NCBI GenBank assembly: GCA_025451535.1
Contig: JANWKE010000082.1
Span: 14,884-78,883 of the forward strand
Length of the DNA: 64,000 nt
Direction: 5' to 3'
DNA from: Verrucomicrobiia bacterium
GTDB lineage: Bacteria; Verrucomicrobiota; Verrucomicrobiia; Limisphaerales; UBA11358
Positions within the stretch are counted from its first letter, which is position 1. Every line of letters starts with the position of its first letter. A model generated the notes under the pieces. The model ran no database searches. It saw only the letters and a list, made by a program, of their open reading frames with translations, and was not told where the DNA came from. The translations under genes and the position numbers were made by a program. This document shows positions 1 through 64,000 of this stretch, in pieces.

Positions 1-321
1 ATCACCATCGTGACGCTCATGTTCGCGCTGGCCGGCGTAATGCGTAATGCAGCGGCAGCGAACGCGGGTGATCTTGACGGTCTTTTGCTCAAAATCCCGG
101 CGCTTTCGAGCATATACGAAGACTGGTTCCGCGCTGACACCTACTGGCGCGACGATACGCGGACGATCTATGTGCAGCGGATTCCTCAAGTCATCCGGGA
201 ACTTGCCGATGAAATGACGGCGGCCAAGGGAGCAAAGTTGGTGCAGCAATATCGGTATGCCCCCATATTCGGGGAACTTTACAAACCGATGCCGTTGCAA
301 CAGGAACAGCGAACAACTTGA
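1..321 (+). CDS. 3' end of an ORF truncated by the window edge; product unknown
   Basis: Frame 1 is open from base 1 to TGA at 319-321 (same frame as track ORF 10..321). It is co-oriented with and directly upstream of the ParA-like gene. No motif recognised. Confidence 0.4.
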   Translation: MTIVTLMFALAGVMRNAAAANAGDLDGLLLKIPALSSIYEDWFRADTYWRDDTRTIYVQRIPQVIRELADEMTAAKGAKLVQQYRYAPIFGELYKPMPLQQEQRTT

Positions 322-449
322 AATTGGTTATGAGTGGCCGAAAAGCTTCTTACGGTGACCGACTGGAAATTGCTACCGAATTCGATGCTGACAGCAAGCA
401 ATTCCCCGTCGTCAAGCTCGAACATCCGTAACCCAAACGAACTAAGATC

Positions 450-1502
450 ATGCACAAGACAATTGCATTATTCAATCACAAGGGCGGGGTTAGCAAAACT
501 ACAACTACGTTTAACCTCGGCTGGATGTTGGCTGAGAAAGGCCACCGCGTGGTGATGATAGATACTGATCCACAATGTAATCTCACTGGCTTGGTGTTGG
601 ACTATGACACTTCGCAGGAATTTGATGCTTTCTATTCTCAGCACCCGAACGCGAATCTCAGGACAGCGTTAGCCCCTGCGTTTGAATCACAACCGAAGCC
701 CATTGAAACAGTGGAGTGTGTTGAAGTCAGAGACCGGCCGGGGTTATTCCTTGTTCCTGGTCACGTGAACTTGAGTGAATATGAGGTCACGTTAGGAATC
801 GCGCAAGAACTGTCCGGTTCACTCCAGGCGCTTAAAAATCTTCCAGGAGCGTTTCATTTCTTTGTTGAAAAAGTTGCGACTGCAAACACTGCCGACTACG
901 TACTTGTCGACATGAGCCCGAGCCTTGGTGCGATGAATCAGAACTTCTTGATGACAAGCGACTGCTTTTTGGTGCCAACGGCCCCCGATTACTTCAGCGT
1001 GATGGCAATAGATTCGCTTGCATCTATTCTCCCAAAATGGATCGAGTGGGCGAAGAAGGCCGCAGAAGCTGAAACGCTCAAGTCGGCAAGTTACCCTTTT
1101 CCCAAGCCTGGTTTGAAATTCCTTGGCACAGTCATTCAACGATATCGCCCGAGAAAAGGGAAAGCCGCGGCAGGATTTCAGACTTGGATTGACCAAATCA
1201 ATGCGAGAGTCAGAGATCGTTTTGTGCCTGCATTAACAAGATACGGCGGCACATTCTTGCCGGCGACCTATAAAGCGGCTGGCATTGATCCCCAAGCTGG
1301 CTATTGTCTTGCCGAGATTGCTGACTTCAATTCTCTCATTACGGCGTCACAAAACCACCAGACTCCAGTCTTCGCACTTACAGAAACCATGCTTGGCCAT
1401 GTTGGCACGGTGTTGACTCAAGATATTGAGAATCGCGACAGATTTAGAAAGACTTTCGACGAATTGGCCGACCGAGTAGTCGCACTGTCTAAACATGCGT
1501 AG
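450..1502 (+). CDS. ParA/Soj-family P-loop ATPase with a C-terminal extension (350 aa)
   Basis: Deviant Walker A FNHKGGVSKTTTTFNLG, DTDPQCNLT, and VLVDMSPSLG...FLVPTAPDYFS. ATG at 450. The stop TAG at 1500-1502 overlaps the next start. Many A/T-ending and rare codons (TTA, AGA, ATA), unlike the flanking chromosome. Confidence 0.85.
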   Translation: MHKTIALFNHKGGVSKTTTTFNLGWMLAEKGHRVVMIDTDPQCNLTGLVLDYDTSQEFDAFYSQHPNANLRTALAPAFESQPKPIETVECVEVRDRPGLFLVPGHVNLSEYEVTLGIAQELSGSLQALKNLPGAFHFFVEKVATANTADYVLVDMSPSLGAMNQNFLMTSDCFLVPTAPDYFSVMAIDSLASILPKWIEWAKKAAEAETLKSASYPFPKPGLKFLGTVIQRYRPRKGKAAAGFQTWIDQINARVRDRFVPALTRYGGTFLPATYKAAGIDPQAGYCLAEIADFNSLITASQNHQTPVFALTETMLGHVGTVLTQDIENRDRFRKTFDELADRVVALSKHA

Positions 1503-2097
1503 CGCTCTGCAACAGTTTCAAGAAAACCTGTTAAGGGCACGCGAACTGGGCAACTTGGCTGTAGCCGTAACGCAGATAGCCACTTCTGCGATAGATGTCA
1601 GCGACATGTGGCGGGCACAGATCGTCCTGGGGGTGAGCGCGCTCGACCATTTGATTCACGAAATGGCGCGGCTTGGCATGATCGAGTGCGCCGAAGGAAC
1701 AAGGCCCAAGACCGACGCTTTCTCTAAATTTCAACTGCCAATCCACGCGGTTGAACGCGGTTTTAGTGGCCAAGCACATGAACAGTGGCTGGGTGAGGCC
1801 GTGCGCGAAAAGCATTCGTGGTTAAGTTTTCAGCATCCTGACAAGCTCGCTGACGCGATTCGGCTCATTTCCCCAGTGAAGCTCTGGGAAGAAGTTAGCA
1901 AGGAATTAGCATTGCCAGCGAAAGACGTAAAGGTTCGCCTCCAACTGATTGTTGAACGAAGGAATAAGATAGCACACGAGGCTGACATGGATCCAACCAA
2001 TCCGGGGTTTCGTTGGCCCATAAACGGCGCTCTAGCTCAGGACACTCTCGACTTTCTTGACAAAATTGCGCAAGCGGTCTTTAAAGTAGCTTCCTGA
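1495..2097 (+). CDS. HEPN-superfamily-like protein (RNxxxH motif), 200 aa, predicted all-helical
   Basis: ERRNKIAHE contains R156-N-K-I-A-H161 (Rx4H with the typical polar N after R) near the C-terminus (nt 1960-1977). The start shares an 8-nt overlap, ATGCGTAG, with the ParA-like gene. The family assignment is an inference, not a search result. Confidence 0.55.
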   Translation: MRSALQQFQENLLRARELGNLAVAVTQIATSAIDVSDMWRAQIVLGVSALDHLIHEMARLGMIECAEGTRPKTDAFSKFQLPIHAVERGFSGQAHEQWLGEAVREKHSWLSFQHPDKLADAIRLISPVKLWEEVSKELALPAKDVKVRLQLIVERRNKIAHEADMDPTNPGFRWPINGALAQDTLDFLDKIAQAVFKVAS

Positions 2098-2119
2098 ACA
2101 AACCAAATAAGCGGTCCGT

Positions 2120-5100
2120 ATGCCTATCGTTCACGATCAGCTTTCGGAACAGTTCTACCGCTGGGAACAGCGCGGACGCGGCTGGCGGGTATATGGCGAG
2201 TCAGTGTATCCTGAACCACCATTCGCTCCATTTGATGGCCATTATCAGCCGGAAGTGCGGGCCATTGACGACGGACGCAGGCCGACGCTTTTAAGCTCGC
2301 TGTTTCGCAAATTGGTCGGCAGCCGACCAGAGGGCACGCCAGCGGCACCTGAACCTGAAGAAGAACCGCAACCGACGCCGCTTGTTCGCGAATCGTCGGT
2401 TGAATTTCAGGCTTCCCTGCCGGAGAAACTCGACGTTGCACAAGAAGCGTTCGAGCAGTTCCTTTTGAATCTATCCTTATGCCGCGAACCTATCTCCTTT
2501 GAATTGCTCGGTATCCACAAGAAGGTGACGGCTCAATTTGCCGCCGCTTCAAGCGATGCCCCGCTGTTGCGCCGCCAGTTGCAGGCGTTCTTTCCCGAAG
2601 CGGTGTTCGTTCCGCATGGTGGCGCGTTGGAAAAGGCATGGGAAAAATCAGAGGGCGACGAGGTGCTGGCGGTGGAATTCGGCCTTGGCCGTGAATTCAT
2701 GCTGCCGCTTCAAAGCGGCAAGATTGATCCGTTCATCGGCATCGTCAGTGCTTTGTCTGAATTGCAGTGTGGCGAGCTTGGCCTGTTTCAAGTCCTCTGG
2801 CAGCCGGTGCAGAACCGCTGGGCCGAAAGCATCATCGCCTCCGTAACGCACGAAGACGGCAAGCCGTTTTTCGCCAACCAGCCCGAATTGACCAGCGCAG
2901 CAGAGGACAAAATCGCAAGTCCCCTGTTTGCCTCCGTGGTGCGTATCCTCGTTCGTGCCGGTGACTTTGAACGGCTATTGCAACTGGGCCGTGACATGGC
3001 CGGTTCATTGCGCGTGTTTACCCATCCGAACGGTAACGAACTCATCCCGCTTCAAAACGACGACTACCCTTTTGAAGAACACATCGGAGACGTGTTACGG
3101 AGACAATCGCGACGGACAGGTATGTTGCTCAACGCCGACGAGCTCATCGGCTTTGTTCATTTACCTGGCAGCGCCGTACGTTCGCCGGTCTTTACGCGGC
3201 AGACTGGCAAGACCAAATCAGCACCGGCGATTGTGCGACAGAGCCAAGGTCTGTTGCTGGGCACCAACGAGCACGCTGGAGAGACCGTTGAAGTGCGGTT
3301 GTCCGCCGAACAGCGCGTGCGTCATTGCCACATCATAGGAGCAAGTGGCACCGGCAAGAGCACGCTGCTTTTCAACCTAATAAAGCAGGACATTGATAAC
3401 GGTGAGGGCGTGGCCGTGCTCGATCCGCACGGCGATTTAATTGACCGGATTTTGGGTGTCATTCCGCCGGAGCGGATTGGCGACGTGGTTTTGGTTGACC
3501 CGGCCGACGAGCAGTATTCGGTTGGGTTCAACATCCTGTCGGCCCACAGCGAGCTTGAGAAGAATTTGCTGGCCTCTGACCTGGTAGCCGTGTTCCAGCG
3601 GTTGAGCACATCGTGGGGGGATCAAATGAACAGCGTTTTGCAGAACGCCATCCTTGCGTTTCTGGAAAGCGACCGACGCGGCACGATTGCCGATCTGCAA
3701 CGCTTCTTGATTGAACCGGCCTTTCGAAATGAATTCCTGAAATCCGTCCGCGATTCCCAGGTGGTGTATTACTGGCAGAAGAGCTTTTCGCATCTCTCCG
3801 GCGGCAAATCTATCGGCTCGATTTTGACCCGGCTGGATGGGTTCCTTTCCAAGAAGCCCATCCGTTACATGGTCTCGCAGCCGGAGAACCGGCTGGATTT
3901 CGCGCATATCATGGACAGCGGCAAAATCTTTCTGGCCAAGCTGCCGGAGGGACTATTGGGCCGGGAAAATTCGCATCTTTTGGGCACGGTGCTGGTGTCG
4001 AAGTTCCAGCAGATTGCCATGAGCCGGCAGGCGCAGCAGGTGGCCGCCCGCAGGGACTATTGGATTTATGCCGATGAGTTCGCCAATTTCATCACGCCGA
4101 GCATGGCGGAGATATTGTCCGGCGCGCGAAAGTATCGCATTGGGCTCACGCTGGCGCACCACGAATTGCAGCAATTGCAGCGCAGCCCGGAAGTAGCGAG
4201 CGCTGTCTTGACGCATCCTTGCACACGGATCGTGTTTCGGGTCGGCGATGACGACGCAAAAAAGCTGGCCGAGGGTTTTTCCTTCTTTGAAGCTAAGGAT
4301 CTGCGGAATCTGGAAACCGGGCAGGCGCTGTGCCGGGTTGAACGCAGTGATTTTGATTTCAACCTGACTGTCCCGCTTCCCGCCGAGCCGGACGCAGGTG
4401 CGACGGCGGCGAGGCGGCAGGAAGTGATTACGTGTTCGGTAAAGAAATACGGCACGGCTCGAGCGGACATTGAGGCGATGCTGGCAAAGTCAAGGACACC
4501 ACCGGAGGGACCGCTGCCTTCCCCACCGACAGAACCAGTCAAGCCGAAGCCGCCAACGCCCCTGGCCCCCGTGGCACCGGTTGTTTCAGAACCGCCGCAG
4601 GCTGCGGAAGCGCCGAAAGTTGTCGAAGTTCCGAAAGCTACGGGTTCGGAAAAGAATATCGCCGAGCCACCGCGCGATTTAGGCCGGGGAGGGGCGCAGC
4701 ACACAACCATTCAGCAGCGAATCCAGACCGAAGCTCGCGTCCTTGGATTCATGTCCGAAGTGGAACGGAAATTGACGGACAAGTCTATGCAAGCCGCTGA
4801 CTTGATCTTGCGCAAAGGCGACCTCGCCATAGCCGTGGAAATCGGCGTTACCACCACTACCGACCATGAATTCGGCAACGTGAAGAAGTGCTTGGCGGCG
4901 GGATATACCCGTGTCGCCGTCATATCCCCAGGTAGAGAGCGTCTAAAGGCGATTGCGGAGGCGGTTCAGGCCGGGCTTGGTTCGGAAGCGACAGCCAAGG
5001 TCAGCTATCACACACCGGATGATTTCATTGCCGAGCTTCGGAAACTGGCGCCGAAAATCAAGAACCAGGCTCTGCCGCAGACTCCCGGTGAGCGCATGAC

Positions 5101-5212
5101 GCTCGGATACAAAGTCCGCACGCATGGCCCGGCGCTTTCCCTGGACGAGCAGAAGGCCAAAGAGGAAATCGCGGTCAAGATGATGGCCGAGGCCATGAAA
5201 CGGAAATCATGA
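2120..5212 (+). CDS. Large HerA/FtsK/TraD(T4CP)-like P-loop NTPase (1030 aa) with an unknown N-terminal domain, a Pro-rich linker and a C-terminal PD-(D/E)xK-like domain
   Basis: Walker A HIIGASGTGKSTLLFN (nt about 3338-3364), VLDPHGDL, Walker B-like WIYADEFANF, and KYRIGLTLAHHELQQL. No N-terminal TM segments. Linker PPEGPLPSPPTEPVKPKPPTPLAPVAPVVSEPPQAAEAP. C-terminal GGAQHTTIQQRIQTEARVLGFMSEVE...AADLIL...AIAVEIGVT...NVKKCLAAGY. Confidence 0.7.
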   Translation: MPIVHDQLSEQFYRWEQRGRGWRVYGESVYPEPPFAPFDGHYQPEVRAIDDGRRPTLLSSLFRKLVGSRPEGTPAAPEPEEEPQPTPLVRESSVEFQASLPEKLDVAQEAFEQFLLNLSLCREPISFELLGIHKKVTAQFAAASSDAPLLRRQLQAFFPEAVFVPHGGALEKAWEKSEGDEVLAVEFGLGREFMLPLQSGKIDPFIGIVSALSELQCGELGLFQVLWQPVQNRWAESIIASVTHEDGKPFFANQPELTSAAEDKIASPLFASVVRILVRAGDFERLLQLGRDMAGSLRVFTHPNGNELIPLQNDDYPFEEHIGDVLRRQSRRTGMLLNADELIGFVHLPGSAVRSPVFTRQTGKTKSAPAIVRQSQGLLLGTNEHAGETVEVRLSAEQRVRHCHIIGASGTGKSTLLFNLIKQDIDNGEGVAVLDPHGDLIDRILGVIPPERIGDVVLVDPADEQYSVGFNILSAHSELEKNLLASDLVAVFQRLSTSWGDQMNSVLQNAILAFLESDRRGTIADLQRFLIEPAFRNEFLKSVRDSQVVYYWQKSFSHLSGGKSIGSILTRLDGFLSKKPIRYMVSQPENRLDFAHIMDSGKIFLAKLPEGLLGRENSHLLGTVLVSKFQQIAMSRQAQQVAARRDYWIYADEFANFITPSMAEILSGARKYRIGLTLAHHELQQLQRSPEVASAVLTHPCTRIVFRVGDDDAKKLAEGFSFFEAKDLRNLETGQALCRVERSDFDFNLTVPLPAEPDAGATAARRQEVITCSVKKYGTARADIEAMLAKSRTPPEGPLPSPPTEPVKPKPPTPLAPVAPVVSEPPQAAEAPKVVEVPKATGSEKNIAEPPRDLGRGGAQHTTIQQRIQTEARVLGFMSEVERKLTDKSMQAADLILRKGDLAIAVEIGVTTTTDHEFGNVKKCLAAGYTRVAVISPGRERLKAIAEAVQAGLGSEATAKVSYHTPDDFIAELRKLAPKIKNQALPQTPGERMTLGYKVRTHGPALSLDEQKAKEEIAVKMMAEAMKRKS

Positions 5213-5461
5213 TCATGTCCGGCTTTGGAGGATATACACCGGCCCGGTGACGCGATACGGCGAACAGCTTTCGATGATGCGGATGCGCAGCTTGGTCAGG
5301 CTTTGTTCGGGGGTTTCCTCGGCTAGTTGCACAGAAGGCCGGGCGACTCCGAGCTTCCGGGCGATTTCGGCCTTGGTCATGCCCGACTTGATGCGGAAAT
5401 GCTTGGCCATCGCAGCCAATTCGCTTTCGACAACGATGTCACGTTTCGACATGGTTGGCAT
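5213..5461 (-). CDS. XRE-family helix-turn-helix transcriptional regulator (82 aa)
   Basis: GMTKAEIARKLGVARPSVQLAE is a typical HTH_3 core. It is divergent from the recombinase gene. Its stop abuts the stop of the 1030-aa gene with zero spacer. Confidence 0.75.
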   Translation of the reverse strand: MPTMSKRDIVVESELAAMAKHFRIKSGMTKAEIARKLGVARPSVQLAEETPEQSLTKLRIRIIESCSPYRVTGPVYILQSRT

Positions 5462-5534
5462 GGTGAAAGAAAGTTAGGTAAAGAGCAAACTTTTATCTTG
5501 AACTGGTTTTGTATTTTTGATATGAACTCGTGGT

Positions 5535-7025
5535 ATGAAGGAAAATAGTGCCTTGAACAAACCGGTTGGCATCTGGATTCGGGTTTCGACCGAGGACCAG
5601 GCGAAGGGCGAAAGCCCGGAACACCACGAGGAACGCGCCAGGAGCTACGCCAAGAGCAAGGGCTGGCAGGTCAAGGAGGTCTATGACTTGGCCGGGCAGA
5701 CCGGCAAGGCCGTCATGCAGCACCCGGAGGCCAAACGCATGATGAAGGACATCGAACGCGGACACATCACCGGCTTGGTATTCTCCAAATTGGCCCGCCT
5801 GTCCCGCAACCGGCGCGAACTGGAGGACTTCTCAGACTTCTTCAACAAGCATCATGCCGACCTTATTTCACTCTCCGAAGCCATTGACACCAGCACTGCC
5901 GGAGGCCGGATGTTCTTTCATCTCTTGGGTGTATTTGCCCAATGGGAACGCGAGGAGATCACCGAGCGCGTCAATGCCTCCGTATTGACCCGCGCCAAAC
6001 TCGGCAAATCCATCAATGGCACTTCCCCGTACGGCTATGTCTGGAAAGACCGCAAATTGATCGTCCGGCCGGAGGAAGCTGCTGTGCGGCGCAAAGCCTA
6101 CGAACTGTTTCTGCAGTTCCGGCGAAAGGGGCAGGTCGCCCAGCATTTAAACGCCGCCGGATACCGCACCCGCAATGGGAACATCTGGCGGGACACCTCG
6201 ATTCTGCGCCTCTTGAACGAATCCAGCGCCAAAGGCGTGTATGTGTTCAATACCATGCGCTTGACCGGGACATGGCGCACCGAAACGAAGCCCGAAAGCG
6301 AATGGGGCCGGGCCGAATGCCCGCCCATCGTTTCCGAAGAACTATGGAATCAGGTGAACCAGATCATTGAGGAACAGTTGAAGTCATGGAAAAAGCCCGG
6401 CAAACCGCCCGTTCACCTGTTCAGCGGCTTAGCCCATTGTTCGTGCGGCCACAGGATGTATGTTGCCGCCAACAGCCCGAAATACTTCTGCCGCAAATGC
6501 CGCAACAAGATACCCATCACCGACCTTGAGAACATCGCCAGAAATGAGCTAAAAGTCTTTTTCGGTGAGCCCAAGCGGATAGCTGGCCATCTGCGGCAAG
6601 CTGACCGCAATCTGGCCGAGAAATCCGCCTTGCTCGACGCCCACAGGCGGGAGATGCAGAAGGTCAAAGAGGATATGCACCATACGCATCAGTTGTATTT
6701 GAAACATCAGATTTCCGGCGATGGTTTCCGCGACCTCTTCACGCCCGCCGAGGAACGGATGAAGCAGTTGCAGGCCGAACTGCCCAGGCTGGAAGCCGAT
6801 GTGGATTTCCTTAAAGTCAACAAGCTGTCCACCGATGACGTGCTTCACGAAGCCGCCACGCTCCATGACCGCTGGCCGAAATTGCCGTTTGACGACAAGC
6901 GAAAAGTCGTCGAAGCCCTCATCGAAAAGATCGTCATCGGCAACGGTGAAATAGACATAACCTTCTCGCACCTGCCATCTTCTGAAGAACTATGCAAAAA
7001 CCAGCAGAGGTTAGGGCCGGGGTGA
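5535..7025 (+). CDS. Large serine recombinase (resolvase/invertase N-domain + recombinase domain + zinc ribbon + coiled coil)
   Basis: VGIWIRVSTEDQ (catalytic Ser), GLVFSKLARLSRN, GGRMFFHLLGVFAQWEREEITERV, YGY...G, CSCGHRMY...FCRKCRNK, and a long C-terminal coiled coil. Confidence 0.9.
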   Translation: MKENSALNKPVGIWIRVSTEDQAKGESPEHHEERARSYAKSKGWQVKEVYDLAGQTGKAVMQHPEAKRMMKDIERGHITGLVFSKLARLSRNRRELEDFSDFFNKHHADLISLSEAIDTSTAGGRMFFHLLGVFAQWEREEITERVNASVLTRAKLGKSINGTSPYGYVWKDRKLIVRPEEAAVRRKAYELFLQFRRKGQVAQHLNAAGYRTRNGNIWRDTSILRLLNESSAKGVYVFNTMRLTGTWRTETKPESEWGRAECPPIVSEELWNQVNQIIEEQLKSWKKPGKPPVHLFSGLAHCSCGHRMYVAANSPKYFCRKCRNKIPITDLENIARNELKVFFGEPKRIAGHLRQADRNLAEKSALLDAHRREMQKVKEDMHHTHQLYLKHQISGDGFRDLFTPAEERMKQLQAELPRLEADVDFLKVNKLSTDDVLHEAATLHDRWPKLPFDDKRKVVEALIEKIVIGNGEIDITFSHLPSSEELCKNQQRLGPG

Positions 7026-7072
7026 GGACGGTCGTTCAAACCATTCTTGTTTTCGGATTGACGACTGACTAC

Positions 7073-7972
7073 TTAAAATCTCGTCAGCTTTTCCAGTTCC
7101 TTCACGCGCCGATCGATTTGGGCAAGTTTGGTTTTGGTGGTGCGCGTCAGGCCGAAACCTTCGCAGCAGAACGACGCGGTGACGCTGCCGTAAATCATCG
7201 CGCGCCGGAGATTATCCTCAATCGAACCCTTCGCCGCCGCGAGCCGGCCCATCATGCCGCCCACGAACGAATCGCCTGCGCCGGTCGGGTCCACGACCTT
7301 GGACAGCGGGTACGCCGGACAGATGAAATAGCCGCGTGGACCGGACAAAATCGAGCCGTGCGAGCCTTTTTTGATGATGACGTATTTCGGCCCCAGCTTG
7401 TGGATTTTCTTCAGCGCGGTGAAGAGGTTGTCCTCTTTGGTCAACTGGTGCGCCTCGCTGTCGTTGAGCACGAAGCCGTCAAGGCGCTTGAGCAGCTTCA
7501 GCAAGTCCGGCAGCGCGATGTTCAGCCACAAATCCATCGTGTCGGCCACGACGAATTTCGGGCGGCGCATCTGGTCGAGCACGTGACTCTGGAGCGCGGG
7601 CGCGATGTTCGCCAGCAGGACGAATTGGGAGTCCCGGTGCGGTTCCGGCAGTGTGGGCGTGAAGGTCTCGAACACGCCGAGCTCGGTCAGCAGTGTGCGC
7701 CGGTTGTTCATGTTCACCTCGTATTCACCGGACCAATGGAAAGTTTTGCCGGGAAGAATCTGCAGACCTTCGAGGTCAATTTTGTGCCGGCGATAAAGCT
7801 CGAGGTATTTTTTGGGGAAATCCTCGCCGACCACGCCGACCAGTTTTACCGGGCTGAAAAAGCTCGCGGCGACGGCGGCGTGGCTGGCCGAGCCGCCCAG
7901 CAGCCGCGGGTTCTCGGCCCTGGGTGTTTTGATGGAATCCAGCGCGGTGGAACCGACGATGAGAACGCTCAT
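7073..7972 (-). CDS. PfkB-family carbohydrate/nucleoside kinase
   Basis: MSVLIVGSTALD..., LLGGSASHAA, and DPTGAGDSFVGGMMG (ribokinase-family signature). The start was chosen at the internal ATG (7972) because the longer ORF runs into a repeat element. Confidence 0.85.
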   Translation of the reverse strand: MSVLIVGSTALDSIKTPRAENPRLLGGSASHAAVAASFFSPVKLVGVVGEDFPKKYLELYRRHKIDLEGLQILPGKTFHWSGEYEVNMNNRRTLLTELGVFETFTPTLPEPHRDSQFVLLANIAPALQSHVLDQMRRPKFVVADTMDLWLNIALPDLLKLLKRLDGFVLNDSEAHQLTKEDNLFTALKKIHKLGPKYVIIKKGSHGSILSGPRGYFICPAYPLSKVVDPTGAGDSFVGGMMGRLAAAKGSIEDNLRRAMIYGSVTASFCCEGFGLTRTTKTKLAQIDRRVKELEKLTRF

Positions 7973-7986
7973 GTTATTTTGTGAAT

Positions 7987-8055
7987 TGTAGCGGCGCTCA
8001 GTGAGCGCCGGTAATTTATTTTTACGAACTGCGACGATCATAGACCGCCGCTACA
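7987..8055. repeat. 69-bp miniature element with a perfect 10-bp inverted terminus (GTAGCGSC-terminus family)
   Basis: TGTAGCGGCG (7987-7996) / CGCCGCTACA (8046-8055). Inner hairpin GGCGCTC-agt-GAGCGCC. 8038-8055 TCATAGACCGCCGCTACA matches 47781-47798 at 17/18 nt. Confidence 0.7.
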
Positions 8056-8059
8056 GTTT

Positions 8060-8455
8060 TCAGCCGCCCCCTTTGCCTTTCTGAATTAATTCAATTTCGT
8101 AGCCTTCCGGCGCGTCAACGAACGCGAAGGTTGTGCCGCTCGAACTCGTCGTTGGACCATCGGAATATTTCAGGCCGTGTTTGGCGAGGTGTTTGGCAAA
8201 TTCATCGAGGCTGTCCACTTCAAACGCCAGATGCGTCAAATCCGGTTGTACCTGTACCGAGGCGCTGCCCGGAAAATGGCAGATTTCAATTTCCTCATCG
8301 CTCTTGGGCGCCTTGAGAAAAACCAGCTCCGAGCCGCGTGGCGATTTGTGTCGCTTGATTTCATTCAAACCGAGGATTTCGCGGTAAAATTTCACCGTCC
8401 GTTCCAAATTATTCACGCGATAGCGCGTGTGCAGCAGTTTTGTGACCTTGCTCAT
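8060..8455 (-). CDS. VOC-family protein / glyoxalase I-like (lactoylglutathione lyase-like)
   Basis: LLHTRYRVNNLERTVKFYREILGL...THLAFEVDSLDEF...GYEIELIQ. Confidence 0.8.
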   Translation of the reverse strand: MSKVTKLLHTRYRVNNLERTVKFYREILGLNEIKRHKSPRGSELVFLKAPKSDEEIEICHFPGSASVQVQPDLTHLAFEVDSLDEFAKHLAKHGLKYSDGPTTSSSGTTFAFVDAPEGYEIELIQKGKGGG

Positions 8456-8524
8456 GCGCAAAATCTAATAAGTTCAATGGCCAAAGTCCAATATCCAAAG
8501 TCGTGGATAATATCTCAATTTAAA

Positions 8525-8636
8525 GGAGCGCGGTTTGTCCCAAACCGCAGCGCGCCCGGATCCAAAGCCACCTGTCCGCGCTTACCGATGCTTCTTTGCG
8601 CAAGTCCTGCTGCGAGTTGAGGACAACTCGCGCTCC
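8525..8636. repeat. About 112-bp palindromic MITE/REP-like element in the divergent spacer
   Basis: Termini GGAGCGCGGTTTG (8525-8537) / CAACTCGCGCTCC (8624-8636), 11/13 complementary. Inner hairpins GCGGTTT-gtccc-AAACCGC and GCGAGTTG-agga-CAACTCGC. Central palindrome TTGCGCAA. Confidence 0.4.
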
Positions 8637-8678
8637 GGGTTGTAAATTAGGACCCCACCAAGCAGCTCCGCTTTGTTT

Positions 8679-8720
8679 GACTTTGAGCTTTAGACTTTAG
8701 GCTTCAGACCTTAGAATTTG
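8679..8720. repeat. Six tandem degenerate heptamers (GRCYTTR) immediately upstream of the nusB start
   Basis: gactttg agcttta gacttta ggcttca gacctta gaatttg, ending 4 nt before ATG 8725. Confidence 0.6.
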
Positions 8721-8724
8721 ATTT

Positions 8725-9225
8725 ATGGGCAAACGCCGTGAGGCGCGCGAACGCGCCGTCCAGTTTCTGTTTCAGCACGACCTGAATCCGCCGGAGGATT
8801 TGGACCGGGCGCTGGAGGAATTCTGGCAGACGCAGCGCGCCGCGGCCATTGCCGAGGAAAAAGGTCCGGCGACCTGGGGCCAGCCCCACGAATTGGCGCC
8901 GCCAACCGCCGAGGAAGCCGAAACGCGCCTGTTCGCCGACCCGCTCATCCGCGGCGTTCTCGAACACCGTGATGCGATCGACGAGCGCATCAAGACTCAC
9001 GCGAAGAACTGGGAATTTCACCGCATCGCCACGGTCGATCGCAACATTATGCGGCTGGCCATCTATGAAATGCTTTTTCGTGAGGACATTCCACCCATCG
9101 TCAGCATCAACGAGGCGGTGGATGTCGCGAAGAAATTTTCCACCCAGGACAGCGGCAAGTTCGTCAATGGCATTCTGGACAAGATCAAGGGTGAAGTCAT
9201 GCGGCCGGCGAGAGTCGTAAAATGA
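8725..9225 (+). CDS. nusB: Transcription antitermination factor NusB
   Basis: RREARERAVQFLFQ...NIMRLAIYEML...PPIVSINEAVDVAKKF...FVNGILDKI. Confidence 0.9.
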   Translation: MGKRREARERAVQFLFQHDLNPPEDLDRALEEFWQTQRAAAIAEEKGPATWGQPHELAPPTAEEAETRLFADPLIRGVLEHRDAIDERIKTHAKNWEFHRIATVDRNIMRLAIYEMLFREDIPPIVSINEAVDVAKKFSTQDSGKFVNGILDKIKGEVMRPARVVK

Positions 9226-10070
9226 AATTCGCGGACTTACATCTTCACACGTATTTCTCCGACGGGACGTTCTCACCGGAGGAGCTCGTTGGTCACGGTC
9301 ACCGGCTCGGCTTCGCGGCGCTGGCGCTTACGGACCATGATTCGGTGGAGGGTTGTCCGCGCATGGTTGCGGCGTGCGCGGCAGCAGGCATTGATTTTAT
9401 TCCCGGCACTGAACTTACCGCCGAACACAACAATACCGAAATTCATCTGCTCGGTTATTCCTTGGATACGGAGAACCAAATACTCCTGTCGGAAATCGCC
9501 AAATTTCAGGCTGTCCGGCAGAATCGCATCCACGAAATGGTCGCGCGGCTCAACGGCTTAAAGGTGCCGCTGCAGGTGGAATCCGTTTTCGCACTGGCCA
9601 ATTGCAAATCGCCGGGCCGGCCGCATGTAGCGCGCGCACTGGTGAAGGCCGGGCTGGTCGGGAGTCTGGATGAAGCTTTCGAACGATTTCTGAAGAAGAA
9701 CCGGCCGGCGTGGGTGCCCAAGGCCAAAATGTCCGCGCTCGAAGCCATCGAACTCATCCATCAGGCCGGGGGACTCGCCGTCATGGCACATCCAGGGCTT
9801 AACCGCACCGACGACGTGATTCCGGTGCTGGTCGAAGCCGGCCTGGATGGCATCGAATGTTTTCATACGAAGCACTCGACCGTTACCTCCGAGCGTTATC
9901 TGGAAATCGCCGACAAATATCATCTGCTCATCACCGGCGGCTCCGATTGTCACGGTTTCAGCAAGGGCAAACCGCTCATCGGCACCGTCAAGCTGCCCTA
10001 CGAACACGTGGAGAAACTGAAAGCAAAAGCTGAAGAACGAAAATTCTCAACCACGGATGAACACAGATAA
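9222..10070 (+). CDS. PHP-domain metal-dependent phosphoesterase (TrpH/YciV-like)
   Basis: ADLHLHTYFSDG, LALTDHDSVEG, IPGTELT, AHPG, GIECFH and GGSDCHG. ATGA overlap with the nusB stop. Confidence 0.8.
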   Translation: MKFADLHLHTYFSDGTFSPEELVGHGHRLGFAALALTDHDSVEGCPRMVAACAAAGIDFIPGTELTAEHNNTEIHLLGYSLDTENQILLSEIAKFQAVRQNRIHEMVARLNGLKVPLQVESVFALANCKSPGRPHVARALVKAGLVGSLDEAFERFLKKNRPAWVPKAKMSALEAIELIHQAGGLAVMAHPGLNRTDDVIPVLVEAGLDGIECFHTKHSTVTSERYLEIADKYHLLITGGSDCHGFSKGKPLIGTVKLPYEHVEKLKAKAEERKFSTTDEHR

Positions 10071-10216
10071 ACACGGATTTTCTAAAAATGGATTGTTGGA
10101 TTCTTCGATGATCAGGTTAATGAAATTTTCCAACCAGGCCGTCTCTCGCCAATCCATCAATCCAGGAATCCATCCATTCCCTCTTCATCCGTGTCCATCC
10201 GTGTCCATCCGTGGTT
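10049..10216. repeat. Imperfect about 30-bp inverted repeat flanking about 100 nt, with tandem decamers in the right arm
   Basis: Left arm aaccacggatgaacacagataaacacggat spans the PHP-gene stop. Right arm cttcatccgtg tccatccgtg tccatccgtg gtt ends 9 nt before the ftsY ATG. The terminal 11 nt are perfectly complementary. Confidence 0.55.
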
Positions 10217-10224
10217 AAACTCAA

Positions 10225-11136
10225 ATGGGACTTTTTCAGAAATTCAAGGCCGGCCTGCAAAAAACGCAAAGCCAGCTGGCGCACGAAATCAAACGCATCG
10301 TCACGCGCTCGCCGAAGCTTGACGCAGCCACGCTGGAAGAACTGGAAGCCGCGCTTATCGCCGCCGACCTGGGTCTGGCCATGACCGGGCAAATCGTTGC
10401 CGCCGTCAAACACGCCTACGAATCCCAGGGCAACACAGGTCTGGACGTGTTTGCCATCGCCCGCGCCGAAGTGGAAAAAAGTTTAAGCGCGAATGAAATC
10501 GACCTGGTTAAAGCCACTCACGGGCCGACTGTGATTTCCATCGTCGGCGTCAATGGTACCGGCAAGACCACTACGTCCGCCAAACTCGCACATTTGATTC
10601 AATCACAGAGGAAAACCGCGTTGCTGGCCGCGTGCGACACCTTCCGCGCCGCCGCCATTGAACAAATCAAATTGTGGGGCCAAAAACTGAAGGTGGAAGT
10701 CATCGCTGGTGCTTACGGCGCGGACGCGGCGTCCGTCGCACACGACGCTGTCACCGCCGCGCAATCGCGCAAGGCAGATTACCTGTTCATTGACACCGCC
10801 GGCCGGCTGCACACGAAGCACAATTTGATGCAGGAATTGCAGAAGCTGCACCGCGTCATCGGCAAGCAATTGGCCGGCGCACCACACGAAGTCCTGCTGG
10901 TGCTCGACGCGACCACCGGCATGAACGCGCTGAACCAGGCGCGCGAATTCAACAAGGCCGTGCCGTTGACCGGCCTCGTTGTGACCAAGCTCGATGGGAC
11001 GAGCAAAGGCGGCATGGTGGTGGCCATCCAGAAGGAACTTGGCCTGCCCGTCAAATTCATCGGTCTCGGCGAGCAGCCGGACGATTTGCAGCCGTTCGAT
11101 GCGAAGCAATTCGCCCAGGCGTTGTTTGAAGAATAA
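10225..11136 (+). CDS. ftsY: Signal recognition particle receptor FtsY (NG domain only)
   Basis: GVNGTGKTTTSAKLA, DTAGRLH, VTKLDGTSKGG, FIGLGEQPDDL. Confidence 0.9.
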   Translation: MGLFQKFKAGLQKTQSQLAHEIKRIVTRSPKLDAATLEELEAALIAADLGLAMTGQIVAAVKHAYESQGNTGLDVFAIARAEVEKSLSANEIDLVKATHGPTVISIVGVNGTGKTTTSAKLAHLIQSQRKTALLAACDTFRAAAIEQIKLWGQKLKVEVIAGAYGADAASVAHDAVTAAQSRKADYLFIDTAGRLHTKHNLMQELQKLHRVIGKQLAGAPHEVLLVLDATTGMNALNQAREFNKAVPLTGLVVTKLDGTSKGGMVVAIQKELGLPVKFIGLGEQPDDLQPFDAKQFAQALFEE

Positions 11137-11200
11137 CGGCGTAGCGGCGTCTTGGTAGAGCGCCACCACGATAAGCACTGTGTGATTTCCTCGACGAATA

Positions 11201-12865
11201 GTGGCCAAACCTGCAGACTGCCTGGCCATGAACACGAACCCCATTTCAACGCTCGCCGCCCTCGTTGTCACGGCTTTTATGCTGCCCGGCGGTTCGGTTC
11301 ATGCCGACGGCACGAACGCGGTCTTCCATGTCGTCAGCACCGCTGAAGAACCGATGGCGCCCGGCAAATTTGCGCCGACCTGGGATTCGCTGAAGCAGTA
11401 CCAGTGTCCGGAATGGTTCCGCAAGGCGAAGTTCGGCATCTGGGCGCACTGGGGGCCGCAATGCGAACCCGAGGATGGCGACTGGTACGCGCGGTTGATG
11501 TATTTTACCAACACCGCGCAATATAGATTCCACCTTGAACACTACGGTTCGCCGAAGGATTTCGGGTTCAAGGATGTGATCCACGAATGGAAGGCCCGGA
11601 ACTGGGACCCGGACAAATTGCTGGCGCTCTACCAGCGCGCCGGGGCGCAATACTTCATGGCCTTGGCCGACCACCACGACAACTTCGATAACTGGGATTC
11701 AAAGTATCAGCCGTGGAATTCCGTGAACGTCGGACCGCACAAGGACATCATCGGCGGTTGGGCCAAGGCGGCGCGCAAATACGGCCTGCATTTCGGCGTG
11801 AGTGTCCACGCCTCGCATGCCTGGACGTGGTACGAGCCGGCCCAGGATTTCGACGGCAAACTCACCAAAGCCGACGGCAAGGGGAAATGGTGGGACGGCC
11901 TGGACCCACAGGATTTGTATGCGCAAAACCACACGCCCAGCCCGGGTTATCAAAAATTCGAATCGCTGTTCAACCGTTGGGATTGGAACAACGGCGCGAG
12001 CATCCCGGACGAGGCTTATTGCAACAGATATTACAACCGCACGATGGACCTCATCGAGAAATACCATCCCGACCTGATCTATTTCGACGACACGGCGCTG
12101 CCGTTGTGGCCGATCAGTGACGCGGGCCTGAAGCTGGCTGCGAATTTCTACAACCTCAACAACCAGTGGCACGGAACCAATGACGACGGTGTATTGTTCG
12201 GAAAGGTCCTGACACCGGACCAGCGCCAGTGCATGGTCTGGGACATCGAACGCGGGGCGGCCAACGAAATCGAGCCGTTGCATTGGCAGACGGACACCTG
12301 CCTGGGCAACTGGCATTACGACCGGAAAATCTACGAGCGCCACGGGTACAAGACCACCAAAACGGTCATTCAGACCCTGGCGGATGTCGTCAGCAAGAAC
12401 GGCAATCTGCTGCTCAGCGTCCCCGTGCGCGGTGACGGGACGATTGACGATGAGGAAGTGCAAATCGTTCAAGGCATCGCCGACTGGATGGACGTAAACC
12501 GGGAATGTATTTTTGACACGCGCCCGTGGAAGGTATTTGGAGAAGGGCCAGCCTCGGCGGGTGCGAAGTTGAGAGAACAGGGTTTCAATGAAGGCAAAGG
12601 CAAACCGTTCACGGCGGAGGATTTCCGGTTCACGGTCAAAAGCAACACGCTTTACGCAATTGAACTGGGCTGGCCGACCAATGGCGCGAGCATTAAATCG
12701 CTCGGTAAATCGGCCAACCTGCTCGATGGGAAAATCCGTAGGCTCGAATTGCTCGGCAGCAGGGAAAAAATCAAATGGCAGCAGACTGATGACGCGCTGG
12801 TCATTGCCCAACCGAAGAACCAGCCTAATGGTTTCGCTGTCGTTTATGAAATCACGGTCAGGTGA
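11201..12865 (+). CDS. Secreted alpha-L-fucosidase (GH29)
   Basis: N-terminal signal-like segment, then WFRKAKFGIWAHWGPQ, AGAQYFMALADHHDNFDNWDS and PDLIYFDD. The start may be the internal MNTNP. Confidence 0.85.
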   Translation: MAKPADCLAMNTNPISTLAALVVTAFMLPGGSVHADGTNAVFHVVSTAEEPMAPGKFAPTWDSLKQYQCPEWFRKAKFGIWAHWGPQCEPEDGDWYARLMYFTNTAQYRFHLEHYGSPKDFGFKDVIHEWKARNWDPDKLLALYQRAGAQYFMALADHHDNFDNWDSKYQPWNSVNVGPHKDIIGGWAKAARKYGLHFGVSVHASHAWTWYEPAQDFDGKLTKADGKGKWWDGLDPQDLYAQNHTPSPGYQKFESLFNRWDWNNGASIPDEAYCNRYYNRTMDLIEKYHPDLIYFDDTALPLWPISDAGLKLAANFYNLNNQWHGTNDDGVLFGKVLTPDQRQCMVWDIERGAANEIEPLHWQTDTCLGNWHYDRKIYERHGYKTTKTVIQTLADVVSKNGNLLLSVPVRGDGTIDDEEVQIVQGIADWMDVNRECIFDTRPWKVFGEGPASAGAKLREQGFNEGKGKPFTAEDFRFTVKSNTLYAIELGWPTNGASIKSLGKSANLLDGKIRRLELLGSREKIKWQQTDDALVIAQPKNQPNGFAVVYEITVR

Positions 12866-12953
12866 ATTTGTCAGGCGCGTAACGGCGTCCCGGTAGCGCG
12901 CTGCATTTCTCCAGTTTTTTTCAGATGGCGACTTTCTGCCGAATGCGGCTACG

Positions 12954-14198
12954 ATGCGCTCGATGCCTGACGCCCGATTCATGCGCCTTGCCCTCCGGCT
13001 CGCCCGACGTGGTTACGGCATGACTTCGCCCAATCCGATGGTTGGCGCAGTTCTGGTGAAAGACGGGAAAATCATCGGGCGCGGCTGGCACCACCGCGCG
13101 GGCCTGCCGCACGCGGAAATCGAGGCAATCCACGACGCGCAAAAACGCGGGCACAATCCCAAAGGGGCGACGCTTTATGTAACGCTCGAACCGTGCAGTA
13201 CGCACGGCCGCACGCCGCCCTGCACGGACGCCATCATCGCTACCGGCCTCAAACGCGTGGTCGTTGGCGCAATGGATCCGAATCCGAAACATTCCGGCCG
13301 GGCTTTCAAAATCCTGCGGCGCGCCGGGATTGGAGTGAGTCGGTGGGGCGAGGCTACTGACGAGGCGCGGCCCGGCTCGCGAGGACGCTCGCCCCAACAG
13401 AACATCGTTGCCGAGTGCGCGAAATTGAACGAAGCCTTTAATCACTGGATCGTCCATCGCACACCGTTCGTGACGGTGAAGGCGGCCATGACGCTGGACG
13501 GCAAAATTGCGACGGCCAGCGGCGAATCCAAATGGATTACCGGAAAAAATGCGCGCGCTCACGGAATAAACTTGCGGCAGGGCAGTGACGCGATTCTGGT
13601 GGGTGTGAATACGGTGCTCGCTGACGACCCGTCACTCACCGCACGAAGTGTGGAAAGCTTTCAACCATCAACATTCAACGCTGAACATCGAGGACTGCGT
13701 CGGATCGTTCTGGATTCTCTGGCCCGGACACCGTCGAAAGCAAAGGCGGTCAGCGACAAGTTCGCCACGCTGACAACGATTGTCGTCGGCAAACACGCGC
13801 CGAAAAACCGCGTCGCCGCACTGGCCAAACACGTGAATGTGATTATTGCGCCGGCAAACAAGGTGGGGCGAGCGTCCTCGCGAGCCGGTTCAGCGGCTGC
13901 CTCGCGCTGCCAGCAAATTGATCTCCGTTGGCTTTTGAAAAGACTGGGTTCCGAAAATATCACCAGCCTGCTGGTGGAAGGCGGCGGTGAGGTCAATGCT
14001 TCATTCCTGCTCGGCGGCCTGGCGCAGCGCGTGGTCTTTTTCTATGCCCCGAAAATTCTCGGCGGACGCGATTCGCTCAAGGCCGTGGCGGGCGAGGGTG
14101 CGAAAAGCCTGACGGAGGCGCTGGAATTGCGCGCGGCCGAATGGAAACAGCTCGGCCCGGATTTGTTGATGACGGCGAAGGTTGCGAATTCACCGTAG
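12954..14198 (+). CDS. ribD: Bifunctional riboflavin biosynthesis protein RibD (deaminase/reductase), with two in-frame repeat insertions
   Basis: SPNPMVGAVLV, HAEIEAI, TLEPCSTHGRTPPCTDAI, FVTVKAAMTLDGKIA, LLVEGGG. Confidence 0.9.
   Translation: MRSMPDARFMRLALRLARRGYGMTSPNPMVGAVLVKDGKIIGRGWHHRAGLPHAEIEAIHDAQKRGHNPKGATLYVTLEPCSTHGRTPPCTDAIIATGLKRVVVGAMDPNPKHSGRAFKILRRAGIGVSRWGEATDEARPGSRGRSPQQNIVAECAKLNEAFNHWIVHRTPFVTVKAAMTLDGKIATASGESKWITGKNARAHGINLRQGSDAILVGVNTVLADDPSLTARSVESFQPSTFNAEHRGLRRIVLDSLARTPSKAKAVSDKFATLTTIVVGKHAPKNRVAALAKHVNVIIAPANKVGRASSRAGSAAASRCQQIDLRWLLKRLGSENITSLLVEGGGEVNASFLLGGLAQRVVFFYAPKILGGRDSLKAVAGEGAKSLTEALELRAAEWKQLGPDLLMTAKVANSP
13371..13395. repeat. 25-nt GC-rich element inside ribD (copy 1)
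   Basis: cccggctcgcgaggacgctcgcccc. Its reverse complement matches 13865-13888 at 24/24 nt. It translates as PGSRGRSP. Confidence 0.8.
13865..13888. repeat. 24-nt GC-rich element inside ribD (copy 2, inverted)
   Basis: ggggcgagcgtcctcgcgagccgg. It translates as GRASSRAG. Confidence 0.8.
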
Positions 14199-14295
14199 CG
14201 CGGGCATCCTGCCTGCGAGTTCGCGAAGCTTCCAGTTTCGTGAACAAAACGCGGCAAGATGCCGCGTCAACCCGCACGCTGGAAGCGTGCGCTAC
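14195..14295. repeat. About 100-bp structured element filling the ribD-ribE spacer (GTAGCGSC-terminus family)
   Basis: Termini GTAGCGC (14195-14201, containing the ribD TAG stop) / GCGCTAC (14289-14295). Inner inverted pair CGCGGGCATCCTGCC / GGCAAGATGCCGCG. Hairpin GCACGC-tggaa-GCGTGC. Confidence 0.55.
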
Positions 14296-14298
14296 TTT

Positions 14299-14907
14299 AT
14301 GTTCACAGGCATTGTTGAAGAAGCGGGAACCGTCGAGCGCATCCACCCGACGGCGAAATCCGTCGAATTGACCGTGCGTGCCGCCGTGACGGGACGCGGG
14401 TTGAAGCCGGGCGGCAGCCTGGCGGTGAATGGTTGCTGTTTAACGGCGGTGAAAACCTCCACCCGCGGCAAATCCAAACTCGTTCAATTCGATTTGCTCC
14501 AGGAAACGTGGCGGCTCACGAACCTGCAATTTGCCAAACCGGGTTCGCTCGTGAACCTGGAGCGGCCGTTGCAGGCAGATGGCGAGTTGGGCGGGCATTT
14601 CGTGACCGGCCACATTGATGGCCTCGGCAAAATCATTCGCTGGGAACGCGCCGGTCAGGACCACGTGCTCGACGTTGCCGCGCCACCGGCGGTGATGCGT
14701 TACGTCGTTCACAAGGGTTCGATTGCGGTGGACGGCATCAGCCTCACGGTGGCGGCCGTTCAGAAAAAAAGTTTCCGCATCTGGATCATTCCGCACACCT
14801 ACCAAATCACGGCGCTGCGCGAGCGGAAAACCGGCGACGCCGTGAATCTGGAAGCGGACTTGCTCGGCAAATACGCAGAAAAATTTATTGCGGCCCGCCG
14901 CCGATAG
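14299..14907 (+). CDS. ribE: Riboflavin synthase (alpha subunit)
   Basis: MFTGIVEE.G.V, SLAVNGCCLT, and a second repeat GSIAVDGISLTV. The internal ATG was chosen; the longer ORF covers the repeat element. Confidence 0.9.
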   Translation: MFTGIVEEAGTVERIHPTAKSVELTVRAAVTGRGLKPGGSLAVNGCCLTAVKTSTRGKSKLVQFDLLQETWRLTNLQFAKPGSLVNLERPLQADGELGGHFVTGHIDGLGKIIRWERAGQDHVLDVAAPPAVMRYVVHKGSIAVDGISLTVAAVQKKSFRIWIIPHTYQITALRERKTGDAVNLEADLLGKYAEKFIAARRR

Positions 14908-14989
14908 CGACCTGGTTACGAACAGAAACTTTTGGTCAGCCAACGTTTTCTCAGTTGACCGGCGCCGCTATTGTGTTTGAAATCCGCGC

Positions 14990-15763
14990 GTGAAGGGATT
15001 GCGCCGCCATCCGCTCCGCGTCATCGCGCGGCTGGCCCGGCTGGCCGGCGCAATTCTGATTTCCCTGCTGGATTATTTGTTCCACTGCGCCTGGCACCGG
15101 CCGGAGACCCGACGGGCCGCTCGCGCCGTGTGGTTGCATCGCGCCTCGGAACGCACCTTGCGTTTTTTTCAGATCAGAGCGCAGGCAACCGGTCCGATTC
15201 CTGCGCACGGGTTGCTCATCAGCAATCATTTGAGCTATCTCGACATTCTGGTGCTCTCGTCCCTCACGCCGGCCGTGTTCGTTTCCAAGCACGACGTCAA
15301 ATATTGGCCCGTCTTCGGCCAGTTCGCCGTCCTGGGCGGGACCGTCTTCGTTGATCGCGCGCGGCGATTTCAAGTCGGCCAGGTAAACGACGAAATCACC
15401 ACCGCCTTGCAGCAAGGCGCGCTGGTGGTTTTGTTTCCGGAAGGAACCAGTACGAACGGACAGATGGTCCTGCCGTTCAAATCATCCCTGCTGGAACCGG
15501 CCACCAACCCGGCGTGGCCGCTGGCCGTCAGCTGGATTCACTACGAAATTGACGACGGTGACGCCGGCGAGGAGGTTTGTTACTGGGGCGACCATACCTT
15601 TTTCCCGCACATGCTGAATTTGTTAAGCAAACGTGATATTCGGGCAACCGTCCATTTTGGACAATATCCCGAACGCAGCCGTGACCGCAAGGAACTCGCG
15701 CAACAACTGCGAGCGGAAATTCTGGGATCAAAAGAAAAAACTGGTGCGCATAGCAGGACTTGA
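14990..15763 (+). CDS. 1-acyl-sn-glycerol-3-phosphate acyltransferase-like (PlsC family)
   Basis: ISNHLSYLDILVL (HX4D block) and LFPEGTSTNG. GTG start. The last 22 nt overlap tRNA-Leu on the opposite strand. Confidence 0.8.
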   Translation: MKGLRRHPLRVIARLARLAGAILISLLDYLFHCAWHRPETRRAARAVWLHRASERTLRFFQIRAQATGPIPAHGLLISNHLSYLDILVLSSLTPAVFVSKHDVKYWPVFGQFAVLGGTVFVDRARRFQVGQVNDEITTALQQGALVVLFPEGTSTNGQMVLPFKSSLLEPATNPAWPLAVSWIHYEIDDGDAGEEVCYWGDHTFFPHMLNLLSKRDIRATVHFGQYPERSRDRKELAQQLRAEILGSKEKTGAHSRT

Positions 15764-15826
15764 ACCTGCACGGGTTGCCCCACTACCACCTCAAAGTAGC
15801 GTGTCTGCCAATTCCACCATATGCGC
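15742..15826 (-). tRNA. tRNA-Leu, anticodon GAG (class II, long variable arm, CCA encoded)
   Basis: Reverse complement GCGCATATGGTGGAATTGGCAGACACGCTACTTTGAGGTGGTAGTGGGGCAACCCGTGCAGGTTCAAGTCCTGCTATGCGCACCA. The 7-bp acceptor stem pairs. Anticodon loop TTGAGGT. T-arm GCAGG-TTCAAGT-CCTGC. Confidence 0.9.
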
Positions 15827-15976
15827 CAGACAAGACAACAGCCGCAGGATTTTCGCGGCCTGACCACTACACACTGTCAATGGCACAGGGGCAAAGTCAA
15901 GCCTTTCCCTCCCCACCGGCACCGAATGACACCGAATCCAATGCAACGAAATCTCAAGCCCCGGTGACCGTTAACT

Positions 15977-18361
15977 CTATTGCGCAACCGGCGGATTGTG
16001 ATTTTTCGACGCCCGAATTTCTCCTGAGAGTTGCTTTGCCAGTTGGTTTGAAGGATCCAGTTGCAGGGTAATTTGAAACTGGGTGAGCGCCGGGTCCGGC
16101 CTTTGCTGCTTCATCAGCAGGATGCCCAGATTCAAATGTGACCTGGCAAAATCCGGACGATAAACGATGGCATCCCAAAACTGCTGCTCGGCGTCGCCAA
16201 TTTTCCCCTCGGCCGCCAGTTCAATCCCCAGCAGATAATGGGCCTGCCAAAATTCCGGTTTAAGTTCAACGGCCGCGCCAAAAGATTGAATCGCGCCGGC
16301 AACCTGGCCCAGCATGGCAGCGGCAACCCCCCGGTTGAAATAGTCTGCCGGGCCTTGCGGCTGAAGATCGGCAGCACGCTGATAATACACCGCAGCTCGT
16401 TTCATAGTTCCCCGGTTCTGTTCCAGAAATCCGATGTTGATGTACGTTCCCGCGTCATCTGGATCCGTCCGAAGTGCCCGCCGGTAACAGGCAGTTGCCT
16501 CATTTGTTTTCTGCTGGTTTTCCAGGATCTGCCCCAGCCCATTCAGCGCAGGCACAAAATCGCTCCGGAGGGCCAGCGCGCGCGAAAAATATTCCGCGGC
16601 TTCGTCTATTTTGGCCTGAAGAATCAACAAATTACCGACGTCGGAAAACTCGCCGGGCACCTGCGGCAGCAATTCACAAACGCGTTTGGCTTCTTCCGTG
16701 GCCCGGGCAATAGCCCCCTTCGCCCCCAAATATTGGGCAAAATTGAAATGCAAGAAGCCATCTGCAGGGGCCCATACCAGCGCTTGTTCGTAGAGCAGCG
16801 GCGATTGCCCCGGGGATTCGGATTCCACCCCGGTTTTCAACTCGCTGATTTTTTCGTCGCACAGCCTGACACTGTCGGCATCGGTCAACTGTTCAACATA
16901 GGGTGGCCCGGAGACGCGGCTCAAAATTTCCTGCCAGACGCGGAGCCGGTCCCATGACGAGACCGCCAGCCGACGCTCACAAAATTCCTCGGACGCCCAT
17001 TGGCCCCGGTCGTGCGCCGCGATGGATTTCGGCAGCAGTTTGGCAGTTTGTTCGGCAAAGGCGCGGCCCAACAAGTAGTTACCTTCAAAGTTCATATGCA
17101 CGTGTTCATAAAACAGCTCGTTGCCAGGAATTCCTTCCGTAGAATTTCTTGCGAACAACCCGGCGGCCTCCAAAAAATAAACGCCCCGGCCGGCATGGGC
17201 GTTCGCGGCATCTTTTATGATTTGATTGATACGGGAGTCCGCGCGAAAAGCGAGCGCGTCGCAATCCCGCGCCCGCTCAAATTCGCTCAGGGCCTGACTG
17301 TCATTCGTCAGCGCCAGCTCGCAGCGTCCGGCGCGAAAATGCAATTCAGCATAGTCATGATCCAGGGCGTTCGCCTCGGCATATTTTCCCAACGCTTCCG
17401 CAAATTTTTTTGCCGATTCCAGAGCGATTCCCTCCTGATACATTTTGTTCCAGCTCGCCTTTTGAATTTCACTCATCGTCGCCGCCGGGAGCGAGGCAAA
17501 TGGGGCGCAGTTCTTTAAATTGCAGCCGACCGTGCTCAAAATAATCGGCACTCGGGCACCGCGTCCGGCGCGCAAAATATCTTCCAGATTCGCTTTGAAA
17601 TTTTCGTAAGCGCGCAACCGGTTCGGATCATTATACCGAAGCTGGTGACTCTTGAACATTTCCAGCCCTTGCCATGTTTTCGGAACCGACGGACGCTTCT
17701 CCATTTGCTGGATCAGGCTGTCCAACCACTGCCCAACCCGGGTTGTCTTTATCGCGAGATCCGCCCGGACCAAACCCACTCCCGGCGCGCGCGAACCGAA
17801 AACGGTGCCTCCGCCGAAAGGCCCGACCATTTCGTTGTTGCCCATGTAAACAATCCACAAATCACCGTCACGCCGGGCGCATTCGCGCGCGATGGGCAAA
17901 ATCACGTCCGAATCAATGGCGGTCATCGCCACGCAAATCACTTCAAATTTCGTTCCGGGAAAACGTTCGTGGAGCAGCACCTGCAGATAACGCCAGGCGC
18001 CAAAGCCCGGATCCGGATCGCCCATCGCCGCCGATTCACCGAACACAAAAATACGATACGTATCGGGAGATTTTTTTGCCGCCATGCGCTGGGGCGCCGG
18101 TGTGCGGGCCAGTGAACGGGGGAAAAATCGATAACCGAATTCGTCATTGGGAACGTAATAAGCCTGTCCGCTGATTTCCTGGCGAAGGAAAAAACTTGTC
18201 GGATAACCATAACCGAACAAACGCAAACCGAGGTCCAGCCCGCCAATCGCCACCAACGGAATCAGAATTGCCGCGCAAAATCGAAACAGCCACAGGCGGT
18301 GTCGGGGAATGGAGGGTGCCGGCTTTCCCGGCGAGAAGTTTTTTCCATTCATTGAATGCAT
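15977..18361 (-). CDS. Membrane-anchored protein with an SGNH/GDSL-like N-domain and C-terminal TPR repeats
   Basis: TM LWLFRFCAAILIPLVAIGGL. YRIFVFGESAAMGDP (GDS-like). Multiple TPR units toward the C-terminus (AEYFSRALALRSDF, ACYRRALRTDP, AVYYQRAADLQP). The start is uncertain (18352-18382). Confidence 0.65.
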   Translation of the reverse strand: MHSMNGKNFSPGKPAPSIPRHRLWLFRFCAAILIPLVAIGGLDLGLRLFGYGYPTSFFLRQEISGQAYYVPNDEFGYRFFPRSLARTPAPQRMAAKKSPDTYRIFVFGESAAMGDPDPGFGAWRYLQVLLHERFPGTKFEVICVAMTAIDSDVILPIARECARRDGDLWIVYMGNNEMVGPFGGGTVFGSRAPGVGLVRADLAIKTTRVGQWLDSLIQQMEKRPSVPKTWQGLEMFKSHQLRYNDPNRLRAYENFKANLEDILRAGRGARVPIILSTVGCNLKNCAPFASLPAATMSEIQKASWNKMYQEGIALESAKKFAEALGKYAEANALDHDYAELHFRAGRCELALTNDSQALSEFERARDCDALAFRADSRINQIIKDAANAHAGRGVYFLEAAGLFARNSTEGIPGNELFYEHVHMNFEGNYLLGRAFAEQTAKLLPKSIAAHDRGQWASEEFCERRLAVSSWDRLRVWQEILSRVSGPPYVEQLTDADSVRLCDEKISELKTGVESESPGQSPLLYEQALVWAPADGFLHFNFAQYLGAKGAIARATEEAKRVCELLPQVPGEFSDVGNLLILQAKIDEAAEYFSRALALRSDFVPALNGLGQILENQQKTNEATACYRRALRTDPDDAGTYINIGFLEQNRGTMKRAAVYYQRAADLQPQGPADYFNRGVAAAMLGQVAGAIQSFGAAVELKPEFWQAHYLLGIELAAEGKIGDAEQQFWDAIVYRPDFARSHLNLGILLMKQQRPDPALTQFQITLQLDPSNQLAKQLSGEIRASKNHNPPVAQ

Positions 18362-18416
18362 ATCCGCATCCGGACGAACCATCAAGCAGGCCGGAGCTGC
18401 TTCGGGCAAGGTGATT

Positions 18417-19625
18417 TTAACTGCCGAACAACCATTGCCAGCCGCGCCAATGCTGCTGTTGCGGCGCTTTAAACGTCCGGCTGGGGGCATGGCCCAGGTC
18501 CAGTTGAATCAGAATGCCGACACTGTTGGCTCCCCGGCCGTGCGAACGGATGGCATCAATACCATATCCGTAACTGGCCATGATTTTCAGCCGGTCGGAC
18601 GGGGAATGAAACAAAATGCCGCCGCCCACGCCGCTGAGCCAGTTGCCGGACTGGCTTTCACCGGGCAAATAGTCCACAACTCCGCTGGAGGCATTCAGGT
18701 CCAGGTCCCAGCGCTTGTTGGGATCCAGCGGCAAGAGGTAATTGGCGTTGAAGAGGGCGAATTGGCGCGCGCTGATTTCCTGAAAATAATAACCGGGCAG
18801 CGACAAGGGAAATTCCGAGATCAAGGGCAGGAACCCGCCCAGCCGGTAGGCGCTGAAACGATCCGCATCCACGCTGGTGCCGGCGGTCAGCCGCACGTAA
18901 AAATTTTGCTGGCTTTTCGGCAGGGTGTAGGCCAGCGCCGCCTCGGCCCAGAACAAATGCGATTGCGCATTGAGCATGCGGTCGCCGGCAAAGCCGTACG
19001 CGCCCGAGTCGGTGCGGTACTGGCCTTCATACCACACGGACAACTCCATCGCCAGCGGCGGGAACAGCGTCGGCTCGACGCCGCCCCAGCGCAACCCGGT
19101 GCGCAGGCTGAAAGTGCCATGATCGTTGGGCGTCTGGAAATTGGCGGCGGTGCCGTCGTTGGCGTCATATATCGAATAATGTGCCGCGCCGCGCAAAATA
19201 AAATTCAGCGGAATTTCACTCGCAGGATTGAATAAATGATAAATGCTGGCCGAGACTTCCGCACTGTGGCCGTCAAAAGATTCGCCGGGATAAAACGTGC
19301 CGCCGCGGATTTCGTCATAGCCGTCGGCAAAACCGCCGCCGGCCAGGCCGAGGCCAAAATCGGTATCAGGCCCCAGGCCGTGGACAAAACCCAGTTCGGA
19401 ATCGAGGTACACCGGTGCGAGAGCCAGCCGCAAGGTGAGGTTGGTGCGCAGAAAATCCGGCTGGTTGTGATAATAAAAGGTGTAACCGGCAAACGGCGCA
19501 TGGCCTTCGAACGCCTGATTATAGCCGAGTTGAATCAAGTCGCGCTTGACCGGGTCAATCTGGGCAAAAACAAAACGCGGGGCAAACAAGGTTACCCATA
19601 GCAACACCCACCCGGTTCGTTTCAT
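18417..19625 (-). CDS. Secreted protein, putative outer-membrane beta-barrel
   Basis: Signal peptide MKRTGWVLLWVTLFAPRFVFAQ. Alternating aromatic/Gly-rich strands throughout. Function unknown. Confidence 0.45.
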   Translation of the reverse strand: MKRTGWVLLWVTLFAPRFVFAQIDPVKRDLIQLGYNQAFEGHAPFAGYTFYYHNQPDFLRTNLTLRLALAPVYLDSELGFVHGLGPDTDFGLGLAGGGFADGYDEIRGGTFYPGESFDGHSAEVSASIYHLFNPASEIPLNFILRGAAHYSIYDANDGTAANFQTPNDHGTFSLRTGLRWGGVEPTLFPPLAMELSVWYEGQYRTDSGAYGFAGDRMLNAQSHLFWAEAALAYTLPKSQQNFYVRLTAGTSVDADRFSAYRLGGFLPLISEFPLSLPGYYFQEISARQFALFNANYLLPLDPNKRWDLDLNASSGVVDYLPGESQSGNWLSGVGGGILFHSPSDRLKIMASYGYGIDAIRSHGRGANSVGILIQLDLGHAPSRTFKAPQQQHWRGWQWLFGS

Positions 19626-19720
19626 CACGCCTTCGTATCGCAAAGCGTGCCCCGCAGCAAGTGGATTTGGCCACTCGCCGCTGGACACGTGTAAATTTTT
19701 GCGGCTTACTGTTCGCGCCG

Positions 19721-21520
<1,800 letters not shown>

Positions 21521-22189
21521 CGCGTTTCAACTTAGCCACTTCAATGTCCGCCTGACGTGTCGGTTCGGGAATACGATAGCGCGTGCAGCAGGCCAGAACC
21601 AATCTGATGGCCGACGACAAATCCACGCGATGACCGATGCTCACGAACACCGGACGGATCCCCTTTTGCGTCCGCAACCCGACGCCGATCTGTTCGTCAC
21701 CATCCATGAGAGGCGTTTTGGCCCCGGCATTTGGTGCCAGTTTCCCAAATGTCCCAAGCAGCCGACTTTTGCCAACCCCGACGCCGGGTTGGTTCAATTC
21801 AATCGCCAGGTGCGATGCGATGCCGCACCGGCGCGGGTGCGCGAAACCCTGGCCATCGAAAAGAATCGCGCTAAACTCATGGTTTAGCGCGCCAATCGCC
21901 TGTTTGATGGCCGGACCTTCACGGAAACTCAGGAAACCGGGCACATAGGGAAATTCCGCCGATCGCGTGGCATGTGCCACCTCGATAATGCGCCGCGTGG
22001 CGCAGTCATAAACCACGGCGGCGGCGAAGATGGTCTGTTTGTCGGTGGAAAACGCGCAATCCGCCCCGGCGACAAATCGCGGCAATGGTTCAAGCGGCGT
22101 GATAACGATGCGTTGGCGCAGGCATTCCTGTGCCGCCTTCCATTCTTTTACCAGCGCCGGCCATTCCGGATCGGATTTGCCGCGCAGCG

Positions 22190-25100
22190 TCATGCCTTCG
22201 CTTCCTTTGGCGATGCGCGCAGCACGCGGTAACGGTGTGCCCACGGATCAATCCGGCAGATAGCCCGGTAATCGCAAAACCCGCACGGCGTTTCACTGCC
22301 CGCGCGATACGGGTCAACGCTGGCTTTGCCGGCAAAAATTGCGCGGCCCATTTCCGTCAACTGCGTTTCCACCCGGTCCAGCAACGCTTCAAATTCTGTG
22401 CGCGGCAAGACTTCGGTGGATCCTTGATGCAACGAGCCGTCGTTGTTCCGACGGTAATTGAACTGGTCGCCGGCTTTGGCGCCGGAACGGCGGTCGAGTC
22501 CGGGCAGTGCATCCACGCTGAAACGTCCGGTGTGACGATACGCCAGCCGTCGGGATTCGCCAGCGTCGTCGAGCACCTCGGTGCGAGTGTGGCTGCCATC
22601 GTATTTGCCACGCAGGTTCACGTAGAAAACTCCGGCGGGTACCAAATGCTTCACGCCGAGCAGTGCGCGCGGATTGGGCCAGCGCCGCAGCGCTGCCAAA
22701 TAACCGAGCAACTGTAATTGCACGCCATGTTCAACCAGAATTCTGTCGAGTTTCTGCCGGCCGGATTTGTAATCCATCACTACGCACCACGCGCGGTCTG
22801 TGGTTTCACGCCACAAATCAATCCGGTCAATCCTTCCGCGTAACGCCAGTTTACGACCACTACCCAAATCAATTTCCCAGGCCGGTGCGCCGTTCGTCCC
22901 AAATCCGAATTCCAACTCGGCTACCACCGGATCAAATTCGTATTGCCCGCGCATCCAGGTCACCAGGGTTTCGACGAAATCCTGCAACGACTCCGCCAGC
23001 ACGCGCGCGGTGAAACGGCCCTGGTCGTCCGCGCGCAACAGGCCGTCGCGATAGTCGGGGGCGAGTTCGGCAGCGATTCTGCCGACACATTGGCGCGCTT
23101 CCGCCGGCGTGAGGTCGCGCCAGCGCTTGCCTTCGGCACTCAATTGTTCATGAAACATTTTGAGAACTTCATGCTGAAAGCTGCCGCGCTCGCGCGCATC
23201 CAATTCAAAAACCTTCCGTTCCCCGGCGCGCAGGCCGGAATGGACGAAGAATCGGAACGGGCACTGGGCGAACTCCTCCAGCCGGCTCACCGAGGTTTGC
23301 AGGGTCGGGCTGTAAACCATCGCTGCCAACCCGGGCGAAAGATTTTCAGCCGGGTCGGGCTCGCGCATTCGACGCAAACTCCCGGCAAGTGATTTGAGCG
23401 CGGGCAGCTCAAGCAGTTCGGCCCACTTTGAGTTTGTAGGAGACGACGTGAGGAGTCTCTGACTTCTTTTTGGTTTGAGACTCGTTACCTCGTCTCCTAC
23501 CGAATTTAAAATTTCCACCAGCGGCACAACCAATTCGTTCACGTGCTCGGCTTCGTGCCAATCGGCGTCGACGTGAAATTCCTGGACTCCCAAATCAGGA
23601 AAAAGTGCCTGTAAATGCGCCACCAGCGACGAGGGATTCAATGTTCTGCCATCCACATCGTGGCGCGAAAAGGTCACATAAAGTTGTTTACCGGCACGGG
23701 TGCAGGCGATGTAGCCGAGGTATCGTTCGCGCGCCAGCTGGTCGCGCAAATTCGAACCCAGTACGGCTTTGTATTGTTCCAGTTCATCCCGGTCAGCATG
23801 GGTCAGGATCGGCGGTGCGGCTGGTACCTCGGGAAAAATCCCCTCATTCGCGCCCAGCACAAACGCGAGTTTTAAATCCGGATTGCGCGCGCGGTCCACG
23901 GCGCCGACCAGTACGTGGTCGAGCGCGGGCGGAATCACCCCCACGGTCAGGTTGGTCAACCCCGCCTCCAGAATCGGCAACCAGTCCCGCAATGACAGTG
24001 ATTCGTCAGAAAAGGCGAGGGCAACGTTGTCAAGCCAGCCGTTCATTTGCTCCCAGACGGTCGAATGAAATGACGGGTGACGGGTGACCGGTGACGAACC
24101 TTCCAGTTCGGGCAGGTTCCACTTTGCAAGTGTTTCTTCCACGCGAAGTTCGTTCCACAACCCGCGGAGGGCGTTGGCCAATTGCGGGCCGGCTGGCCGT
24201 TGATTGTGCAATGCCAGTTGCGCGGCGAAATTTTCAAATGGCGGCGAAATTTTCCCGCGCAATCGTTCGAGCGATTTGGTCAATCCCGGATCGCCGGCAA
24301 TTTGAATCGGTTCGCGCCATTTTTTGCCGCGCCAGCCGAATTCGAGCGCGGCATTTTCGAGCCGGTCAATCTCCGTCTCGGGCACAGACGAAAAACCCGC
24401 CTTGAGCGCGGCGAACCAGTCATCGTGCGGCCATTCAAACGCCACCAGCCGAAGCGCGCTGCGGGTCAATTCCGCGAGCGGGTGGTGAGCAACGGACTCA
24501 CGCCGGTCAAGGAAAAAGGGAATGTGGTAGCGCCGGAACACGCGCGCCACCGGTTTATGATAATTGTCGAGATTCCGCACCAGCACGGCACAGTCACGAA
24601 AGCGTCCGCCGCCATGAACGAAGCGCAACATTTCGCGCGCGGCCAACGCGGCCTCGGCTTCAGGATTGGTGCAAACCGCCAGGGAAATTCCAGAGTTCGG
24701 AGTTCGGAGTTCAGAGTTCGGAAAAAATGAGGATGCCCAATTCTGTTCAAGCCGCGCGAGCCCGGAATTTTTCGCAAAACGGCTGTTTTTCGCGTCGCGT
24801 CTGAGCCGCTCGACGGTGATTTTACAATCCGGCAAATTTTCGATTCGTTGCCGACATTGCTGATACGTGTTGGCGATGGCGGACCAGATCGAAAGCCAGG
24901 GACGGGTTGCATCGGGCTCCGGTTCGGTCTCGAGGCAGAACGCAACGGTCACCTGGCCGCAACCGGGTAAAATGGCGGCGAGCAAATCCTGTTCCTGCGG
25001 TGTCATTTCGGCGAAACCATCAAGCCAGAGGCCGGAAATTCGGAATCCGGAATCCGGAATCCGGAATCCGGAATGGAGAGCGTCCGCGGCAAAGTTCAAA

Positions 25101-25717
25101 AGGCAACTGCCGTCCGGCAATTCGTGTTCGGCCAGCCAGCGGGCATAAGCGTCGCCGAGCAATGCGAGGTCGAGCAGTTTCTCCTGAAGTTCGCGGCGTT
25201 CCACCGCCTGGGCAGCGAGTTGGCGAAGCCGGGCGGGCGTGAATTGATGCTGTTGCAGCTCACCGAGCAATTGGCTGAGTTGCTTGGCGAAGCCGGGGCG
25301 GCGCGCACTCGGTCGGAACAGCTTCAGCTCTTTTTCGTGGCGGAGCAACAGCGCTCGCAGCACCATAACGCGGCCTTCATCGTTCAATTGGCCGGCCGGC
25401 CTGGCTGACAGTTTTTCCAGAACATATCGCGCCAGCCGGTCAAATGAGAAGATGTGCAACCGGGTGTAACCGGCCAATTCCTTGTCGGCGAGCAACTGGC
25501 GTTCGAGCTGGAAGGTGGCCTGTTTGGGCGCCAGCAGAACCAACGGCGGACCATCGGCGTTTTCCCGCAGAGCAGCGCGAATTTCGGCGAGGCAGCGGAA
25601 CGTCTTGCCGCTGCCGGCGGGACCGAGAAGAAAGCGCGCTTGCACACCGGATTTTTCGCGCAAAGCCGCGGCGGCGCAAAGCAATTTATTGGAGTCAGGA
25701 TGCATTTTTTGCATCAT
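22190..25717 (-). CDS. addB: AddB-type helicase-nuclease subunit (inactive-helicase P-loop + C-terminal PD-(D/E)xK nuclease with Fe-S cysteines)
   Basis: LLGPAGSGKTF; C-terminal CPFRFF...RIDR...VMDYKSG...CGFCDYRAIC. The start is uncertain (25705-25717). Confidence 0.8.
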   Translation of the reverse strand: MMQKMHPDSNKLLCAAAALREKSGVQARFLLGPAGSGKTFRCLAEIRAALRENADGPPLVLLAPKQATFQLERQLLADKELAGYTRLHIFSFDRLARYVLEKLSARPAGQLNDEGRVMVLRALLLRHEKELKLFRPSARRPGFAKQLSQLLGELQQHQFTPARLRQLAAQAVERRELQEKLLDLALLGDAYARWLAEHELPDGSCLLNFAADALHSGFRIPDSGFRISGLWLDGFAEMTPQEQDLLAAILPGCGQVTVAFCLETEPEPDATRPWLSIWSAIANTYQQCRQRIENLPDCKITVERLRRDAKNSRFAKNSGLARLEQNWASSFFPNSELRTPNSGISLAVCTNPEAEAALAAREMLRFVHGGGRFRDCAVLVRNLDNYHKPVARVFRRYHIPFFLDRRESVAHHPLAELTRSALRLVAFEWPHDDWFAALKAGFSSVPETEIDRLENAALEFGWRGKKWREPIQIAGDPGLTKSLERLRGKISPPFENFAAQLALHNQRPAGPQLANALRGLWNELRVEETLAKWNLPELEGSSPVTRHPSFHSTVWEQMNGWLDNVALAFSDESLSLRDWLPILEAGLTNLTVGVIPPALDHVLVGAVDRARNPDLKLAFVLGANEGIFPEVPAAPPILTHADRDELEQYKAVLGSNLRDQLARERYLGYIACTRAGKQLYVTFSRHDVDGRTLNPSSLVAHLQALFPDLGVQEFHVDADWHEAEHVNELVVPLVEILNSVGDEVTSLKPKRSQRLLTSSPTNSKWAELLELPALKSLAGSLRRMREPDPAENLSPGLAAMVYSPTLQTSVSRLEEFAQCPFRFFVHSGLRAGERKVFELDARERGSFQHEVLKMFHEQLSAEGKRWRDLTPAEARQCVGRIAAELAPDYRDGLLRADDQGRFTARVLAESLQDFVETLVTWMRGQYEFDPVVAELEFGFGTNGAPAWEIDLGSGRKLALRGRIDRIDLWRETTDRAWCVVMDYKSGRQKLDRILVEHGVQLQLLGYLAALRRWPNPRALLGVKHLVPAGVFYVNLRGKYDGSHTRTEVLDDAGESRRLAYRHTGRFSVDALPGLDRRSGAKAGDQFNYRRNNDGSLHQGSTEVLPRTEFEALLDRVETQLTEMGRAIFAGKASVDPYRAGSETPCGFCDYRAICRIDPWAHRYRVLRASPKEAKA
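23436..23500. repeat. 65-nt palindromic element inserted in frame in addB
   Basis: Arms gtaggagacgacgtgaggagtctc / gagactcgttacctcgtctcctac (the outer 11 nt and inner 7 nt are perfectly complementary). It encodes VGDEVTSLKPKRSQRLLTSSPT. Confidence 0.7.
24692..24722. repeat. Heptanucleotide tandem repeat (AGTTCGG x4) inside addB
   Basis: agttcgg agttcgg agttcag agttcgg at 24694-24721. Encodes PNSELRTPNS. Confidence 0.8.
25032..25076. repeat. Heptanucleotide tandem repeat (CGGAATC x about 5) inside addB
   Basis: 25041-25074 holds 4.9 perfect units plus one degenerate unit upstream. Encodes SGFRIPDSGFRIS. Confidence 0.85.
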
Positions 25718-25809
25718 ATTTTTTATTTCCTTTCGGGCGGATTTGTTTATGCTTGCGGCCCGTTGGAAAAATTCGAATTCAATCCAAAGATGGAAAAAAA
25801 CGAAATCGT

Positions 25810-26775
25810 ATGCCACTGACACATACCAGGGAACTTTTTGCGAAGGCGTTGAAGGGCAAATACGCGCTGGGCGCGTTCAACGTCAACAACATGGAACTGC
25901 TTCAGGCCATTGTTGAGGCATGCGAGGAGGAAAAGGCGCCGGTGATGCTCCAGATTTCCAAGGGTGCGCGCCAGTACGCCAACCCGGTTTATCTCAAAAA
26001 GCTGATCGAGGCGGCCGTCAGCCTGTCCACAATCCCGATTGCCGTGCATCTGGATCACGGCGATACATTTGAACTTTGCAAGGAGTGCATTGACGAAGGT
26101 TTCACCAGCGTGATGATTGACGCCAGTCACGAACCCTTTGAGAAAAACGTTGAAATCACCCGGAAAGTCGTGGAATACGCCCATAAATACAATTGCGTGG
26201 TGGAATCCGAACTCGGCCATCTGGTGGGCGCTCAATTTGATGAAGGTGAGGAGGGTGGCGCTCATTCCGTCAGCGGTCATTACACGGTTCCGGAAGAAGC
26301 GGTCAAATTCGTTAAGGAATCGGGCTGCGATTCATTGGCGGTGGCGATCGGAAATTCCCACGGTGCGTACAAGTTCAAGGGCACGCAGCACCTGGACCTT
26401 GAACGTCTCAAGCTCATTAAAAAAACGTTGATGGACGCCGGTCTCGGTGATTATCCGCTCGTATTGCACGGGGCGTCGTCCGTACCGAAAGAGTTCGCCG
26501 AGGAAATCAACAAATACGGTGGCAAACTGGGTACGGACACCGCCGGAGTGCCGGAGGCCGACATCGAGGTAGCGCGCCGCACCGGTTGTACCAAAGTGAA
26601 CATAGACACAGATTTGCGTCTCGCCATGACCGCTGCGATCCGCAAGGTCATGACGGAAAACCCGAAGGAGTTTGATCCGCGCAAATATCTCGGTCCCGCC
26701 CGCAACAAGGTAAAGGACCTCGTCCGACACAAAATCAAAGACGTCCTTTGCTGCGCGGGTCACGCATTCGATTAA
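25810..26775 (+). CDS. fba: Class II fructose-bisphosphate aldolase
   Basis: YALGAFNVNNMELLQAIVEA, VMLQIS, AVHLDHG, VMIDASH, LAVAIGNSHGAYK, LVLHGASS. The internal ATG 25810 was chosen; the upstream part of the ORF overlaps addB. Confidence 0.9.
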   Translation: MPLTHTRELFAKALKGKYALGAFNVNNMELLQAIVEACEEEKAPVMLQISKGARQYANPVYLKKLIEAAVSLSTIPIAVHLDHGDTFELCKECIDEGFTSVMIDASHEPFEKNVEITRKVVEYAHKYNCVVESELGHLVGAQFDEGEEGGAHSVSGHYTVPEEAVKFVKESGCDSLAVAIGNSHGAYKFKGTQHLDLERLKLIKKTLMDAGLGDYPLVLHGASSVPKEFAEEINKYGGKLGTDTAGVPEADIEVARRTGCTKVNIDTDLRLAMTAAIRKVMTENPKEFDPRKYLGPARNKVKDLVRHKIKDVLCCAGHAFD

Positions 26776-26797
26776 ACAGCGCCGAAATCTTCATCGA

Positions 26798-26835
26798 AAA
26801 GGCTTCCAATCAGACTATTGGAAGCCTTTATTATT
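26798..26835 (+). terminator. Rho-independent terminator downstream of fba
   Basis: Stem AAAGGCTTCCAAT / ATTGGAAGCCTTT (13 bp), loop cagact, followed by attatt. Confidence 0.75.
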
Positions 26836-27053
26836 GCCCCAGATTCAAGAATGCATTATCTGCCGTTTTGGCACACAGCCGTCACTTTTAATTTCAATTT
26901 GTGCCACAATAACCCAATTCCAAGCGCTACGATTGTTTCATTTAATATTATAACTATCTGTAAGTCATAATGATATGAATCAACCATATAATTGGCATCG
27001 TCAAAGCTAGGTAAGGTTTTGCTAAAGAAAATTATTTTGACGAAAGGAAAATT

Positions 27054-27518
27054 ATGAAACTGATACAATATCAAAGACCCGAACTGGCTTGGCCGGGATT
27101 TGGACAATGGTCGAATCTGCGTGATGAACTGGATCGACTGTTTGAATCACCGTGGACCGGGCTGGCCCGCACTTCGCAACTGTTGAGCGGCTGGACACCG
27201 GCACTCGACGTTTACGAGGACAAGGAAAACTTCATCGTCAAGGCCGAGTTGCCGGGGATGAAGAAGGAGGAGATTGATGTTTCACTCCATGACGACAGCC
27301 TGAGCATCTCGGGTGAACGCAAGAGCGAAACGAAAGCGGAAGACGGCGAACTGTGCCGTGCCGAACGGTTCTTTGGCCGGTTCCAACGCAGCGTGACGCT
27401 CCCAGCGCCGGTCGCGGCGGACAAAGTGAAGGCACAATACCAGGACGGCATCCTGACGATCACGCTTCCCAAAACCGAGGAAGCCAAGCCTAAACGAATT
27501 GATGTTTCCGTGATCTGA
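27054..27518 (+). CDS. Hsp20/alpha-crystallin small heat-shock protein
   Basis: WTPALDVYEDKENFIVKAELPGMKKEEIDVSLHDDSLSISGERK...FGRFQRSVTLP...DGILTITLPK. Confidence 0.9.
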   Translation: MKLIQYQRPELAWPGFGQWSNLRDELDRLFESPWTGLARTSQLLSGWTPALDVYEDKENFIVKAELPGMKKEEIDVSLHDDSLSISGERKSETKAEDGELCRAERFFGRFQRSVTLPAPVAADKVKAQYQDGILTITLPKTEEAKPKRIDVSVI

Positions 27519-27578
27519 AATGGTTTCGGCGGGGATTTTCCCCGCCGGACGCGAAACTCCTTAAGTCCAATTAAAACC

Positions 27579-27959
27579 ATGAAAACGACACTCGAAAAGG
27601 AAGCTCATCGAAAGGCCGAGCACGCGCCGGCTGAGGAATTTATTTCTCCGGAAGTGAACATCTGCGAAACGAAGGACGGCTATGTGCTCGAAGCCGATAT
27701 GTCGGGCGTGAACAAGGACGGTCTGGAAATCACGCTGGAAAACAACGAGCTGACCATCATTGGCCGGCGCAACCGCGAAACGGTTTCCGGCGCGTTGCTC
27801 TTCCGTGAACGTTCCGCCGCGCATTTCCGTCGCGTTTTTGAACTCGATCCGGCGATTGACACCGGGCGCATCAATGCGAAGGTCAATCAAGGCGTGCTCA
27901 CGCTGACCCTGCCGAAGTCCGAGCAGGTCAAACCGCGGAAAATCGCGGTGGGCGATTAA
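27579..27959 (+). CDS. Hsp20/alpha-crystallin family protein (second copy, shorter)
   Basis: PEVNICETKDGYVLEADMSGVNKDGLEITLENNELTIIGRR...FRRVFEL...QGVLTLTLPK. Confidence 0.85.
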   Translation: MKTTLEKEAHRKAEHAPAEEFISPEVNICETKDGYVLEADMSGVNKDGLEITLENNELTIIGRRNRETVSGALLFRERSAAHFRRVFELDPAIDTGRINAKVNQGVLTLTLPKSEQVKPRKIAVGD

Positions 27960-28230
27960 GCCAATTGGCCATCCTGATGCGGCAAATCCCATGGCAACCG
28001 GGTCGTGGGATTCTTTGTCGGGAAAAGTAGAAAACGGCGGGCGCAGCGATCACACACGAGTTTACATCGCCAACACCCGCCGAAGCGCCCAGTTCTCATT
28101 GGGCAAGGGAAACCTAACCCATCGGTCGGTCTTGACAAGTGGTATTTTAAAAAAAATTGCCGCCATTTCAGCCTCGTTTTCCTGCCGTAAACAGCTTTAC
28201 ATCCGGCTGGATAGTTCGGAAAAATCAAAC

Positions 28231-31200
28231 ATGGCGAAGAAATGCTGGCTGCTTCAAGGCGCGGGGCGGTTGCTTTGCGTTTTCGCCCTTGTCCTTCCAG
28301 CCAGGGCGGGCACAGCGGCCCCGTCCAACTCGCCCTTCATCGTGGACACCTGGGGTACGGAGCAAGGACTTCCGGGAAGCGTGGTTATTTCCGTGGTTCA
28401 AACCCAGGACGGCTATCTCTGGCTGGGCACGCAACACGGTTTGGTACGTTTCGATGGAATCCGTCCCACCATCTTCGACGAGGCAAACACGCACGGTTTG
28501 ACCAACGACCAGATTGATTATCTGTTCCAGGACAGCCACACGAATCTCTGGATTGGAAGTGATTCGGGCAATGTGGCCATGGAAAAAGATGGCGGAATCA
28601 CAAACTTCACCGTTGGACGCAACGGGCATGACGGGCGACTGGTGTCGGCCTGTGAGGATGCCAAGGGAACGGTCTGGCTTTACACAGCTGACGCTCATCT
28701 GGCCCGCTATCTAAACGGGAAGATGGATGTTCTGGGTTTTAATTTCAAGACGCCGGCGGTTTGCCGGATGATTGCCGCGGAAAAATCCGGCCCGCTTTGG
28801 ATCGGCGAAGATTGGGTGGACCAGGGGCGAAATGTTTCGCTTTTATTTTCCTTTCGTCCTTCCAATTTCAATCCGCCGGCGTTCGCGATTGAACAATGGA
28901 ACCCGGCCCAGAGATTCAATTACATTCTGGCCGGCCAAAGTGGGGGAACCTGGCGCCTGATGGATGGTCACATCCAGAAATGGAGCCCGACCCGACTCGA
29001 AAAGGATTTTGGACCGTATCCGTGGACCAATCTGGTCGTCGATTCCGCCTGCGAAGACAAGGACGGTAACCTGATTGTCGGCACGCTCGGGGCAGGCGTT
29101 TTTTGGTACACCGCGGACGGAAAATACCAGCAGATTTCGGCAGGACAGGGATTGTCATCCGCGTATGTCCTTTGTTTATGTCTTGATCAGGAAGGAAATC
29201 TTTGGGTGGGCACCGACGGCGGGGGACTGGATCGGATTAAAAGAAAAATTTTTAACACACCGGACGGACTTCATCCCTGGAATGTACAATCGCTGTCTGA
29301 GGATGCGCATGGTGGTTTGTGGGTCGCCTTTGGTGCCCTGGGCGCGGCTTATTGGGACACAAATTCTGTGCAATATTTCCACGTCGGCCCGTTTCAAGAT
29401 GCCTGGACGGTGCTGGTGGATCATCAACAGCACATCGTGGCCGGAACACGGGATGAGGGGCTGTTTCAGTTTGATACCAATTCCTTTCAGCCTGTGCCCG
29501 GCGCGGAAAGTCTCGGTCTGCAAATTTCGGTTTTGTTTGAGGATCAGGAGGGGAAACTTTGGGTGGGAACACCCGGCGGTCTGGGATGTTGGAACGGACA
29601 AACCTGGAAGACTTACACGATCCGGGATGGCCTGTCGGGTAATGCCGTTTCTGCGATTACCGAAGATACCAACGGGAACCTTTGGATCGGGACCGAAGAT
29701 GGCGGCTTGAGTTCTTTCAAAAACGGCAGGTTTATTTCCTTCCAGGCATCGGAAAATGGCCTGCCCGGCAACGATGTCTCCTGCCTTTACCTGGACAAAG
29801 GCGGCAGTTTGTGGGTCGGCACCTCGGGTCACGGCCTGGCACGGTTTCATGAGGGGAAGTGGGCGTGTTATTCCAAACGCAACGGCCTCGTTAGCAACAG
29901 CATCAGTTACATCATCGAAGACGATGAAGGTGATTTATGGATTGGTTCCAATCTAGGGCTGATGCGAATTCCGGAAAACCTCCTGACCACTCCCTCCGGG
30001 GAAACGGTGAATTTATCTTCCTGTCGGATTTACGGAGAGGCTGATGGGTTGCCGACGCGCGAATGTTCCGGCGGTTCGCAGCCGGCCGCCTGCCGCACGG
30101 GTGATGGCCGATTGTGGTTTCCCACCACCAGGGGGCTGGCGTATGTGAATCCGGCGCAGATCAAACCCAACCAGCAACCGCCACTGGTCATGATCGAATC
30201 CGTGTTGGTGGACGGTCAGGAACAGAAAACCAACCGTTTCGACTCGGCCTGGCCGCAAGCCATTGTCATTCCGCCCGGCCGCGACCGGCTGGAAATTCAT
30301 TACACCGGCCTGAATTTTTCCGCGCCCAACGCCGTGCGGTTCAGATACCTTCTGGCCGGACATGAAACCGCCTGGACGGAGGCCGGCGACACACGCGTGG
30401 CATTTTACAATAAACTGCCGCCGGGCAATTATCAGTTCCAGGTCGAAGCCTGCAATGAAGACGGCATCTGGAACAAAACCGGCAGCGTGCTGGCCGTGAC
30501 CGTGCAGCCGCAATTCTGGCAGACTGGATGGTTTCGTACGGTCGTCGTCCTGGGGTTTCTGGGCATCGTCGCCGCCGTTGTGCGCTATCTCTCCACGCAA
30601 AAGTTGCAGCGCCAATTACTCGCGCTCAAGCAACAGGAGGCTCTGGAAAAAGAGCGCTCCCGGATCGCCCGCGACCTTCACGACCAGCTTGGCGCCAATC
30701 TCACCCAAGTGGCGCTCTTGGGTGAAATGGCGGAAGCTGACAAGCATAGTCCGGAGGAAATTTCATCTCACGCCCAGCAGATTTCCCAGACCGCGCGCGA
30801 GACCACGCACGCGCTCGACGAAATCGTCTGGGCGGTCAATCCCTCTAACGACACGCTGGACGGCCTGATCACCTACGCCTGCAAATACGCGCAGGAATAC
30901 CTCGCCGTGGCCGGGCTGCGCTACCGCGCCGAAGTGCCGCCGCTATTGCCGGCCGTTGTCATTCCACCGGAAGTCCGTCACAATGTTTTTCTGGCCTTCA
31001 AAGAAGCGATCAACAACGTCGCCAAACACGCCCAGGCCACGGAAACCCGTATCCGTTTGCATTTGCAGCCGGACCATTTCATTCTGGAAATTGAAGATGA
31101 CGGGCGTGGCATCGGCCAAGCGAATACGTCGGTGGCCCAGGGCAGAAATGGTCTGCGCAACATGCGGAAACGCATGGAAGATATTCACGGCGAATTTGCC

Positions 31201-31263
31201 ATTGTCGACGGAGTCAAAGGTGGAACGATTGTGCGTCTCGTGGCACCCATTAAAATGAAGTGA
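28231..31263 (+). CDS. Sensor histidine kinase with periplasmic two-component-regulator propeller repeats + Y_Y_Y-like domain, HisKA_3 and HATPase_c
   Basis: Signal peptide. Repeated G.LW.GT..GL units. TM WFRTVVVLGFLGIVAAVV. ARDLHDQLGANLT (H-box of the NarX/DesK type). NNVAKHA...DDGRGI...GLRNMRKRM. Confidence 0.85.
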   Translation: MAKKCWLLQGAGRLLCVFALVLPARAGTAAPSNSPFIVDTWGTEQGLPGSVVISVVQTQDGYLWLGTQHGLVRFDGIRPTIFDEANTHGLTNDQIDYLFQDSHTNLWIGSDSGNVAMEKDGGITNFTVGRNGHDGRLVSACEDAKGTVWLYTADAHLARYLNGKMDVLGFNFKTPAVCRMIAAEKSGPLWIGEDWVDQGRNVSLLFSFRPSNFNPPAFAIEQWNPAQRFNYILAGQSGGTWRLMDGHIQKWSPTRLEKDFGPYPWTNLVVDSACEDKDGNLIVGTLGAGVFWYTADGKYQQISAGQGLSSAYVLCLCLDQEGNLWVGTDGGGLDRIKRKIFNTPDGLHPWNVQSLSEDAHGGLWVAFGALGAAYWDTNSVQYFHVGPFQDAWTVLVDHQQHIVAGTRDEGLFQFDTNSFQPVPGAESLGLQISVLFEDQEGKLWVGTPGGLGCWNGQTWKTYTIRDGLSGNAVSAITEDTNGNLWIGTEDGGLSSFKNGRFISFQASENGLPGNDVSCLYLDKGGSLWVGTSGHGLARFHEGKWACYSKRNGLVSNSISYIIEDDEGDLWIGSNLGLMRIPENLLTTPSGETVNLSSCRIYGEADGLPTRECSGGSQPAACRTGDGRLWFPTTRGLAYVNPAQIKPNQQPPLVMIESVLVDGQEQKTNRFDSAWPQAIVIPPGRDRLEIHYTGLNFSAPNAVRFRYLLAGHETAWTEAGDTRVAFYNKLPPGNYQFQVEACNEDGIWNKTGSVLAVTVQPQFWQTGWFRTVVVLGFLGIVAAVVRYLSTQKLQRQLLALKQQEALEKERSRIARDLHDQLGANLTQVALLGEMAEADKHSPEEISSHAQQISQTARETTHALDEIVWAVNPSNDTLDGLITYACKYAQEYLAVAGLRYRAEVPPLLPAVVIPPEVRHNVFLAFKEAINNVAKHAQATETRIRLHLQPDHFILEIEDDGRGIGQANTSVAQGRNGLRNMRKRMEDIHGEFAIVDGVKGGTIVRLVAPIKMK

Positions 31264-31346
31264 AGAAGGCAGAATGAAGAAGGCAGAAAAATTTCCCGGC
31301 GGTTCGCTGCTTGTTTCTTCATTCTGCCTTCTTCATTCTGCCTTCA
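31261..31346 (+). promoter_or_regulatory. Intercistronic hairpin built from tandem 14-mers (2 x 7 nt) between the kinase and regulator genes
   Basis: Left arm (TGAAGAAGGCAGAA)x2 at 31261-31288 includes the kinase TGA. Right arm (TTCTTCATTCTGCC)x2+TTCA at 31315-31346 ends 4 nt before ATG 31351. There are two alternative 21-bp perfect pairing registers. Confidence 0.7.
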
Positions 31347-31350
31347 GGTA

Positions 31351-31983
31351 ATGCCCGTTTCCGTCTCCATCGTCGAAGACAACGACAAGCTGCGCGGCAC
31401 GCTGGCGCGAGTGATTAATCGCGCCGACGGCTTTCGCTGCATCAGCGATTACGCGAACGCCGAGGACGCGCTGAAGGATTTGCCGCAAGTGAAGCCTGAT
31501 GTGGTGCTGATGGACATCAACCTGCCCGGCATGAACGGCGTGGACTGCGTGCGGCAACTGAAGCAACTCCTGCCCCAGACCCAGGTGATGATGCTCACCG
31601 TCTATGAGGACACGGAAAATATTTTCAACGCGCTGACGGCCGGCGCCAACGGCTACATGCTCAAGCGCACCTCCAGCAAGGAACTGTTGGAAGCCATTCG
31701 CGAGGTGCATCGCGGCGGTTCGCCCATGACGATGCACATCGCGCGCAAAGTAGTGTCGTCTTTCCAAAAAACCGCGGCCACGGCGCAACCCACCGAAAAT
31801 CTTTCTGAACGCGAACAACAGGTGCTCGACCTGTTGAGTCAGGGACTGATGTACAAGGAAATTGCCGACAAACTCGCCATCAGCTACGAAACCGTCCATA
31901 CCTACATCCGCCGCATTTACGAGAAGTTGCAGGTCCGGACGCGGACCGAAGCGGTGGCGAAATTCCTGCGGAGGCAGGATTAA
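31351..31983 (+). CDS. NarL/FixJ-family response regulator (REC + LuxR-type HTH)
   Basis: VSIVEDND, VVLMDINLPGMNG, MLTVY, and LSEREQQVLDLLSQGLMYKEIADKLAISYETVHTYIRRIYEKL. Confidence 0.9.
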   Translation: MPVSVSIVEDNDKLRGTLARVINRADGFRCISDYANAEDALKDLPQVKPDVVLMDINLPGMNGVDCVRQLKQLLPQTQVMMLTVYEDTENIFNALTAGANGYMLKRTSSKELLEAIREVHRGGSPMTMHIARKVVSSFQKTAATAQPTENLSEREQQVLDLLSQGLMYKEIADKLAISYETVHTYIRRIYEKLQVRTRTEAVAKFLRRQD

Positions 31984-32231
31984 GTAATCCTTCCCACACT
32001 GCCAGTTTACTTGTTTAAAGTATGCATTTGAGAAGTGCATAATCCCGCTCCCTCATGTAACCAGAACTGGTGACTGGCGGGGGACGGTGGGTCGAGTAGA
32101 TTGGTCACGTCGTTGATGCAGAAATGCGGGTTATCGTGTGTGAAGTAAGGCGTGGTCCGCAGCGCCGCATCCGATGAAAGTTCGTGGTAGCGCGGCCATG
32201 AACGATGATTTAAGCGCTTAGTTCTCATTGG

Positions 32232-32263
32232 GAGGCCGGAGTAATCCGGCCTCTTTCTTTTTT
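32232..32263 (+). terminator. Rho-independent terminator with no annotated gene upstream
   Basis: Stem GAGGCCGG / CCGGCCTC, loop agtaat, then TTTCTTTTTT. Confidence 0.6.
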
Positions 32264-32647
32264 AACTTCGTTTACTCCCCCAATCCCACGGTGAAGACTG
32301 TAAAGAACAGGCCCTCAAGTTCAAATCAACATTGACAGAATCGAAGATGGAGAAAACCGACATGACCGCCGAGCAATGTACTGGCTGGTTTTGGTTTTGA
32401 ACGATTTAACCGGTTGTTCGCGCGACGATTGCTCTGTGGTGCGGATGCAGACAGAAAGGGCCCAGGCTGAAAGGATCGGTTCGATAGCCGCAAATGATAT
32501 TCACATTCACAAGGCAGCGGGAGTACTGCGTACTGCCAGCCATCGGCTCCACCCGACAAGTCGCCGCAATGGGCGGAACCATTTCAGAAACCGACCCGGC
32601 TGCCTTGTTTCTCGTTTGTTTCATTAGTATAACTGATTAATATAGAT

Positions 32648-32676
32648 TAATTTAATCATTTTTTGCTGCTTGTCAA
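32648..32676 (-). promoter_or_regulatory. Sigma70-like promoter candidate in an AT-rich patch
   Basis: On the minus strand, TTGACA (32676-32671), a 16-nt spacer, then TAAATT (32654-32649). It points into the structured region and small ORF at 32624-32406. Confidence 0.35.
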
Positions 32677-32969
32677 GGCTTTGCTGGTATGGCCAAAAAG
32701 TGTCTGCCCGGGAAATCAACTGTGTGGCTGATCGTCTGGTGCCGGCCCGGAAAGGCATGCAACGCCAACACCGATGTGTTTGTCTTGCAGCTTTTCATGG
32801 GGTTCTGGTCACCAAATTATCAGAAGCAGGACCGTCTCGACACCAACCCTTTAGGGAAGGTCGGCAGGGTCAAGAAGCTCTTTGATGTCGCCAACCCGCT
32901 ACGGCTTATTTATTTTGCCCGCGGGGGATTGGTTTAGCTGCAGCTAAACGATCGCCTGAACCGTCTCGA

Positions 32970-34559
32970 ATGGGAGAGAAACAGTTTTTGGGGAATCCCA
33001 TGCTGAATGACCTTGAAAAACTGCAACAATCGCCGCGCCACCTGCTCCGGTGGCAGAAGGCGCAGCAGGTATTGCTTAACGGCCGACCCGAGGCCGCCCT
33101 GGAGACCTACCGCGACCTGTTGAAACGATTTCCCGGCGTGGCAGGTTTGTGGTTCGAACTGGGGTTGGCGGCAGCCAAGCAATTGGATTTCGACCTGGCA
33201 GACCGGGCTTTTCAACGCACGTCCGAACTCGCGCCGAAAGACGCGTCCATGTTGATTCTGCTCGGCCAGCAATACCACCAATTACGGCGGCTGGACAAGG
33301 CGCACGCTTGTTTCGAACGTGCAGCCGCAGCGGACGTTTCCTCCATCCCGGCGCAGCTCAGCCTCGCCGATTGGTTCGAACGCGAACGCCGGCTGGACGA
33401 CGCGTGGGCCTGCGTGGAGTCCTGCGCGGCCCGGCATCCGCAAAATGCGGAAGTCCTGTGCGTCAAGGCACTGCTCCTGCACCGCCAGGGCCGGAACCCG
33501 GAAGCAGAAACGCTGCTGCGCGATTTACTCAAGACCGGCCCGCAGGATTTGAACGTGGCGTATGCCATCCGCCACCAGCTGGCCGTCGTGTTGGATGCAC
33601 TCGGACAATACGCCGAGGCCATGCAGCAATTGCACGAAGCCAAGGCCGCACTCCGCAAGACCACCGATGTTGCCAGGCTGGAACAGGACTACGACCGCGC
33701 CGACCAGCGACGGCGCGAATTGCTGGCCGCGCTGAAGCCGGAGACCATCCAACGCTGGCGGCGGGAAGGGACCGGCCCGCCCGCCCGCCCCCGGCTGGCG
33801 TTTTTGGGCGGACATCCGCGCAGTGGCACGACACTGCTGGAACAAATCCTCGGCGCGCACCCGGCCATCGCGGCATTCGACGAGCCGCCCGCGTTTGTGC
33901 ATGAAATCCTCGAAAAACTCGCTCCGCTGAATGCCACCGCTCCGTTGACGGTGAACGCGCTCGATGCCCTCACCACCACCCGGCGCGCCGATTACCGGCA
34001 ACGCTATCTGAAAAGCCTTTCCCGCGAAAACGCGAACCGGCCGGAAATGGAAGTGTTGTTGGACAAGAATCCGTCGCCCACGGCTGCCTTGCATCTGTGG
34101 CTGCGGATTTTTCCCGATTTGAAGGTGCTCATCGCCCTGCGCGACCCGCGCGATGTGATCGTCAGTTGTTTTTTTCAGAAACAGATGTTGAACGCGACGA
34201 ACGCAAACTTTTTGAGCCTGGAACGGACAGCCAAGCACTTCGCCGACCTTATGGACGTCTGGCTGCGGCTGCGGGAACTGGGCGGCTTCGACTGGCTGGA
34301 ATCGCGCTACGAGGACCTGGTAGACCATCTGGAACCCGAGGGACGCCGGGTCACGGAATTTCTGGGGTTATCCTGGCATGCGCGCCAGGCCAGTTATCAT
34401 GAGGATGCCCGTAAAAAATTTGTCTTTGCGCCGACCTACAACGAGGTCACCCGCCCGATCCATGCTCGGGCCGTCGGCCGCTGGCAACATTACGCCGAAG
34501 CCCTGGCGCCGATCGAACAACGACTGGCTCCGTATTGCCGCGCGCTCGGATATTTCTGA
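32970..34559 (+). CDS. TPR-repeat protein fused to a sulfotransferase domain
   Basis: N-terminal TPRs. LGGHPRSGTTLLEQILGAH (PAPS 5'-phosphosulfate-binding-like loop). ALRDPRDVIVS. Confidence 0.75.
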   Translation: MGEKQFLGNPMLNDLEKLQQSPRHLLRWQKAQQVLLNGRPEAALETYRDLLKRFPGVAGLWFELGLAAAKQLDFDLADRAFQRTSELAPKDASMLILLGQQYHQLRRLDKAHACFERAAAADVSSIPAQLSLADWFERERRLDDAWACVESCAARHPQNAEVLCVKALLLHRQGRNPEAETLLRDLLKTGPQDLNVAYAIRHQLAVVLDALGQYAEAMQQLHEAKAALRKTTDVARLEQDYDRADQRRRELLAALKPETIQRWRREGTGPPARPRLAFLGGHPRSGTTLLEQILGAHPAIAAFDEPPAFVHEILEKLAPLNATAPLTVNALDALTTTRRADYRQRYLKSLSRENANRPEMEVLLDKNPSPTAALHLWLRIFPDLKVLIALRDPRDVIVSCFFQKQMLNATNANFLSLERTAKHFADLMDVWLRLRELGGFDWLESRYEDLVDHLEPEGRRVTEFLGLSWHARQASYHEDARKKFVFAPTYNEVTRPIHARAVGRWQHYAEALAPIEQRLAPYCRALGYF

Positions 34560-34573
34560 CAAATTTTGATACT

Positions 34574-35329
34574 TTACCGGAGACCGCTGGCCGGCCCACG
34601 CTCCGGCTGGTCGAGGGCAGGACGGCGGAGTCTGGGAAAAATGAAGCCGGTGCGTTTCATGTATTCCCGGTATTCGGTGCTATGTTCGGAAAGCCGCACC
34701 TCCTCCAGGTGTGCGCGGTAAAGCAGCAAGGCAATATGAATCGAGACCAGTATAAAGTAGGCCGCCGAAAAGTTTACGAGCACGAGACCGGCCAACATGC
34801 AGAGATAGCCCAGGTAAATCGGATGGCGCACCCGTTGATACGGTCCATCCAGCACCACTTTCCGCACGACGACAAAAACCCCGAAGGAACGCCCCAAATA
34901 CAGAACCGCCCAGATTGCCACCGCCGGTCCCGCGAGACCGAGAAATAAGCCGATGGCGGTGAGCGGTGTTTGCCAGTCGGTTGAACAAAGACTCGTTCGC
35001 AACCATGCCGGAAACCAGGGAGTGGCGTTGTAGGTGAGGTTGAAAAACGACGTGGCCAGGGGAATGAGAATGTCTTTGCGGGTTTGCGGCGGCACCTCAG
35101 CGCGACGTCCCAGAAACAAGAGGAGGCCCACGAAAAAATTCAGCATCAAGGCTATGACGTGGCGGGCAGCTTCCAGAGCCACGGGGCCGGAGTTGCTGGC
35201 CGGTCCAAGCCAGATGAGCCAGAGTTTATGAAATTCAACCCAGGCAAAGTACAAATAGACGAGAGACAACACGTATCTCTCGGCATAAACCGCCGCCAAC
35301 GCGGCCCTGCGGTTGAGCGTCTTCATCAT
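34574..35329 (-). CDS. Isoprenylcysteine carboxyl methyltransferase (ICMT)/phospholipid methyltransferase-family membrane protein
   Basis: Multi-TM; GPYQRVRHPIYLGYLCMLAGLVLV. The internal ATG 35329 was chosen because the longer ORF overlaps tRNA-Tyr. Confidence 0.75.
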   Translation of the reverse strand: MMKTLNRRAALAAVYAERYVLSLVYLYFAWVEFHKLWLIWLGPASNSGPVALEAARHVIALMLNFFVGLLLFLGRRAEVPPQTRKDILIPLATSFFNLTYNATPWFPAWLRTSLCSTDWQTPLTAIGLFLGLAGPAVAIWAVLYLGRSFGVFVVVRKVVLDGPYQRVRHPIYLGYLCMLAGLVLVNFSAAYFILVSIHIALLLYRAHLEEVRLSEHSTEYREYMKRTGFIFPRLRRPALDQPERGPASGLR

Positions 35330-35478
35330 ATTATTGTGCTCTTTGAGAACCGGGGCACAATGGCTGGCTCGCCGAGCCGTAGCCCGGAGCGCGGGTGAAA
35401 GTGGTGCCTCTTTCCTGTCCGCCTTCACTTCGTTTCGACGCGACAGCCTTCGCTCTCCGCTGCGCTCTGAGCGAAGGC

Positions 35479-35564
35479 TGGTGGTAGGTGATGGATTCGA
35501 ACCATCGAAGGCGTGAGCCAGCAGATTTACAGTCTGCCCCCGTTGGCCACTTGGGTAACCTACC
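35479..35564 (-). tRNA. tRNA-Tyr, anticodon GTA (long variable arm, CCA encoded)
   Basis: Reverse complement GGTAGGTTACCCAAGTGGCCAACGGGGGCAGACTGTAAATCTGCTGGCTCACGCCTTCGATGGTTCGAATCCATCACCTACCACCA. The acceptor stem pairs. Anticodon loop CTGTAAA. Confidence 0.9.
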
Positions 35565-35613
35565 GACCTTCCCGAACGTGGGGAGCGCAGATTAAGCCAA
35601 AGCGTCGCCTCTG

Positions 35614-35678
35614 TCTCAAGTTCAAAGTTCACCCCCAGCCTGCCAACTTTGAACTTTGAACCGCGAACCCGGAACGTT
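35614..35678. repeat. Heptad-periodic inverted arms between tRNA-Tyr and ffh
   Basis: Left arm tctcaag ttcaaag ttcaccc. Right arm caacttt gaacttt gaaccgc gaacccg gaacgtt. About a 12-bp stem, AGTTCAAAGTTC / GAACTTTGAACT. Confidence 0.55.
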
Positions 35679-35690
35679 TAGACTGTCAAG

Positions 35691-37037
35691 ATGTTCGATT
35701 CGTTAAGCAGCAAGCTCCAGAACGCCTTCCGCAACCTGCGCGGGCTCGGGAAAATCTCCGAGGCCAACGTTGCTGATTCCCTGCGCGAAGTCCGCATGGC
35801 GTTGCTGGAGGCGGACGTGAATTTCAAGGTTGCCCGCGACTTCATCGAGCGCATCAAAACCAAGGCCATCGGCGCCGAAGTCGTCCAGAGCATCCAGCCC
35901 GGCCAGCAAATCATCAAAATCATCCATGACGAACTGGTGGATTTGCTTGGCGCGCAAAACGCCGGCCTGAATCTGAGCGCCAATCCGAGTTGTATCCTGA
36001 TGGTCGGCCTGCACGGTTCGGGCAAGACCACTTCCAGTGGCAAGCTGGCGCGGCTGCTCCAAAAGCAGGGCCGCCAACCTTTGCTCGTGGCGGCCGACGT
36101 TTACCGTCCGGCGGCCATGGACCAGTTGGATACGCTCGGCAAACAGCTTGAACTGCCGGTTTTCGTGAAACGCGGCGAGACCGACGTTTCGAGAATTGCC
36201 CGAGAAGCGCTGGACTTCGCAAAAACCAACAATCGCAACGTTTTGATTTTCGACACCGCCGGCCGGTTGCAGATTGACGAACCGTTGGTGCAGGAACTCG
36301 TCCGATTGCGCGACCTCGTCAAGCCGCAGGAAATCCTGCTCGTGCTCGATGCCGCCACCGGCCAGGAAGCTGTCAACGTTGCCGCGCATTTCGATCAGGC
36401 GCTGCAAATCACGGGTTCGATTCTCACCAGACTGGACGGTGACGCCCGCGGCGGCGCGGCGTTGAGTATGAAGGCCGTCACCGGCAAACCCATCAAATTC
36501 GCCGGTGTGGGTGAAAAGCTCGACGAGTTCGAGCCGTTTCATCCTGAGCGCATGGCGTCGCGGATTCTCGGCATGGGCGACGTCGTCAGCCTGGTCGAGA
36601 AGGCCGCCGAGGCCGTGGATTTGGAGGACGCCAGGCGCCTTGAAGAGAAGATGCGGAAAGGCCAGTTCACGCTGGAAGATTTCCTGGACCAATTGCGCCA
36701 GATGAAAAAGCTCGGCTCGCTCGAAAGCGTCGTCGGGATGCTCCCCGGCGGCGCGGAGATGTTGAAACAACAGGGCGATTTGTCGAAACAGGAAAAGGAA
36801 TTCCGGCGCATGGAAGCCATGATTTGCGGCATGACGTTGCAGGAGCGCAAGAACCCGGCGATCCTCAACGCCAAGCGCCGCATCCGTATTGCCAAGGGCA
36901 GCGGTGTGAGCGTGACGGAGCTGAACACGATGCTGAATAAATTCGGCCAGATGCAGCAGATGATGAAGAAGATGGGCAAGCTCCAGAAAATGATGGCCAA
37001 GATGGGTGGCGGTCTGCCAGGAATGCTGCGACGATGA
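35691..37037 (+). CDS. ffh: Signal recognition particle protein Ffh
   Basis: MFDSLSSKLQNAF, GLHGSGKTTSSGKLA, DTAGRL, LTRLDGDARGG, and an M-domain Met-rich tail. Confidence 0.95.
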   Translation: MFDSLSSKLQNAFRNLRGLGKISEANVADSLREVRMALLEADVNFKVARDFIERIKTKAIGAEVVQSIQPGQQIIKIIHDELVDLLGAQNAGLNLSANPSCILMVGLHGSGKTTSSGKLARLLQKQGRQPLLVAADVYRPAAMDQLDTLGKQLELPVFVKRGETDVSRIAREALDFAKTNNRNVLIFDTAGRLQIDEPLVQELVRLRDLVKPQEILLVLDAATGQEAVNVAAHFDQALQITGSILTRLDGDARGGAALSMKAVTGKPIKFAGVGEKLDEFEPFHPERMASRILGMGDVVSLVEKAAEAVDLEDARRLEEKMRKGQFTLEDFLDQLRQMKKLGSLESVVGMLPGGAEMLKQQGDLSKQEKEFRRMEAMICGMTLQERKNPAILNAKRRIRIAKGSGVSVTELNTMLNKFGQMQQMMKKMGKLQKMMAKMGGGLPGMLRR

Positions 37038-37585
37038 CCTGGACACCACGGCTGGCATGCGAAAATGACATTCTCGTTTTGGAGGAATTGATTCCTCTGT
37101 CCGTCCGGATTTTGCAGGCCCCTTATTATTCGGCGGCTCAAATGGAAGCAGCCATTGGCCCTGTCTTTGGTGTTGACCGGCAATTGATTCGTGACGGAAC
37201 TTATTTCGTGGTTGAGCACGATGGCAAAATTGTGGGTTGCGGCGGTTGGAGCAGGCGCAAAACTTTATACGGCGGCGATCGTGGACGAGATGGTGAAGAT
37301 GAACAACTTGACCCGAAACGCGATCCGGCCCGTATCCGGGCGTTCTTCGTTCACCCGGCGTGGGCACGCCGCGGAATTGGGCGAAGCATTCTTGTTACCT
37401 GCGAACGCGCCGCAATTGAAGCGGGCTTCGAAAAAGCCGAACTAGTGGCAACGCTGGCCGGAGAACCGCTCTATGCTTCATTTGGCTACGCCGTCGCCGA
37501 ACGTTGTGAAGCTCCGATGACAGATGGTTTGAGTTTGCCGGTAGTACGAATGACAAAACATCTCAAAGTGGTGCCCCAACATTGA
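37034..37585 (+). CDS. GNAT-family N-acetyltransferase
   Basis: RAFFVHPAWARRGIGRSIL (acetyl-CoA-binding Q/RxxGxG/A). ATGA overlap with the ffh stop. Confidence 0.8.
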   Translation: MTWTPRLACENDILVLEELIPLSVRILQAPYYSAAQMEAAIGPVFGVDRQLIRDGTYFVVEHDGKIVGCGGWSRRKTLYGGDRGRDGEDEQLDPKRDPARIRAFFVHPAWARRGIGRSILVTCERAAIEAGFEKAELVATLAGEPLYASFGYAVAERCEAPMTDGLSLPVVRMTKHLKVVPQH

Positions 37586-38111
37586 TTTTGTGTTTCAGGC
37601 AATAGGCACTGTTATCGACGTACTTTTCCGCCCACCATTTCAAGCCGGTGCGTTCCTTGGGAGACAGTTTGCGGACGATTTTTGCCGGCGCGCCAAGGAC
37701 GAGGGAGCCGGGCGGGATTTTCATGCCCTGGGTCACCAGCGCCTTGGCGCCGATGATGGATTGCTTGCCGATGACCGCGCCGTCCAGAATCACGGCTCCC
37801 ATGCCCACGAGCACTTCGTCGCCGACGGTGCAGGCGTGGACAATCGCGCCGTGGCCGACGGTCACCCGGTTGCCGATGACACAGGCAAAATCATCCGCGA
37901 GATGGAGTACGGCGTTGTCCTGGATGTTCGAGTGGTGGCCGACGACGATGCGGTTGATGTCGCCGCGCAGCACCGCGCCATACCACACACTCGAATGCGC
38001 GCCGAGGGTCACGTCGCCCAGCACGACGGCGGTTTTGGCGAGATAAACGCCCTTGCCGAGTTTTGGTGTTTTACGCAGGAACGTGTTAAACTGTTTCACC
38101 GTATTTTTCAC
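37563..38111 (-). CDS. Gamma-carbonic-anhydrase-like / hexapeptide-repeat (LbH) protein
   Basis: VLGDVTLGAHSSVWYGAVLRGDINRIVVGHHSNIQDNAVLH...VTVGHGAIVH. Confidence 0.85.
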   Translation of the reverse strand: MKNTVKQFNTFLRKTPKLGKGVYLAKTAVVLGDVTLGAHSSVWYGAVLRGDINRIVVGHHSNIQDNAVLHLADDFACVIGNRVTVGHGAIVHACTVGDEVLVGMGAVILDGAVIGKQSIIGAKALVTQGMKIPPGSLVLGAPAKIVRKLSPKERTGLKWWAEKYVDNSAYCLKHKINVGAPL

Positions 38112-38165
38112 GCGGAGAATTTAATCGCGGCTGATACAGAAGTCGCGGATTTTTGCGATTGGGAA

Positions 38166-38238
38166 CGTAGCGGCTTTCGGCAGAAAGCTGGAAATTTCTC
38201 GTATCGGAAATGCGGCGCTCTCCCGAGACGCCGCTACG
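38166..38238. repeat. 73-bp miniature element with a perfect 9-bp inverted terminus (GTAGCGSC-terminus family)
   Basis: CGTAGCGGC (38166-38174) / GCCGCTACG (38230-38238). Inner GCGGCG...CGCCGC hairpin. Confidence 0.6.
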
Positions 38239-40216
38239 GTTGTGATTTTGGCAACAGCCGGGAAATAATGATGAGCAGCACCACAACCACGACGGCCAGA
38301 ATTCCCCAAAAGACGATACCGCCCTTTCCCGGCACTTCATATTCCTGCCAGGAAGGTTTCTTGAGTTGTTGCTCGGTGGCCAGCGGCGCGATTTTTTTAT
38401 CCGCGGCCAGCAATTGGCCCGCGACGAGGCTTAAATCGTAATGTGGTGATGACACGCGCGGGTTGCCGTAGTAGAGAAAAAGATCGTCATCCGCTTTCGC
38501 TTTGAGCAACACCCGCGTCACGGGATAAGCCACCGTGAAATTTTTCAGCTCAATCGGCGGATTATCTCCATTTTCGGTTTCGAGAAACAGCGTGTCGCTC
38601 TGCGGCGTGCTATCCAACGACAGGGCCAATTCCTTCGACTTGCGGTCCGGCGTTTGCGTCCATGACGCGTCGCCCAGCGGATGCTGGTATTTATCACCTC
38701 GCTCGTCGGCCAATTCCTCGTAAAGCGACAACGACCGTTCAAACAACGGGGTTGGCGAAGTGCACGTCAATCGCGTCAGCGGCAAATTGGCTTGCGGCAA
38801 TTTGATGATCCAGCGGCTCAACTTCGGATTTTTCGCGATATTCGTCACCGCAACCGTCAACGCCAGCGAACGGCTGATGGACGTGTGCTGGATGAGGTAA
38901 GGCACCTGGTTGCTGCCGCGCATTACGCGCAAATCACCCAAACCCGGTTGCGCGTGCGCCAGCACGTCGAGATCCAATTCGATTTGCTGTGCGCCGACGC
39001 CGGAAATTTCCACTGGTTTGCGGAATTTCCATTCTGCCGTGTCGAGCGCTGCGCCGGTCACTTCCAGGCCGGGCAGGACCTCGGGCGGATGATAATCCGG
39101 ATTGTCCGATGGCGGCGGGATTGGCATCGCCGCGACCGGCACGGATTTCAGATTCAGGTTCAGCGCGGCCAGATCGTAGCGTGGCGCGGCGCACCGGGAA
39201 TTGCCGGTGAGCAAGTGGAAGGTACCCGGCTGACGCGCCAGAAACACGAGATAGACCGGCCGCCGTTCCGCACGGACGGATTTGATGGACAACGGCGGGC
39301 TGTCGCCATTTTTGATGAACAAAATCAGCTCGCGCGAACGGACCCGGTTTTCCAGCGGCACGGACAGATTTTCAGACGCGGGTTGTTCTTCGATGGCGAC
39401 ACGGTAAATCACGCCCTGTCCAATCATCTGCTCGCGAATGGCGTCCTCGGAAATTTGCGGGACGGCGATGGAAACCTGGCGCGTGAAGAGCGGTTCAGTG
39501 GCTTCAATCTGCAAACCGGCAACATCCAGATTTGCCGCGCCAAGGTTCAACGCCAGCCGGGTCTCGCCGGGATTTTCATCGCGCTCAGTAATGGTCACCG
39601 GCAGGGCTTCCACCGGAGCCGATTCGCCGGTGGCGGCGTGGACGCGCGCTCCGGTGAAGGGGACCGGCTGCGAGCGCTGGTCGTCCACCGTCAGCCGCAG
39701 CCATTTGGCCGCCGCTGGCGGAAACGAAATTCTCAAATTCGCCGCGCCGTAGGACTGGCAGAAAATCGGTCGGCCCAGGGCGAACGTCCGCCAGCTCTTG
39801 CCGTCCCCCGAACCCTCAACGCGCACGGCTTTGATGAAATCGCCGGCGGGCGTTTCGAGGGTGACGGCATCGAGCGGTTGCGCCAATCCGGTTTCCAGCA
39901 GAATAACGGTGTTGTTGGCACTGAGCGAAACCTGGAATGATTTCGCGCTCCGGACAATTTTTGGCGCCGGCATCGGCTGTTCGATCAAATAGGGCACCTC
40001 GCTGCCCGCGTCGTCGTAGAGGCGCAAGTCTTCGAGCGCCGGACGCGCAGCATCGAGCGTTTCGACCGGCAGATTGATTCTCACGAGCCCGGTCGTAGAA
40101 ACATTGAACGTCTGCTCGTGCTGCCAGGCGGACGGCAGGGTGGCGGCAGCGGAAAAGGCCGTTAACAGCACGCATCCGCAAATCCCGTACGCCAGAAAAT
40201 TATCGAGTCGGTTCAT
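38234..40216 (-). CDS. Secreted protein with a C-terminal TM anchor, DUF3999-like (unknown function)
   Basis: Signal-like CGCVLLTAFSAAA. A long beta-rich ectodomain. C-terminal TM GIVFWGILAVVVVVLLIIISRLL. Overlaps the upstream gene by 17 nt. The family name comes from my memory of the DUF2339/DUF3999 pairing and is not verified. Confidence 0.55.
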   Translation of the reverse strand: MNRLDNFLAYGICGCVLLTAFSAAATLPSAWQHEQTFNVSTTGLVRINLPVETLDAARPALEDLRLYDDAGSEVPYLIEQPMPAPKIVRSAKSFQVSLSANNTVILLETGLAQPLDAVTLETPAGDFIKAVRVEGSGDGKSWRTFALGRPIFCQSYGAANLRISFPPAAAKWLRLTVDDQRSQPVPFTGARVHAATGESAPVEALPVTITERDENPGETRLALNLGAANLDVAGLQIEATEPLFTRQVSIAVPQISEDAIREQMIGQGVIYRVAIEEQPASENLSVPLENRVRSRELILFIKNGDSPPLSIKSVRAERRPVYLVFLARQPGTFHLLTGNSRCAAPRYDLAALNLNLKSVPVAAMPIPPPSDNPDYHPPEVLPGLEVTGAALDTAEWKFRKPVEISGVGAQQIELDLDVLAHAQPGLGDLRVMRGSNQVPYLIQHTSISRSLALTVAVTNIAKNPKLSRWIIKLPQANLPLTRLTCTSPTPLFERSLSLYEELADERGDKYQHPLGDASWTQTPDRKSKELALSLDSTPQSDTLFLETENGDNPPIELKNFTVAYPVTRVLLKAKADDDLFLYYGNPRVSSPHYDLSLVAGQLLAADKKIAPLATEQQLKKPSWQEYEVPGKGGIVFWGILAVVVVVLLIIISRLLPKSQP

Positions 40217-43200
40217 CTTTTGATTCCTTTTTCTTTGCGCCGGCGGCAAAAAATTTCTGGTACGCGAATGATGCCAGCATCGCGACAACGGCCACGCCAA
40301 CGAAGGCGCCGATGCGGTAAAGCTGGCCCAGCCGCGCCAGGTCATGGAAGAAAAGCTTCAGCAACGTGATGCACAACAAGCCCATGGCGGCGTAACGGGC
40401 AGCGGGAACCTTCTTGAGAATCCCGATGATGAGCAACACCAGCGCAAACAACGCCCAGGCGATGGAATAGGTCATATCCCGCGCGAAATCGCCGCTGAAC
40501 TGGAACGTAAGCGTCGAGCCGGGAGCGCTGAAATAATCCGCGATTTCGATGTTCAACAGGAGAAACGCCAGCACGGTGCCCAGTCCGGCGAGGGTGGGCG
40601 GGGTGTTGATGGCGGAAATTTGATTTCGCGGCGGCGCGAGCAGTTTTGCGCCGGCAAACAAAGCCGCGGTGACGATGCCGTAGGCGTACAGGTACCAGTT
40701 GAAAATGGGCGTCGCGGCTCGCGGATGATATTCGAGCACCGCGGGATTGAGCGCGAGCCGGACAAAGGCAATCGCGAGCAGTCCGATGCCGACCAGGCGC
40801 AGCCCCGGATGCGGCACGCGATGGAAGAGCCACAACAAGGCCGCGCCTTCCAGCGCCCAGCCAATGGTGATCCATTGACGGTCGAATTGGATGGGAAAAA
40901 TGAGCGTGATGAAAAAGAGCGCCACCCCACCAAACCAGGCCAATTGAGTCAGGCGGGCTTTGGTTTCGGCCGGGACGGTTTTAAGCACGATGACCAGGCT
41001 CAACAATCCGGGCAGGACAAACGCCGCGGGCAAAAGTCCCATGAATTGATTCGGATAAACAGCGGCAACGAAACGGTGAATGAGAAAAAATTGCAGGGGG
41101 CCGGCCATGGCAGCGGCGGCCCAGGGAACGACTTTATTTTCAAATGGCCGCAGGAATAAAAACGGGAACACCGCGAACAGGGCGAAGAAAATCAAATACC
41201 ACGCCAGCACGAGATTGAGTGGTTGGCTGGGATTTGCCGGATCGAAACGACTGAAATGCCAGGCACATTCGAGTGCCGCCACACACGCCAGACCGATGGC
41301 GGGCATCCAGTCGAAGGAAAATAATTTCGTCACGCCGAACAGCAGTACGACCAGCAACAACGCCAGGCCGAACACCGGCGAGGGATTGATCAAGGGCAGC
41401 CGCAAAGTGGCCATGATGAGCAGCAGAAACGGCAGCACGATGGAAAACGCGGGCAGAATGGCAGCCAGATCACCGGGCGCCGTGAGGTCGTCGCCAAATT
41501 TAATCCCGGCTTTCAAGGCGCCGGGGTTGAATTTCCTGACGAGCCAGATGCCCGCCACAACGAAAAAAACCACGAAAGCGCCCAGCAGGAAAAAGGAAGT
41601 CGGCAGACCGGTGAGGTCGGCGGGGATTTTGAATATGAGCGCGCCGGTGGCGGCGAGCGTCAGCAGCAGCACCGCGAGCACCGGCAGCAGCGTGGCAGTC
41701 AACACCGCGAGTCCGATGGCCAGCAAATCCACCAGTAATATGAACGGCCAGACAATGAACGAAACCTCGGCGAGTTTAAAAACGGGCACGAGCACCAGCG
41801 CCAGTGCGAGAATCGGGAAGAGGTGATTTGCCCAATTCTGCTGCGTAGCACCACGCCGGCGCTGGATCCACGCCGGCCAGGCCGAATGGAGGACCGCGAA
41901 GATGAAATAGAACACGAGGCCGGCGTTGAGCAATTCATTCGACAGGGATTTTGCGGTCCACAAGGCGAGCAATCCGAACACGGCAAAGCCGGAGACGGAC
42001 CGGGCGGGGCAAACTGTTTCATCGACCCACGCAACGGCAAGAGCGACCAGGTCAATCAGGAAAACGAAACCGAACATGAGCCACGGACGCTGTGCGAGAG
42101 GTGAAAAATCCAGAAACCACGCGGTGAACGCCAGCGCCACCGCGACCAGGCCGAGCGACGAACCGGAAAACCATTGATTGATTTGGCCGCGGCGTTTCGC
42201 CAGTCCGTTGGCCACGAGCCAGAGCGCGTTGAAGCCCAACAACACGGCGAGGGCGATGAAAATCCTGTCACCGGCGAAATATTGTCCGCTGACGAAAAAC
42301 TTTCCCGCCCAGCCGATTTGCATGAAGGCGGTCCCCAGTGCCGCCAGCGCCGCCAGAAAGTGCCAGCGACGAACCAGCGCAACGACCAGCAAGCCGACGT
42401 CGAGAATGGCAATGTAACCGAACAGACCCAGCGGATTGTCCTGACCGGTCGAAAGCAGAATCGGCGTGAGAAAACCGCCCAACATCCCGAGGATGGCGAC
42501 GACCAATGCGTCCAGCCGGACCGCCAACAGGAAGGCTGTTGCCGTGATGAGCGCCATCAGCAAAAAGGTCGGCAACGGGCCAAAAAATTCAAAATGGTAG
42601 ATCGAGCGGCAGGCGAAGGTGACGGCGTACAGAATGACGACGCCGGTCGCGCACAATGTTTGTGAGAGCGCGGTGAAGTTTTTCCGCGACATCACCACGC
42701 CGCCGACAAGCAGGCCGAGACCCACGAGGAACCCGATGGCCACACGCAGTTCCGGGGAAACGAGATTATTGTCGAACGAGTACTTGACGAAAAAGGCGAC
42801 GCCGAGGAACAGAGCGAATCCGCCGAGCCAGGCAAAACCCTTGACCCCCATGAACTGTTCCCAATTGATTTTCGGCACGGGCTGGCGCAGCGGTTCCGAG
42901 GTGCTGGAAAATGGCGGCAAAGGCCCGGAAAAAACCGGCTCGGGCATTGGCGGAATGGGCGGCGGTGCGACGGCTGGCGGAATTTCCGGTTGAACAATTG
43001 GTTGCGGAACGACCACCGGTTTTGGCGGTGTAAACGGAACCGGCGCGGCCGGCTTTGGTTGCGGCCCAGGCGTGGCTTCCGACGGCCTTGCCATTTCACG
43101 TTCACGGGATTGCCGCAGGCGGAACCATTCCAATTCAAGCGTGCCGATGCGCCGGGAAAGTTCGTCGATGTGATTTTTCGCGTTGATGGCCCGGACAATC

Positions 43201-43268
43201 AACCAGACGGCCAGAGCCAGCGGGATTCCAAGAACTACCAGGACAATGAGAGCAATGGTCGGTTCCAT
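40200..43268 (-). CDS. Very large polytopic membrane protein, DUF2339-like (unknown function)
   Basis: N-terminal TM, coiled coil (HIDELSRRIGTLELEWFRLRQ) and Pro-rich linker, then more than 25 hydrophobic segments. The start is uncertain. Confidence 0.6.
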   Translation of the reverse strand: MEPTIALIVLVVLGIPLALAVWLIVRAINAKNHIDELSRRIGTLELEWFRLRQSREREMARPSEATPGPQPKPAAPVPFTPPKPVVVPQPIVQPEIPPAVAPPPIPPMPEPVFSGPLPPFSSTSEPLRQPVPKINWEQFMGVKGFAWLGGFALFLGVAFFVKYSFDNNLVSPELRVAIGFLVGLGLLVGGVVMSRKNFTALSQTLCATGVVILYAVTFACRSIYHFEFFGPLPTFLLMALITATAFLLAVRLDALVVAILGMLGGFLTPILLSTGQDNPLGLFGYIAILDVGLLVVALVRRWHFLAALAALGTAFMQIGWAGKFFVSGQYFAGDRIFIALAVLLGFNALWLVANGLAKRRGQINQWFSGSSLGLVAVALAFTAWFLDFSPLAQRPWLMFGFVFLIDLVALAVAWVDETVCPARSVSGFAVFGLLALWTAKSLSNELLNAGLVFYFIFAVLHSAWPAWIQRRRGATQQNWANHLFPILALALVLVPVFKLAEVSFIVWPFILLVDLLAIGLAVLTATLLPVLAVLLLTLAATGALIFKIPADLTGLPTSFFLLGAFVVFFVVAGIWLVRKFNPGALKAGIKFGDDLTAPGDLAAILPAFSIVLPFLLLIMATLRLPLINPSPVFGLALLLVVLLFGVTKLFSFDWMPAIGLACVAALECAWHFSRFDPANPSQPLNLVLAWYLIFFALFAVFPFLFLRPFENKVVPWAAAAMAGPLQFFLIHRFVAAVYPNQFMGLLPAAFVLPGLLSLVIVLKTVPAETKARLTQLAWFGGVALFFITLIFPIQFDRQWITIGWALEGAALLWLFHRVPHPGLRLVGIGLLAIAFVRLALNPAVLEYHPRAATPIFNWYLYAYGIVTAALFAGAKLLAPPRNQISAINTPPTLAGLGTVLAFLLLNIEIADYFSAPGSTLTFQFSGDFARDMTYSIAWALFALVLLIIGILKKVPAARYAAMGLLCITLLKLFFHDLARLGQLYRIGAFVGVAVVAMLASFAYQKFFAAGAKKKESKDEPTR

Positions 43269-43500
43269 AAATTTTGCCTTTCGACTGCGGAACGACTTGG
43301 GTGCCGGCAATGTGCGCTTTGCTCCCAATCACTGGCAAGTCACAAATGCGCGCATCCAAGCCGGTTGGCGTTCATTTGTGGCAGGATAACGCTGTGGGCA
43401 ACCGGAGAGTGAATTGAAAAAAATGACGGAATAATAAAAAAATCGATGCGGCATTTTACATTTCATTCGCCGGGCAACGACGGTAAAATGCAGACGTTGT

Positions 43501-44430
43501 ATGACGAAACCTTTTTCGCAGCGTCCGACATTGCCCCCGCGGCGGCTGCCGCGCTCGTTCAAGGATTTAACGCCATCCAAGCACTTCAATCCGCGCACGT
43601 TTTTCCAGGAACTGGTCTGGAAGGCCCTGCTGACGCCGCGCACCGGTTATCATCGCCGCCCGGTTTTTCCCAAATTATCGCGTGGCCAGGTGGCCATCAC
43701 CTGGATCGGCCACGCGTCGTTTTTGATACAATTCACGGACCTGAACGTGCTGATTGACCCGAATTTTGCGAACTGGCTGTTTCTGCTCAAGCGCATCAAG
43801 CGTTCCGGTTTGAAAATCCGCGACCTGCCGCCGATTGACCTGGTGTTGCTGACCCACGCGCATTTCGATCATTTCCACAAGCCGACCCTGCGCCGGCTGC
43901 CGCACCCGAAAATCGGCCTCATGCCGTGGGGCGTTGGCGACCTGGCGTTTGACCTCGGCTTTTCCCGTGTCATTGAATTGGTTTGGTGGGAGAGTTTTTC
44001 GCACCGGGATTGGAGGGTCACGTTCACACCGAGCCGGCATTGGGGCGCACGCACGCTGGCCGATCATCATCGTGGTTACGGCGGGTTCGTGCTCGAGTAC
44101 CAGGGACGGAAAATCTATCACGCGGGTGACAGCGCGTACTTCGATGGGTTCAAACAAATCGGAGAAAAATTTTCGCCGGAGATCGCGTTGCTGCCCATTG
44201 GCGCCTATCACCCGGAATCATTCCGCCGCGTGCACATGGGTCCGGACGAGGCGGTGAAGGCGTTCAAGGACCTGCGGGCGCACTGGCTGGTGCCGATGCA
44301 CTACGGAACGTTCAAATTGTCATTCGAGGCCCTGGATGAGCCGCCACGCTGGCTGCGACAGATCGTCGAAAGGGAAGGACTCACGCCCCAGACCCGAATG
44401 CTGGAGGAAGGCGTGCCGGTGGTGTTTTAG
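43501..44430 (+). CDS. MBL-fold metallo-hydrolase
   Basis: ITWIGHASFLIQ, LLTHAHFDHF, YHAGDSAYF. Confidence 0.8.
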   Translation: MTKPFSQRPTLPPRRLPRSFKDLTPSKHFNPRTFFQELVWKALLTPRTGYHRRPVFPKLSRGQVAITWIGHASFLIQFTDLNVLIDPNFANWLFLLKRIKRSGLKIRDLPPIDLVLLTHAHFDHFHKPTLRRLPHPKIGLMPWGVGDLAFDLGFSRVIELVWWESFSHRDWRVTFTPSRHWGARTLADHHRGYGGFVLEYQGRKIYHAGDSAYFDGFKQIGEKFSPEIALLPIGAYHPESFRRVHMGPDEAVKAFKDLRAHWLVPMHYGTFKLSFEALDEPPRWLRQIVEREGLTPQTRMLEEGVPVVF

Positions 44431-44717
44431 ACTTCGGCGGCGGGCAACCGGTCGAATCTTTGCGCCAGGTCAAAATCCTTTTCCGTCAGGCCGCCCGCGT
44501 CATGTGTAGTAAGCGTGAGCGTGACTTTGTTCCAGCGGATGTCAATGTCCGGGTGGTGCCACGCCTGCTCGGCAATTGTGGCGACGGCGTTCACAAATCG
44601 AACGGCGGCGGGAAAATCCTTGAATTGAAACGTTCGCGAAATTGTCGCACCCGTTTTGGTCCAATCCGGCACGGCAACCCGCGCGGACTTGATTTCAGAG
44701 GCGTTGAGTTTTGACAT
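44427..44717 (-). CDS. phhB: 4a-hydroxytetrahydrobiopterin (pterin-4-alpha-carbinolamine) dehydratase
   Basis: FKDFPAAVRFVNAVATIAEQAWHHPDIDIRWNKVTLTLTTHDAGGLTEKD. Confidence 0.85.
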   Translation of the reverse strand: MSKLNASEIKSARVAVPDWTKTGATISRTFQFKDFPAAVRFVNAVATIAEQAWHHPDIDIRWNKVTLTLTTHDAGGLTEKDFDLAQRFDRLPAAEV

Positions 44718-44754
44718 CGTTCAGCATCGTTCGGGTTTTGCGATTTGGCAAATT

Positions 44755-45210
44755 TCAGAACCATTCCTTGCGCCCGTCCACGTAGACGCGCACAAATTCC
44801 TCGTCCGACTTGCACAAATAAAGGATGCCTTCGATGAGGCCGATGAGGTGCATGACGGGCCAAAGCACGAAACAGGAGAGCAGGGACACCAGCAGCATGA
44901 CCAGCCCCGCCCCGGTATAGCCCAGAATGAATTTGTGGATGCCGAGGCTGCCCAGCAAAATTCCGCAAACGCCCGCGGGGATTTTGTTGGACGCCCGCGC
45001 CGCGAAAACGGGCGGCGGCGCGATGGTCGGGGGGACCGTCTTCAATTCGGGCGCGAATTCTGGAATTGAACACAGCGGTTTCCAGTCGGGCGCGCCTTCG
45101 GTTTGAACCAGGGTTTGCGCGTTGACCCGGTTCTCGGCCATCCAGCGCCGGAGTTGTTCCGCGTTGACGGGGCCATAGGACTGGCTGTCGGTTCCAATAA
45201 TTTTATACAT
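44755..45210 (-). CDS. GYF_2-domain protein fused to a TM2-type membrane domain
   Basis: MYKIIGTDSQSYGPVNAEQLRRWMAENRVNAQTLVQTEGAPDWKPL; then GILLGSLGIHKFILGYTGAGLVMLL. Confidence 0.7.
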   Translation of the reverse strand: MYKIIGTDSQSYGPVNAEQLRRWMAENRVNAQTLVQTEGAPDWKPLCSIPEFAPELKTVPPTIAPPPVFAARASNKIPAGVCGILLGSLGIHKFILGYTGAGLVMLLVSLLSCFVLWPVMHLIGLIEGILYLCKSDEEFVRVYVDGRKEWF

Positions 45211-45234
45211 AACAGGCCTTTCCGATTTTGGGTG

Positions 45235-45654
45235 TTATTCCGTCAGTTTTGGCGGCACCGCCGGCGGATTCGCCAGCAGCGGTGGAACTGTTTGCGACGC
45301 GGGCGGTGCCTCCGACTTGGCCCGCAGCATCAGGCTGACGCTGGTTATCAACGCCCAGAACCAGCCCGCGACGAACAAAACCAAGCCAATTTCACCGAGC
45401 CGTTTATGCGGGTCGGGTTCAAATTCCCCGGTTGCCTGCCCATACGCATGAAGGTCCAACTGAAAGAGATACATGGTGATCATGATACAGCCGATCACGA
45501 ATACGAGCAGTTGTCCTATCCCAACCATCCACCGGCCGGCCATGAGCGAGCCCAAGCCCGGCGTGGCGAACTGGTTGACCAACGCGGCGTTCCGGGCGGC
45601 GGTACGGCTAAGCACCCGGCGGTTCGGCCGGGGAACAGACGGTTTCATAAGCAT
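45235..45654 (-). CDS. Small membrane protein, unknown function
   Basis: ATPGLGSLMAGRWMVGIGQLLVF and two further TM segments. Overlaps the upstream gene end. Confidence 0.5.
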   Translation of the reverse strand: MLMKPSVPRPNRRVLSRTAARNAALVNQFATPGLGSLMAGRWMVGIGQLLVFVIGCIMITMYLFQLDLHAYGQATGEFEPDPHKRLGEIGLVLFVAGWFWALITSVSLMLRAKSEAPPASQTVPPLLANPPAVPPKLTE

Positions 45655-46603
45655 ACATCAGCGCCCCCAAACCAATAGGCAAGGTAAACAAAATGCCCAC
45701 GCAACACAACAGCAGTCCACCGATATTGATCAGGCCCGCGAGCACCGCCACCCCAAGCACCGGCCACCAATGCTTGTTGACCCGCCTCCAACTCGCCTTC
45801 ATCGCGGACCAAAAGCCCATCCTTTTATCTATGATTAACGGCAACACGAACAACCAGCTGATCTGCAGATAAATCATCGGAACCAGGCAAATCAACAACA
45901 CCGGCAGGCACTTTAGAAAAATCCCTTCGAGGACCGGCAACAGGTTTTGAATTTCGGCACTGTCGGGCGTGGCATTATGGAGATGGCCAACCACGGGTAT
46001 GAGTTTCACGGCCAAAAAAATCACAAAGGGAATCAGGCAGAGCCCGGTCAACAAGGCGGGGACCAGATATCCCAGGAAAAGCTGTCCAAACGCCAGCCGG
46101 AAACCGGCAAACACATCGCCCACCGATGCCGGTTGGCCGCGGATGGCGTGAAGGAACATAAGGAAAACTCCGCCCATCAAGGGTCCGGCAATAACCAGGT
46201 TCACAATGGAGAACAACGGGCCGAGGAACGGAACCTGGGCACACACGCTAAAGGCCCCTTCAATCAGCAGGTAGATGAGCGTGCCCGCGAAGAGCAGCCC
46301 GGAATTATTTTTGAACAGTTCCCAGCCGCGGCTGATGCACCCGGCAATGTCCAGTTCATAATCACGCTCCAGCCACCCGGTGGGAGGTGCCATGGGCAAC
46401 GGCGGGCTCAAGGTGGCGGGCTTGTCAGCCAGCACATCAGCGAACTCAGGAAACAGTTGCAGTTGTTTCCATTCGATGTCGCCATATAATTGCACGAGCG
46501 ACTGAGAGTTCAACCGCCCATCGGCAATCCATTTGCGCAGTTCTTCCGCGGAAACCGGCCCATACTGTTTCAGGTCACCTCCTATCACTTTGTAGTTTGC
46601 CAT
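45608..46603 (-). CDS. GYF_2-domain protein fused to a DUF975-like polytopic membrane domain
   Basis: MANYKVIGGDLKQYGPVSAEELRKWIADGRLNSQSLVQ; then GWELFKNN...AGPLMGGVF... Confidence 0.7.
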   Translation of the reverse strand: MANYKVIGGDLKQYGPVSAEELRKWIADGRLNSQSLVQLYGDIEWKQLQLFPEFADVLADKPATLSPPLPMAPPTGWLERDYELDIAGCISRGWELFKNNSGLLFAGTLIYLLIEGAFSVCAQVPFLGPLFSIVNLVIAGPLMGGVFLMFLHAIRGQPASVGDVFAGFRLAFGQLFLGYLVPALLTGLCLIPFVIFLAVKLIPVVGHLHNATPDSAEIQNLLPVLEGIFLKCLPVLLICLVPMIYLQISWLFVLPLIIDKRMGFWSAMKASWRRVNKHWWPVLGVAVLAGLINIGGLLLCCVGILFTLPIGLGALMYAYETVCSPAEPPGA

Positions 46604-46670
46604 AATTGCGCTGATTTCCCTCGGGTTCTAGTCGGTTAAAGGCCTTTGCGCAAGCCCTCGTTTGCAGATA
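46604..46670 (-). promoter_or_regulatory. Conserved leader/promoter block, copy 1
   Basis: GGTTCTAGTCGGTT (46624-46637) and GCCTTTGCGCAAGC (46642-46655) recur at the same distance from the ATG at 47661-47692. Confidence 0.45.
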
Positions 46671-46759
46671 ATCCATCTCGAAAGAATATTTTTCCGGCAA
46701 TGCTTCGCCATCACCGGTGATGAAATACGCAGGCCCTCCGCTCCGTCCTTGAGTTCCGG

Positions 46760-47641
46760 TTATGGGTCCCAACGCAGCGTGCCGAGCCGGGATTCGGGTA
46801 CGTCCTGGACGCTGCCGTCGGCCAGGGCCACCACGAACACATGAGCGTGGCGCGGCTTGCCAATCATCTGTTCGGGGCCACCATGCGCATTCCAGTCGCC
46901 ATCCGATTCAAAAATCATCACGGTCTGCGGATCAACGCTGCTTTCGTCCATGTCGTCGAGCTTGGCGTTGAAGGCATAACCGCAGCGGCTGGCGGAATTG
47001 GCGGCCGGACATTTGAATACCGTTTCCGAGCCGACGCTGGTTTTGATTGCGTCGCACCACGTTACGGCAGGTGGAAAATGATTGGTGTTGTCGCCGGAGT
47101 AAATTCTGACCGCCAGCGCCAGTTGTTTCTCATTACTGATGCAATTGATTTCCTGGGCCTTTTGTTTGGCCGTCGCGAGCGCCGGCAGCAGCATCGCGGC
47201 AAAAATCGGTATCAGCAAAAACGTGAGGCTGCTCATAATGACACCCGCCAGCGCCAATCCTTTGCCGCGAAGCTGCCCCGAGCTCTTACCAATCTTGTTC
47301 ATCGCGACAATTCCCAGAATCAAGCCGACGGGCGCGGAAAGGAGCACGGTGATGCCGCACGTGACAATGCCCAGTATCCCCAGCACCAGGGAGGTAATGG
47401 CCATGCCACTGGTTTTTGCCGGGTTGGCGGCTGCGCCAACCGGCAATGGTGGTGGCGTGGGACCCTGGAACGCGCCGGCAAATTCGGGAAGTTCGGCAAG
47501 CGTTTTGAATCCGGTCGCGCCTTCGGCCTGGACCCGGGTTTGGGCGTTGACCCGGCCGTCCACAATCCATTGGCGCAGTTGCTGCTCAGTGACCGGGCCG
47601 TATTCTTTTTGATCGCTTCCTATGACTTTATAGTTTGCCAT
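46760..47641 (-). CDS. GYF_2-domain protein fused via TM segments to an H-X9-DG (DUF1559-like, pseudopilin-derived) domain
   Basis: MANYKVIGSDQKEYGPVTEQQLRQWIVDGRVNAQTRVQ; FAAMLLPALATAKQKAQEINCISNEKQLALAV; C-terminal HAHVFVVALADGSV = H-X9-DG. Confidence 0.7.
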   Translation of the reverse strand: MANYKVIGSDQKEYGPVTEQQLRQWIVDGRVNAQTRVQAEGATGFKTLAELPEFAGAFQGPTPPPLPVGAAANPAKTSGMAITSLVLGILGIVTCGITVLLSAPVGLILGIVAMNKIGKSSGQLRGKGLALAGVIMSSLTFLLIPIFAAMLLPALATAKQKAQEINCISNEKQLALAVRIYSGDNTNHFPPAVTWCDAIKTSVGSETVFKCPAANSASRCGYAFNAKLDDMDESSVDPQTVMIFESDGDWNAHGGPEQMIGKPRHAHVFVVALADGSVQDVPESRLGTLRWDP

Positions 47642-47708
47642 AAACGTGATGGGTTCCTGCGGTTCTAGTCGGTTGGTCGCCTTTGTGCAAGCTCCGGTTC
47701 GCAAATCG
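47642..47708 (-). promoter_or_regulatory. Conserved leader/promoter block, copy 2
   Basis: GGTTCTAGTCGGTT (47661-47674) and GCCTTTGTGCAAGC (47679-47692). Confidence 0.45.
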
Positions 47709-47726
47709 AAACCTCGCAAAACACCG

Positions 47727-47798
47727 GCAGCGGCGGTCTGTGACCGCCATAAGGGATTGAAAAGGACCGGAATTCGGCGGTCATAGACCGCCGTTACA
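47727..47798. repeat. About 72-bp double-hairpin element (degenerate GTAGCGSC-terminus family member)
   Basis: GGCGGTC-tgt-GACCGCC (47732-47748) and GGCGGTC-ata-GACCGCC (47776-47792). The 3' end TCATAGACCGCCGTTACA matches 8038-8055. Confidence 0.6.
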
Positions 47799-47829
47799 AC
47801 CTCAAAAGCGATTTTTAGGAAATCTCAAA

Positions 47830-48936
47830 TCATGTGTTCCGCACGAATAACTTTCCGGGCAATTGTTTGACCGCCCGCTTCATTTCCAGGCTTAACAACG
47901 CCACGCTCACGGCCGAACTCGGCAACCCGCTCCGCCGGATGACCTCGTCAATCGCCGATTCATCGCGGCTCAGGGAATCATAAACACGTTGTTCGTTTTC
48001 GGACAATTCCAGCGCCGGCAACACGCCGGTTTCACCGGGCGACGGCGCGCGGTTGCTCCCCGGAAACAAATACTCGAATTCACTCAGAACGTCCTCGGCG
48101 CCTTCACACAACTTGGCGCCCTTTTTAATCAGGTCGTGACAACCCTTGCTGCGTGGCGAATCAATCCGCCCCGGCACGGCGAACACTTGCCGGCCGTATT
48201 CCGTCGCGAAATTCGACGTGATGAGCGCGCCACTGTTCAAGTCGGCCTCCACCACCACCGTGCCGAGCGTCATGCCCGCGATGATCCGGTTGCGGATGGC
48301 GAAGGATTGTTTGTCGCCGTTGCGATTGAAGGGGAACTGGGTGATGACCGCGCCGTTGGCCGCCGCCCGTTCAAACAAATCCCTGTTCTCGGGTGGAAAC
48401 ACGACATTGATGCCTGTGCCGAGAACCACAACCGTCCGACCTTTCGCCGCCAGTGCGCCCTGATGCGACGCCGTATCAATGCCGCGGGCGCCGCCGCTGA
48501 CGACGGTGACGCCGACATAGGCCAGTTGGTATGCCAGCTTGCGTGCCGCTTCAATGCCGTAATGCGTCGTCATCCGTGAGCCAACCAAGGCCACCGCATT
48601 CTTGTCTTTCGCGGTCAACCCGCCCTTGACGTAAAGCGCCAGTGGCGGATCGTAAATCTCGCGGAGCAGGGCGGGATATTCGTCATCGCTCTGAATCAGA
48701 ACGCGGCAGCCGGATTCCGTAATCCGTTTCAACTCGCCGGCGAGGTCAATGGATTTTTCCCAATGGCAAATCGCCTCGGCGGTTTCGTCGCCGATGTTGC
48801 GGACGCGGAGCAGGGCGGATTTGGAGGCGGCCAGAATTTTGGGGGCGTCCCCGAAGTGTTCGAGCAACGAACGGGCGCGGACCGGGCCGACGTGTTCGAT
48901 GAGGTTCAACGCGATTAGGGCTTCGCGGGGATCCAT
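47830..48936 (-). CDS. dprA: DNA-processing protein DprA (Smf)
   Basis: LVGSRMTTHYG, VVSGGARGIDTASHQGAL, VVVLGTGINVVFPPEN, and a C-terminal winged-helix-like tail. Confidence 0.9.
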   Translation of the reverse strand: MDPREALIALNLIEHVGPVRARSLLEHFGDAPKILAASKSALLRVRNIGDETAEAICHWEKSIDLAGELKRITESGCRVLIQSDDEYPALLREIYDPPLALYVKGGLTAKDKNAVALVGSRMTTHYGIEAARKLAYQLAYVGVTVVSGGARGIDTASHQGALAAKGRTVVVLGTGINVVFPPENRDLFERAAANGAVITQFPFNRNGDKQSFAIRNRIIAGMTLGTVVVEADLNSGALITSNFATEYGRQVFAVPGRIDSPRSKGCHDLIKKGAKLCEGAEDVLSEFEYLFPGSNRAPSPGETGVLPALELSENEQRVYDSLSRDESAIDEVIRRSGLPSSAVSVALLSLEMKRAVKQLPGKLFVRNT

Positions 48937-48978
48937 TGAGCATGGATAACGGTTTGTGATGGTTGCCGCAAGCGAAAG

Positions 48979-49860
48979 GTGCCGCAGCGTTGCAATTTTG
49001 AAATTCTTTGTTACTTAATCCACGTGCCTGATCCCAGTCTCTTGCTCCTGATCCCGGCCTATAACGAGGAGCGCCGCATCGAACCGGTGTTGCGCGATTA
49101 CGCCCGTTTTTTTCAGGAACAGTACCGCGGTAAATTCCAACTGGTCGTCATTCTCAACGGCTGCACGGACAACACGCTGGGCATCGTGCAGCGCGTTACC
49201 AGGGATTATGCGAGTGTCAGCTATCTGAATTTTCCCGGCTCCATCGGCAAAGGGGGCGCGCTCATCGAGGGCCTCAAACTGGCGCCGTTCGCAGATTTTA
49301 TTGGATACACGGATGCCGACGGCGCAACCCCGCCGCACGCCTTCCTTGACCTGGTCCGGCACCTCGGCGCGGCGGACTGCGTCATCGGTTCGCGCTGGCG
49401 GCACGGCGCAATCATTCACCAGTCGCAGGCCGGCCACCGCCAGCTGGCCAGCCGCGTATTTCATCTGATTGTGCAATTGCTGTTCTGGTTGAACATCCGC
49501 GATACGCAATGCGGTGCGAAGGTGATGAAACGTGAAGCCGTCGAAAAAATCCATTCTTACCTGCGCATCGCCGACATGGCGTTCGACATCAACCTGCTGG
49601 TTGCCTTGCATCGCGCGGGCTTCCGCATCCTCGAAGTGCCGACCGAATGGACGGACAAAATCGGGTCAAAAGTGGTGCTGGGCCGGACGTCGTTGACGAT
49701 GCTTCTCTCCACGGTCCGCGTCCGGTTGATTTACTGGCCGCGGCTCTACAAACTGCTTCGCCCGTTGCGTCCATTGGAAGGCTGGATTTACGGAAAACTC
49801 AGCGCCCCGCCACCGTTGTCGGAGTCTCAAGTCCAGAGTCCGAAGTCCAGGGTCGAGTAA
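48979..49860 (+). CDS. Family 2 glycosyltransferase (dolichyl/polyprenyl-phosphate hexosyltransferase-like)
   Basis: LLLLIPAYNEERRI, TDADGATPP, RDTQCGAK. GTG start. An alternative GTG at 49024 is possible. Confidence 0.8.
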   Translation: MPQRCNFEILCYLIHVPDPSLLLLIPAYNEERRIEPVLRDYARFFQEQYRGKFQLVVILNGCTDNTLGIVQRVTRDYASVSYLNFPGSIGKGGALIEGLKLAPFADFIGYTDADGATPPHAFLDLVRHLGAADCVIGSRWRHGAIIHQSQAGHRQLASRVFHLIVQLLFWLNIRDTQCGAKVMKREAVEKIHSYLRIADMAFDINLLVALHRAGFRILEVPTEWTDKIGSKVVLGRTSLTMLLSTVRVRLIYWPRLYKLLRPLRPLEGWIYGKLSAPPPLSESQVQSPKSRVE

Positions 49861-49897
49861 GGCCGTGGCTTTGGACTTCAGACCCCGGACTTTGGAC
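49823..49897. terminator. Heptad-periodic bidirectional hairpin spanning both convergent stop codons
   Basis: Left arm agtctca agtccag agtccga agtccag ggtcgag. Right arm ctttgga cttcaga ccccgga ctttgga. About a 17-bp stem (one G-U, one mismatch). The loop contains TAA 49858-60 and TGA(rc) 49878-80. Confidence 0.55.
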
Positions 49898-51149
49898 CCA
49901 AAAAAGTGAACCCCGCGCACACGCCCAACAGCAGCAGATTAAAAACGCCCAGCGTCTTCAGCACCGTGATCAATGTGTCGTGAAATTGCGTCAGCGCAAT
50001 GCCATAGGCTGCGGCGAGCAGCAGCAGCACCGGCACGATGCGGAATTGCGAGCGCGCCAGCAGGTTATTTACCAGCGCAAAGGCCAGTGACAAAGGCACC
50101 ATCGCCCATGCGTACCACGGCAGCACCGCCGCGGCAACCGAGACATAATCTTTTGAGTACGCCAACCTGACAATCCAGGGTCCCAGAATGGTCAATCCCA
50201 CCGCGCCGCCGGCCGCCAGGATGGCCGTGCCGAGCAGTACCAAACCCAGCAGGTCGCTCTTCTCCGAGCGCGCCACGCTGTGGACAATTTTCGGGAACAT
50301 TACCGTAGCCAGTGGCACTACCAGCCACATGAGCCCGCGCGACAACGTCCCGGCGCTCACGTAAAACGCCGCGTCATCCCCCGAAAAATACGCTTTGACG
50401 AACATGGTGTCCGCGGTGAAAAAGAACTGAACGGCGGCAAATCCCAGCAACAACGGAACGATTTGTTTCAGCAGGCTGCGCCAGTCGAACGGCAGCGCGG
50501 GCAATAGCCACAGCGACCGGGTTTGCCAGATGGCGACGCCGACACCCATGGCCAATCCCAGGCACACGCCCATCATCATTCCGCCCGCGTAAGCGCCCAG
50601 CACGAGCACGAGGAACGATGCGATGCCCAGCCGGCCCGCGCCGTTGAAAATGTATGTCCAGCCGAACCAGAGAAAATTCTGTTGCCCCTGAAGCACACCC
50701 CAAAACATCGGCAGCCAGAAGGAAAACAACACCACGAGGACCGTAATCCACAAATCAGCCGGATTGGTGATTTGCCAACCCGTCAGAATATCCTTCTGCC
50801 AGATGAACGTGCCGAGTGCCAGCAATAGACACAGGCCAAATGTCCCCAGCCACGCCAGCCGGATTATCCCCGCCAGCTCCCGCTTCCGGTCGGTGGCCAG
50901 CGCCTGCGCTGTTTGCTGCGCCAACACCATCTGCAACGGCATGTTCGGGACAAACATCGCCACCGCCAGCAGCACGCCAAAGATGCCGTATTGCTCCGGG
51001 GGAATTTTTTTGTTCAACAAATGAACCGCGTACATCATCACGCCGCTGCCGACGTTCGCCATCATCAGCCAGCCGCTCTGCCGGAAAAAGGTGGCGTGCG
51101 GTTTGGTCCCGGCGGCCACGGACGCGGATTCGGTTGTTTCTGCGGGCAT
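49878..51149 (-). CDS. Polysaccharide/oligosaccharide flippase (MOP/Wzx-like, 12+ TM)
   Basis: Polytopic, about 420 aa, adjacent to the GT2 gene. Motif-level identification only. Confidence 0.7.
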   Translation of the reverse strand: MPAETTESASVAAGTKPHATFFRQSGWLMMANVGSGVMMYAVHLLNKKIPPEQYGIFGVLLAVAMFVPNMPLQMVLAQQTAQALATDRKRELAGIIRLAWLGTFGLCLLLALGTFIWQKDILTGWQITNPADLWITVLVVLFSFWLPMFWGVLQGQQNFLWFGWTYIFNGAGRLGIASFLVLVLGAYAGGMMMGVCLGLAMGVGVAIWQTRSLWLLPALPFDWRSLLKQIVPLLLGFAAVQFFFTADTMFVKAYFSGDDAAFYVSAGTLSRGLMWLVVPLATVMFPKIVHSVARSEKSDLLGLVLLGTAILAAGGAVGLTILGPWIVRLAYSKDYVSVAAAVLPWYAWAMVPLSLAFALVNNLLARSQFRIVPVLLLLAAAYGIALTQFHDTLITVLKTLGVFNLLLLGVCAGFTFLGPKSGV

Positions 51150-51179
51150 GGGCGTTGGACAATACGAAAAGCCGCGAAT

Positions 51180-52307
51180 TCAAGGAAGTGAATTCAGAAA
51201 TCGCAACAATAAATTTTTACCACGTTCCAGTGACGTCAGCGAAATCCATTCGTCGGCAGTGTGCGCCTGCACGATGTCGCCGGGGCCGAAGACGACAGCG
51301 GGAATCTTGCCCGCCGACAACAGTGCTGCGTCGCAGAAGAAATCAACCCCCCTCGGGCGCGGTTGGCCGATGCTCTGTAAAAATTGCCGGACCAGCGGCA
51401 GCTTTGGATTGGTTTCCAACGGCCGTGCCGGCGCCAGCGTGATGCTGGAAATTTTCGCGTTCAATCCTTTTGAGCTGAGAAACGCGCCGATTTCGCGGCG
51501 CACGCCGGCGTCCGTTTCGCCGGGCAACGTCCGCCGGTCAACCGTGATGGCGCAACGGTCAGGAACGATGTTCGGCTGCGTGCCGCCGCAGACGGTGCCG
51601 ACGTTCACCGTCGCCGCACCGAGCAACGGATGACGGCACTTTCGCAACCGCGCGGCGTAATCCGTCTCCAGCGTCTCCACGATGCGCGCCATTTCGCGAA
51701 TGGCACTCTTGCCGAATTGCGGCATTGCGCCATGCGCGGCCTTGCCGCGCGTCCCGACTTCCAGCCACAAAATGCCTTTGTGCGCAGTGACGACTTGCAG
51801 GCGCGTCGGTTCGCCGACGATGGCCAAATCAGCCTTGAACCGGCTTTGGACCAGCGCGCGGGAACCGGCCTGCGCGTGTTCCTCGTCCACCAATCCGGCA
51901 AAAACAACCTCGGTTTCCTGCGGGCACGATTTCGATTCCGCCAATTCGCAAAGCGCGGCGAACATCGCGGCGACCGAGCCTTTCGCGTCGCACGCGCCGC
52001 GGCCACAGAGGCGACCGTGCTTCCGCCGTGGCACAAATTGCGAATCCCCGGCGTTGACCGTGTCGAGGTGTGGCGCGAGCAGGACGGTCTGGCGGGCTTT
52101 GCCCCGTGGCCGCAGGCGCACCATCAGGTTGGATCGTCCGGGGCGCACCCGTTGAAATTCGACTTCGAGCCCGGCCTGCGCGGCGACCGACGCCAGAAAA
52201 TCCGCAACGCGTTTTTCTCCGGCGTTGGGATGTCGTGGCGGGAGAAAAGCGGGATTGACGCTGGGCAGGGCGACAAGCTCGGTAAGCAGTTTCTCGGTGC
52301 GGGTCAT
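51180..52307 (-). CDS. M20-family metallopeptidase (ArgE/DapE-like deacylase)
   Basis: LVALPSVNP, LLAPHLDTV, GRGACDAKG, GLVDEEH, and C-terminal FGPGDIVQAHTADEWI. Confidence 0.8.
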   Translation of the reverse strand: MTRTEKLLTELVALPSVNPAFLPPRHPNAGEKRVADFLASVAAQAGLEVEFQRVRPGRSNLMVRLRPRGKARQTVLLAPHLDTVNAGDSQFVPRRKHGRLCGRGACDAKGSVAAMFAALCELAESKSCPQETEVVFAGLVDEEHAQAGSRALVQSRFKADLAIVGEPTRLQVVTAHKGILWLEVGTRGKAAHGAMPQFGKSAIREMARIVETLETDYAARLRKCRHPLLGAATVNVGTVCGGTQPNIVPDRCAITVDRRTLPGETDAGVRREIGAFLSSKGLNAKISSITLAPARPLETNPKLPLVRQFLQSIGQPRPRGVDFFCDAALLSAGKIPAVVFGPGDIVQAHTADEWISLTSLERGKNLLLRFLNSLP

Positions 52308-52596
52308 GTGCCAGAAGTTTAATGGCTGGACGCAATGCTGTCGAGAATCGGGGAAAAAGCGCAGCGGGCGTTGAACCACATACAAATTACAAACACGACT
52401 TGTATCCAACGTCCGCCGCTTAAACTTGAACTACCCTGCCAATTTAATCCTGCGGTTTACTTTGGCAAGTGACGTTTTGGTTCCAAGTGCGTGACGATCC
52501 ATACAACTTGCCCGAGGTGGCAGTCCTTCCCGGTGGCGCCGGACCGGACGCGGCTTTTTCTGGACAAAAAATGCCGGCGCGAGCACAGTAAAATTT

Positions 52597-53004
52597 ATGA
52601 AACAAGTTAAGGGAAAATCGGATACGATCCTTTGGATTGAAGCTTTCGGCTTCTCATTGATTATCGCGCTTTCCTGGCTGACAGAAATAATGCGGATTCC
52701 TCATTTTATTTTCGGCGAGCCATTTACTCCCAATTGGCATCGGGCCATCCTCCGGACCCTTGTGGTTTCGCTGATCTGGGCCTGGGTCCATCTGGCGACC
52801 AGGCGGCTGCTGAAACGGCTGCATTACCTTGAAGAATTTCTGCGAATATGCAGTTGGTGCCGCCGCGTTTGCCACGAAGGGGAATGGCTTACCCTGGAAG
52901 AGTATTTCAACTCCAAATTTGCCACGCAAACGTCTCACGGCATGTGCCCCGAATGCCTGCAAAAGGAAAAAGAAGACATCCAGTCAAGGGCTGATCCGAT
53001 TTGA
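52597..53004 (+). CDS. Small two-TM protein with a C-terminal CxxC...H...CxxC zinc-ribbon-like module
   Basis: ICSWCRRVCHEGEWLTLEEYFNSKFATQTSHGMCPECLQKE. Confidence 0.55.
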   Translation: MKQVKGKSDTILWIEAFGFSLIIALSWLTEIMRIPHFIFGEPFTPNWHRAILRTLVVSLIWAWVHLATRRLLKRLHYLEEFLRICSWCRRVCHEGEWLTLEEYFNSKFATQTSHGMCPECLQKEKEDIQSRADPI

Positions 53005-53084
53005 ATTTCTGAACCATGAATATAAATCAGGAACGATCCACTCAACGTTTTTAACACGCCTCGTTCCTGCAACCATTCACACTT

Positions 53085-54191
53085 ATGAAAAACCTCCCCC
53101 TGTTCATTATTGGTTTGATGGCTCTTTGCTTTGCCCGGGTTGACGCAGCCGAAACCGATCCCCCGCCAGTGCACCTGGCCATTTACGGCCTGGTTCACGA
53201 TCATGTGAAGGGTTTTCTGCCCAACGTACTCAAATGCAAGGACGTTCAACTCGTCGGCATTGTTGAGCCGAATCACGACCTGGCCATGCGCATCGCGGCG
53301 ACCTTCAATCTGAACACAAACCTTTTTCATGCCACCCTGGAAGGGCTGCTCGCCCGAACGAATGTGGATGCCGTGGCGACCTTCACGAGCACGTACGACC
53401 ATCGCCGCGTGGTCGAGGAATGCGCCCCGCACGGCCTGACGGTAATGATGGAAAAACCGCTGGCGGTCAGTTTGAAGGATGGCCGCGCTATTGCCGCCGT
53501 CGCAAAGAAATATGGCATCCCGATTATCGTGAACTATGAAACCACCTGGTATCCTGGAAATCACGAGGCTTACAACCTGATCTACCAACAACATGCCATC
53601 GGCGACATCCGCAAAATCGAGGTGAACGACGGACATTACGGCCCGAAGGAAATCGGCTGCTCGCAGGATTTTCTGGCCTGGCTCACCGATCCTAAACTGG
53701 ACGGCGGCGGTGCGTTGATGGATTTCGGCTGTTACGGCGCAGACCTGATGACGTGGCTGATGCAGGGTGAAAGACCGACCTCGGTTTTCGCTGTCACGCA
53801 ACACTTCAAGCCCAAGGTGTATCCGAAAGTGGAAGACGAGGCGACGATCGTGGTGACTTATCCCAGGGCGCAAGGAATCATCCAGGCCTCCTGGAACTGG
53901 CCTTACAACCGGAAGGACATGGAAATCTACGGCACTGGCGGCTATGTGCTTGTGCCGCAAAGCAACGTGCTGCGCGTGATGAAAAACAACGGTGCGGAAA
54001 CCCAATCCACGGTTCCTCCGCTGACCGGCGTGGACGCGGATTACCTGTCGTATCTTGTGGCCGTGGTGCGCAAACAAATTCAACCTTCCGGGCTTTCTTC
54101 CCTGGCCATGAATCTGACCGTGATGGAAATTCTCGATGCCGCCCGTGAATCCGCCAGAACCGGAAAACGCATTGATTTGCCGAAGCAATAA
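53085..54191 (+). CDS. Secreted Gfo/Idh/MocA-family oxidoreductase
   Basis: Signal peptide, LAIYGLVHDH...VGIVEPN (Rossmann), and MMEKPLA. Confidence 0.85.
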   Translation: MKNLPLFIIGLMALCFARVDAAETDPPPVHLAIYGLVHDHVKGFLPNVLKCKDVQLVGIVEPNHDLAMRIAATFNLNTNLFHATLEGLLARTNVDAVATFTSTYDHRRVVEECAPHGLTVMMEKPLAVSLKDGRAIAAVAKKYGIPIIVNYETTWYPGNHEAYNLIYQQHAIGDIRKIEVNDGHYGPKEIGCSQDFLAWLTDPKLDGGGALMDFGCYGADLMTWLMQGERPTSVFAVTQHFKPKVYPKVEDEATIVVTYPRAQGIIQASWNWPYNRKDMEIYGTGGYVLVPQSNVLRVMKNNGAETQSTVPPLTGVDADYLSYLVAVVRKQIQPSGLSSLAMNLTVMEILDAARESARTGKRIDLPKQ

Positions 54192-54303
54192 TTTCAACCG
54201 GTATTCGGGCGGGCGGGTTGATGGGGCTAACGCCGCCGGCGCGACCCCTTGGTAGAACCCTTTCTTCTCGACACAAGATTTTTCAAGCGTAAAACAACGG
54301 CGA

Positions 54304-55305
54304 ATGAAAAAGTGCGAGTATTGTGGGAAAGAATACCCGGACGAAGCCTCGGTTTGCGCGATTGACGGTCACCCGCTCCCATCATTTCCGGCTGAACCCG
54401 GACCCGTCAACAGCCGTCCCCGCGACGAAGTTGAAACGGCAGTTGTTCACACTTTCATCAGCCATGAAGCCGCGCAACTGGCAGCGTCGAATCTCGAAGC
54501 GCATGGCATCAAGTGCTGGCTAAGTGCCGACGACGGCGGTGGCATGTATCCCAATTTGACAGTTGCCGGCGGGGTGCGTTTGTCCGTTCTCACCTCTGAC
54601 ACTGAAGCGGCAATCGCTTTGCTGAGCGCGCAGGCGTCACCCGTGGAAATCAAGCAGGCTGAAACCGAAGCCGCCGCTTCGTCTCCTCCAGAACCCGTTT
54701 CACCAAAACAGCCTGCTCCAGGCCAGCTGCTGGTTGGCATGGTTCTGGGAGCGATCATGGGAGTTATCCTTTGTCTGCTCTATCAGTGGGCAACCGAGTT
54801 CGGGACAAAAACATATTATCATTACAGCCACGGCAAGGCTGATGAACAGTGGGTCTATCGCAATGGAGATCTGGTCGAATTCCTTCAAGACCGAAACCTC
54901 GACGGGAAATGGGATCATTGGGCCTATTATGAACATGGACGGGTCCTGCGCGCCGAGTACGATAACAACTTCGATGGAAAACCGGACGTTTGGTGGACGT
55001 ATTCTGACGATGGAACTGACACGCTAGAAAGAGACACTGATTTTAACGGCATTCCGGATGTGTTTTCCGCCTACAAAAACAGAATAATTCAACAAGTTGA
55101 TATAAAGCCAAATGGTTCAAAATTAAGTACGGAGCGCGAATTGTATAGAAATGGTGTGCTGACAGAAATTGAGCGAGGAGAAAACAAGGACGGCGATTTT
55201 AAAGAAATCGTACGCTACGATCCATTCTTCAATCCTGTCAGTACGAAACCCGTCAACACAAATATTATCACCGGGTTGAACCTGCGAGCGCCTGTTTCCG
55301 AATAG
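54304..55305 (+). CDS. Zinc-ribbon + DUF2007-like domain + TM + repeat ectodomain protein
   Basis: MKKCEYCGKEYPDEASVCAIDG; HEAAQLAASNLEAHGIKCWLSADD...; TM LLVGMVLGAIMGVILCLL; repeated D.N.DGK.D motifs. Confidence 0.6.
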   Translation: MKKCEYCGKEYPDEASVCAIDGHPLPSFPAEPGPVNSRPRDEVETAVVHTFISHEAAQLAASNLEAHGIKCWLSADDGGGMYPNLTVAGGVRLSVLTSDTEAAIALLSAQASPVEIKQAETEAAASSPPEPVSPKQPAPGQLLVGMVLGAIMGVILCLLYQWATEFGTKTYYHYSHGKADEQWVYRNGDLVEFLQDRNLDGKWDHWAYYEHGRVLRAEYDNNFDGKPDVWWTYSDDGTDTLERDTDFNGIPDVFSAYKNRIIQQVDIKPNGSKLSTERELYRNGVLTEIERGENKDGDFKEIVRYDPFFNPVSTKPVNTNIITGLNLRAPVSE

Positions 55306-55309
55306 CGCT

Positions 55310-57619
55310 TCACACAATCTCCACCGGACATTTCGGCAGGGCATCCAGAAAAGATTGGCCGTATTGCTTCGTTAGAACCCGATTGTCCAAAATGACAATG
55401 ATGCCGGTGTCGGTTTTAGTGCGGATCAACCGGCCGACGCCCTGGCGGAATTTCAGAATTGCTTCCGGCAGGGAAAAGTCGCCAAAGGAATTGCCGCCGC
55501 GCGCCTCGATCGCCTCGATGCGCGCCTCGATGAGCGGATGGTCGGGCACGGCGAACGGCAGCCGCGTGATGATGACGTTGCTCAACGCCTCGCCCGGCAC
55601 GTCCACGCCCTGCCAGAAACTGTCCGTGCCAAACAGCACCGAGTCCACGTCGTCCTTGAACTTCTCCAGCATGGTCGAACGCGGCGTGCCGGTGCCCTGC
55701 ACAAAACACGCGACGCCGAGCTGGTTGAAGAACGGTTCCATCCGTTCGCCGAGTTCCCGCATGAGCTTGTAATTGGTGAACAGCACGAATGCCTTGCCAT
55801 GGGTTTGCCTGACGAAATGTTTAATCCAATGTTCGAGGGCATCGGCGTATCCGGTTTCGCGCGGATCAGGCATTTTTTGGGCAACGAAAACTTTCATCTG
55901 CCGCTCGTAATCAAACGGCGTGCCGACCTGGAGCTGCGCGGCCGACTCCGCGCCGACGCGGCGGATAAAATACTGGAGGCCCAGAGTGGGACTTTTAGTT
56001 TTGTCAGTCGCCAGCAGTCCGTAGTCAGCAGCTTTTGCCTTCGATCGTCCTGCTACCGTCTGCGGACGATTGACTACGGACTGCGTGGCCAGCGTCGCGC
56101 TGGTCATGATGATGCTGGTGTCGCTCTCGAACAGCCGGCGGCGGAGAAATTCCGCCACATCGACCGGCGCGGCGTTCAGCGCGAGATTTCTCTGTGCCTT
56201 GCCGCTGCGTTCCACCCAGTAAACGTGGTCGCCGGCGCTCTGTTCGAGGAATGCCTTCACCTCCGCGCGCAATTCGTCCAGCCGCCGGTTGCACTCGACC
56301 AGTTCCTGCCCGATGTCCTTGTCGTCGCTGGCCTTGATTAAATCGCTGACGGCTTCGCGCAACCGCTGGATTGGCAGCGTCACGTTGTCTTTTACCAGTT
56401 CGGGCCGGCGGATGCGCAATTCCGACCAGGTGCGGCGGCGTTCGCTGCCTTCACCACCGCCAAATCGGTTGCGGCCGGCCGATTTCTGAAGTTCCTCGCA
56501 CGCCATTTCAACCTTTTCAAAAAACTGGTCGGCTTCGTCCAGAATGTCGGCCACGAGCTTCACGGCGCCGCCCTTGTGCAAGGTGGCGAGCAGGCCTTTT
56601 TCGGTGCGGGGATTCCACAACCGGTTCAAAGCGTAGCGCACCTGGCCGCTCGATACGCTCAAACCAATGTGTTTGGACGCGACGTGCTCCATCTGATGCG
56701 CCTCGTCGAAAATGACGAAGTCGTTCTTGAACAGGATGCCGCCTTCGACTTCCTCATCGATCCCCCCGAGCAGCGTAAAAAACAGCGTGTGGTTCAACAC
56801 CAGCACGTCCGAGGAAAGGAATTTATTCCGCGCGCGCTGAAAAAAACAGACGCCGTGGTTCCTGGCAAAATCGGATGGGAAACCGCAAACCTTGGGCGAA
56901 CACAGACCGCGCTCGGAACAAACCTGCGCCCAGACCTTCGGTTCCGGCTCGACATCGAAGTCCGACAGGCTGCCGTCCCGTGTTTCCTTCGACCACTCGT
57001 AAATGCGCCGGAGCTCCTCAGCCTCGGACGAGGTGAACAGATTGCCCGATTGCTGCATGGCCTTTTGCAACCGGCGCGTGCAAAGATAGTTCGCCCGGCC
57101 CTTGAGCATGGAGTAACTGAATTTGACCGGTTCGGGTAGCGCGCCGAGCACGCCGGTGAGCATGGGCAGGTCCTTTTCCGTCAACTGTTCCTGCAAGTTG
57201 ATGGTATGCGTGGAAACAACGGCCTTTTTCTTCTGCGCAACAGCAAACAGAATCGCCGGGATCAGGTACGCGAGCGATTTACCGACGCCGGTGCCGGCTT
57301 CGACCGCAAGGTGTTCGCGATTCTGCAATGCCTGCGCCACGGCCACCGCCATCGCCTGTTGCTGGGGGCGGAATTCAAAATTCTTCGCGCGCGAGAGCAA
57401 GCCTGCCGGCGAAAAAATCTCCTCGACCTGCTTCACCAGATCCGTGGTCGCACCGGCGGGTTGATGTTCAATGACCGAAATCACAGCCCGCGAATATGCC
57501 GTTGGGTTGTTTCCCCGGCGAACAAAAAAGCGGGATTTCCCATGGAGCTCCTGTTTCTTTTCACCGCTCAGGGAATTTACCCGGTGGCTTTTTTGCCCAA
57601 TACACTCCTGATTTGGCAA
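55310..57619 (-). CDS. dinG: DinG/XPD(Rad3)-family ATP-dependent DNA helicase with an Fe-S cluster insertion
   Basis: AGTGVGKSLAYL; four Cys (CTRR...CSERGLCSPKVCGF...CFF); VIFDEAHQMEH; SATL; FWQGVDVPG. The start is uncertain. Confidence 0.8.
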   Translation of the reverse strand: MPNQECIGQKSHRVNSLSGEKKQELHGKSRFFVRRGNNPTAYSRAVISVIEHQPAGATTDLVKQVEEIFSPAGLLSRAKNFEFRPQQQAMAVAVAQALQNREHLAVEAGTGVGKSLAYLIPAILFAVAQKKKAVVSTHTINLQEQLTEKDLPMLTGVLGALPEPVKFSYSMLKGRANYLCTRRLQKAMQQSGNLFTSSEAEELRRIYEWSKETRDGSLSDFDVEPEPKVWAQVCSERGLCSPKVCGFPSDFARNHGVCFFQRARNKFLSSDVLVLNHTLFFTLLGGIDEEVEGGILFKNDFVIFDEAHQMEHVASKHIGLSVSSGQVRYALNRLWNPRTEKGLLATLHKGGAVKLVADILDEADQFFEKVEMACEELQKSAGRNRFGGGEGSERRRTWSELRIRRPELVKDNVTLPIQRLREAVSDLIKASDDKDIGQELVECNRRLDELRAEVKAFLEQSAGDHVYWVERSGKAQRNLALNAAPVDVAEFLRRRLFESDTSIIMTSATLATQSVVNRPQTVAGRSKAKAADYGLLATDKTKSPTLGLQYFIRRVGAESAAQLQVGTPFDYERQMKVFVAQKMPDPRETGYADALEHWIKHFVRQTHGKAFVLFTNYKLMRELGERMEPFFNQLGVACFVQGTGTPRSTMLEKFKDDVDSVLFGTDSFWQGVDVPGEALSNVIITRLPFAVPDHPLIEARIEAIEARGGNSFGDFSLPEAILKFRQGVGRLIRTKTDTGIIVILDNRVLTKQYGQSFLDALPKCPVEIV

Positions 57620-57781
57620 AGTTTACTGAATTAATGAACCGGGCATTGTGGTATTAAGTATGCTTCAAATCGGGTGCGCTCGTCCTGACTGGTTGATTCG
57701 CTGTTGTTTGGCCCAAGGCCATACAGCTTATTCGGGGCTGAATCGCGGCAAAACGTGCCTGGTATCGGACCGCTATAAAGT

Positions 57782-60700
57782 ATGAATTCTCGCGCCCAGA
57801 TAAGACGGGTTGACGGCAAGAATTCAAGCATCGTGCGCTCTTGGATTTTTCCATCCTCGCCCGGCAGGGAAGGACTATGCCGGGGTTTGGCAGGCATCGT
57901 TGCCTGCCTGTTTTTTAGCGCGGCACCGGGGGTTTGGGGCCAAACTCCGGATCAAACACCCACGACCGCGAGGGTTCTGACCAATATTGCCGAAATTTGG
58001 GGTTTGCCGCGGGCGCACGCGGACGAAGAGTATCGGATTCAAACCGAGGTGCTGATTTATTTCGTTGATGCCGAGTGGGGGAACGCTTCGGGCGAATGCC
58101 TGGGAACCCCGATATGGTTGCCGGTTTTTGATTCACCCATTCCTTTGAAAGCAGGCCAGCGGCTCGCCATTGATGGCGTGATCATCCCTGACCGGGAACG
58201 ATTTGTTTGGAACAAAACCAGGATACGCGTTCTTGAAGAAAATGTGCCGCTCAAGGCCGAGGCGGTATCCGACCTGAGCCAGAACCCCCGGGCAATGTCG
58301 GGCCATCTGGTATCGGTGGATGGTCTGGTTGACAACGAACTGGACGAAGCGACCCATTGTGCAATCAATCTCCTGTCCGGCAACACGGTGACCAAAGCCT
58401 ACGTGCTGAAGGGCACCAACGGTTCCCCGGTTCAATTCAAGCAGGGGGATTTGGTCCGCATCAAATGTGTTTATTCCCCCCAGTTCGACCGAGACGGAAA
58501 TCTAAGCGACCTTTCCTTGTGGGCCAGCAGTCCGGCGGACGTCAAGGTGATCGGTTCGCTGGCGACGGATGCGCGCTTTAATGCTCCGACCACTTTCAGC
58601 AAGGACATCCAGACGGACTTATCTCCGGACAACCTCGTCCGGGTGGAAGGTGTGGTGCGTAAATACGAGCCCGGCCAATGGGTCACCCTCTGGGATGCCA
58701 CAGGACAAATCATGATCCAGAGCAAACAAAGTCAACCCCTGCGGTTCGGGGACCGGGTGGAGGCGATTGGTTACCCGTACGCGGTGGGTGTACAGCAGTG
58801 TTTGCGCAAAGGTCTGTATCGGCTGGCCGTTCCAACCAACACACCGGTTCCATCCTTGACGACTGCCACCAATACTCTCCTCCTGCGCCTGGCTGAACAA
58901 ATCCGGGACTTAAGCCTCGAAGAGGCAAGCCAACATTTGCCGGTCAGTCTTCGCGGCGTGGTCACCTGGGCGCATTCCAGCAATCCATTTGCGTACGTAC
59001 AAGACGCCAGTGGCGGCATTCAGGTGGTCAACCCGAAGTGGGATGACCCCGGCTCCATGAAATCGGGAACGATTGTGGTGCTGAACGGCATGACCGACAC
59101 GGGCAGTTTTGTACCGGTGGTCACCAACGCCGTGCTGCACCGAACGGGATGGTGGAATATAGTCGGTCCGCGGCCGGTGACCCTGGAACAGGCGCTGACC
59201 GGCGTGGAGGAAGGCAAGTGGATAGAGATGCAGGGGTTCGTCCGGAATGTAAGCCAGATCCACGGCCTGGCGCACTTTGACCTGAGCACATCAAGCGGAG
59301 AATTTCAGGCGTGGACTCCAGCGGTGCAATCCTTCGATGCGTACAAAGGGTCTATCATCCGCCTGCAGGGGGTGTGTTCGGCCCTGGCCAATGCACGGCA
59401 TCAATTAACCGGGATTCAGATTTGGACGCCGGATCAAAAATACATCCAGATTGAAGAACCCGCACCGTATGATCTGTTTGCGGTGCCGCTCCGTCCGCTG
59501 GCCAACCTGCGACGGTTCAACATGGAAAGCACGTTGAATCAGCGGATTCGCACGTCCGGCACGGTGGTCCTGGATGCGCCGGGCCATTACCTGTATGTGC
59601 AGGATGGCGCGGACAGCGTCTTTGCCCTGAGCCAGCAAACGAATGTTCTTCAGCCCGGAGACCGGGTTGAGGTGGTGGGTTTTGCCGGTGAGGAAGGTCA
59701 AAAATTTGCCCTTCGCGAAGCGGTTTACCGCCGCATCGCCAGCGGTGAAGAACCCAAACCCCTGCGATTGTCGGCCACCCACTCCACGGATGCGAATCTG
59801 GACGGCCTGCTCGTCAAAGCCGAGGGAACACTGCTCAACCAGGTGGAAAAAAATGGCGAGACGCGTTTGCTCATCCGGACCAAAGGTTTTATTTTCGAAG
59901 CCGGCCTTAGTCCAGCTGCAACTGGAACTAAAAATTTGCAGCCCTTGGAACTGGGCAGCCGGCTGGCGATAACCGGGGTTTATGAGGTGCAGAACGACGA
60001 ATACGGGCAGCCACGTTCATTCCTGCTCCATCTTCGCTCTCTCAACGATGTGCTATTGCTGCAACAACCGCCCTGGTGGTCGCTGGCGCGCTTGTTGTGG
60101 GCGCTGGTGGGGACCGTGGTCGTGTTCGTGATCGCGTTGATCTGGGGCATCCTGATTACGCGCAAAAACAGACTGCTGCACCAGGCCCAGGCAGAATTGC
60201 AGACCGCCAATGACCAACTCGAAATCCGTGTCCTGCAACGAACCCGGGAATTGCAGGACCAGGTCGAGGCCAAGGAACAAGCTCACACCGAACTGGCCCA
60301 GGCGCAACGAAGTCTCATGCTGGCTTCCCGGCAGGCGGGCATGGCGGAAGTGGCCACCGGCGTGCTGCATAATGTCGGCAATGTTCTCAACAGCCTCAAT
60401 GTCTCCGCCACGCTGCTCCGCGATCAGGTTCGTAAATCGGAAACCCATTCACTTCTGAAAGCCACCGACTTGTTGAAAGAGAAGAACGGAGACCTGGGAA
60501 CGTTCCTGACCACCGATCCCAAGGGAAAATTAATGCCGGAATTCATCGTTCAAGTGGCTGAGGAACTTCAAAAAGAACAGGTAACGACGTTGCATGAACT
60601 GGACCAATTGGCCAAAAACGTTGATCACATCAAGGATATCATCGCCATGCAGCAAAGCTATGCGCGCGTTGCCGGCGTGCTGGAAAAGGTGTCCTTGACC

Positions 60701-61153
60701 AGTCTGGTGGAAGACGCCCTGCAAATTAATGCGGCGGCCCTCGCCCGCCATGAAGTCAATGTCATCCGCCGGTTTGCTGAAGTGCCGCCCCTGATGGTGG
60801 ATAAACACAAGGTCCTCCAGATTCTGATCAACCTGGTCCGCAATGCCAAGTATGCGCTGGATGAGTGTGGCCAGGGCGAAAAGCGGCTTACCATCACCGT
60901 CGCCCAAGCCGATGGCGAATGCGTCCTGGCCCGGGTCGAGGACAATGGTATCGGTATTCCGGCTGAAAACCTGACACGTATTTTTTCCCATGGTTTTACC
61001 ACACGCCCCAGCGGCCACGGTTTTGGACTGCATATCGGGGCGCTGAACGCCCGCGAAATGGGAGGGTCGCTTTCCGCCGCCAGTGAAGGCACGGGCCGTG
61101 GCGCAATCTTCACCCTGATTTTACCGCTCTCTCCACCCGGCGAAAAGTCATGA
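57782..61153 (+). CDS. Sensor histidine kinase with a very large (about 750 aa) extracytoplasmic domain
   Basis: Signal/TM, TM WALVGTVVVFVIALIWGILI, coiled coil, AEVATGVLHNVGNVLNS, NLVRNAKYAL, DNGIGI, GHGFGLH. Confidence 0.8.
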   Translation: MNSRAQIRRVDGKNSSIVRSWIFPSSPGREGLCRGLAGIVACLFFSAAPGVWGQTPDQTPTTARVLTNIAEIWGLPRAHADEEYRIQTEVLIYFVDAEWGNASGECLGTPIWLPVFDSPIPLKAGQRLAIDGVIIPDRERFVWNKTRIRVLEENVPLKAEAVSDLSQNPRAMSGHLVSVDGLVDNELDEATHCAINLLSGNTVTKAYVLKGTNGSPVQFKQGDLVRIKCVYSPQFDRDGNLSDLSLWASSPADVKVIGSLATDARFNAPTTFSKDIQTDLSPDNLVRVEGVVRKYEPGQWVTLWDATGQIMIQSKQSQPLRFGDRVEAIGYPYAVGVQQCLRKGLYRLAVPTNTPVPSLTTATNTLLLRLAEQIRDLSLEEASQHLPVSLRGVVTWAHSSNPFAYVQDASGGIQVVNPKWDDPGSMKSGTIVVLNGMTDTGSFVPVVTNAVLHRTGWWNIVGPRPVTLEQALTGVEEGKWIEMQGFVRNVSQIHGLAHFDLSTSSGEFQAWTPAVQSFDAYKGSIIRLQGVCSALANARHQLTGIQIWTPDQKYIQIEEPAPYDLFAVPLRPLANLRRFNMESTLNQRIRTSGTVVLDAPGHYLYVQDGADSVFALSQQTNVLQPGDRVEVVGFAGEEGQKFALREAVYRRIASGEEPKPLRLSATHSTDANLDGLLVKAEGTLLNQVEKNGETRLLIRTKGFIFEAGLSPAATGTKNLQPLELGSRLAITGVYEVQNDEYGQPRSFLLHLRSLNDVLLLQQPPWWSLARLLWALVGTVVVFVIALIWGILITRKNRLLHQAQAELQTANDQLEIRVLQRTRELQDQVEAKEQAHTELAQAQRSLMLASRQAGMAEVATGVLHNVGNVLNSLNVSATLLRDQVRKSETHSLLKATDLLKEKNGDLGTFLTTDPKGKLMPEFIVQVAEELQKEQVTTLHELDQLAKNVDHIKDIIAMQQSYARVAGVLEKVSLTSLVEDALQINAAALARHEVNVIRRFAEVPPLMVDKHKVLQILINLVRNAKYALDECGQGEKRLTITVAQADGECVLARVEDNGIGIPAENLTRIFSHGFTTRPSGHGFGLHIGALNAREMGGSLSAASEGTGRGAIFTLILPLSPPGEKS

Positions 61154-62934
61154 ATGCGCCATCAGCCAAAGCCGGCAACCGGATCCTGATCATTGACGAC
61201 AACGCTGCGATCCACGCGGATTTCCGGAAAATTTTCGGCCAGGCGCAGGACCAAAACGTCGGATTGGCGCGCACCAAGGAGTTGCTGTTTGGGAAGAGCC
61301 TGGCGCTATCACCGCTCGCCGGTTTCAGGATTGATTCGGCTTTTCAAGGCCGGGAAGGTCTGGAGCTGATCCAACGGGCCGCAGCGGCAGGCGAGCCCTA
61401 TGCGCTGGCGTTTGTGGATGTACGCATGCCGCCCGGATGGGATGGCGTGGAAACCATCAGCCATATCTGGGAAAGCTGTCCGGATATCCAGATTGTCGTC
61501 TGCACCGCCTATTCGGACTATTCCTGGGACGAGATGATCCACAAACTGGGCCACTCTCCCGATCTGGTAGTCCTTAAGAAACCTTTTGATAACATTGAGG
61601 TACTGCAGCTGGCCCATGCGCTCACGGAGAAGTGGCGCCTGAACCGCAAGGTGCAATCCCAGTTGAATGACCTCGACATCCTGGTGCGCCAGCGGACCTC
61701 GGAACTGGAAGCCGCCAATGCGCAACTGAAAGAGGAAATCGCCAAACAGTTGAAACTGGAAGCGCAGTTGCGCCACTCCCAAAAAATGGAGGCCGTGGGA
61801 CAGCTCGCCGCCGGGGTCGCCCATGATTTCAACAACATCCTGACGGTGATTCAAGGCAACGCCGCTTTGTTGCGCGAGCAACCAGGGCAGGACCCATCCT
61901 GCACCGAACCGCTCAACGACATCTCCGTCGCTGCGGAAAGAGCCGCGCGGCTCGTCCGGCAACTGCTGGCGTTCAGCCGCAAGCAGGTGCTCAGGTCCGA
62001 AACGCTCGACCTTGGACAGGTCGTCAACCATCTCCAGGAAACGTTGATACAACTGCTGCAGGACCGCATCACCCTCGACGTGAATGTCGCCCCCGGGCTG
62101 CCGCTGATCCACGCTGATCTGAACATGATGGAACAGATTGTCATGAACCTCTCCGTCAACGCCCGGGATGCCATGTCCGATGGCGGAAAACTGACCGTCG
62201 GTGTGGATGCCGTTGCCGTCAACCACGATGCTGCGCAGGAAAAATCCGGAATCCGTCCCGGCCGGTACGTCTGTCTTTCCGTCTCCGATACCGGCTGCGG
62301 AATTGCGCCGGAGTTGCTACCCCGCATCTTTGATCCGTTTTTCACCACCAAGGAAATCGGCAAGGGTACCGGGTTGGGTCTGGCGACCGTTTACGGCATC
62401 GTCAAGCAACATAACGGCTGGGTGGATGTCCAAAGTGCCATCGACCAGGGCACGACGTTCCGGATTTATCTGCCGGCTTGCCCGGAAAATCCCCATCCGG
62501 AAGAACCGCCGGCGCTTCAAACGAAAGCCCCTGAAAAAGGATCGGCATGCATCCTCGTCGTTGAAGATGAAGATCATGTGCGCGTCCTCACGGCCGCGGT
62601 ACTGCGCAAAAGTGGCTATCGTGTTTTGGAGGCAGCTTCGGCCAGGGCCGCCCTGGATGTATTTCAAAACCACAGCTCTGAAATTAACCTGTTGTTTACC
62701 GACATTATGATGCCCGGAGGTCTGCTGGGCGATGAATTGGCCGCCCGCCTGCAAGCCGTCAAGCCGTCGCTGCCGGTGCTGTTTACTTCCGGCTACACAC
62801 CCGAGGTCACCAAAACTGATTTCCGGGGCAATGGAAACTTTCTGAGCAAACCCTTTACTCCCGCTCAAATGCTTACCACCATTCGTCAGTGCCTCAATCA
62901 CGCGCCGGCTGAAAATGGCAAAGCAAAGAATTGA
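61150..62934 (+). CDS. Hybrid histidine kinase: REC - coiled coil - HisKA - HATPase_c - REC
   Basis: RILIIDDN...[12 protein letters not shown]...LKKP; [15 protein letters not shown]; [25 protein letters not shown]; ILVVEDEDH...LFTDIMMPG...SKP. ATGA overlap with the upstream kinase. Confidence 0.85.
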
Positions 62935-63005
62935 GTGAGCGGCGTTTTTTCTGCCGTACCGGGCGGAAGCATCAAGGCGCCCAGCCTTCGGCAACCGGCA
63001 TCGGC

Positions 63006-63911
63006 TCAAAGCGCACGGCTGCTGAGGATCACCCGCAGACTCGCCGTTTGGCCGGGCGCAAGCGAAAGTTTGTTTTGTTTCACGTTGCCGGATTCCACGC
63101 AGACCATTTGTCGGTGTTCTGCCGGGTCGAAGTCGTCCGGCAATTTTTGCGTCGTCCACGGATTCCAGACGACCGTCGAATGGGAATTGAATTTCTCCAC
63201 CCGGATCGTCCGCTTCAGGTTTTCGTCGCGGATTTCCACCGGACCGGTCGCATGGGGATAAACGCGGTTGGTTTCCTTCGTAATGTGCAGAACCGGACCC
63301 TTTTCCAGTTGGCGAGCACCCGCGGCGCCCGCCGCAAAGTCGTCAAATGGCAGGTCTTGCAGACCGGCGAGCGAAACCCGTGCGATGTCGCCGACGTAAA
63401 AATACGTGTGCAGGCAATTCTCAATCTCCAGGCTTCGGCCCGTCGTTTCGTTTGTGGCGACAAGCTCCATGGTAAGATTGTCCGCGATGGTCACGACAAA
63501 TTCCGTCCGCAGTCCCGACCATTCCGGTTTCATGGAATTTTGAGGCAGCCGCAAGTGAACGGTTACACTGCCATCTTTGGCCGCAGCAGTCCGGGCCAAT
63601 TCCCATGCCAGAATGCGCGCCAGGCCGTGCGCCGGCTCACCTTCGCGTGGACCGAACCAGGGAAAACAAATGGGCACACCGCCGCGGATCGGCTGACCTG
63701 GCGCAAAATGGCTTTGGGCACTCATGAACAGCAGGGGCGGTTCGTCATGCTTCTGAAAGCCGGTAATATGCGCGCCGTGAAGATAAATCTCCGCGGCGCT
63801 CCCGCGGGTCGTGACGTTAAATTTCGGCAAACCGCCGTTGCCGGTGGCAAAGTTGACATGGCCGGAGATTTCAAATTTCCGCAACGATTCGGGAAAGGCA
63901 GGTATCGGCAT
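63006..63911 (-). CDS. D-hexose-6-phosphate mutarotase (aldose 1-epimerase family, YeaD-like)
   Basis: IRGGVPICFPWFGP, HGLAR, and the ENCLHTYF block. Confidence 0.8.
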   Translation of the reverse strand: MPIPAFPESLRKFEISGHVNFATGNGGLPKFNVTTRGSAAEIYLHGAHITGFQKHDEPPLLFMSAQSHFAPGQPIRGGVPICFPWFGPREGEPAHGLARILAWELARTAAAKDGSVTVHLRLPQNSMKPEWSGLRTEFVVTIADNLTMELVATNETTGRSLEIENCLHTYFYVGDIARVSLAGLQDLPFDDFAAGAAGARQLEKGPVLHITKETNRVYPHATGPVEIRDENLKRTIRVEKFNSHSTVVWNPWTTQKLPDDFDPAEHRQMVCVESGNVKQNKLSLAPGQTASLRVILSSRAL

Positions 63912-64000
63912 AACAGCGAACAGGGTTTTAGCATAAACCCCCGAAGGGCGCAGGCTTTTTATCACCAGGAGAAAAAGGCCACACGGACAAATTTTGAATG

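What the first reader, a model, noticed from the sequence alone, without database searches (positions are those of the whole stretch)
450..5212. ParA-like ATPase + HEPN-like (RNxxxH) protein + giant HerA/FtsK/T4CP-like NTPase-nuclease fusion: candidate undescribed defence or addiction module
Seen in the sequence:
- Three co-oriented genes are packed as one unit.
- The first two overlap by 8 nt (ATGCGTAG at 1495-1502), which implies translational coupling.
- Only 22 nt separate the second and third genes.
- They sit as cargo next to an XRE regulator and a large serine recombinase.
- The first two genes use visibly A/T-richer, rarer codons than the chromosome.

Gene 1 is a ParA/Soj ATPase with a KGGVSKTT Walker A. 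Gene 2 is a 200-aa helical protein with R156-N-K-I-A-H161, the signature of HEPN RNases. Gene 3 carries a HerA/FtsK/TraD-type P-loop (GASGTGKST, VLDPHGDL, YADEFANF, LAHHELQQL). It has no membrane anchor, and a Pro-rich tether joins it to a C-terminal module that reads like a PD-(D/E)xK nuclease.

Established knowledge is that HEPN RNases are common abortive-infection and toxin effectors. Oligomeric HerA-type ATPases scaffold nuclease or NADase effectors in the SIR2-HerA and DUF4297-HerA systems.

I know of no named system with this three-part composition. Gabija, Septu, PARIS, Hachiman, Lamassu, Zorya, Druantia, Wadjet and the Abi families do not match.

The inference is an NTPase-gated RNase and/or DNase immunity or element-maintenance module. 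The alternative is that ParA is simple partitioning and gene 3 is a single-protein FtsK-like DNA translocase, as in actinomycete-type integrative elements.
Basis: partly seen in the sequence, partly recalled or inferred. Interest (0 to 1): 0.85.

Follow-up and report, generated by a model that had tools for sequence, protein, structure and literature searches.

The report
ParA–HEPN cassette inside a mobile element
The three genes are not one system: a self-contained two-gene ParA-ATPase/HEPN-RNase toxin-like cassette, found in many unrelated genomes, has been inserted just upstream of a large DNA-pumping ATPase–nuclease gene that is a core gene of a widespread integrative mobile element.

Summary
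Every sequence observation checks out: the ORFs, the 8-nt ATGCGTAG overlap, the 22-nt gap, all quoted motifs, no TM segment in gene 3, and lower GC3 in genes 1-2.

The three-gene unit does not hold.
- **Gene 3 without genes 1-2.** None of 38 loci carrying a gene 3 homologue (40-82% identity) has a ParA or HEPN gene beside it. The conserved order is membrane protein g0 (window 10-321 is its 3' end), gene 3, small/XRE genes, then the large serine recombinase. Close relatives also carry a second TrwB-like ATPase, a Replic_Relax (MOBC) relaxase, a DnaG-like primase and ArdC. This is an integrative mobilizable element.
- **Genes 1-2 without gene 3.** In 63 of 63 loci with enough upstream sequence, a ParA homologue lies directly upstream of the HEPN homologue and overlaps it. 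None of those loci has gene 3.
- **Where the pair occurs.** It sits inside type I R-M operons, next to BREX and Cas1/AbiU2 genes, on Burkholderia conjugative plasmids and in a Pseudomonas Pf prophage.

So window 322-2119 is a cargo insertion between g0 and gene 3. A ParA/Soj–HEPN toxin–antitoxin pair was predicted computationally in 2013. I found no experimental study, and PADLOC v2 has no model for it. Gene 3's C-terminus does model as a PD-(D/E)xK fold.

The parts
10..321 (+). 3' end (C-terminal 103 aa) of g0. In related elements g0 is a ~235-240 aa polytopic membrane protein encoded 4-10 nt upstream of the gene 3 homologue. It belongs to the element backbone, not to the cassette.
   Evidence: tblastn matches to g0 directly upstream of gene 3 homologues in nearly all loci with upstream sequence. 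The L001 g0 has strong TM segments, KD19 maximum 2.85. g0-gene 3 junction sequences are.
322..449 (+). Left junction and leader of the inserted cassette. It contains a 15-nt inverted repeat (360-374 / 397-411). No consensus sigma-70 promoter was found.
   Evidence: Similarity to related elements stops at about 292-321 and resumes at about 2119-2130. Repeats are; the promoter scan is.
450..1502 (+). Gene 1: a ParA/MinD-class (deviant Walker A KGGVSKTT) ATPase of 350 aa with a ~110-aa C-terminal extension. It is the predicted regulator/antitoxin partner of the HEPN protein.
   Evidence: AAA_31 4.6e-30 and CbiA 5.5e-15. Walker A, DTDPQ and Walker B regions are near-invariant in 54 homologues. A homologue lies directly upstream of the HEPN gene in 63 of 63 loci. 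In 3 of 3 ParA look-ups a HEPN-family ORF follows (in one it is truncated to 139 aa and unannotated). The closest solved relative is 3pg5, an uncharacterised protein, at 1.2e-21.
1495..2097 (+). Gene 2: a 200-aa stand-alone HEPN protein of the RiboL-PSP / MAE_28990-18760-like group. Its Rx4H motif is R156-N-K-I-A-H161. It is the predicted RNase toxin/effector.
   Evidence: The window protein scores PF18735 3.2e-4, which is sub-threshold. All 30 aligned homologues hit PF18735 (best 9.5e-11) and 5 of 30 hit PF18737. R155, R156 and H161 are invariant. The family has 832 clusters (50% identity) at E<=1e-10, and nearly all of the 150 best hits listed are ~200 aa. It also matches phrog_13503 at 5.9e-33.
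1495..1502 (+). 8-nt overlap ATGCGTAG between the gene 1 stop codon and the gene 2 start codon, implying translational coupling.
   Evidence: The overlap is conserved: by my ORF reconstruction, 24 of 53 homologous pairs overlap by 8 nt, 18 by 17 nt and 7 by 4 nt. The Pf prophage AY324828.1 has the same arrangement (ATGCATAG).
2120..3229 (+). Gene 3 N-terminal region (residues 1-370; DUF8128 in precomputed Pfam). Its fold is unresolved.
   Evidence: PF26449/DUF8128 is listed for homologues. The AF2 model is poor, pLDDT 50, so the fold search is not reliable.
3230..4489 (+). Gene 3 ATPase core (residues 371-790) of the TrwB/VirD4/TraD-DUF87 type. Walker A is GASGTGKST (407) and Walker B is YADEF (650).
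   Evidence: TrwB_AAD_bind 4e-10 and DUF87 4.4e-7, both above their Pfam cut-offs. VirD4-like CD1115 5e-10. Profile against PDB: TrwB 4e-6, DotL 6e-6, HerA 0.01. PADLOC mad8 3.4e-16. This is the most conserved part of the protein, 77-90% identity in close relatives.
4490..4663 (+). Variable Pro/Ala/Glu-rich linker (residues about 791-848).
   Evidence: Conservation drops to near zero across 120 homologues.
4664..5212 (+). Gene 3 C-terminal domain (residues about 849-1030) with a restriction-endonuclease-like (PD-(D/E)xK) fold.
   Evidence: AF2 model with pLDDT 81 and an alpha-beta-beta-beta-alpha-beta core. The best-ranked Foldseek PDB hits are PD-(D/E)xK nucleases: R2 RLE, EcoT38I, Bax1, R.BspD6I, Can2, PspGI, PaqCI and Hjc. 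E-values run from 6e-4 to 1e-2 for the first 18 and up to about 0.1-0.3 for Hjc; query-normalised TM is about 0.3-0.45. H861, E882, D894, E907, E917, K923 and C924 are invariant down to 42% identity. No Pfam or PDB sequence hit.
5213..5461 (-). XRE-type HTH regulator of the element backbone.
   Evidence: HTH_3/HTH_31 at E about 3e-3, HipB-like 6.8e-5. Conserved between gene 3 and the recombinase in related elements.
5535..7025 (+). Large serine recombinase, the integrase of the element.
   Evidence: Resolvase 3.8e-29, Recombinase 4.4e-18. It is 94-95% identical to recombinases in L004, L005 and L013.
7027..7036 (.). Approximate right end of the element, the point where nucleotide similarity to related elements stops.
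   Evidence: blastn of 6800-9300 against all loci: matches end 2-11 nt after the recombinase stop codon. The downstream pfkB-like and nusB genes have no match in the related loci.

Best explanation
The region is a composite of two independent things.

**(A) The ParA-HEPN cassette (window 322-2119).** This is an autonomous, horizontally mobile two-gene cassette. It encodes a ParA/MinD-class ATPase translationally coupled to a stand-alone HEPN protein with an intact Rx4H site.
- Most likely mechanism (inferred): it is a toxin-antitoxin / abortive-infection-type module.
- The HEPN dimer is a latent RNase.
- The co-translated ParA-type ATPase holds it inactive, or gates it in a nucleotide-dependent way.
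- A trigger then releases RNA cleavage and growth arrest. Candidate triggers are phage infection, loss of the element, or a disturbed nucleoid or ATP state.
- On this element the cassette is accessory cargo serving defence and/or element retention.

**(B) Gene 3 is not part of that module.** With the membrane protein g0 encoded just upstream, it is a core gene of a large family of serine-recombinase integrative elements.
- Close relatives of this family also encode a second TrwB-like ATPase, a Replic_Relax (MOBC) relaxase, a DnaG-like primase and ArdC.
- I read g0 plus gene 3 as a membrane-tethered coupling-protein-like DNA-translocating ATPase. Its fused PD-(D/E)xK domain would process the element's DNA during transfer or establishment.

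**Shown versus inferred.** Shown: the domain identities, the strict ParA-HEPN pairing, the absence of any gene 3 link, the element backbone and the insertion. Inferred: toxicity, antitoxin role, trigger, and the role of gene 3 in transfer.
For: **The two parts are separable.**
- 0 of 38 gene 3 loci carry ParA or HEPN. Instead g0 directly abuts gene 3 with a 4-10 nt gap.
- 0 of 89 HEPN loci carry gene 3.
- Nucleotide similarity to sister elements breaks at about 292-321 and resumes at about 2119-2130.
- GC3 is 0.51 and 0.55 for the cassette genes against 0.63 (g0) and 0.66 (gene 3) beside them, and 0.65-0.77 for the chromosomal genes.
- A different insertion, a 373-aa ORF, occupies the same g0/gene 3 junction in L009.

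**The dyad is a unit.**
- 63 of 63 loci have the ParA homologue upstream and overlapping.
- The overlap is conserved.
- The converse holds: in 3 of 3 ParA look-ups a HEPN-family ORF follows directly, although in one it is a truncated, unannotated 139-aa ORF.
- Walker motifs in ParA and R155/R156/H161 in HEPN are invariant.

**Contexts point to conflict or maintenance.**
- Five loci have hsd genes on both sides of the dyad.
- 9 of 47 distinct loci with at least 2 kb of flank have type I R-M genes within 5 kb.
- Other neighbours include BrxC, a CAP12-type TIR protein, Cas1 and AbiU2.
- The dyad is also on Burkholderia glumae conjugative plasmids and in a Pf prophage, and in 4 IMG/VR contigs.

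**Prior prediction.** A ParA/Soj-HEPN TA dyad with the ATPase as antitoxin was predicted in PMC3710099.

**Gene 3.**
- TrwB_AAD_bind and DUF87 score above their Pfam cut-offs. A profile search against PDB hits TrwB and DotL best.
- The C-terminal domain has a PD-(D/E)xK fold with invariant acidic and Lys residues.
- The element backbone carries Replic_Relax, primase, ArdC and a serine recombinase.
- Replic_Relax equals MOBC relaxase, and the combination of serine integrase, VirD4-type coupling protein and MobC relaxase is a described IME class (PMC5357655).
Against: - No experiment supports toxicity, antitoxicity or phage defence.
- The window's own HEPN protein is below the Pfam gathering score (21.1 against 28.4 bits).
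- PADLOC-DB v2 has no model for the dyad, so its 'defence' label rests on context only. Some dyads sit between housekeeping genes.
- The left part of this particular element lies outside the window. Its relaxase, primase and ArdC are inferred from relatives whose gene 3 is about 70% identical.
- No T4SS genes were seen, and a second, more canonical TrwB-like ATPase sits next to the relaxase in relatives. Gene 3's role in transfer is therefore not established; it could serve exclusion, defence or replication instead.
- The N-terminal DUF8128 fold is unresolved.
- The catalytic Lys of the nuclease motif is not in the canonical (D/E)xK position. Residue 909 is Gly, and the invariant K923 lies on the next helix.
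Confidence: 0.7

Rival explanations
1. One reading: ParA, HEPN and the gene 3 ATPase-nuclease form one three-component defence or addiction system, in which an oligomeric HerA-like NTPase scaffolds or gates the RNase and DNase effectors.
For: The three genes are co-oriented and tightly packed, with no terminator between genes 2 and 3. All catalytic motifs are intact. Gene 3's ATPase core resembles the MADS defence component mad8 (3.4e-16).
Against: The three-gene arrangement was not seen in any other locus examined: 0 of 38 gene 3 loci have ParA/HEPN and 0 of 89 HEPN loci have gene 3. Sister elements have g0 abutting gene 3 exactly where the cassette sits. Composition differs between the cassette and gene 3. 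PADLOC HerA hits cover only the ~50-residue P-loop region.
Confidence: 0.03
2. The ParA-HEPN pair is purely a post-segregational-killing / addiction module that stabilises mobile elements and genomic islands. It has no role in phage defence.
For: It occurs as cargo on an integrative element (this window), on conjugative plasmids and in a Pf prophage. The original prediction classed it as a toxin-antitoxin system. Some copies sit among housekeeping genes with no defence genes nearby.
Against: The dyad is repeatedly embedded between hsdS/hsdM and hsdR, and lies next to BREX, TIR, Cas1 and AbiU2 genes. That is the classic signature of abortive-infection genes. TA and Abi functions are not mutually exclusive.
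Confidence: 0.3
3. Gene 1 is a genuine partition ATPase for the excised element, and gene 2 is its non-catalytic, HEPN-fold adaptor or centromere-binding partner. On this reading the pair is a segregation system.
For: It has the deviant Walker A and full ParA motifs. Its best PHROG match is 'ParA-like partition protein' at 6.7e-48. It is present on plasmids and prophages.
Against: The partner keeps an invariant catalytic Rx4H motif. The pair lies inside chromosomal type I R-M operons and between housekeeping genes, where partition is meaningless. No ParB or centromere-like repeat array lies nearby. NCBIfam partition-protein models score far below their cut-offs, for example ParA_partition 64.6 against 180 bits.
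Confidence: 0.07
4. Gene 3, with g0, is not a transfer protein. It is an element-encoded exclusion/defence or replication-initiation enzyme: an ATP-driven nuclease acting on incoming or competing DNA. The smaller TrwB-like ATPase next to the relaxase would then be the real coupling protein.
For: The C-terminal nuclease has strictly conserved catalytic-type residues. A second TrwB/DUF87 ATPase is adjacent to Replic_Relax in relatives. There is similarity to mad8. Relatives in phage-derived families have unknown function (phrog_5156 1.4e-60).
Against: Synteny with the membrane protein g0 and the serine recombinase holds across elements whose gene 3 is only 40-50% identical, which points to a core life-cycle function. 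The best solved-structure matches are coupling proteins.
Confidence: 0.2

Closest known systems
ParA/Soj-like ATPase + HEPN (MAE_18760 family) gene dyad, predicted as a novel toxin-antitoxin system by Anantharaman et al. 2013 (PMC3710099)
   Same: The gene order is the same, with the ATPase upstream of a stand-alone HEPN protein carrying Rx4-6H. [quoted passage not shown] 5 of 30 family members hit the Pfam MAE_28990/MAE_18760-like model.
   Different: By Pfam this family matches RiboL-PSP-HEPN (PF18735) better, in 30 of 30 members. That paper's table lists RiboL-PSP-HEPN as 'operon with ParB'. The dyad remains a prediction: I found no experimental paper on it.
MNT-HEPN (MntA/HepT) toxin-antitoxin systems
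   Same: A HEPN RNase toxin is encoded immediately downstream of, and coupled to, a nucleotide-using enzyme that neutralises it. Both are common cargo of mobile elements and defence islands.
   Different: Here the partner is a ParA/MinD-class dimerising ATPase, not a minimal nucleotidyltransferase. The neutralisation chemistry (AMPylation in MntA/HepT) cannot be assumed.
AbiD/AbiF-type and other R-M-embedded HEPN abortive-infection proteins (AbiU2, AbiJ, PrrC/RloC logic)
   Same: The HEPN effector is located inside type I R-M operons. The RiboL-PSP family is described as distantly related to AbiD/AbiF.
   Different: Those are single proteins or ABC-ATPase fusions. Here a separate ParA-type ATPase is obligatory. 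No PADLOC Abi model matches.
Type IV coupling proteins (TrwB/VirD4/TraD/DotL) and serine-integrase IMEs with a MobC (Replic_Relax) relaxase plus VirD4-type coupling protein (streptococcal IME_Class_8, PMC5357655)
   Same: Gene 3's ATPase core matches TrwB_AAD_bind, and TrwB and DotL are its best PDB hits. Relatives of the element combine a Replic_Relax relaxase, TrwB-like ATPase(s) and a large serine recombinase.
   Different: Gene 3 has no TM anchor; a separate membrane protein, g0, is encoded upstream. It carries a ~370-aa DUF8128 N-domain and a C-terminal PD-(D/E)xK domain. The elements carry two TrwB-like ATPases, and they occur in MAGs labelled Verrucomicrobiota, Acidobacteriota, Gemmatimonadota, Bacteroidota and other phyla rather than in Firmicutes. 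No full-length homologue is present in 72,556 PLSDB plasmids.
HerA-effector defence systems (SIR2-HerA, DUF4297-HerA) and MADS (mad8)
   Same: They share a FtsK/HerA/TraD-superfamily P-loop ATPase associated with a nuclease-type effector. The mad8 profile matches residues 400-738 at 3.4e-16.
   Different: The HerA profiles match only about 50 residues around the P-loop. No HAS-barrel was detected, and no other mad gene is present. Gene 3's genomic context is a mobile-element backbone, not a defence island.
Actinomycete integrative conjugative element (AICE) TraB-type FtsK-like translocase
   Same: Both would be a single large soluble or membrane-associated translocase on an integrative element.
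   Different: The FtsK_SpoIIIE model scores only E=0.062, below its threshold. The relatives carry a relaxase and ArdC, which are hallmarks of ssDNA conjugative mobilisation.

Membership tests
HEPN superfamily (RiboL-PSP-HEPN, PF18735) | Conserved Rx4-6H catalytic motif | tested here: met
   The motif is R156-N-K-I-A-H161. R155, R156 and H161 are invariant in 30 homologues. It is also kept in distant copies: SRRNSIVHE in the Pf prophage and TRRNAIVHE in the Burkholderia plasmid.
HEPN superfamily (RiboL-PSP-HEPN, PF18735) | Significant match to the family profile | tested here: inconclusive
   The window protein scores 21.1 bits, below the 28.4 gathering score (E=3.2e-4). All 30 aligned homologues hit PF18735 at E<=0.1 (best 9.5e-11), and 5 of 30 also hit PF18737. 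Sources annotate several homologues as RiboL-PSP-HEPN.
HEPN superfamily | All-alpha HEPN fold and RNase activity | not tested
Enzymatic activity is not testable here.
ParA/MinD (deviant Walker A) ATPases | KGGxxK[ST] deviant Walker A plus the A' and B motifs, and a profile match | tested here: met
   KGGVSKTT is at residues 11-18. AAA_31 scores 105 bits against a cut-off of 27. The motifs are near-invariant in 54 homologues.
ParABS-type partition system | A cognate ParB/centromere-binding partner and centromere repeats next to parA | tested here: not met
   The downstream partner is always the HEPN gene. No repeat array is present. Partition-protein equivalog models score far below their cut-offs.
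ParA/Soj-HEPN toxin-antitoxin dyad (predicted, PMC3710099) | ATPase gene immediately upstream of a stand-alone HEPN gene, conserved across genomes | tested here: met
   63 of 63 loci show this arrangement. The overlap is conserved. In 3 of 3 ParA look-ups a HEPN-family ORF follows.
ParA/Soj-HEPN toxin-antitoxin dyad (predicted, PMC3710099) | HEPN toxic, ATPase neutralising | not testable with these tools
   Requires expression experiments.
Type IV coupling protein (VirD4/TrwB/TraD) | TrwB-type nucleotide-binding domain | tested here: met
   TrwB_AAD_bind scores 39.6 bits against a cut-off of 20.5. A profile search against PDB gives TrwB 4e-6 and DotL 6e-6.
Type IV coupling protein (VirD4/TrwB/TraD) | N-terminal transmembrane anchor | tested here: not met
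   No 19-residue window reaches KD 1.6 (maximum 1.32). The adjacent g0 protein is polytopic and could supply the anchor in trans.
Type IV coupling protein (VirD4/TrwB/TraD) | Encoded with a relaxase and a T4SS | tested here: inconclusive
   A Replic_Relax (MOBC) relaxase is present in related elements L001, L006, L011, L129 and L130. No T4SS genes lie within 10 kb. The left part of this element is outside the window. NCBIfam T4CP equivalogs score far below their cut-offs.
HerA-effector defence systems (SIR2-HerA, DUF4297-HerA) | A full-length HerA (HAS-barrel plus ATPase) match and a conserved effector partner in defence islands | tested here: not met
   HerA profiles align only residues about 388-439. 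The context is a mobile-element backbone in all 38 loci.
MADS (mad1-mad8 operon) | Presence of the multi-gene mad operon, including the methyltransferase | tested here: not met
   Only mad8 matches, through the ATPase core (3.4e-16). The mad1 hit to the XRE gene is trivial (E=0.023). No other mad genes are present. MADS is an 8-gene operon.
PD-(D/E)xK nuclease superfamily (gene 3 C-terminal domain) | alpha-beta-beta-beta-alpha-beta core fold | tested here: met
   The AF2 model (pLDDT 81) shows H11-26, E30-33, E47-51, E54-60, H66-78, E84-87. The best-ranked Foldseek hits are PD-(D/E)xK nucleases.
PD-(D/E)xK nuclease superfamily (gene 3 C-terminal domain) | Catalytic D...(D/E)xK triad | tested here: inconclusive
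   D894 and E907 are invariant and lie on strands 2 and 3. Position +2 after E907 is Gly. The invariant K923 lies on the following helix and may be a migrated Lys. No Pfam or PDB sequence match.
AICE TraB / FtsK-SpoIIIE translocases | FtsK_SpoIIIE domain match | tested here: not met
   PF01580 scores E=0.062, 13.2 bits against a cut-off of 24.

The most novel reading that the evidence does not exclude
The ParA-HEPN dyad is an uncatalogued abortive-infection defence family. A ParA/MinD-type ATPase, whose ATP-dimer normally rides on nucleoid DNA, would act as the infection sensor that licenses a HEPN RNase. This would be a sensor class not used by any characterised defence system. Separately, g0 plus gene 3 (DUF8128-TrwB-like ATPase-PD-(D/E)xK nuclease) would define an undescribed DNA-processing/transfer machine. 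It would belong to a very widespread family of serine-recombinase mobile elements spanning several phyla.
Probability: 0.35. Interest if true: 0.6.

Novelty: new member of a known kind. Interest (0 to 1): 0.4.

Why it matters
**For annotation.** Tight packing on a mobile element can be a cargo insertion rather than an operon. Here comparison with sister loci splits an apparent three-gene 'system' into a backbone gene and an inserted cassette.

**For biology: the dyad.**
- The ParA-HEPN pair is strictly coupled and widely dispersed.
- It is found in R-M operons, next to BREX and CRISPR-associated genes, on conjugative plasmids, in a Pf prophage and in this integrative element.
- It was predicted in 2013. 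It has no model in PADLOC-DB v2, and I found no experimental work on it.
- It is small (1.65 kb) and easy to clone and test. A positive result would add a defence or addiction family with a ParA-type regulator.

**For biology: gene 3.**
- The gene 3 family has more than 4,000 clusters (90% identity) in the searched database, many about 70% identical across MAGs assigned to different phyla.
- It marks a large, undescribed family of integrative mobilizable elements in soil and freshwater bacteria.
- Its signature protein is a coupling-protein-like ATPase fused to a nuclease, with a DUF8128 domain for which I found no literature.

Tried and rejected
**Searches and predictions that led nowhere**
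- Looking up the window's own gene 3 product to recover the left flank of the element found nothing on record. The left half of this element could not be read.
- The AF2 model of the gene 3 N-terminal DUF8128 region was poor (pLDDT 50). Its Foldseek hits are not trustworthy: BBE-type oxidases at rmsd 8-13 Å and weak VirB4 N-domain matches. I draw no conclusion from them.
- Sequence searches of the gene 3 C-domain against Pfam and PDB gave nothing. Only the fold search was informative.
- The HEPN family profile against PDB gave nothing.
- No target-site duplication or terminal repeats flank the cassette, so the insertion mechanism is unknown.
- The promoter/terminator scan was at background level.
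- Literature searches returned only the 2013 paper or irrelevant hits. The terms were RiboL-PSP, DUF8128, MAE_18760, HEPN+ParA/Soj, HEPN+ParA-like and HEPN+AAA_31.

**Readings considered and rejected**
- MADS membership: only the mad8 core matches.
- HerA-effector systems: only the P-loop region matches.
- AICE TraB: the FtsK model is below threshold.
- Classical partition: no ParB or centromere.

**Caveats on the counts**
- The 80 metagenome loci are the best-scoring of 513 or more hits, not a random sample.
- A few loci are duplicates: 83 of 94 are distinct.
- ORF calling in the loci was a simple longest-ORF heuristic.
- MAG taxonomy labels may include mis-binned contigs.
- The R-M enrichment has no formal background model.

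Full report
**1. Observation**

- The stop codon of gene 1 and the start codon of gene 2 overlap in ATGCGTAG at 1495-1502. Twenty-two nucleotides separate genes 2 and 3.
- All quoted motifs are at the stated residues: KGGVSKTT at 11, RNKIAH at 156-161, and GASGTGKST, VLDPHGDL, YADEFANF and LAHHELQQL at 407, 433, 650 and 678.
- Gene 3 has no hydrophobic segment; its highest 19-residue Kyte-Doolittle mean is 1.32.
- An XRE-type HTH gene (5213-5461, - strand) and a large serine recombinase (5535-7025) follow.
- Genes 1 and 2 have GC3 of 0.51 and 0.55. Gene 3 has 0.66, the recombinase 0.72, and the chromosomal genes further right 0.65-0.77.

**2. Domain identities**

*Gene 1* is a ParA/MinD-class ATPase.
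- AAA_31 scores 4.6e-30 and CbiA 5.5e-15.
- The partition-protein equivalogs of NCBIfam score far below their cut-offs.
- Its closest solved relative is an uncharacterised 361-aa structural-genomics protein, 3pg5, at 1.2e-21.

*Gene 2* is a HEPN-family protein.
- On its own it is just under the Pfam threshold for HEPN_RiboL-PSP (21.1 against 28.4 bits).
- It has 860 homologues in the first search.
- All 30 that I aligned hit PF18735 (best 9.5e-11), and 5 also hit the MAE_28990/MAE_18760-like HEPN model.
- R155, R156 and H161 are invariant.
- An exhaustive profile search finds 832 clusters (50% identity) at E<=1e-10. Nearly all of the 150 best hits listed are stand-alone proteins of about 200 aa.

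*Gene 3* has three regions plus a linker.
- The N-terminal ~370 residues are annotated DUF8128 in precomputed Pfam.
- The ATPase core matches TrwB_AAD_bind (4e-10) and DUF87 (4.4e-7), both above their cut-offs.
- A family profile searched against PDB hits the coupling proteins TrwB (4e-6) and DotL (6e-6) ahead of HerA (0.01).
- A variable Pro-rich linker follows.
- The C-terminal ~180 residues have no sequence-level match.

I modelled that C-terminal domain from 21 homologues.
- The model has pLDDT 81 and shows the alpha-beta-beta-beta-alpha-beta core.
- The best-ranked Foldseek hits in the PDB are PD-(D/E)xK nucleases: the R2 restriction-like endonuclease, EcoT38I, Bax1, R.BspD6I, Can2, PspGI, PaqCI and Hjc.
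- E-values run from 6e-4 to 1e-2 for the first 18 hits and up to about 0.1-0.3 for Hjc; unrelated folds appear only lower in the list.
- H861, E882, D894, E907, E917, K923 and C924 are invariant in homologues down to 42% identity.

The canonical Lys of the (D/E)xK motif is not in place, however.

**3. Gene 3 belongs to a mobile-element backbone, without ParA or HEPN**

Gene 3 has more than 4,000 homologous clusters. Many are about 70% identical over the full length. I collected 35 loci from reference genomes and three places from the assemblies, then searched them with all window proteins.

- None has a ParA or HEPN homologue beside the gene 3 homologue.
- The conserved order is g0, gene 3, a small or XRE gene on the opposite strand, then the serine recombinase. 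Window 10-321 is the 3' end of g0.
- g0 ends 4-10 nt before the gene 3 start in sister elements.
- g0 is detectable upstream of gene 3 even in elements whose gene 3 is only 40-50% identical.
- g0 is a polytopic membrane protein.

In close relatives the upstream backbone runs as follows:
- a 480-aa TrwB/DUF87 ATPase;
- a Replic_Relax protein;
- a DnaG-like primase;
- two small ORFs;
- ArdC;
- a variable cargo stretch, then g0.

Replic_Relax is the MOBC relaxase family. The combination of serine integrase, VirD4-type coupling protein and MobC relaxase is a described class of integrative mobilizable elements (PMC5357655).

Nucleotide similarity between the window and sister elements stops 2-11 nt after the recombinase stop codon, so the element's right end is at about 7027-7036. 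No full-length gene 3 homologue occurs in 72,556 annotated plasmids.

**4. ParA and HEPN form an autonomous pair, without gene 3**

Contexts of HEPN homologues:
- In Opitutaceae TAV1 the pair lies between hsdS and hsdR of a type I R-M operon.
- In a gammaproteobacterial MAG it is again inside a type I R-M locus, with MNT/HEPN pairs nearby.
- A third context has an AAA_15/RloB pair nearby.

I then fetched 80 metagenome loci and 4 viral contigs.
- In 63 of 63 loci with at least 1,100 nt upstream of the HEPN gene, a ParA homologue (47-85% identity) lies directly upstream and overlaps it. None of the 89 loci has a gene 3 homologue.
- By my ORF reconstruction the overlap is 8 nt in 24 pairs, 17 nt in 18 and 4 nt in 7, out of 53.
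- The converse also holds: in three of three ParA homologues looked up, a HEPN-family ORF follows directly. In one of the three it is a truncated 139-aa ORF with no Pfam hit.
- The contexts of those three were housekeeping genes, Cas1 plus AbiU2, and another type I R-M operon.
- Of 47 distinct loci with at least 2 kb of flank, 9 have type I R-M genes within 5 kb. In 5 of them the dyad has hsd genes on both sides.
- Other neighbours include BrxC, a CAP12-type TIR protein and a phage portal.

More distant copies also exist (ParA 42-44% identical, HEPN 33-34%).
- One is on Burkholderia glumae conjugative plasmids, annotated 'AAA family ATPase' and 'HEPN domain-containing protein'.
- Another is at the att-proximal end of a Pseudomonas Pf prophage (AY324828.1). 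There the ParA-like gene is annotated 'similar to Soj' and the HEPN ORF is unannotated but has the same ATGCATAG overlap.

**5. Synthesis**

Window 322-2119 is an insertion of this two-gene cassette into the g0-gene 3 junction of the element.
- Nucleotide similarity to sister elements breaks at about 292-321 and resumes at about 2119-2130.
- Composition differs between the cassette and its neighbours.
- L009 carries a different insert, a 373-aa ORF, at the same junction.
- I found no flanking repeats, so how the cassette was inserted is unknown.
- No terminator-like site lies between genes 2 and 3. Transcription probably reads through into gene 3, which may be why the insertion is tolerated.

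**6. Mechanism**

*Shown:*
- the strict pairing and translational coupling of the two genes;
- intact ATPase motifs in ParA and intact Rx4H motifs in HEPN;
- repeated placement in conflict loci and on mobile elements.

*Inferred:* the HEPN protein is a latent RNase, and the ParA-type ATPase, made in stoichiometric amounts just before it, neutralises or gates it. A trigger then frees the RNase, giving growth arrest, either abortive infection or post-segregational killing.

This is the logic proposed in 2013 for a 'ParA/Soj ATPase + MAE_18760-family HEPN' dyad, with the ATPase as antitoxin (PMC3710099). I found no later work on it, and PADLOC-DB v2 has no model for it.

For gene 3 I favour a membrane-tethered (via g0) coupling-protein-like DNA translocase with an attached nuclease, working in transfer or establishment of the element. 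A defence, exclusion or replication role is a live alternative, for three reasons:
- a second, more canonical TrwB-like ATPase sits next to the relaxase;
- no T4SS genes are seen;
- the N-domain fold is unresolved.

**7. Comparison, novelty and verdict**

The three-gene 'undescribed defence module' is not a unit.
- The ParA-HEPN cassette is a new, well-supported member of a kind that has been predicted but not characterised.
- Gene 3 is the signature protein of a large, apparently undescribed family of integrative mobilizable elements of a known general type.

The most interesting follow-up is experimental testing of the 1.65-kb dyad.

I score interest at 0.4.

Noticed in passing
window 5535-7025; L004, L005, L013: The serine recombinase is 94-95% identical (aa) to those of elements in MAGs labelled Acidobacteriota (Ca. 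Acidiferrales) and Chloroflexota (Ca. Limnocylindrales). Gene 3 in the same loci is only 71-74% identical. This suggests module exchange and very recent cross-phylum spread, or mis-binned contigs.
   Followed up: partly
L009:8777-9898 (between the g0 and gene 3 homologues): A different insert, a 373-aa ORF with no Pfam match, occupies the same g0/gene 3 junction as the ParA-HEPN cassette in the window. The junction may therefore be a cargo hot spot.
   Followed up: partly
L001, L129, L130 (downstream of the recombinase): Several sister elements abut or split a comM-like Mg-chelatase (ChlI/Mg_chelatase) gene, a known integration hot spot. The window's element instead ends next to a pfkB-family kinase gene (7073-8041, - strand).
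   Followed up: no
L136 (AY324828.1, Pseudomonas Pf prophage) 3055-4516: A distant ParA-HEPN dyad sits at the att-proximal end of a filamentous prophage. The HEPN ORF (175 aa, SRRNSIVHE motif, ATGCATAG overlap) is not annotated in the record.
   Followed up: partly
L128, L129, L130, L007 (cargo region between ArdC and g0): Sister elements carry other conflict-type cargo: a SymE toxin, a TCAD9 protein plus an HD protein, an Apyc1-like metallo-beta-lactamase (anti-Pycsar family hit), a trio of tyrosine recombinases, and an IS200-type transposase. A 530-600 aa PEGA-domain protein recurs upstream of g0.
   Followed up: no
window 360-374 / 397-411: A 15-nt inverted repeat (87% complementary, 22-nt spacer) lies in the 128-nt leader upstream of the ParA gene. 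It could be an operator or an RNA structure.
   Followed up: no
window 40200-43328 (- strand): The striking AT skew (0.35-0.40) of the + strand at 41-43 kb is explained by a 1042-aa highly hydrophobic polytopic membrane protein gene on the - strand. This looks ordinary.
   Followed up: yes
gene 3 homologues: Residues 258-788 of gene 3 match phrog_5156, an 824-position family of unknown function from phage/prophage records, at 1.4e-60. Relatives that apparently lack the C-terminal nuclease therefore occur in sequences annotated as viral.
   Followed up: no

Follow-up and report, generated by a model that had tools for sequence, protein, structure and literature searches.

What a 1030-aa protein that joins a coupling-protein-type ATPase to a nuclease-like domain does for the DNA that encodes it is the question raised by a gene in a 64,000-nucleotide window from a Verrucomicrobiia bacterium. 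The open reading frame (ORF) lies at 2120..5212 (+), stop included, and consists of an ATG start, 1030 codons in all, and a stop. A word-indexed search returned 4223 homologues, the best 120 of which are full-length at ~70% identity, and when 1.84 billion cluster representatives were searched exhaustively, 19,525 matched at E<=1e-3, 4,832 of them at E<=1e-30. The full-length representatives listed in the latter search mostly align along almost the entire query, at identities as low as 39%. Because homologues are this numerous, the ORF is confirmed as a real gene, far beyond chance. No transmembrane (TM) helix was predicted anywhere in the protein in 19-residue Kyte-Doolittle windows (maximum 1.32), and its placement in the coupling-protein (TrwB/VirD4) branch of the FtsK-HerA ATPases, although it lacks TM helices, is well supported. 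The protein very probably has four parts: a DUF8128 N-domain that in its predicted fold resembles the N-terminal domain of VirB4, an ATPase core of the coupling-protein (T4CP) type, a Pro-rich tether of ~65 residues, and a PD-(D/E)xK domain. A first-pass annotation, made from the sequence alone, had read the same gene and drawn a domain map; the gene is real and the boundaries stand.

The core (residues 391-787; 3290..4480, +) is supported by sequence profiles as a T4CP/HerA-superfamily NTPase of the coupling-protein (TrwB/VirD4) type, as first proposed. Pfam assigns it to TrwB_AAD_bind (PF10412) at 4e-10 and to DUF87, and a profile search against the PDB matched TrwB (1.3e-8) and DotL (8e-8), as well as DptH of DndFGH and HerA. 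Alignment to R388 TrwB by hhalign gave 95% probability and an E-value of 2.9e-8 over 255 columns, pairing query residues 398-692 with TrwB 114-391. The best PADLOC match is mad8 (3.4e-16), which is confined to the core, and HerA models match too. Walker A reads GASGTGKS (residues 407-414; 3338..3361, +) and Walker B reads WIYADE (residues 648-653; 4061..4078, +). G407, G410, G412, and K413, together with D652 and E653 of the YADEF motif, are invariant in 73 sequences. Between the two motifs lies a conserved helical insert (residues ~470-600), recognized at the sequence level and falling inside the range aligned to TrwB; it is a candidate counterpart of the all-alpha domain that T4CPs carry within the nucleotide-binding domain. 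In characterised T4CPs, this kind of ATPase core forms hexamers.

The core is followed by a flexible Pro/Ala/Val/Glu-rich tether (residues 788-852; 4481..4675, +), which bears out the low-complexity linker described earlier. Residues 786-852 contain 28% Pro, 13% Ala, and 10% Val; the segment is gap-rich and unconserved in 138 representatives, and its C-terminal end is modelled with a pLDDT of ~61. The C-domain that it carries (residues 853-1030; 4676..5209, +) is confidently predicted to adopt a PD-(D/E)xK nuclease fold, as the first-pass annotation had suggested in calling it a restriction-endonuclease-fold domain. The AF2 model has a pLDDT of 88.3, with elements H14-30, E34-37, E51-55, E58-64, H70-82, and E87-91, and its 40 best Foldseek matches in the PDB are all PD-(D/E)xK nucleases. 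These are led by R2 RLE (2e-4), EcoT38I, Bax1, Can2, BspD6I, AF1548, PspGI, PaqCI, and Hjc, the R2 RLE and Hjc entries being 9nl2 (2e-4), 8gh6 (7e-4), and 4tkd (Hjc), while the BFVD matches are endonuclease-, VRR-NUC-, or Mrr-like. The possibility that the C-domain is a MOB_C relaxase (Replic_Relax) was rejected: hhalign against the Replic_Relax proteins of the elements themselves and of Bacillus gave 0.2-0.5% probability, no wHTH was found ahead of the C-domain, and the Pfam Replic_Relax family gave no match at E<=10 among 46 members.

The putative active-site segment spans residues 858-927 (4691..4900, +), as judged from conservation and secondary structure. In this placement, helix 1 carries H861 and Q865, E882 follows strand 1, D894 opens strand 2, E907 lies within strand 3, and helix 2 carries E917, N920, and K923; these residues are conserved in 91-99% of the 138 representatives. 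All of the motif strings quoted previously are present (SEVE 879-882, AADLIL 892-897, AIAVEIGVT 903-911, and NVKK 920-923), with the correction that the helix-1 spacing is H-x2-I-x3-I (H861-T-T-I864-x3-I868), not H-x3-I. That account had also described a CoiA/NERD-like variant without the classic Lys. The canonical Lys at the +2 position of strand 3 is indeed replaced, by Gly909; the domain is better described, however, as a predicted R2-RLE/Hjc-like variant in which a candidate catalytic Lys, K923 (96% conserved in the 138 representatives), lies on helix 2.

The replacement of the (D/E)xK Lys by Gly909 raises the possibility that the nuclease fold serves only in DNA binding or oligomerisation, leaving a plain accessory coupling ATPase without cleavage. 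Inactive PD-(D/E)xK domains used for DNA binding exist, and no sequence-level match to any characterised nuclease family was found for the C-domain in Pfam or the PDB, with Pfam giving none even at E<=10 for 46 members. Such an inactive domain is nevertheless very unlikely. H861, E882, D894, E907, E917, N920, and K923 are kept in 93-99% of the 138 representatives, which share just 39-66% identity overall, the kind of pattern usually shown by a working active site that depends on metal. The acidic residues stand out in particular: D894 and E907 are found in 99% of these representatives and are invariant in sets of 73 and 46 sequences, and E882 and E917, with H861, are invariant in the 73. With the predicted fold, this conservation passes the first of the checks that the first-pass annotation had set for its nuclease reading. 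Moreover, the same non-canonical layout, with His at the start of helix 1 and Lys on helix 2, is catalytically active and mutationally validated in the R2Bm endonuclease (PMC4838377).

The N-domain (residues 1-390; 2120..3289, +) had been regarded as free of recognizable motifs, which proved incorrect. It corresponds to Pfam DUF8128 (precomputed PF26449) and consists of a conserved N-terminal helix and strand (residues 4-29), a disordered acidic/Pro loop (~40-90) that contains the PEPEEEPQP stretch reported earlier (residues 77-85), and tandem ferredoxin-like alpha/beta units. The AF2 model (pLDDT 85, pTM 0.83) matched full-length R388 TrwK/VirB4 chains in Foldseek with a probability of 1.0 and E-values of 1.7e-4 to 1e-3, with an overlay of 354-402 aligned columns that reaches a TMq of only 0.36-0.40 at an rmsd of ~8 A. 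Isolated P-loop structures (TrwB, HerA, and the VirB4 C-terminal domain) were absent among these matches, so the region matched is the part of VirB4 outside the ATPase. Neither an hhalign signal to TrwK within the N-domain nor a Pfam CagE_TrbE_VirB match was found; the hhalign match to R388 TrwK (16% probability) covers the P-loop segment only. The modelled N-domain may thus be said to resemble the VirB4 N-terminal domain at the fold level only (TM ~0.4). In VirB4, this is the inner-membrane and VirB3-binding domain of the type IV secretion system (T4SS). In addition, residues 125-390 share homology with the N-terminal region of a DUF87 ATPase from a Bacillus plasmid, whose gene adjoins that of a MOB_C relaxase. 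Through these VirB4-type fold matches and the Bacillus plasmid homology, the idea that the N-domain is a known relaxase- or T4SS-interaction domain, one of the two outcomes that the first-pass annotation had named as counting against it, is partly upheld.

A small, usually membrane-anchored protein is encoded immediately upstream of the ATPase gene in ~31 of 33 loci, and the two genes form a two-gene module. The window begins inside this partner gene, of which the last ~106 codons, from inside TM helix 2, are present at 1..321 (+); the product shares 42-55% identity with the 235-269-aa upstream proteins of three related loci, L001, L004, and L005 (BLASTP/tblastn). A 2-TM hairpin is seen in the partner proteins of relatives, and the soluble domains are the conserved parts. 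The partner has no match in Pfam, NCBIfam, or the PDB and no homology to VirB3; one member matched TrbD at an E-value of 0.067, which is not significant. The description of the 1030-aa protein as soluble is therefore correct as to its own lack of TM helices and is qualified by its usually membrane-anchored partner. In the window, a two-gene cassette separates the two: a ParA/Soj-type ATPase gene (450..1502, +; 350 aa; Pfam AAA_31 4.6e-30 and CbiA) and a HEPN-like gene (1495..2097, +; 200 aa; Pfam HEPN_RiboL-PSP at an E-value of 3.2e-4, short of the gathering score), the first 8 nt of which overlap the end of the ParA gene. By tblastn, no comparable ParA gene was found at the same position in other loci and the HEPN-like gene had no match in any other locus; GC is 0.488 in the ParA gene vs 0.574 in the ATPase gene. 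The pair is an insertion between the partner and ATPase genes that lies outside the conserved module.

Downstream of the ATPase gene are a small gene encoding an 82-aa HTH protein (5213..5461, -; weak Pfam HTH_31/HTH_3) and a large serine recombinase gene (5535..7025, +; 496 aa; Pfam Resolvase 3.8e-29, Recombinase 4.4e-18). The HTH protein, a candidate regulator or directionality factor, is 44-56% identical to the products of 78-aa genes in the same position in most close-relative loci, and 74% in one (L035). The recombinase marks the right end of an integrated element: host genes begin at 7073 and include FtsY (SRP54), PHP, and fucosidase genes by Pfam, with a pfkB-type kinase, a glyoxalase, and NusB read from translations. 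Among 26 loci that carry a recombinase of the same cluster, most likewise have its gene right after that of the ATPase. Partner, ATPase, (HTH), and serine recombinase genes follow one another in this order in Verrucomicrobiota, Acidobacteriota, Chloroflexota, Bacteroidota, Sumerlaeota, and one Parcubacteria (candidate phyla radiation) MAG. In Gemmatimonadota, the partner-ATPase pair recurs, a small ATPase, the partner, and the big ATPase being encoded in one tight gene row, and the stretches retrieved there showed no recombinase gene. In relatives, the elements additionally encode a MOB_C (Replic_Relax) relaxase, a DnaG-type primase, ArdC, RadC, and a 480-aa paralogous T4CP-like ATPase (33% identity, E 1e-60), whose gene is adjacent to that of the relaxase. 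Neither mating-pore genes nor VirB6/8/9/10-type or other T4SS genes were found in the complete element of L001. The gene for the 1030-aa protein thus belongs to the backbone of a widespread family of serine-recombinase integrative mobilizable elements that crosses phyla, a status that the earlier sequence-only reading had missed.

The near-constant adjacency of the ATPase gene to the serine recombinase and small HTH genes would suit a role, together with the recombinase, in maintaining the excised circle, through replication, dimer or junction resolution, or segregation, with the Hjc-like nuclease cutting branched DNA. SCC-type elements, which encode a helicase next to the ccr recombinases, offer a parallel. 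The C-domain also comes close, in its predicted fold, to the Holliday-junction resolvases Hjc/Hje, the same elements encode the DnaG-type primase, and their relaxase belongs to the "replication-relaxation" Pfam family. Yet a membrane-anchored partner is unexpected for a replication or resolution enzyme, T4CP-type motors are not known to act as replicative helicases, and adjacency to the recombinase may simply reflect two backbone genes at the element end. Such a function is considered improbable, even though related translocation operons adjoin recombinases in temperate Bacillus phages (Pathria et al.; PMC3357382).

The explanation preferred here, held tentatively at a little under an even chance, is that the protein is a membrane-docked motor-nuclease acting in the transfer or establishment of the element itself. 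By analogy with VirB3-VirB4, the small partner would bring the ring of ATPase subunits to the inner membrane by way of the N-domain. The ring, possibly acting together with the 480-aa paralogue, would then thread the DNA of the excised element towards a helper conjugation channel, and six tethered nuclease domains would nick or cut the DNA being threaded. Translocation may thus reasonably be supposed to be coupled to cleavage, as first suggested, and this coupling would operate during the element's own transfer or establishment. If so, the protein probably cleaves DNA and drives its movement at the cell membrane while the element is spreading. This explanation is favored by the predicted domains, the membrane partner, the recurrent partner-ATPase-(HTH)-recombinase order with variable cargo outside the pair, the co-resident MOB_C relaxase, 480-aa paralogue, primase, ArdC, and RadC, the tight gene row in Gemmatimonadota, the plasmid homologue in a coupling-protein position, and the phage translocation-operon homologues. 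Against it, a T4CP-like ATPase already lies beside the relaxase, and a second is not obviously needed for transfer; the likeness to the VirB4 N-terminal domain is at the fold level only and the partner is not a VirB3 homologue; and the conserved parts of the partner are its soluble domains, with no clear TM segment in some distant members.

ATPase-nuclease pairings are, furthermore, typical of defence systems, and the best PADLOC match of the protein is a defence ATPase, mad8. The main rival to a role in transfer is accordingly one in exclusion or defence, in which the membrane-docked motor would capture incoming phage, plasmid, or competing-element DNA, reel it in, and degrade it with the tethered nuclease, protecting element and host in the manner of HerA-nuclease defence complexes. 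A translocase paired with a PD-(D/E)xK nuclease follows the logic of HerA-NurA and of the HerA-DUF4297 defence complex (PMC11291478). Besides the mad8 and HerA matches of PADLOC and the profile match to DptH, the gene adjoins a cargo/defence hotspot, which holds TCAD9/HD, SymE, TIR, and an RM methylase, QatB/KAP, or SMODS/ThiF CBASS-like genes in relatives and to which the ParA and HEPN-like pair in this window may be added, and membrane anchoring would place the protein at the site of DNA entry. However, defence cargo is normally patchy and mobile between sites, whereas the partner-ATPase pair, outside which the variable cargo lies, keeps a single place beside the recombinase and accompanies it across identities ranging from 40% up to about 82%. 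The closest relatives with a characterised context sit in coupling-protein positions next to relaxases, no self/non-self component (methylase or sensor) is conserved with the pair, and no other mad genes were found with Pfam or PADLOC. Defence is for these reasons judged less likely than transfer, though likelier than circle maintenance.

Comparison with known systems places the protein between several machines. It shares the ATPase superfamily with the HerA-nuclease machines (HerA-NurA, HerA-DUF4297, Sir2-HerA, DptH of DndFGH, and mad8 of MADS), as well as the idea of pairing a ring-shaped translocase with a nuclease, as in end resection by HerA-NurA. Unlike their nucleases, which are separate subunits, its own is fused in cis by a long tether. 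It is not HerA proper: the Pfam and PADLOC DUF87/HerA matches are confined to the P-loop segment, no HerA structure, and thus no HAS-barrel N-domain, appears among the Foldseek matches of the N-domain, and no NurA, Sir2, or DUF4297 partner genes were found nearby with Pfam or PADLOC. MADS, in which a mad8-type ATPase belongs to an eight-gene mad operon, was likewise rejected, as the mad8 match covers the ATPase core only and the neighbours match no other mad gene or methylase.

The best structural matches of the C-domain are R2 RLE and archaeal Hjc/Hje, and with R2 RLE it shares the motif order of a helix-1 His, a Glu after strand 1, a strand-2 Asp, a strand-3 acidic residue, and a helix-2 Lys (PMC4838377). 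Identity to R2 RLE/Hjc is only 13-18%, with no detectable sequence-level relationship, and at its C-terminal end the C-domain carries additional alpha/beta elements, a beta-hairpin, and a terminal helix. Unlike R2 RLE, it has no CCHC zinc knuckle and is joined to an ATPase, not to a reverse transcriptase. As for VirB4, full-length TrwK chains are the only ATPases that the N-domain model matches in Foldseek, and a small 2-TM-hairpin protein is encoded immediately upstream, as in VirB3-VirB4 (TrwM-TrwK), although the partner is not homologous to VirB3. The motor, in contrast, is T4CP-like and not VirB4-like, with no match to the Tcp-type TcpF/VirB4-like ATPase and no VirB4 chain in the PDB profile search.

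Closer relatives are the Bacillus DUF87 "coupling" ATPases, namely a 913-aa B. subtilis plasmid protein (NZ_OX419581) encoded beside a MOB_C relaxase and the phage proteins SPO1 gp27.4, 0305phi8-36 ORF201, and phage G gp156. By hhalign, the plasmid protein aligns with query residues 125-781 (probability 99.8, E 1.7e-30), a true homology over the N-domain (from ~125) and the ATPase core, and its gene occupies the coupling-protein position directly upstream of the MOB_C relaxase and Tcp-type T4SS genes. In tblastn (E 1e-9 to 5e-25), the phage proteins match about residues 240-730, which take in the last part of the N-domain and the ATPase core. SPO1 gp27.4 and 0305phi8-36 ORF201, whose matches cover about residues 250-720, are "DNA translocation operon" ATPases (PMC3357382). 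Like the 1030-aa protein, these ATPases are associated with MOB_C relaxases of the PD-(D/E)xK type and, where the phages are temperate, with recombinases (PMC3357382; PMC12857230). Identity of these plasmid and phage ATPases to the 1030-aa protein is, on the other hand, just 20-25%, and their function is likewise putative. The plasmid protein matches neither residues 1-124 nor the nuclease C-domain, its alignment stopping at 781, the phage matches end near residue 730, and no homologue of the small partner was detected in these systems.

The T4CPs themselves (TrwB of R388, VirD4, TraD, and DotL) differ from the 1030-aa protein in three respects. Their N-terminal TM domain is replaced in it by a globular N-domain of 390 aa and a membrane partner encoded by its own gene, it bears a C-terminal nuclease domain, and its gene is not beside the relaxase, a position held by the 480-aa paralogue. 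It is like them in possessing a homologous P-loop motor, with an alignment to TrwB that runs through the region of the helical insert between Walker A and B, and in being encoded on a conjugation-related mobile element.

The large ATPase encoded in the window runs from an ATG start through 1030 codons (2120..5212, forward strand) and belongs to a large, cross-phylum and uncharacterised family of new architecture, in which a VirB4-like N-domain, a motor of the type IV coupling protein (T4CP) kind, a tether and a predicted R2-like nuclease occupy a single chain, with a separate membrane adaptor. A word-indexed search returned 4223 homologues, the best 120 of these 4223 being full-length at about 70% identity, and 19,525 of 1.84 billion cluster representatives matched in an exhaustive HMMER search with a threshold of E<=1e-3, a number that falls to 4,832 (clusters at 50% identity) with E<=1e-30. 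Most of the full-length representatives listed align over nearly the whole protein, down to 39% identity. Given these counts and the near-full-length alignments, the ORF is not a chance reading frame. Public annotation of the family is limited to [quoted passage not shown] or "hypothetical". No full-length relatives occur among 72,556 plasmids. Since IMG/VR scans yielded no close relative and one distant full-length relative, the reading as a phage gene was rejected. A promoter and terminator scan of window positions 1..7200 was uninformative, as its counts did not rise above those of shuffled sequence.

The ATPase core carries the Walker A motif GASGTGKS (407-414) and a Walker B motif with D652/E653, and the T4CP/HerA-like NTPase described in the first-pass annotation is matched by Pfam (TrwB_AAD_bind, 4e-10, plus DUF87), by a profile search of the PDB and by hhalign. 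Further matches come from NCBIfam (VirD4-, TraD- and CedD-like, all sub-threshold) and from PADLOC (mad8, the ATPase of the MADS defence system, 3.4e-16, plus HerA). Against PDB sequences, a 73-sequence family profile places TrwB, the T4CP of R388 (1.3e-8), and DotL (8e-8) at the top, followed by DptH and HerA, and VirB4 is absent among its matches. With hhalign, the same profile aligns to R388 TrwB at 95% probability (E 2.9e-8) over 255 columns, from Walker A to beyond Walker B, whereas the alignment to R388 VirB4 (TrwK) reaches only 16% and is confined to the P-loop. Based on the ranking of TrwB and DotL and on the 95% vs 16% result, the motor is assigned by sequence to the coupling-protein branch of the FtsK-HerA superfamily. 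An identity as VirB4 was rejected on the sequence comparison with TrwK and with the VirB4-like ATPase of a Bacillus subtilis plasmid, which has no match to the large ATPase. Identity as MADS mad8 or as a HerA defence component was also rejected, as the matches are limited to the ATPase core and the partner genes of those systems are absent.

The N-domain (residues 1-390) had been described as having no recognisable motif, a description that no longer holds, as precomputed annotation assigns it to Pfam PF26449 (DUF8128); a Pfam scan of the protein itself does not return this family, and a full-text search found no literature on DUF8128. Sequence searches of Pfam and the PDB gave nothing significant, and when residues 1-390 were used as the query by themselves, all occurrences of the domain were in fragments or members of the large ATPase family. 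In the AlphaFold2 model (pLDDT 85, pTM 0.83), a short helix and strand, both conserved, form the N-terminus and are followed by a disordered acidic and proline-rich loop at about 40-90, which includes the previously noted PEPEEEPQP (77-85), and by tandem ferredoxin-like units. Foldseek matches to this model form two groups. The first (TMq about 0.26) consists of sheet-rich domains from BBE-type oxidases, Cas6 and chlorite dismutase, while the second, with the longest alignments, comprises twelve R388 TrwK/VirB4 chains (354-402 columns, TMq 0.36-0.40, E 1.7e-4 to 1e-3). Because no isolated P-loop structure (TrwB, HerA or the VirB4 C-terminal domain) is among the matches, the likeness is to the N-terminal half of VirB4, and as judged from the predicted structure it is at the level of fold only. 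In type IV secretion systems, this half of VirB4 binds VirB3 and the inner-membrane complex.

Relatives in known contexts extend across both the N-domain and the motor. With hhalign, residues 125-781, which span most of the N-domain together with the motor, are homologous to a 913-aa DUF87 protein of the B. subtilis plasmid (probability 99.8, E 1.7e-30), whose gene lies directly upstream of a replication-relaxation (MOB_C) relaxase and Tcp-type conjugation genes. A tblastn search recovers SPO1 gp27.4, 0305phi8-36 ORF201 and phage G gp156 over about residues 250-720. These proteins are described as the "coupling ATPases" of phage "DNA translocation operons" and are encoded beside MobC-like relaxases (PMC3357382).

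Following a tether of 28% proline (about residues 786-852), which is present as first described, the C-domain contains H861, SEVE (879-882), AADLIL (892-897), AIAVEIGVT (903-911) and NVKK (920-923), all of them strings read earlier from the translation. The C-domain found no match in Pfam, in a phmmer search of the PDB or in a profile search against the PDB, and Pfam scans of C-domains from 46 family members were empty. The AlphaFold2 model of residues 845-1030, built from 46 sequences, has a mean pLDDT of 88.3 and the order helix, strand, strand, strand, helix, strand. All 40 of its 40 best Foldseek matches in the PDB are PD-(D/E)xK nucleases, including the R2 retrotransposon endonuclease (2e-4, 7e-4), EcoT38I, Bax1, Can2, R.BspD6I, AF1548, PspGI, PaqCI and Hjc, and a viral structure library returned endonuclease, VRR-NUC and Mrr-like proteins. 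Among 138 representatives with only 39-66% identity to the large ATPase, conservation reaches 91-99% at eight putative active-site residues. Helix 1 carries H861 and Q865, E882 directly follows strand 1, strand 2 begins with D894, strand 3 contains E907, and helix 2 carries E917, N920 and K923. The canonical Lys position of (D/E)xK is occupied by Gly909. In the R2Bm endonuclease, mutagenesis has defined a His at the start of helix 1, a Glu after strand 1, an Asp, an acidic residue and a catalytic Lys on helix 2 (PMC4838377), the same non-canonical layout as in the C-domain. The C-domain is predicted to have a PD-(D/E)xK fold but belongs to no described family. The nuclease suggested by the first-pass annotation is supported by this modelled fold and the conserved acidic residues, although its "CoiA/NERD-like" label is better replaced by "R2-RLE/Hjc-like". 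That the C-domain is catalytically dead and serves to bind DNA is highly improbable, as the near-invariance of active-site-type residues speaks against it.

MOB_C relaxases are themselves PD-(D/E)xK enzymes (PMC12857230; PMC5357655), and fusion of a captured relaxase domain seemed plausible given the ancestral gene order of ATPase then relaxase. However, hhalign gave only 0.2-0.5% against the relaxases of the elements themselves and one Bacillus Replic_Relax protein, the plasmid collection contributed a single Replic_Relax sequence towards a better profile, and no Replic_Relax match appeared in the Pfam scans of 46 C-domains. At the sequence level this origin is not supported, and only a generic motif order is shared.

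The large ATPase has no predicted membrane helix, as was first proposed, with a maximum Kyte-Doolittle value of 1.32 in 19-residue windows. In about 31 of the 33 loci that contain its 5' end (42 loci fetched from genomes and metagenomes), the gene immediately upstream encodes a small partner protein. The loci surveyed come from Verrucomicrobiota, Acidobacteriota, Chloroflexota, Gemmatimonadota, Bacteroidota, Sumerlaeota, one Parcubacteria (candidate phyla radiation) MAG and others. The soluble N- and C-terminal parts of the partner are conserved, while its membrane element varies: close relatives have a central hairpin of two TM helices, and distant members have either a single TM helix at the N-terminus or no more than an amphipathic segment. 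Profile searches of Pfam, NCBIfam and the PDB gave no match. In some close relatives, a further small and strongly hydrophobic protein lies just upstream of the partner gene (L001 8720-9253 (+), 177 aa, identified by hydropathy; L005 8914-9258 (+), a 114-aa homologue, 38% identity; L numbers denote fetched loci). It is not widely conserved and may be an additional membrane component.

In the window, ORF 1..321 is the C-terminal end of the partner. Between it and the large ATPase gene, two genes overlapping by 8 nt are inserted (450-2097, forward strand), the first for a 350-aa ParA/Soj-type ATPase and the second for a 200-aa HEPN-like protein (RiboL-PSP, with an E of 3e-4 that is below threshold). 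Their GC contents are 0.49 and 0.52, against 0.57 for the large ATPase gene, and the pair was not found at this position in the other fetched loci. The pair may be a cassette of the toxin or defence type that inserted into the operon. A different 373-aa ORF occupies the same junction in L013 (8777-9898 (+)), so the junction may be a recurrent site of cargo insertion.

Downstream, a small HTH gene (5213-5461, reverse strand) directly follows the large ATPase gene and precedes a large serine recombinase (5535-7025, forward strand). Beyond this lie host housekeeping genes for FtsY, PHP and fucosidase (Pfam) and for a pfkB-type kinase, glyoxalase and NusB (read from translations). The window therefore holds the right end of an integrated element, the left part of which precedes the first position of the window. 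The whole element, as seen in homologues on long contigs, is about 14 kb long and is ordered as a 480-aa TM-less T4CP-like ATPase, a MOB_C (Replic_Relax) relaxase, a DnaG-type primase, ArdC and RadC, variable cargo, the partner (160-270 aa), the ATPase of about 1030 aa, the HTH gene and the serine recombinase. The 480-aa ATPase is a paralogue of the large ATPase core (33% identity, E 1e-60), and in three Gemmatimonadota loci it forms one tight row with the partner and the large ATPase. As no mating-pore genes occur in the whole elements on long contigs, these are taken to be integrative mobilizable elements. A serine recombinase is downstream of the large ATPase in most loci. That the ATPase works with this recombinase to replicate or resolve the excised circle is improbable.

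A ComM/Mg-chelatase-like gene adjoins the recombinase gene or overlaps with it in at least seven loci (L001 15956-17032; L007 14819-15895; L012, L019, L021, L033, L036), and integration thus appears to favour comM. In the window, the element occupies a different site, beside a pfkB-type kinase gene (7073-8041, reverse strand; 322 aa), which is the likelier real gene; the antisense 330-aa ORF (6992-7984, forward strand), with no family match, is probably spurious. In L035 (9830-12556 (+)), a 908-aa hybrid is 76% identical to the small ATPase in its N-terminal third and 68% identical to residues 378-1029 of the large ATPase in the rest, which looks like a deletion by recombination between the paralogues with loss of relaxase, primase, ArdC and partner gene. 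Some genomes hold two copies of the ATPase gene or element (L023 and L033 on one Chitinophagaceae contig; L008 and L017 in one Acidiferrales MAG; the homologues P0009 and P0028, each with a longest contig of 511,988 bp, possibly share a contig), so the elements appear not to exclude each other strictly. Copies of about 70% identity in MAGs of very different phyla (L011 and others; Limnocylindrales, Acidiferrales, Victivallales, "Bifidobacteriaceae") indicate recent cross-phylum transfer, though mis-binning is common for mobile elements and may explain some of the assignments. Cargo beside the module is rich in defence-type genes, namely SMODS and ThiF (CBASS-like), TCAD9 and HD, and QatB and a KAP NTPase (L026 4292-6891 (-); L028 7894-8817 (-); L005 4676-7672 (+); L006 609-3310 (-)).

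The computed results establish the arrangement of domains, the conservation of ATPase and nuclease-type residues, the backbone place of the gene in an integrative element related to conjugation, and the obligate small partner; the mechanism is inferred from them. By analogy with T4CPs, the large ATPase may assemble as a ring. The partner would attach this ring to the membrane by way of the VirB4-like N-domain, and the tethered nuclease domains would nick or cut DNA while the ring threads it. The tentatively favoured role is in transfer or establishment of the element itself, because the nearest relatives in known contexts hold coupling-protein positions beside MOB_C relaxases, because the gene, unlike cargo, keeps a fixed backbone position together with the recombinase, and because it is operonic with the small T4CP paralogue in some phyla. 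The main rival, in which the protein serves exclusion or defence by degrading DNA as it enters at the membrane, is rather unlikely, although translocase-nuclease logic is typical of defence (HerA-NurA, HerA-DUF4297, DptH, mad8) and the gene borders the defence-rich cargo region. A more speculative version of the transfer role, and a doubtful one, is a self-contained "cut-and-pump" conjugation enzyme that combines a coupling-type motor with a built-in endonuclease and a docking domain resembling that of VirB4. Together with the partner, this enzyme would enable a 14-kb element to use unrelated helper secretion systems in many phyla, the element's DNA being processed without, or in parallel to, a classical covalent relaxase; such an enzyme could also be a surviving VirB4/T4CP intermediate.

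To our knowledge, known coupling proteins carry no nuclease, and the fusion and its ubiquity would surprise a specialist in conjugation or defence. MOB_C relaxases form no detectable covalent intermediate, and the hand-over of their DNA to the channel is still to be explained (PMC12857230). A motor that does couple translocation with cleavage at the membrane would represent a type of DNA-processing enzyme new to conjugation. The large ATPase could also account for the persistence of about 70% protein identity in a small mobilizable element found in Verrucomicrobiota, Acidobacteriota, Chloroflexota and others. Should the protein instead act in defence or exclusion, its union of translocase and nuclease in a single chain, served by a membrane adaptor, would make it an effector of a new kind. 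A VirB4-like N-domain on a T4CP-like motor also bears on the divergence of the two conjugation ATPases.

Compared with known systems, the large ATPase resembles T4CPs in its motor, but has a predicted built-in nuclease and is missing their N-terminal TM anchor. By sequence it is not a member of VirB4, which it resembles only in the fold of the N-domain. It also lacks the HAS barrel of HerA and is thus not a HerA. The DUF87 protein of the B. subtilis plasmid is homologous over both the N-domain (from residue 125) and the motor.
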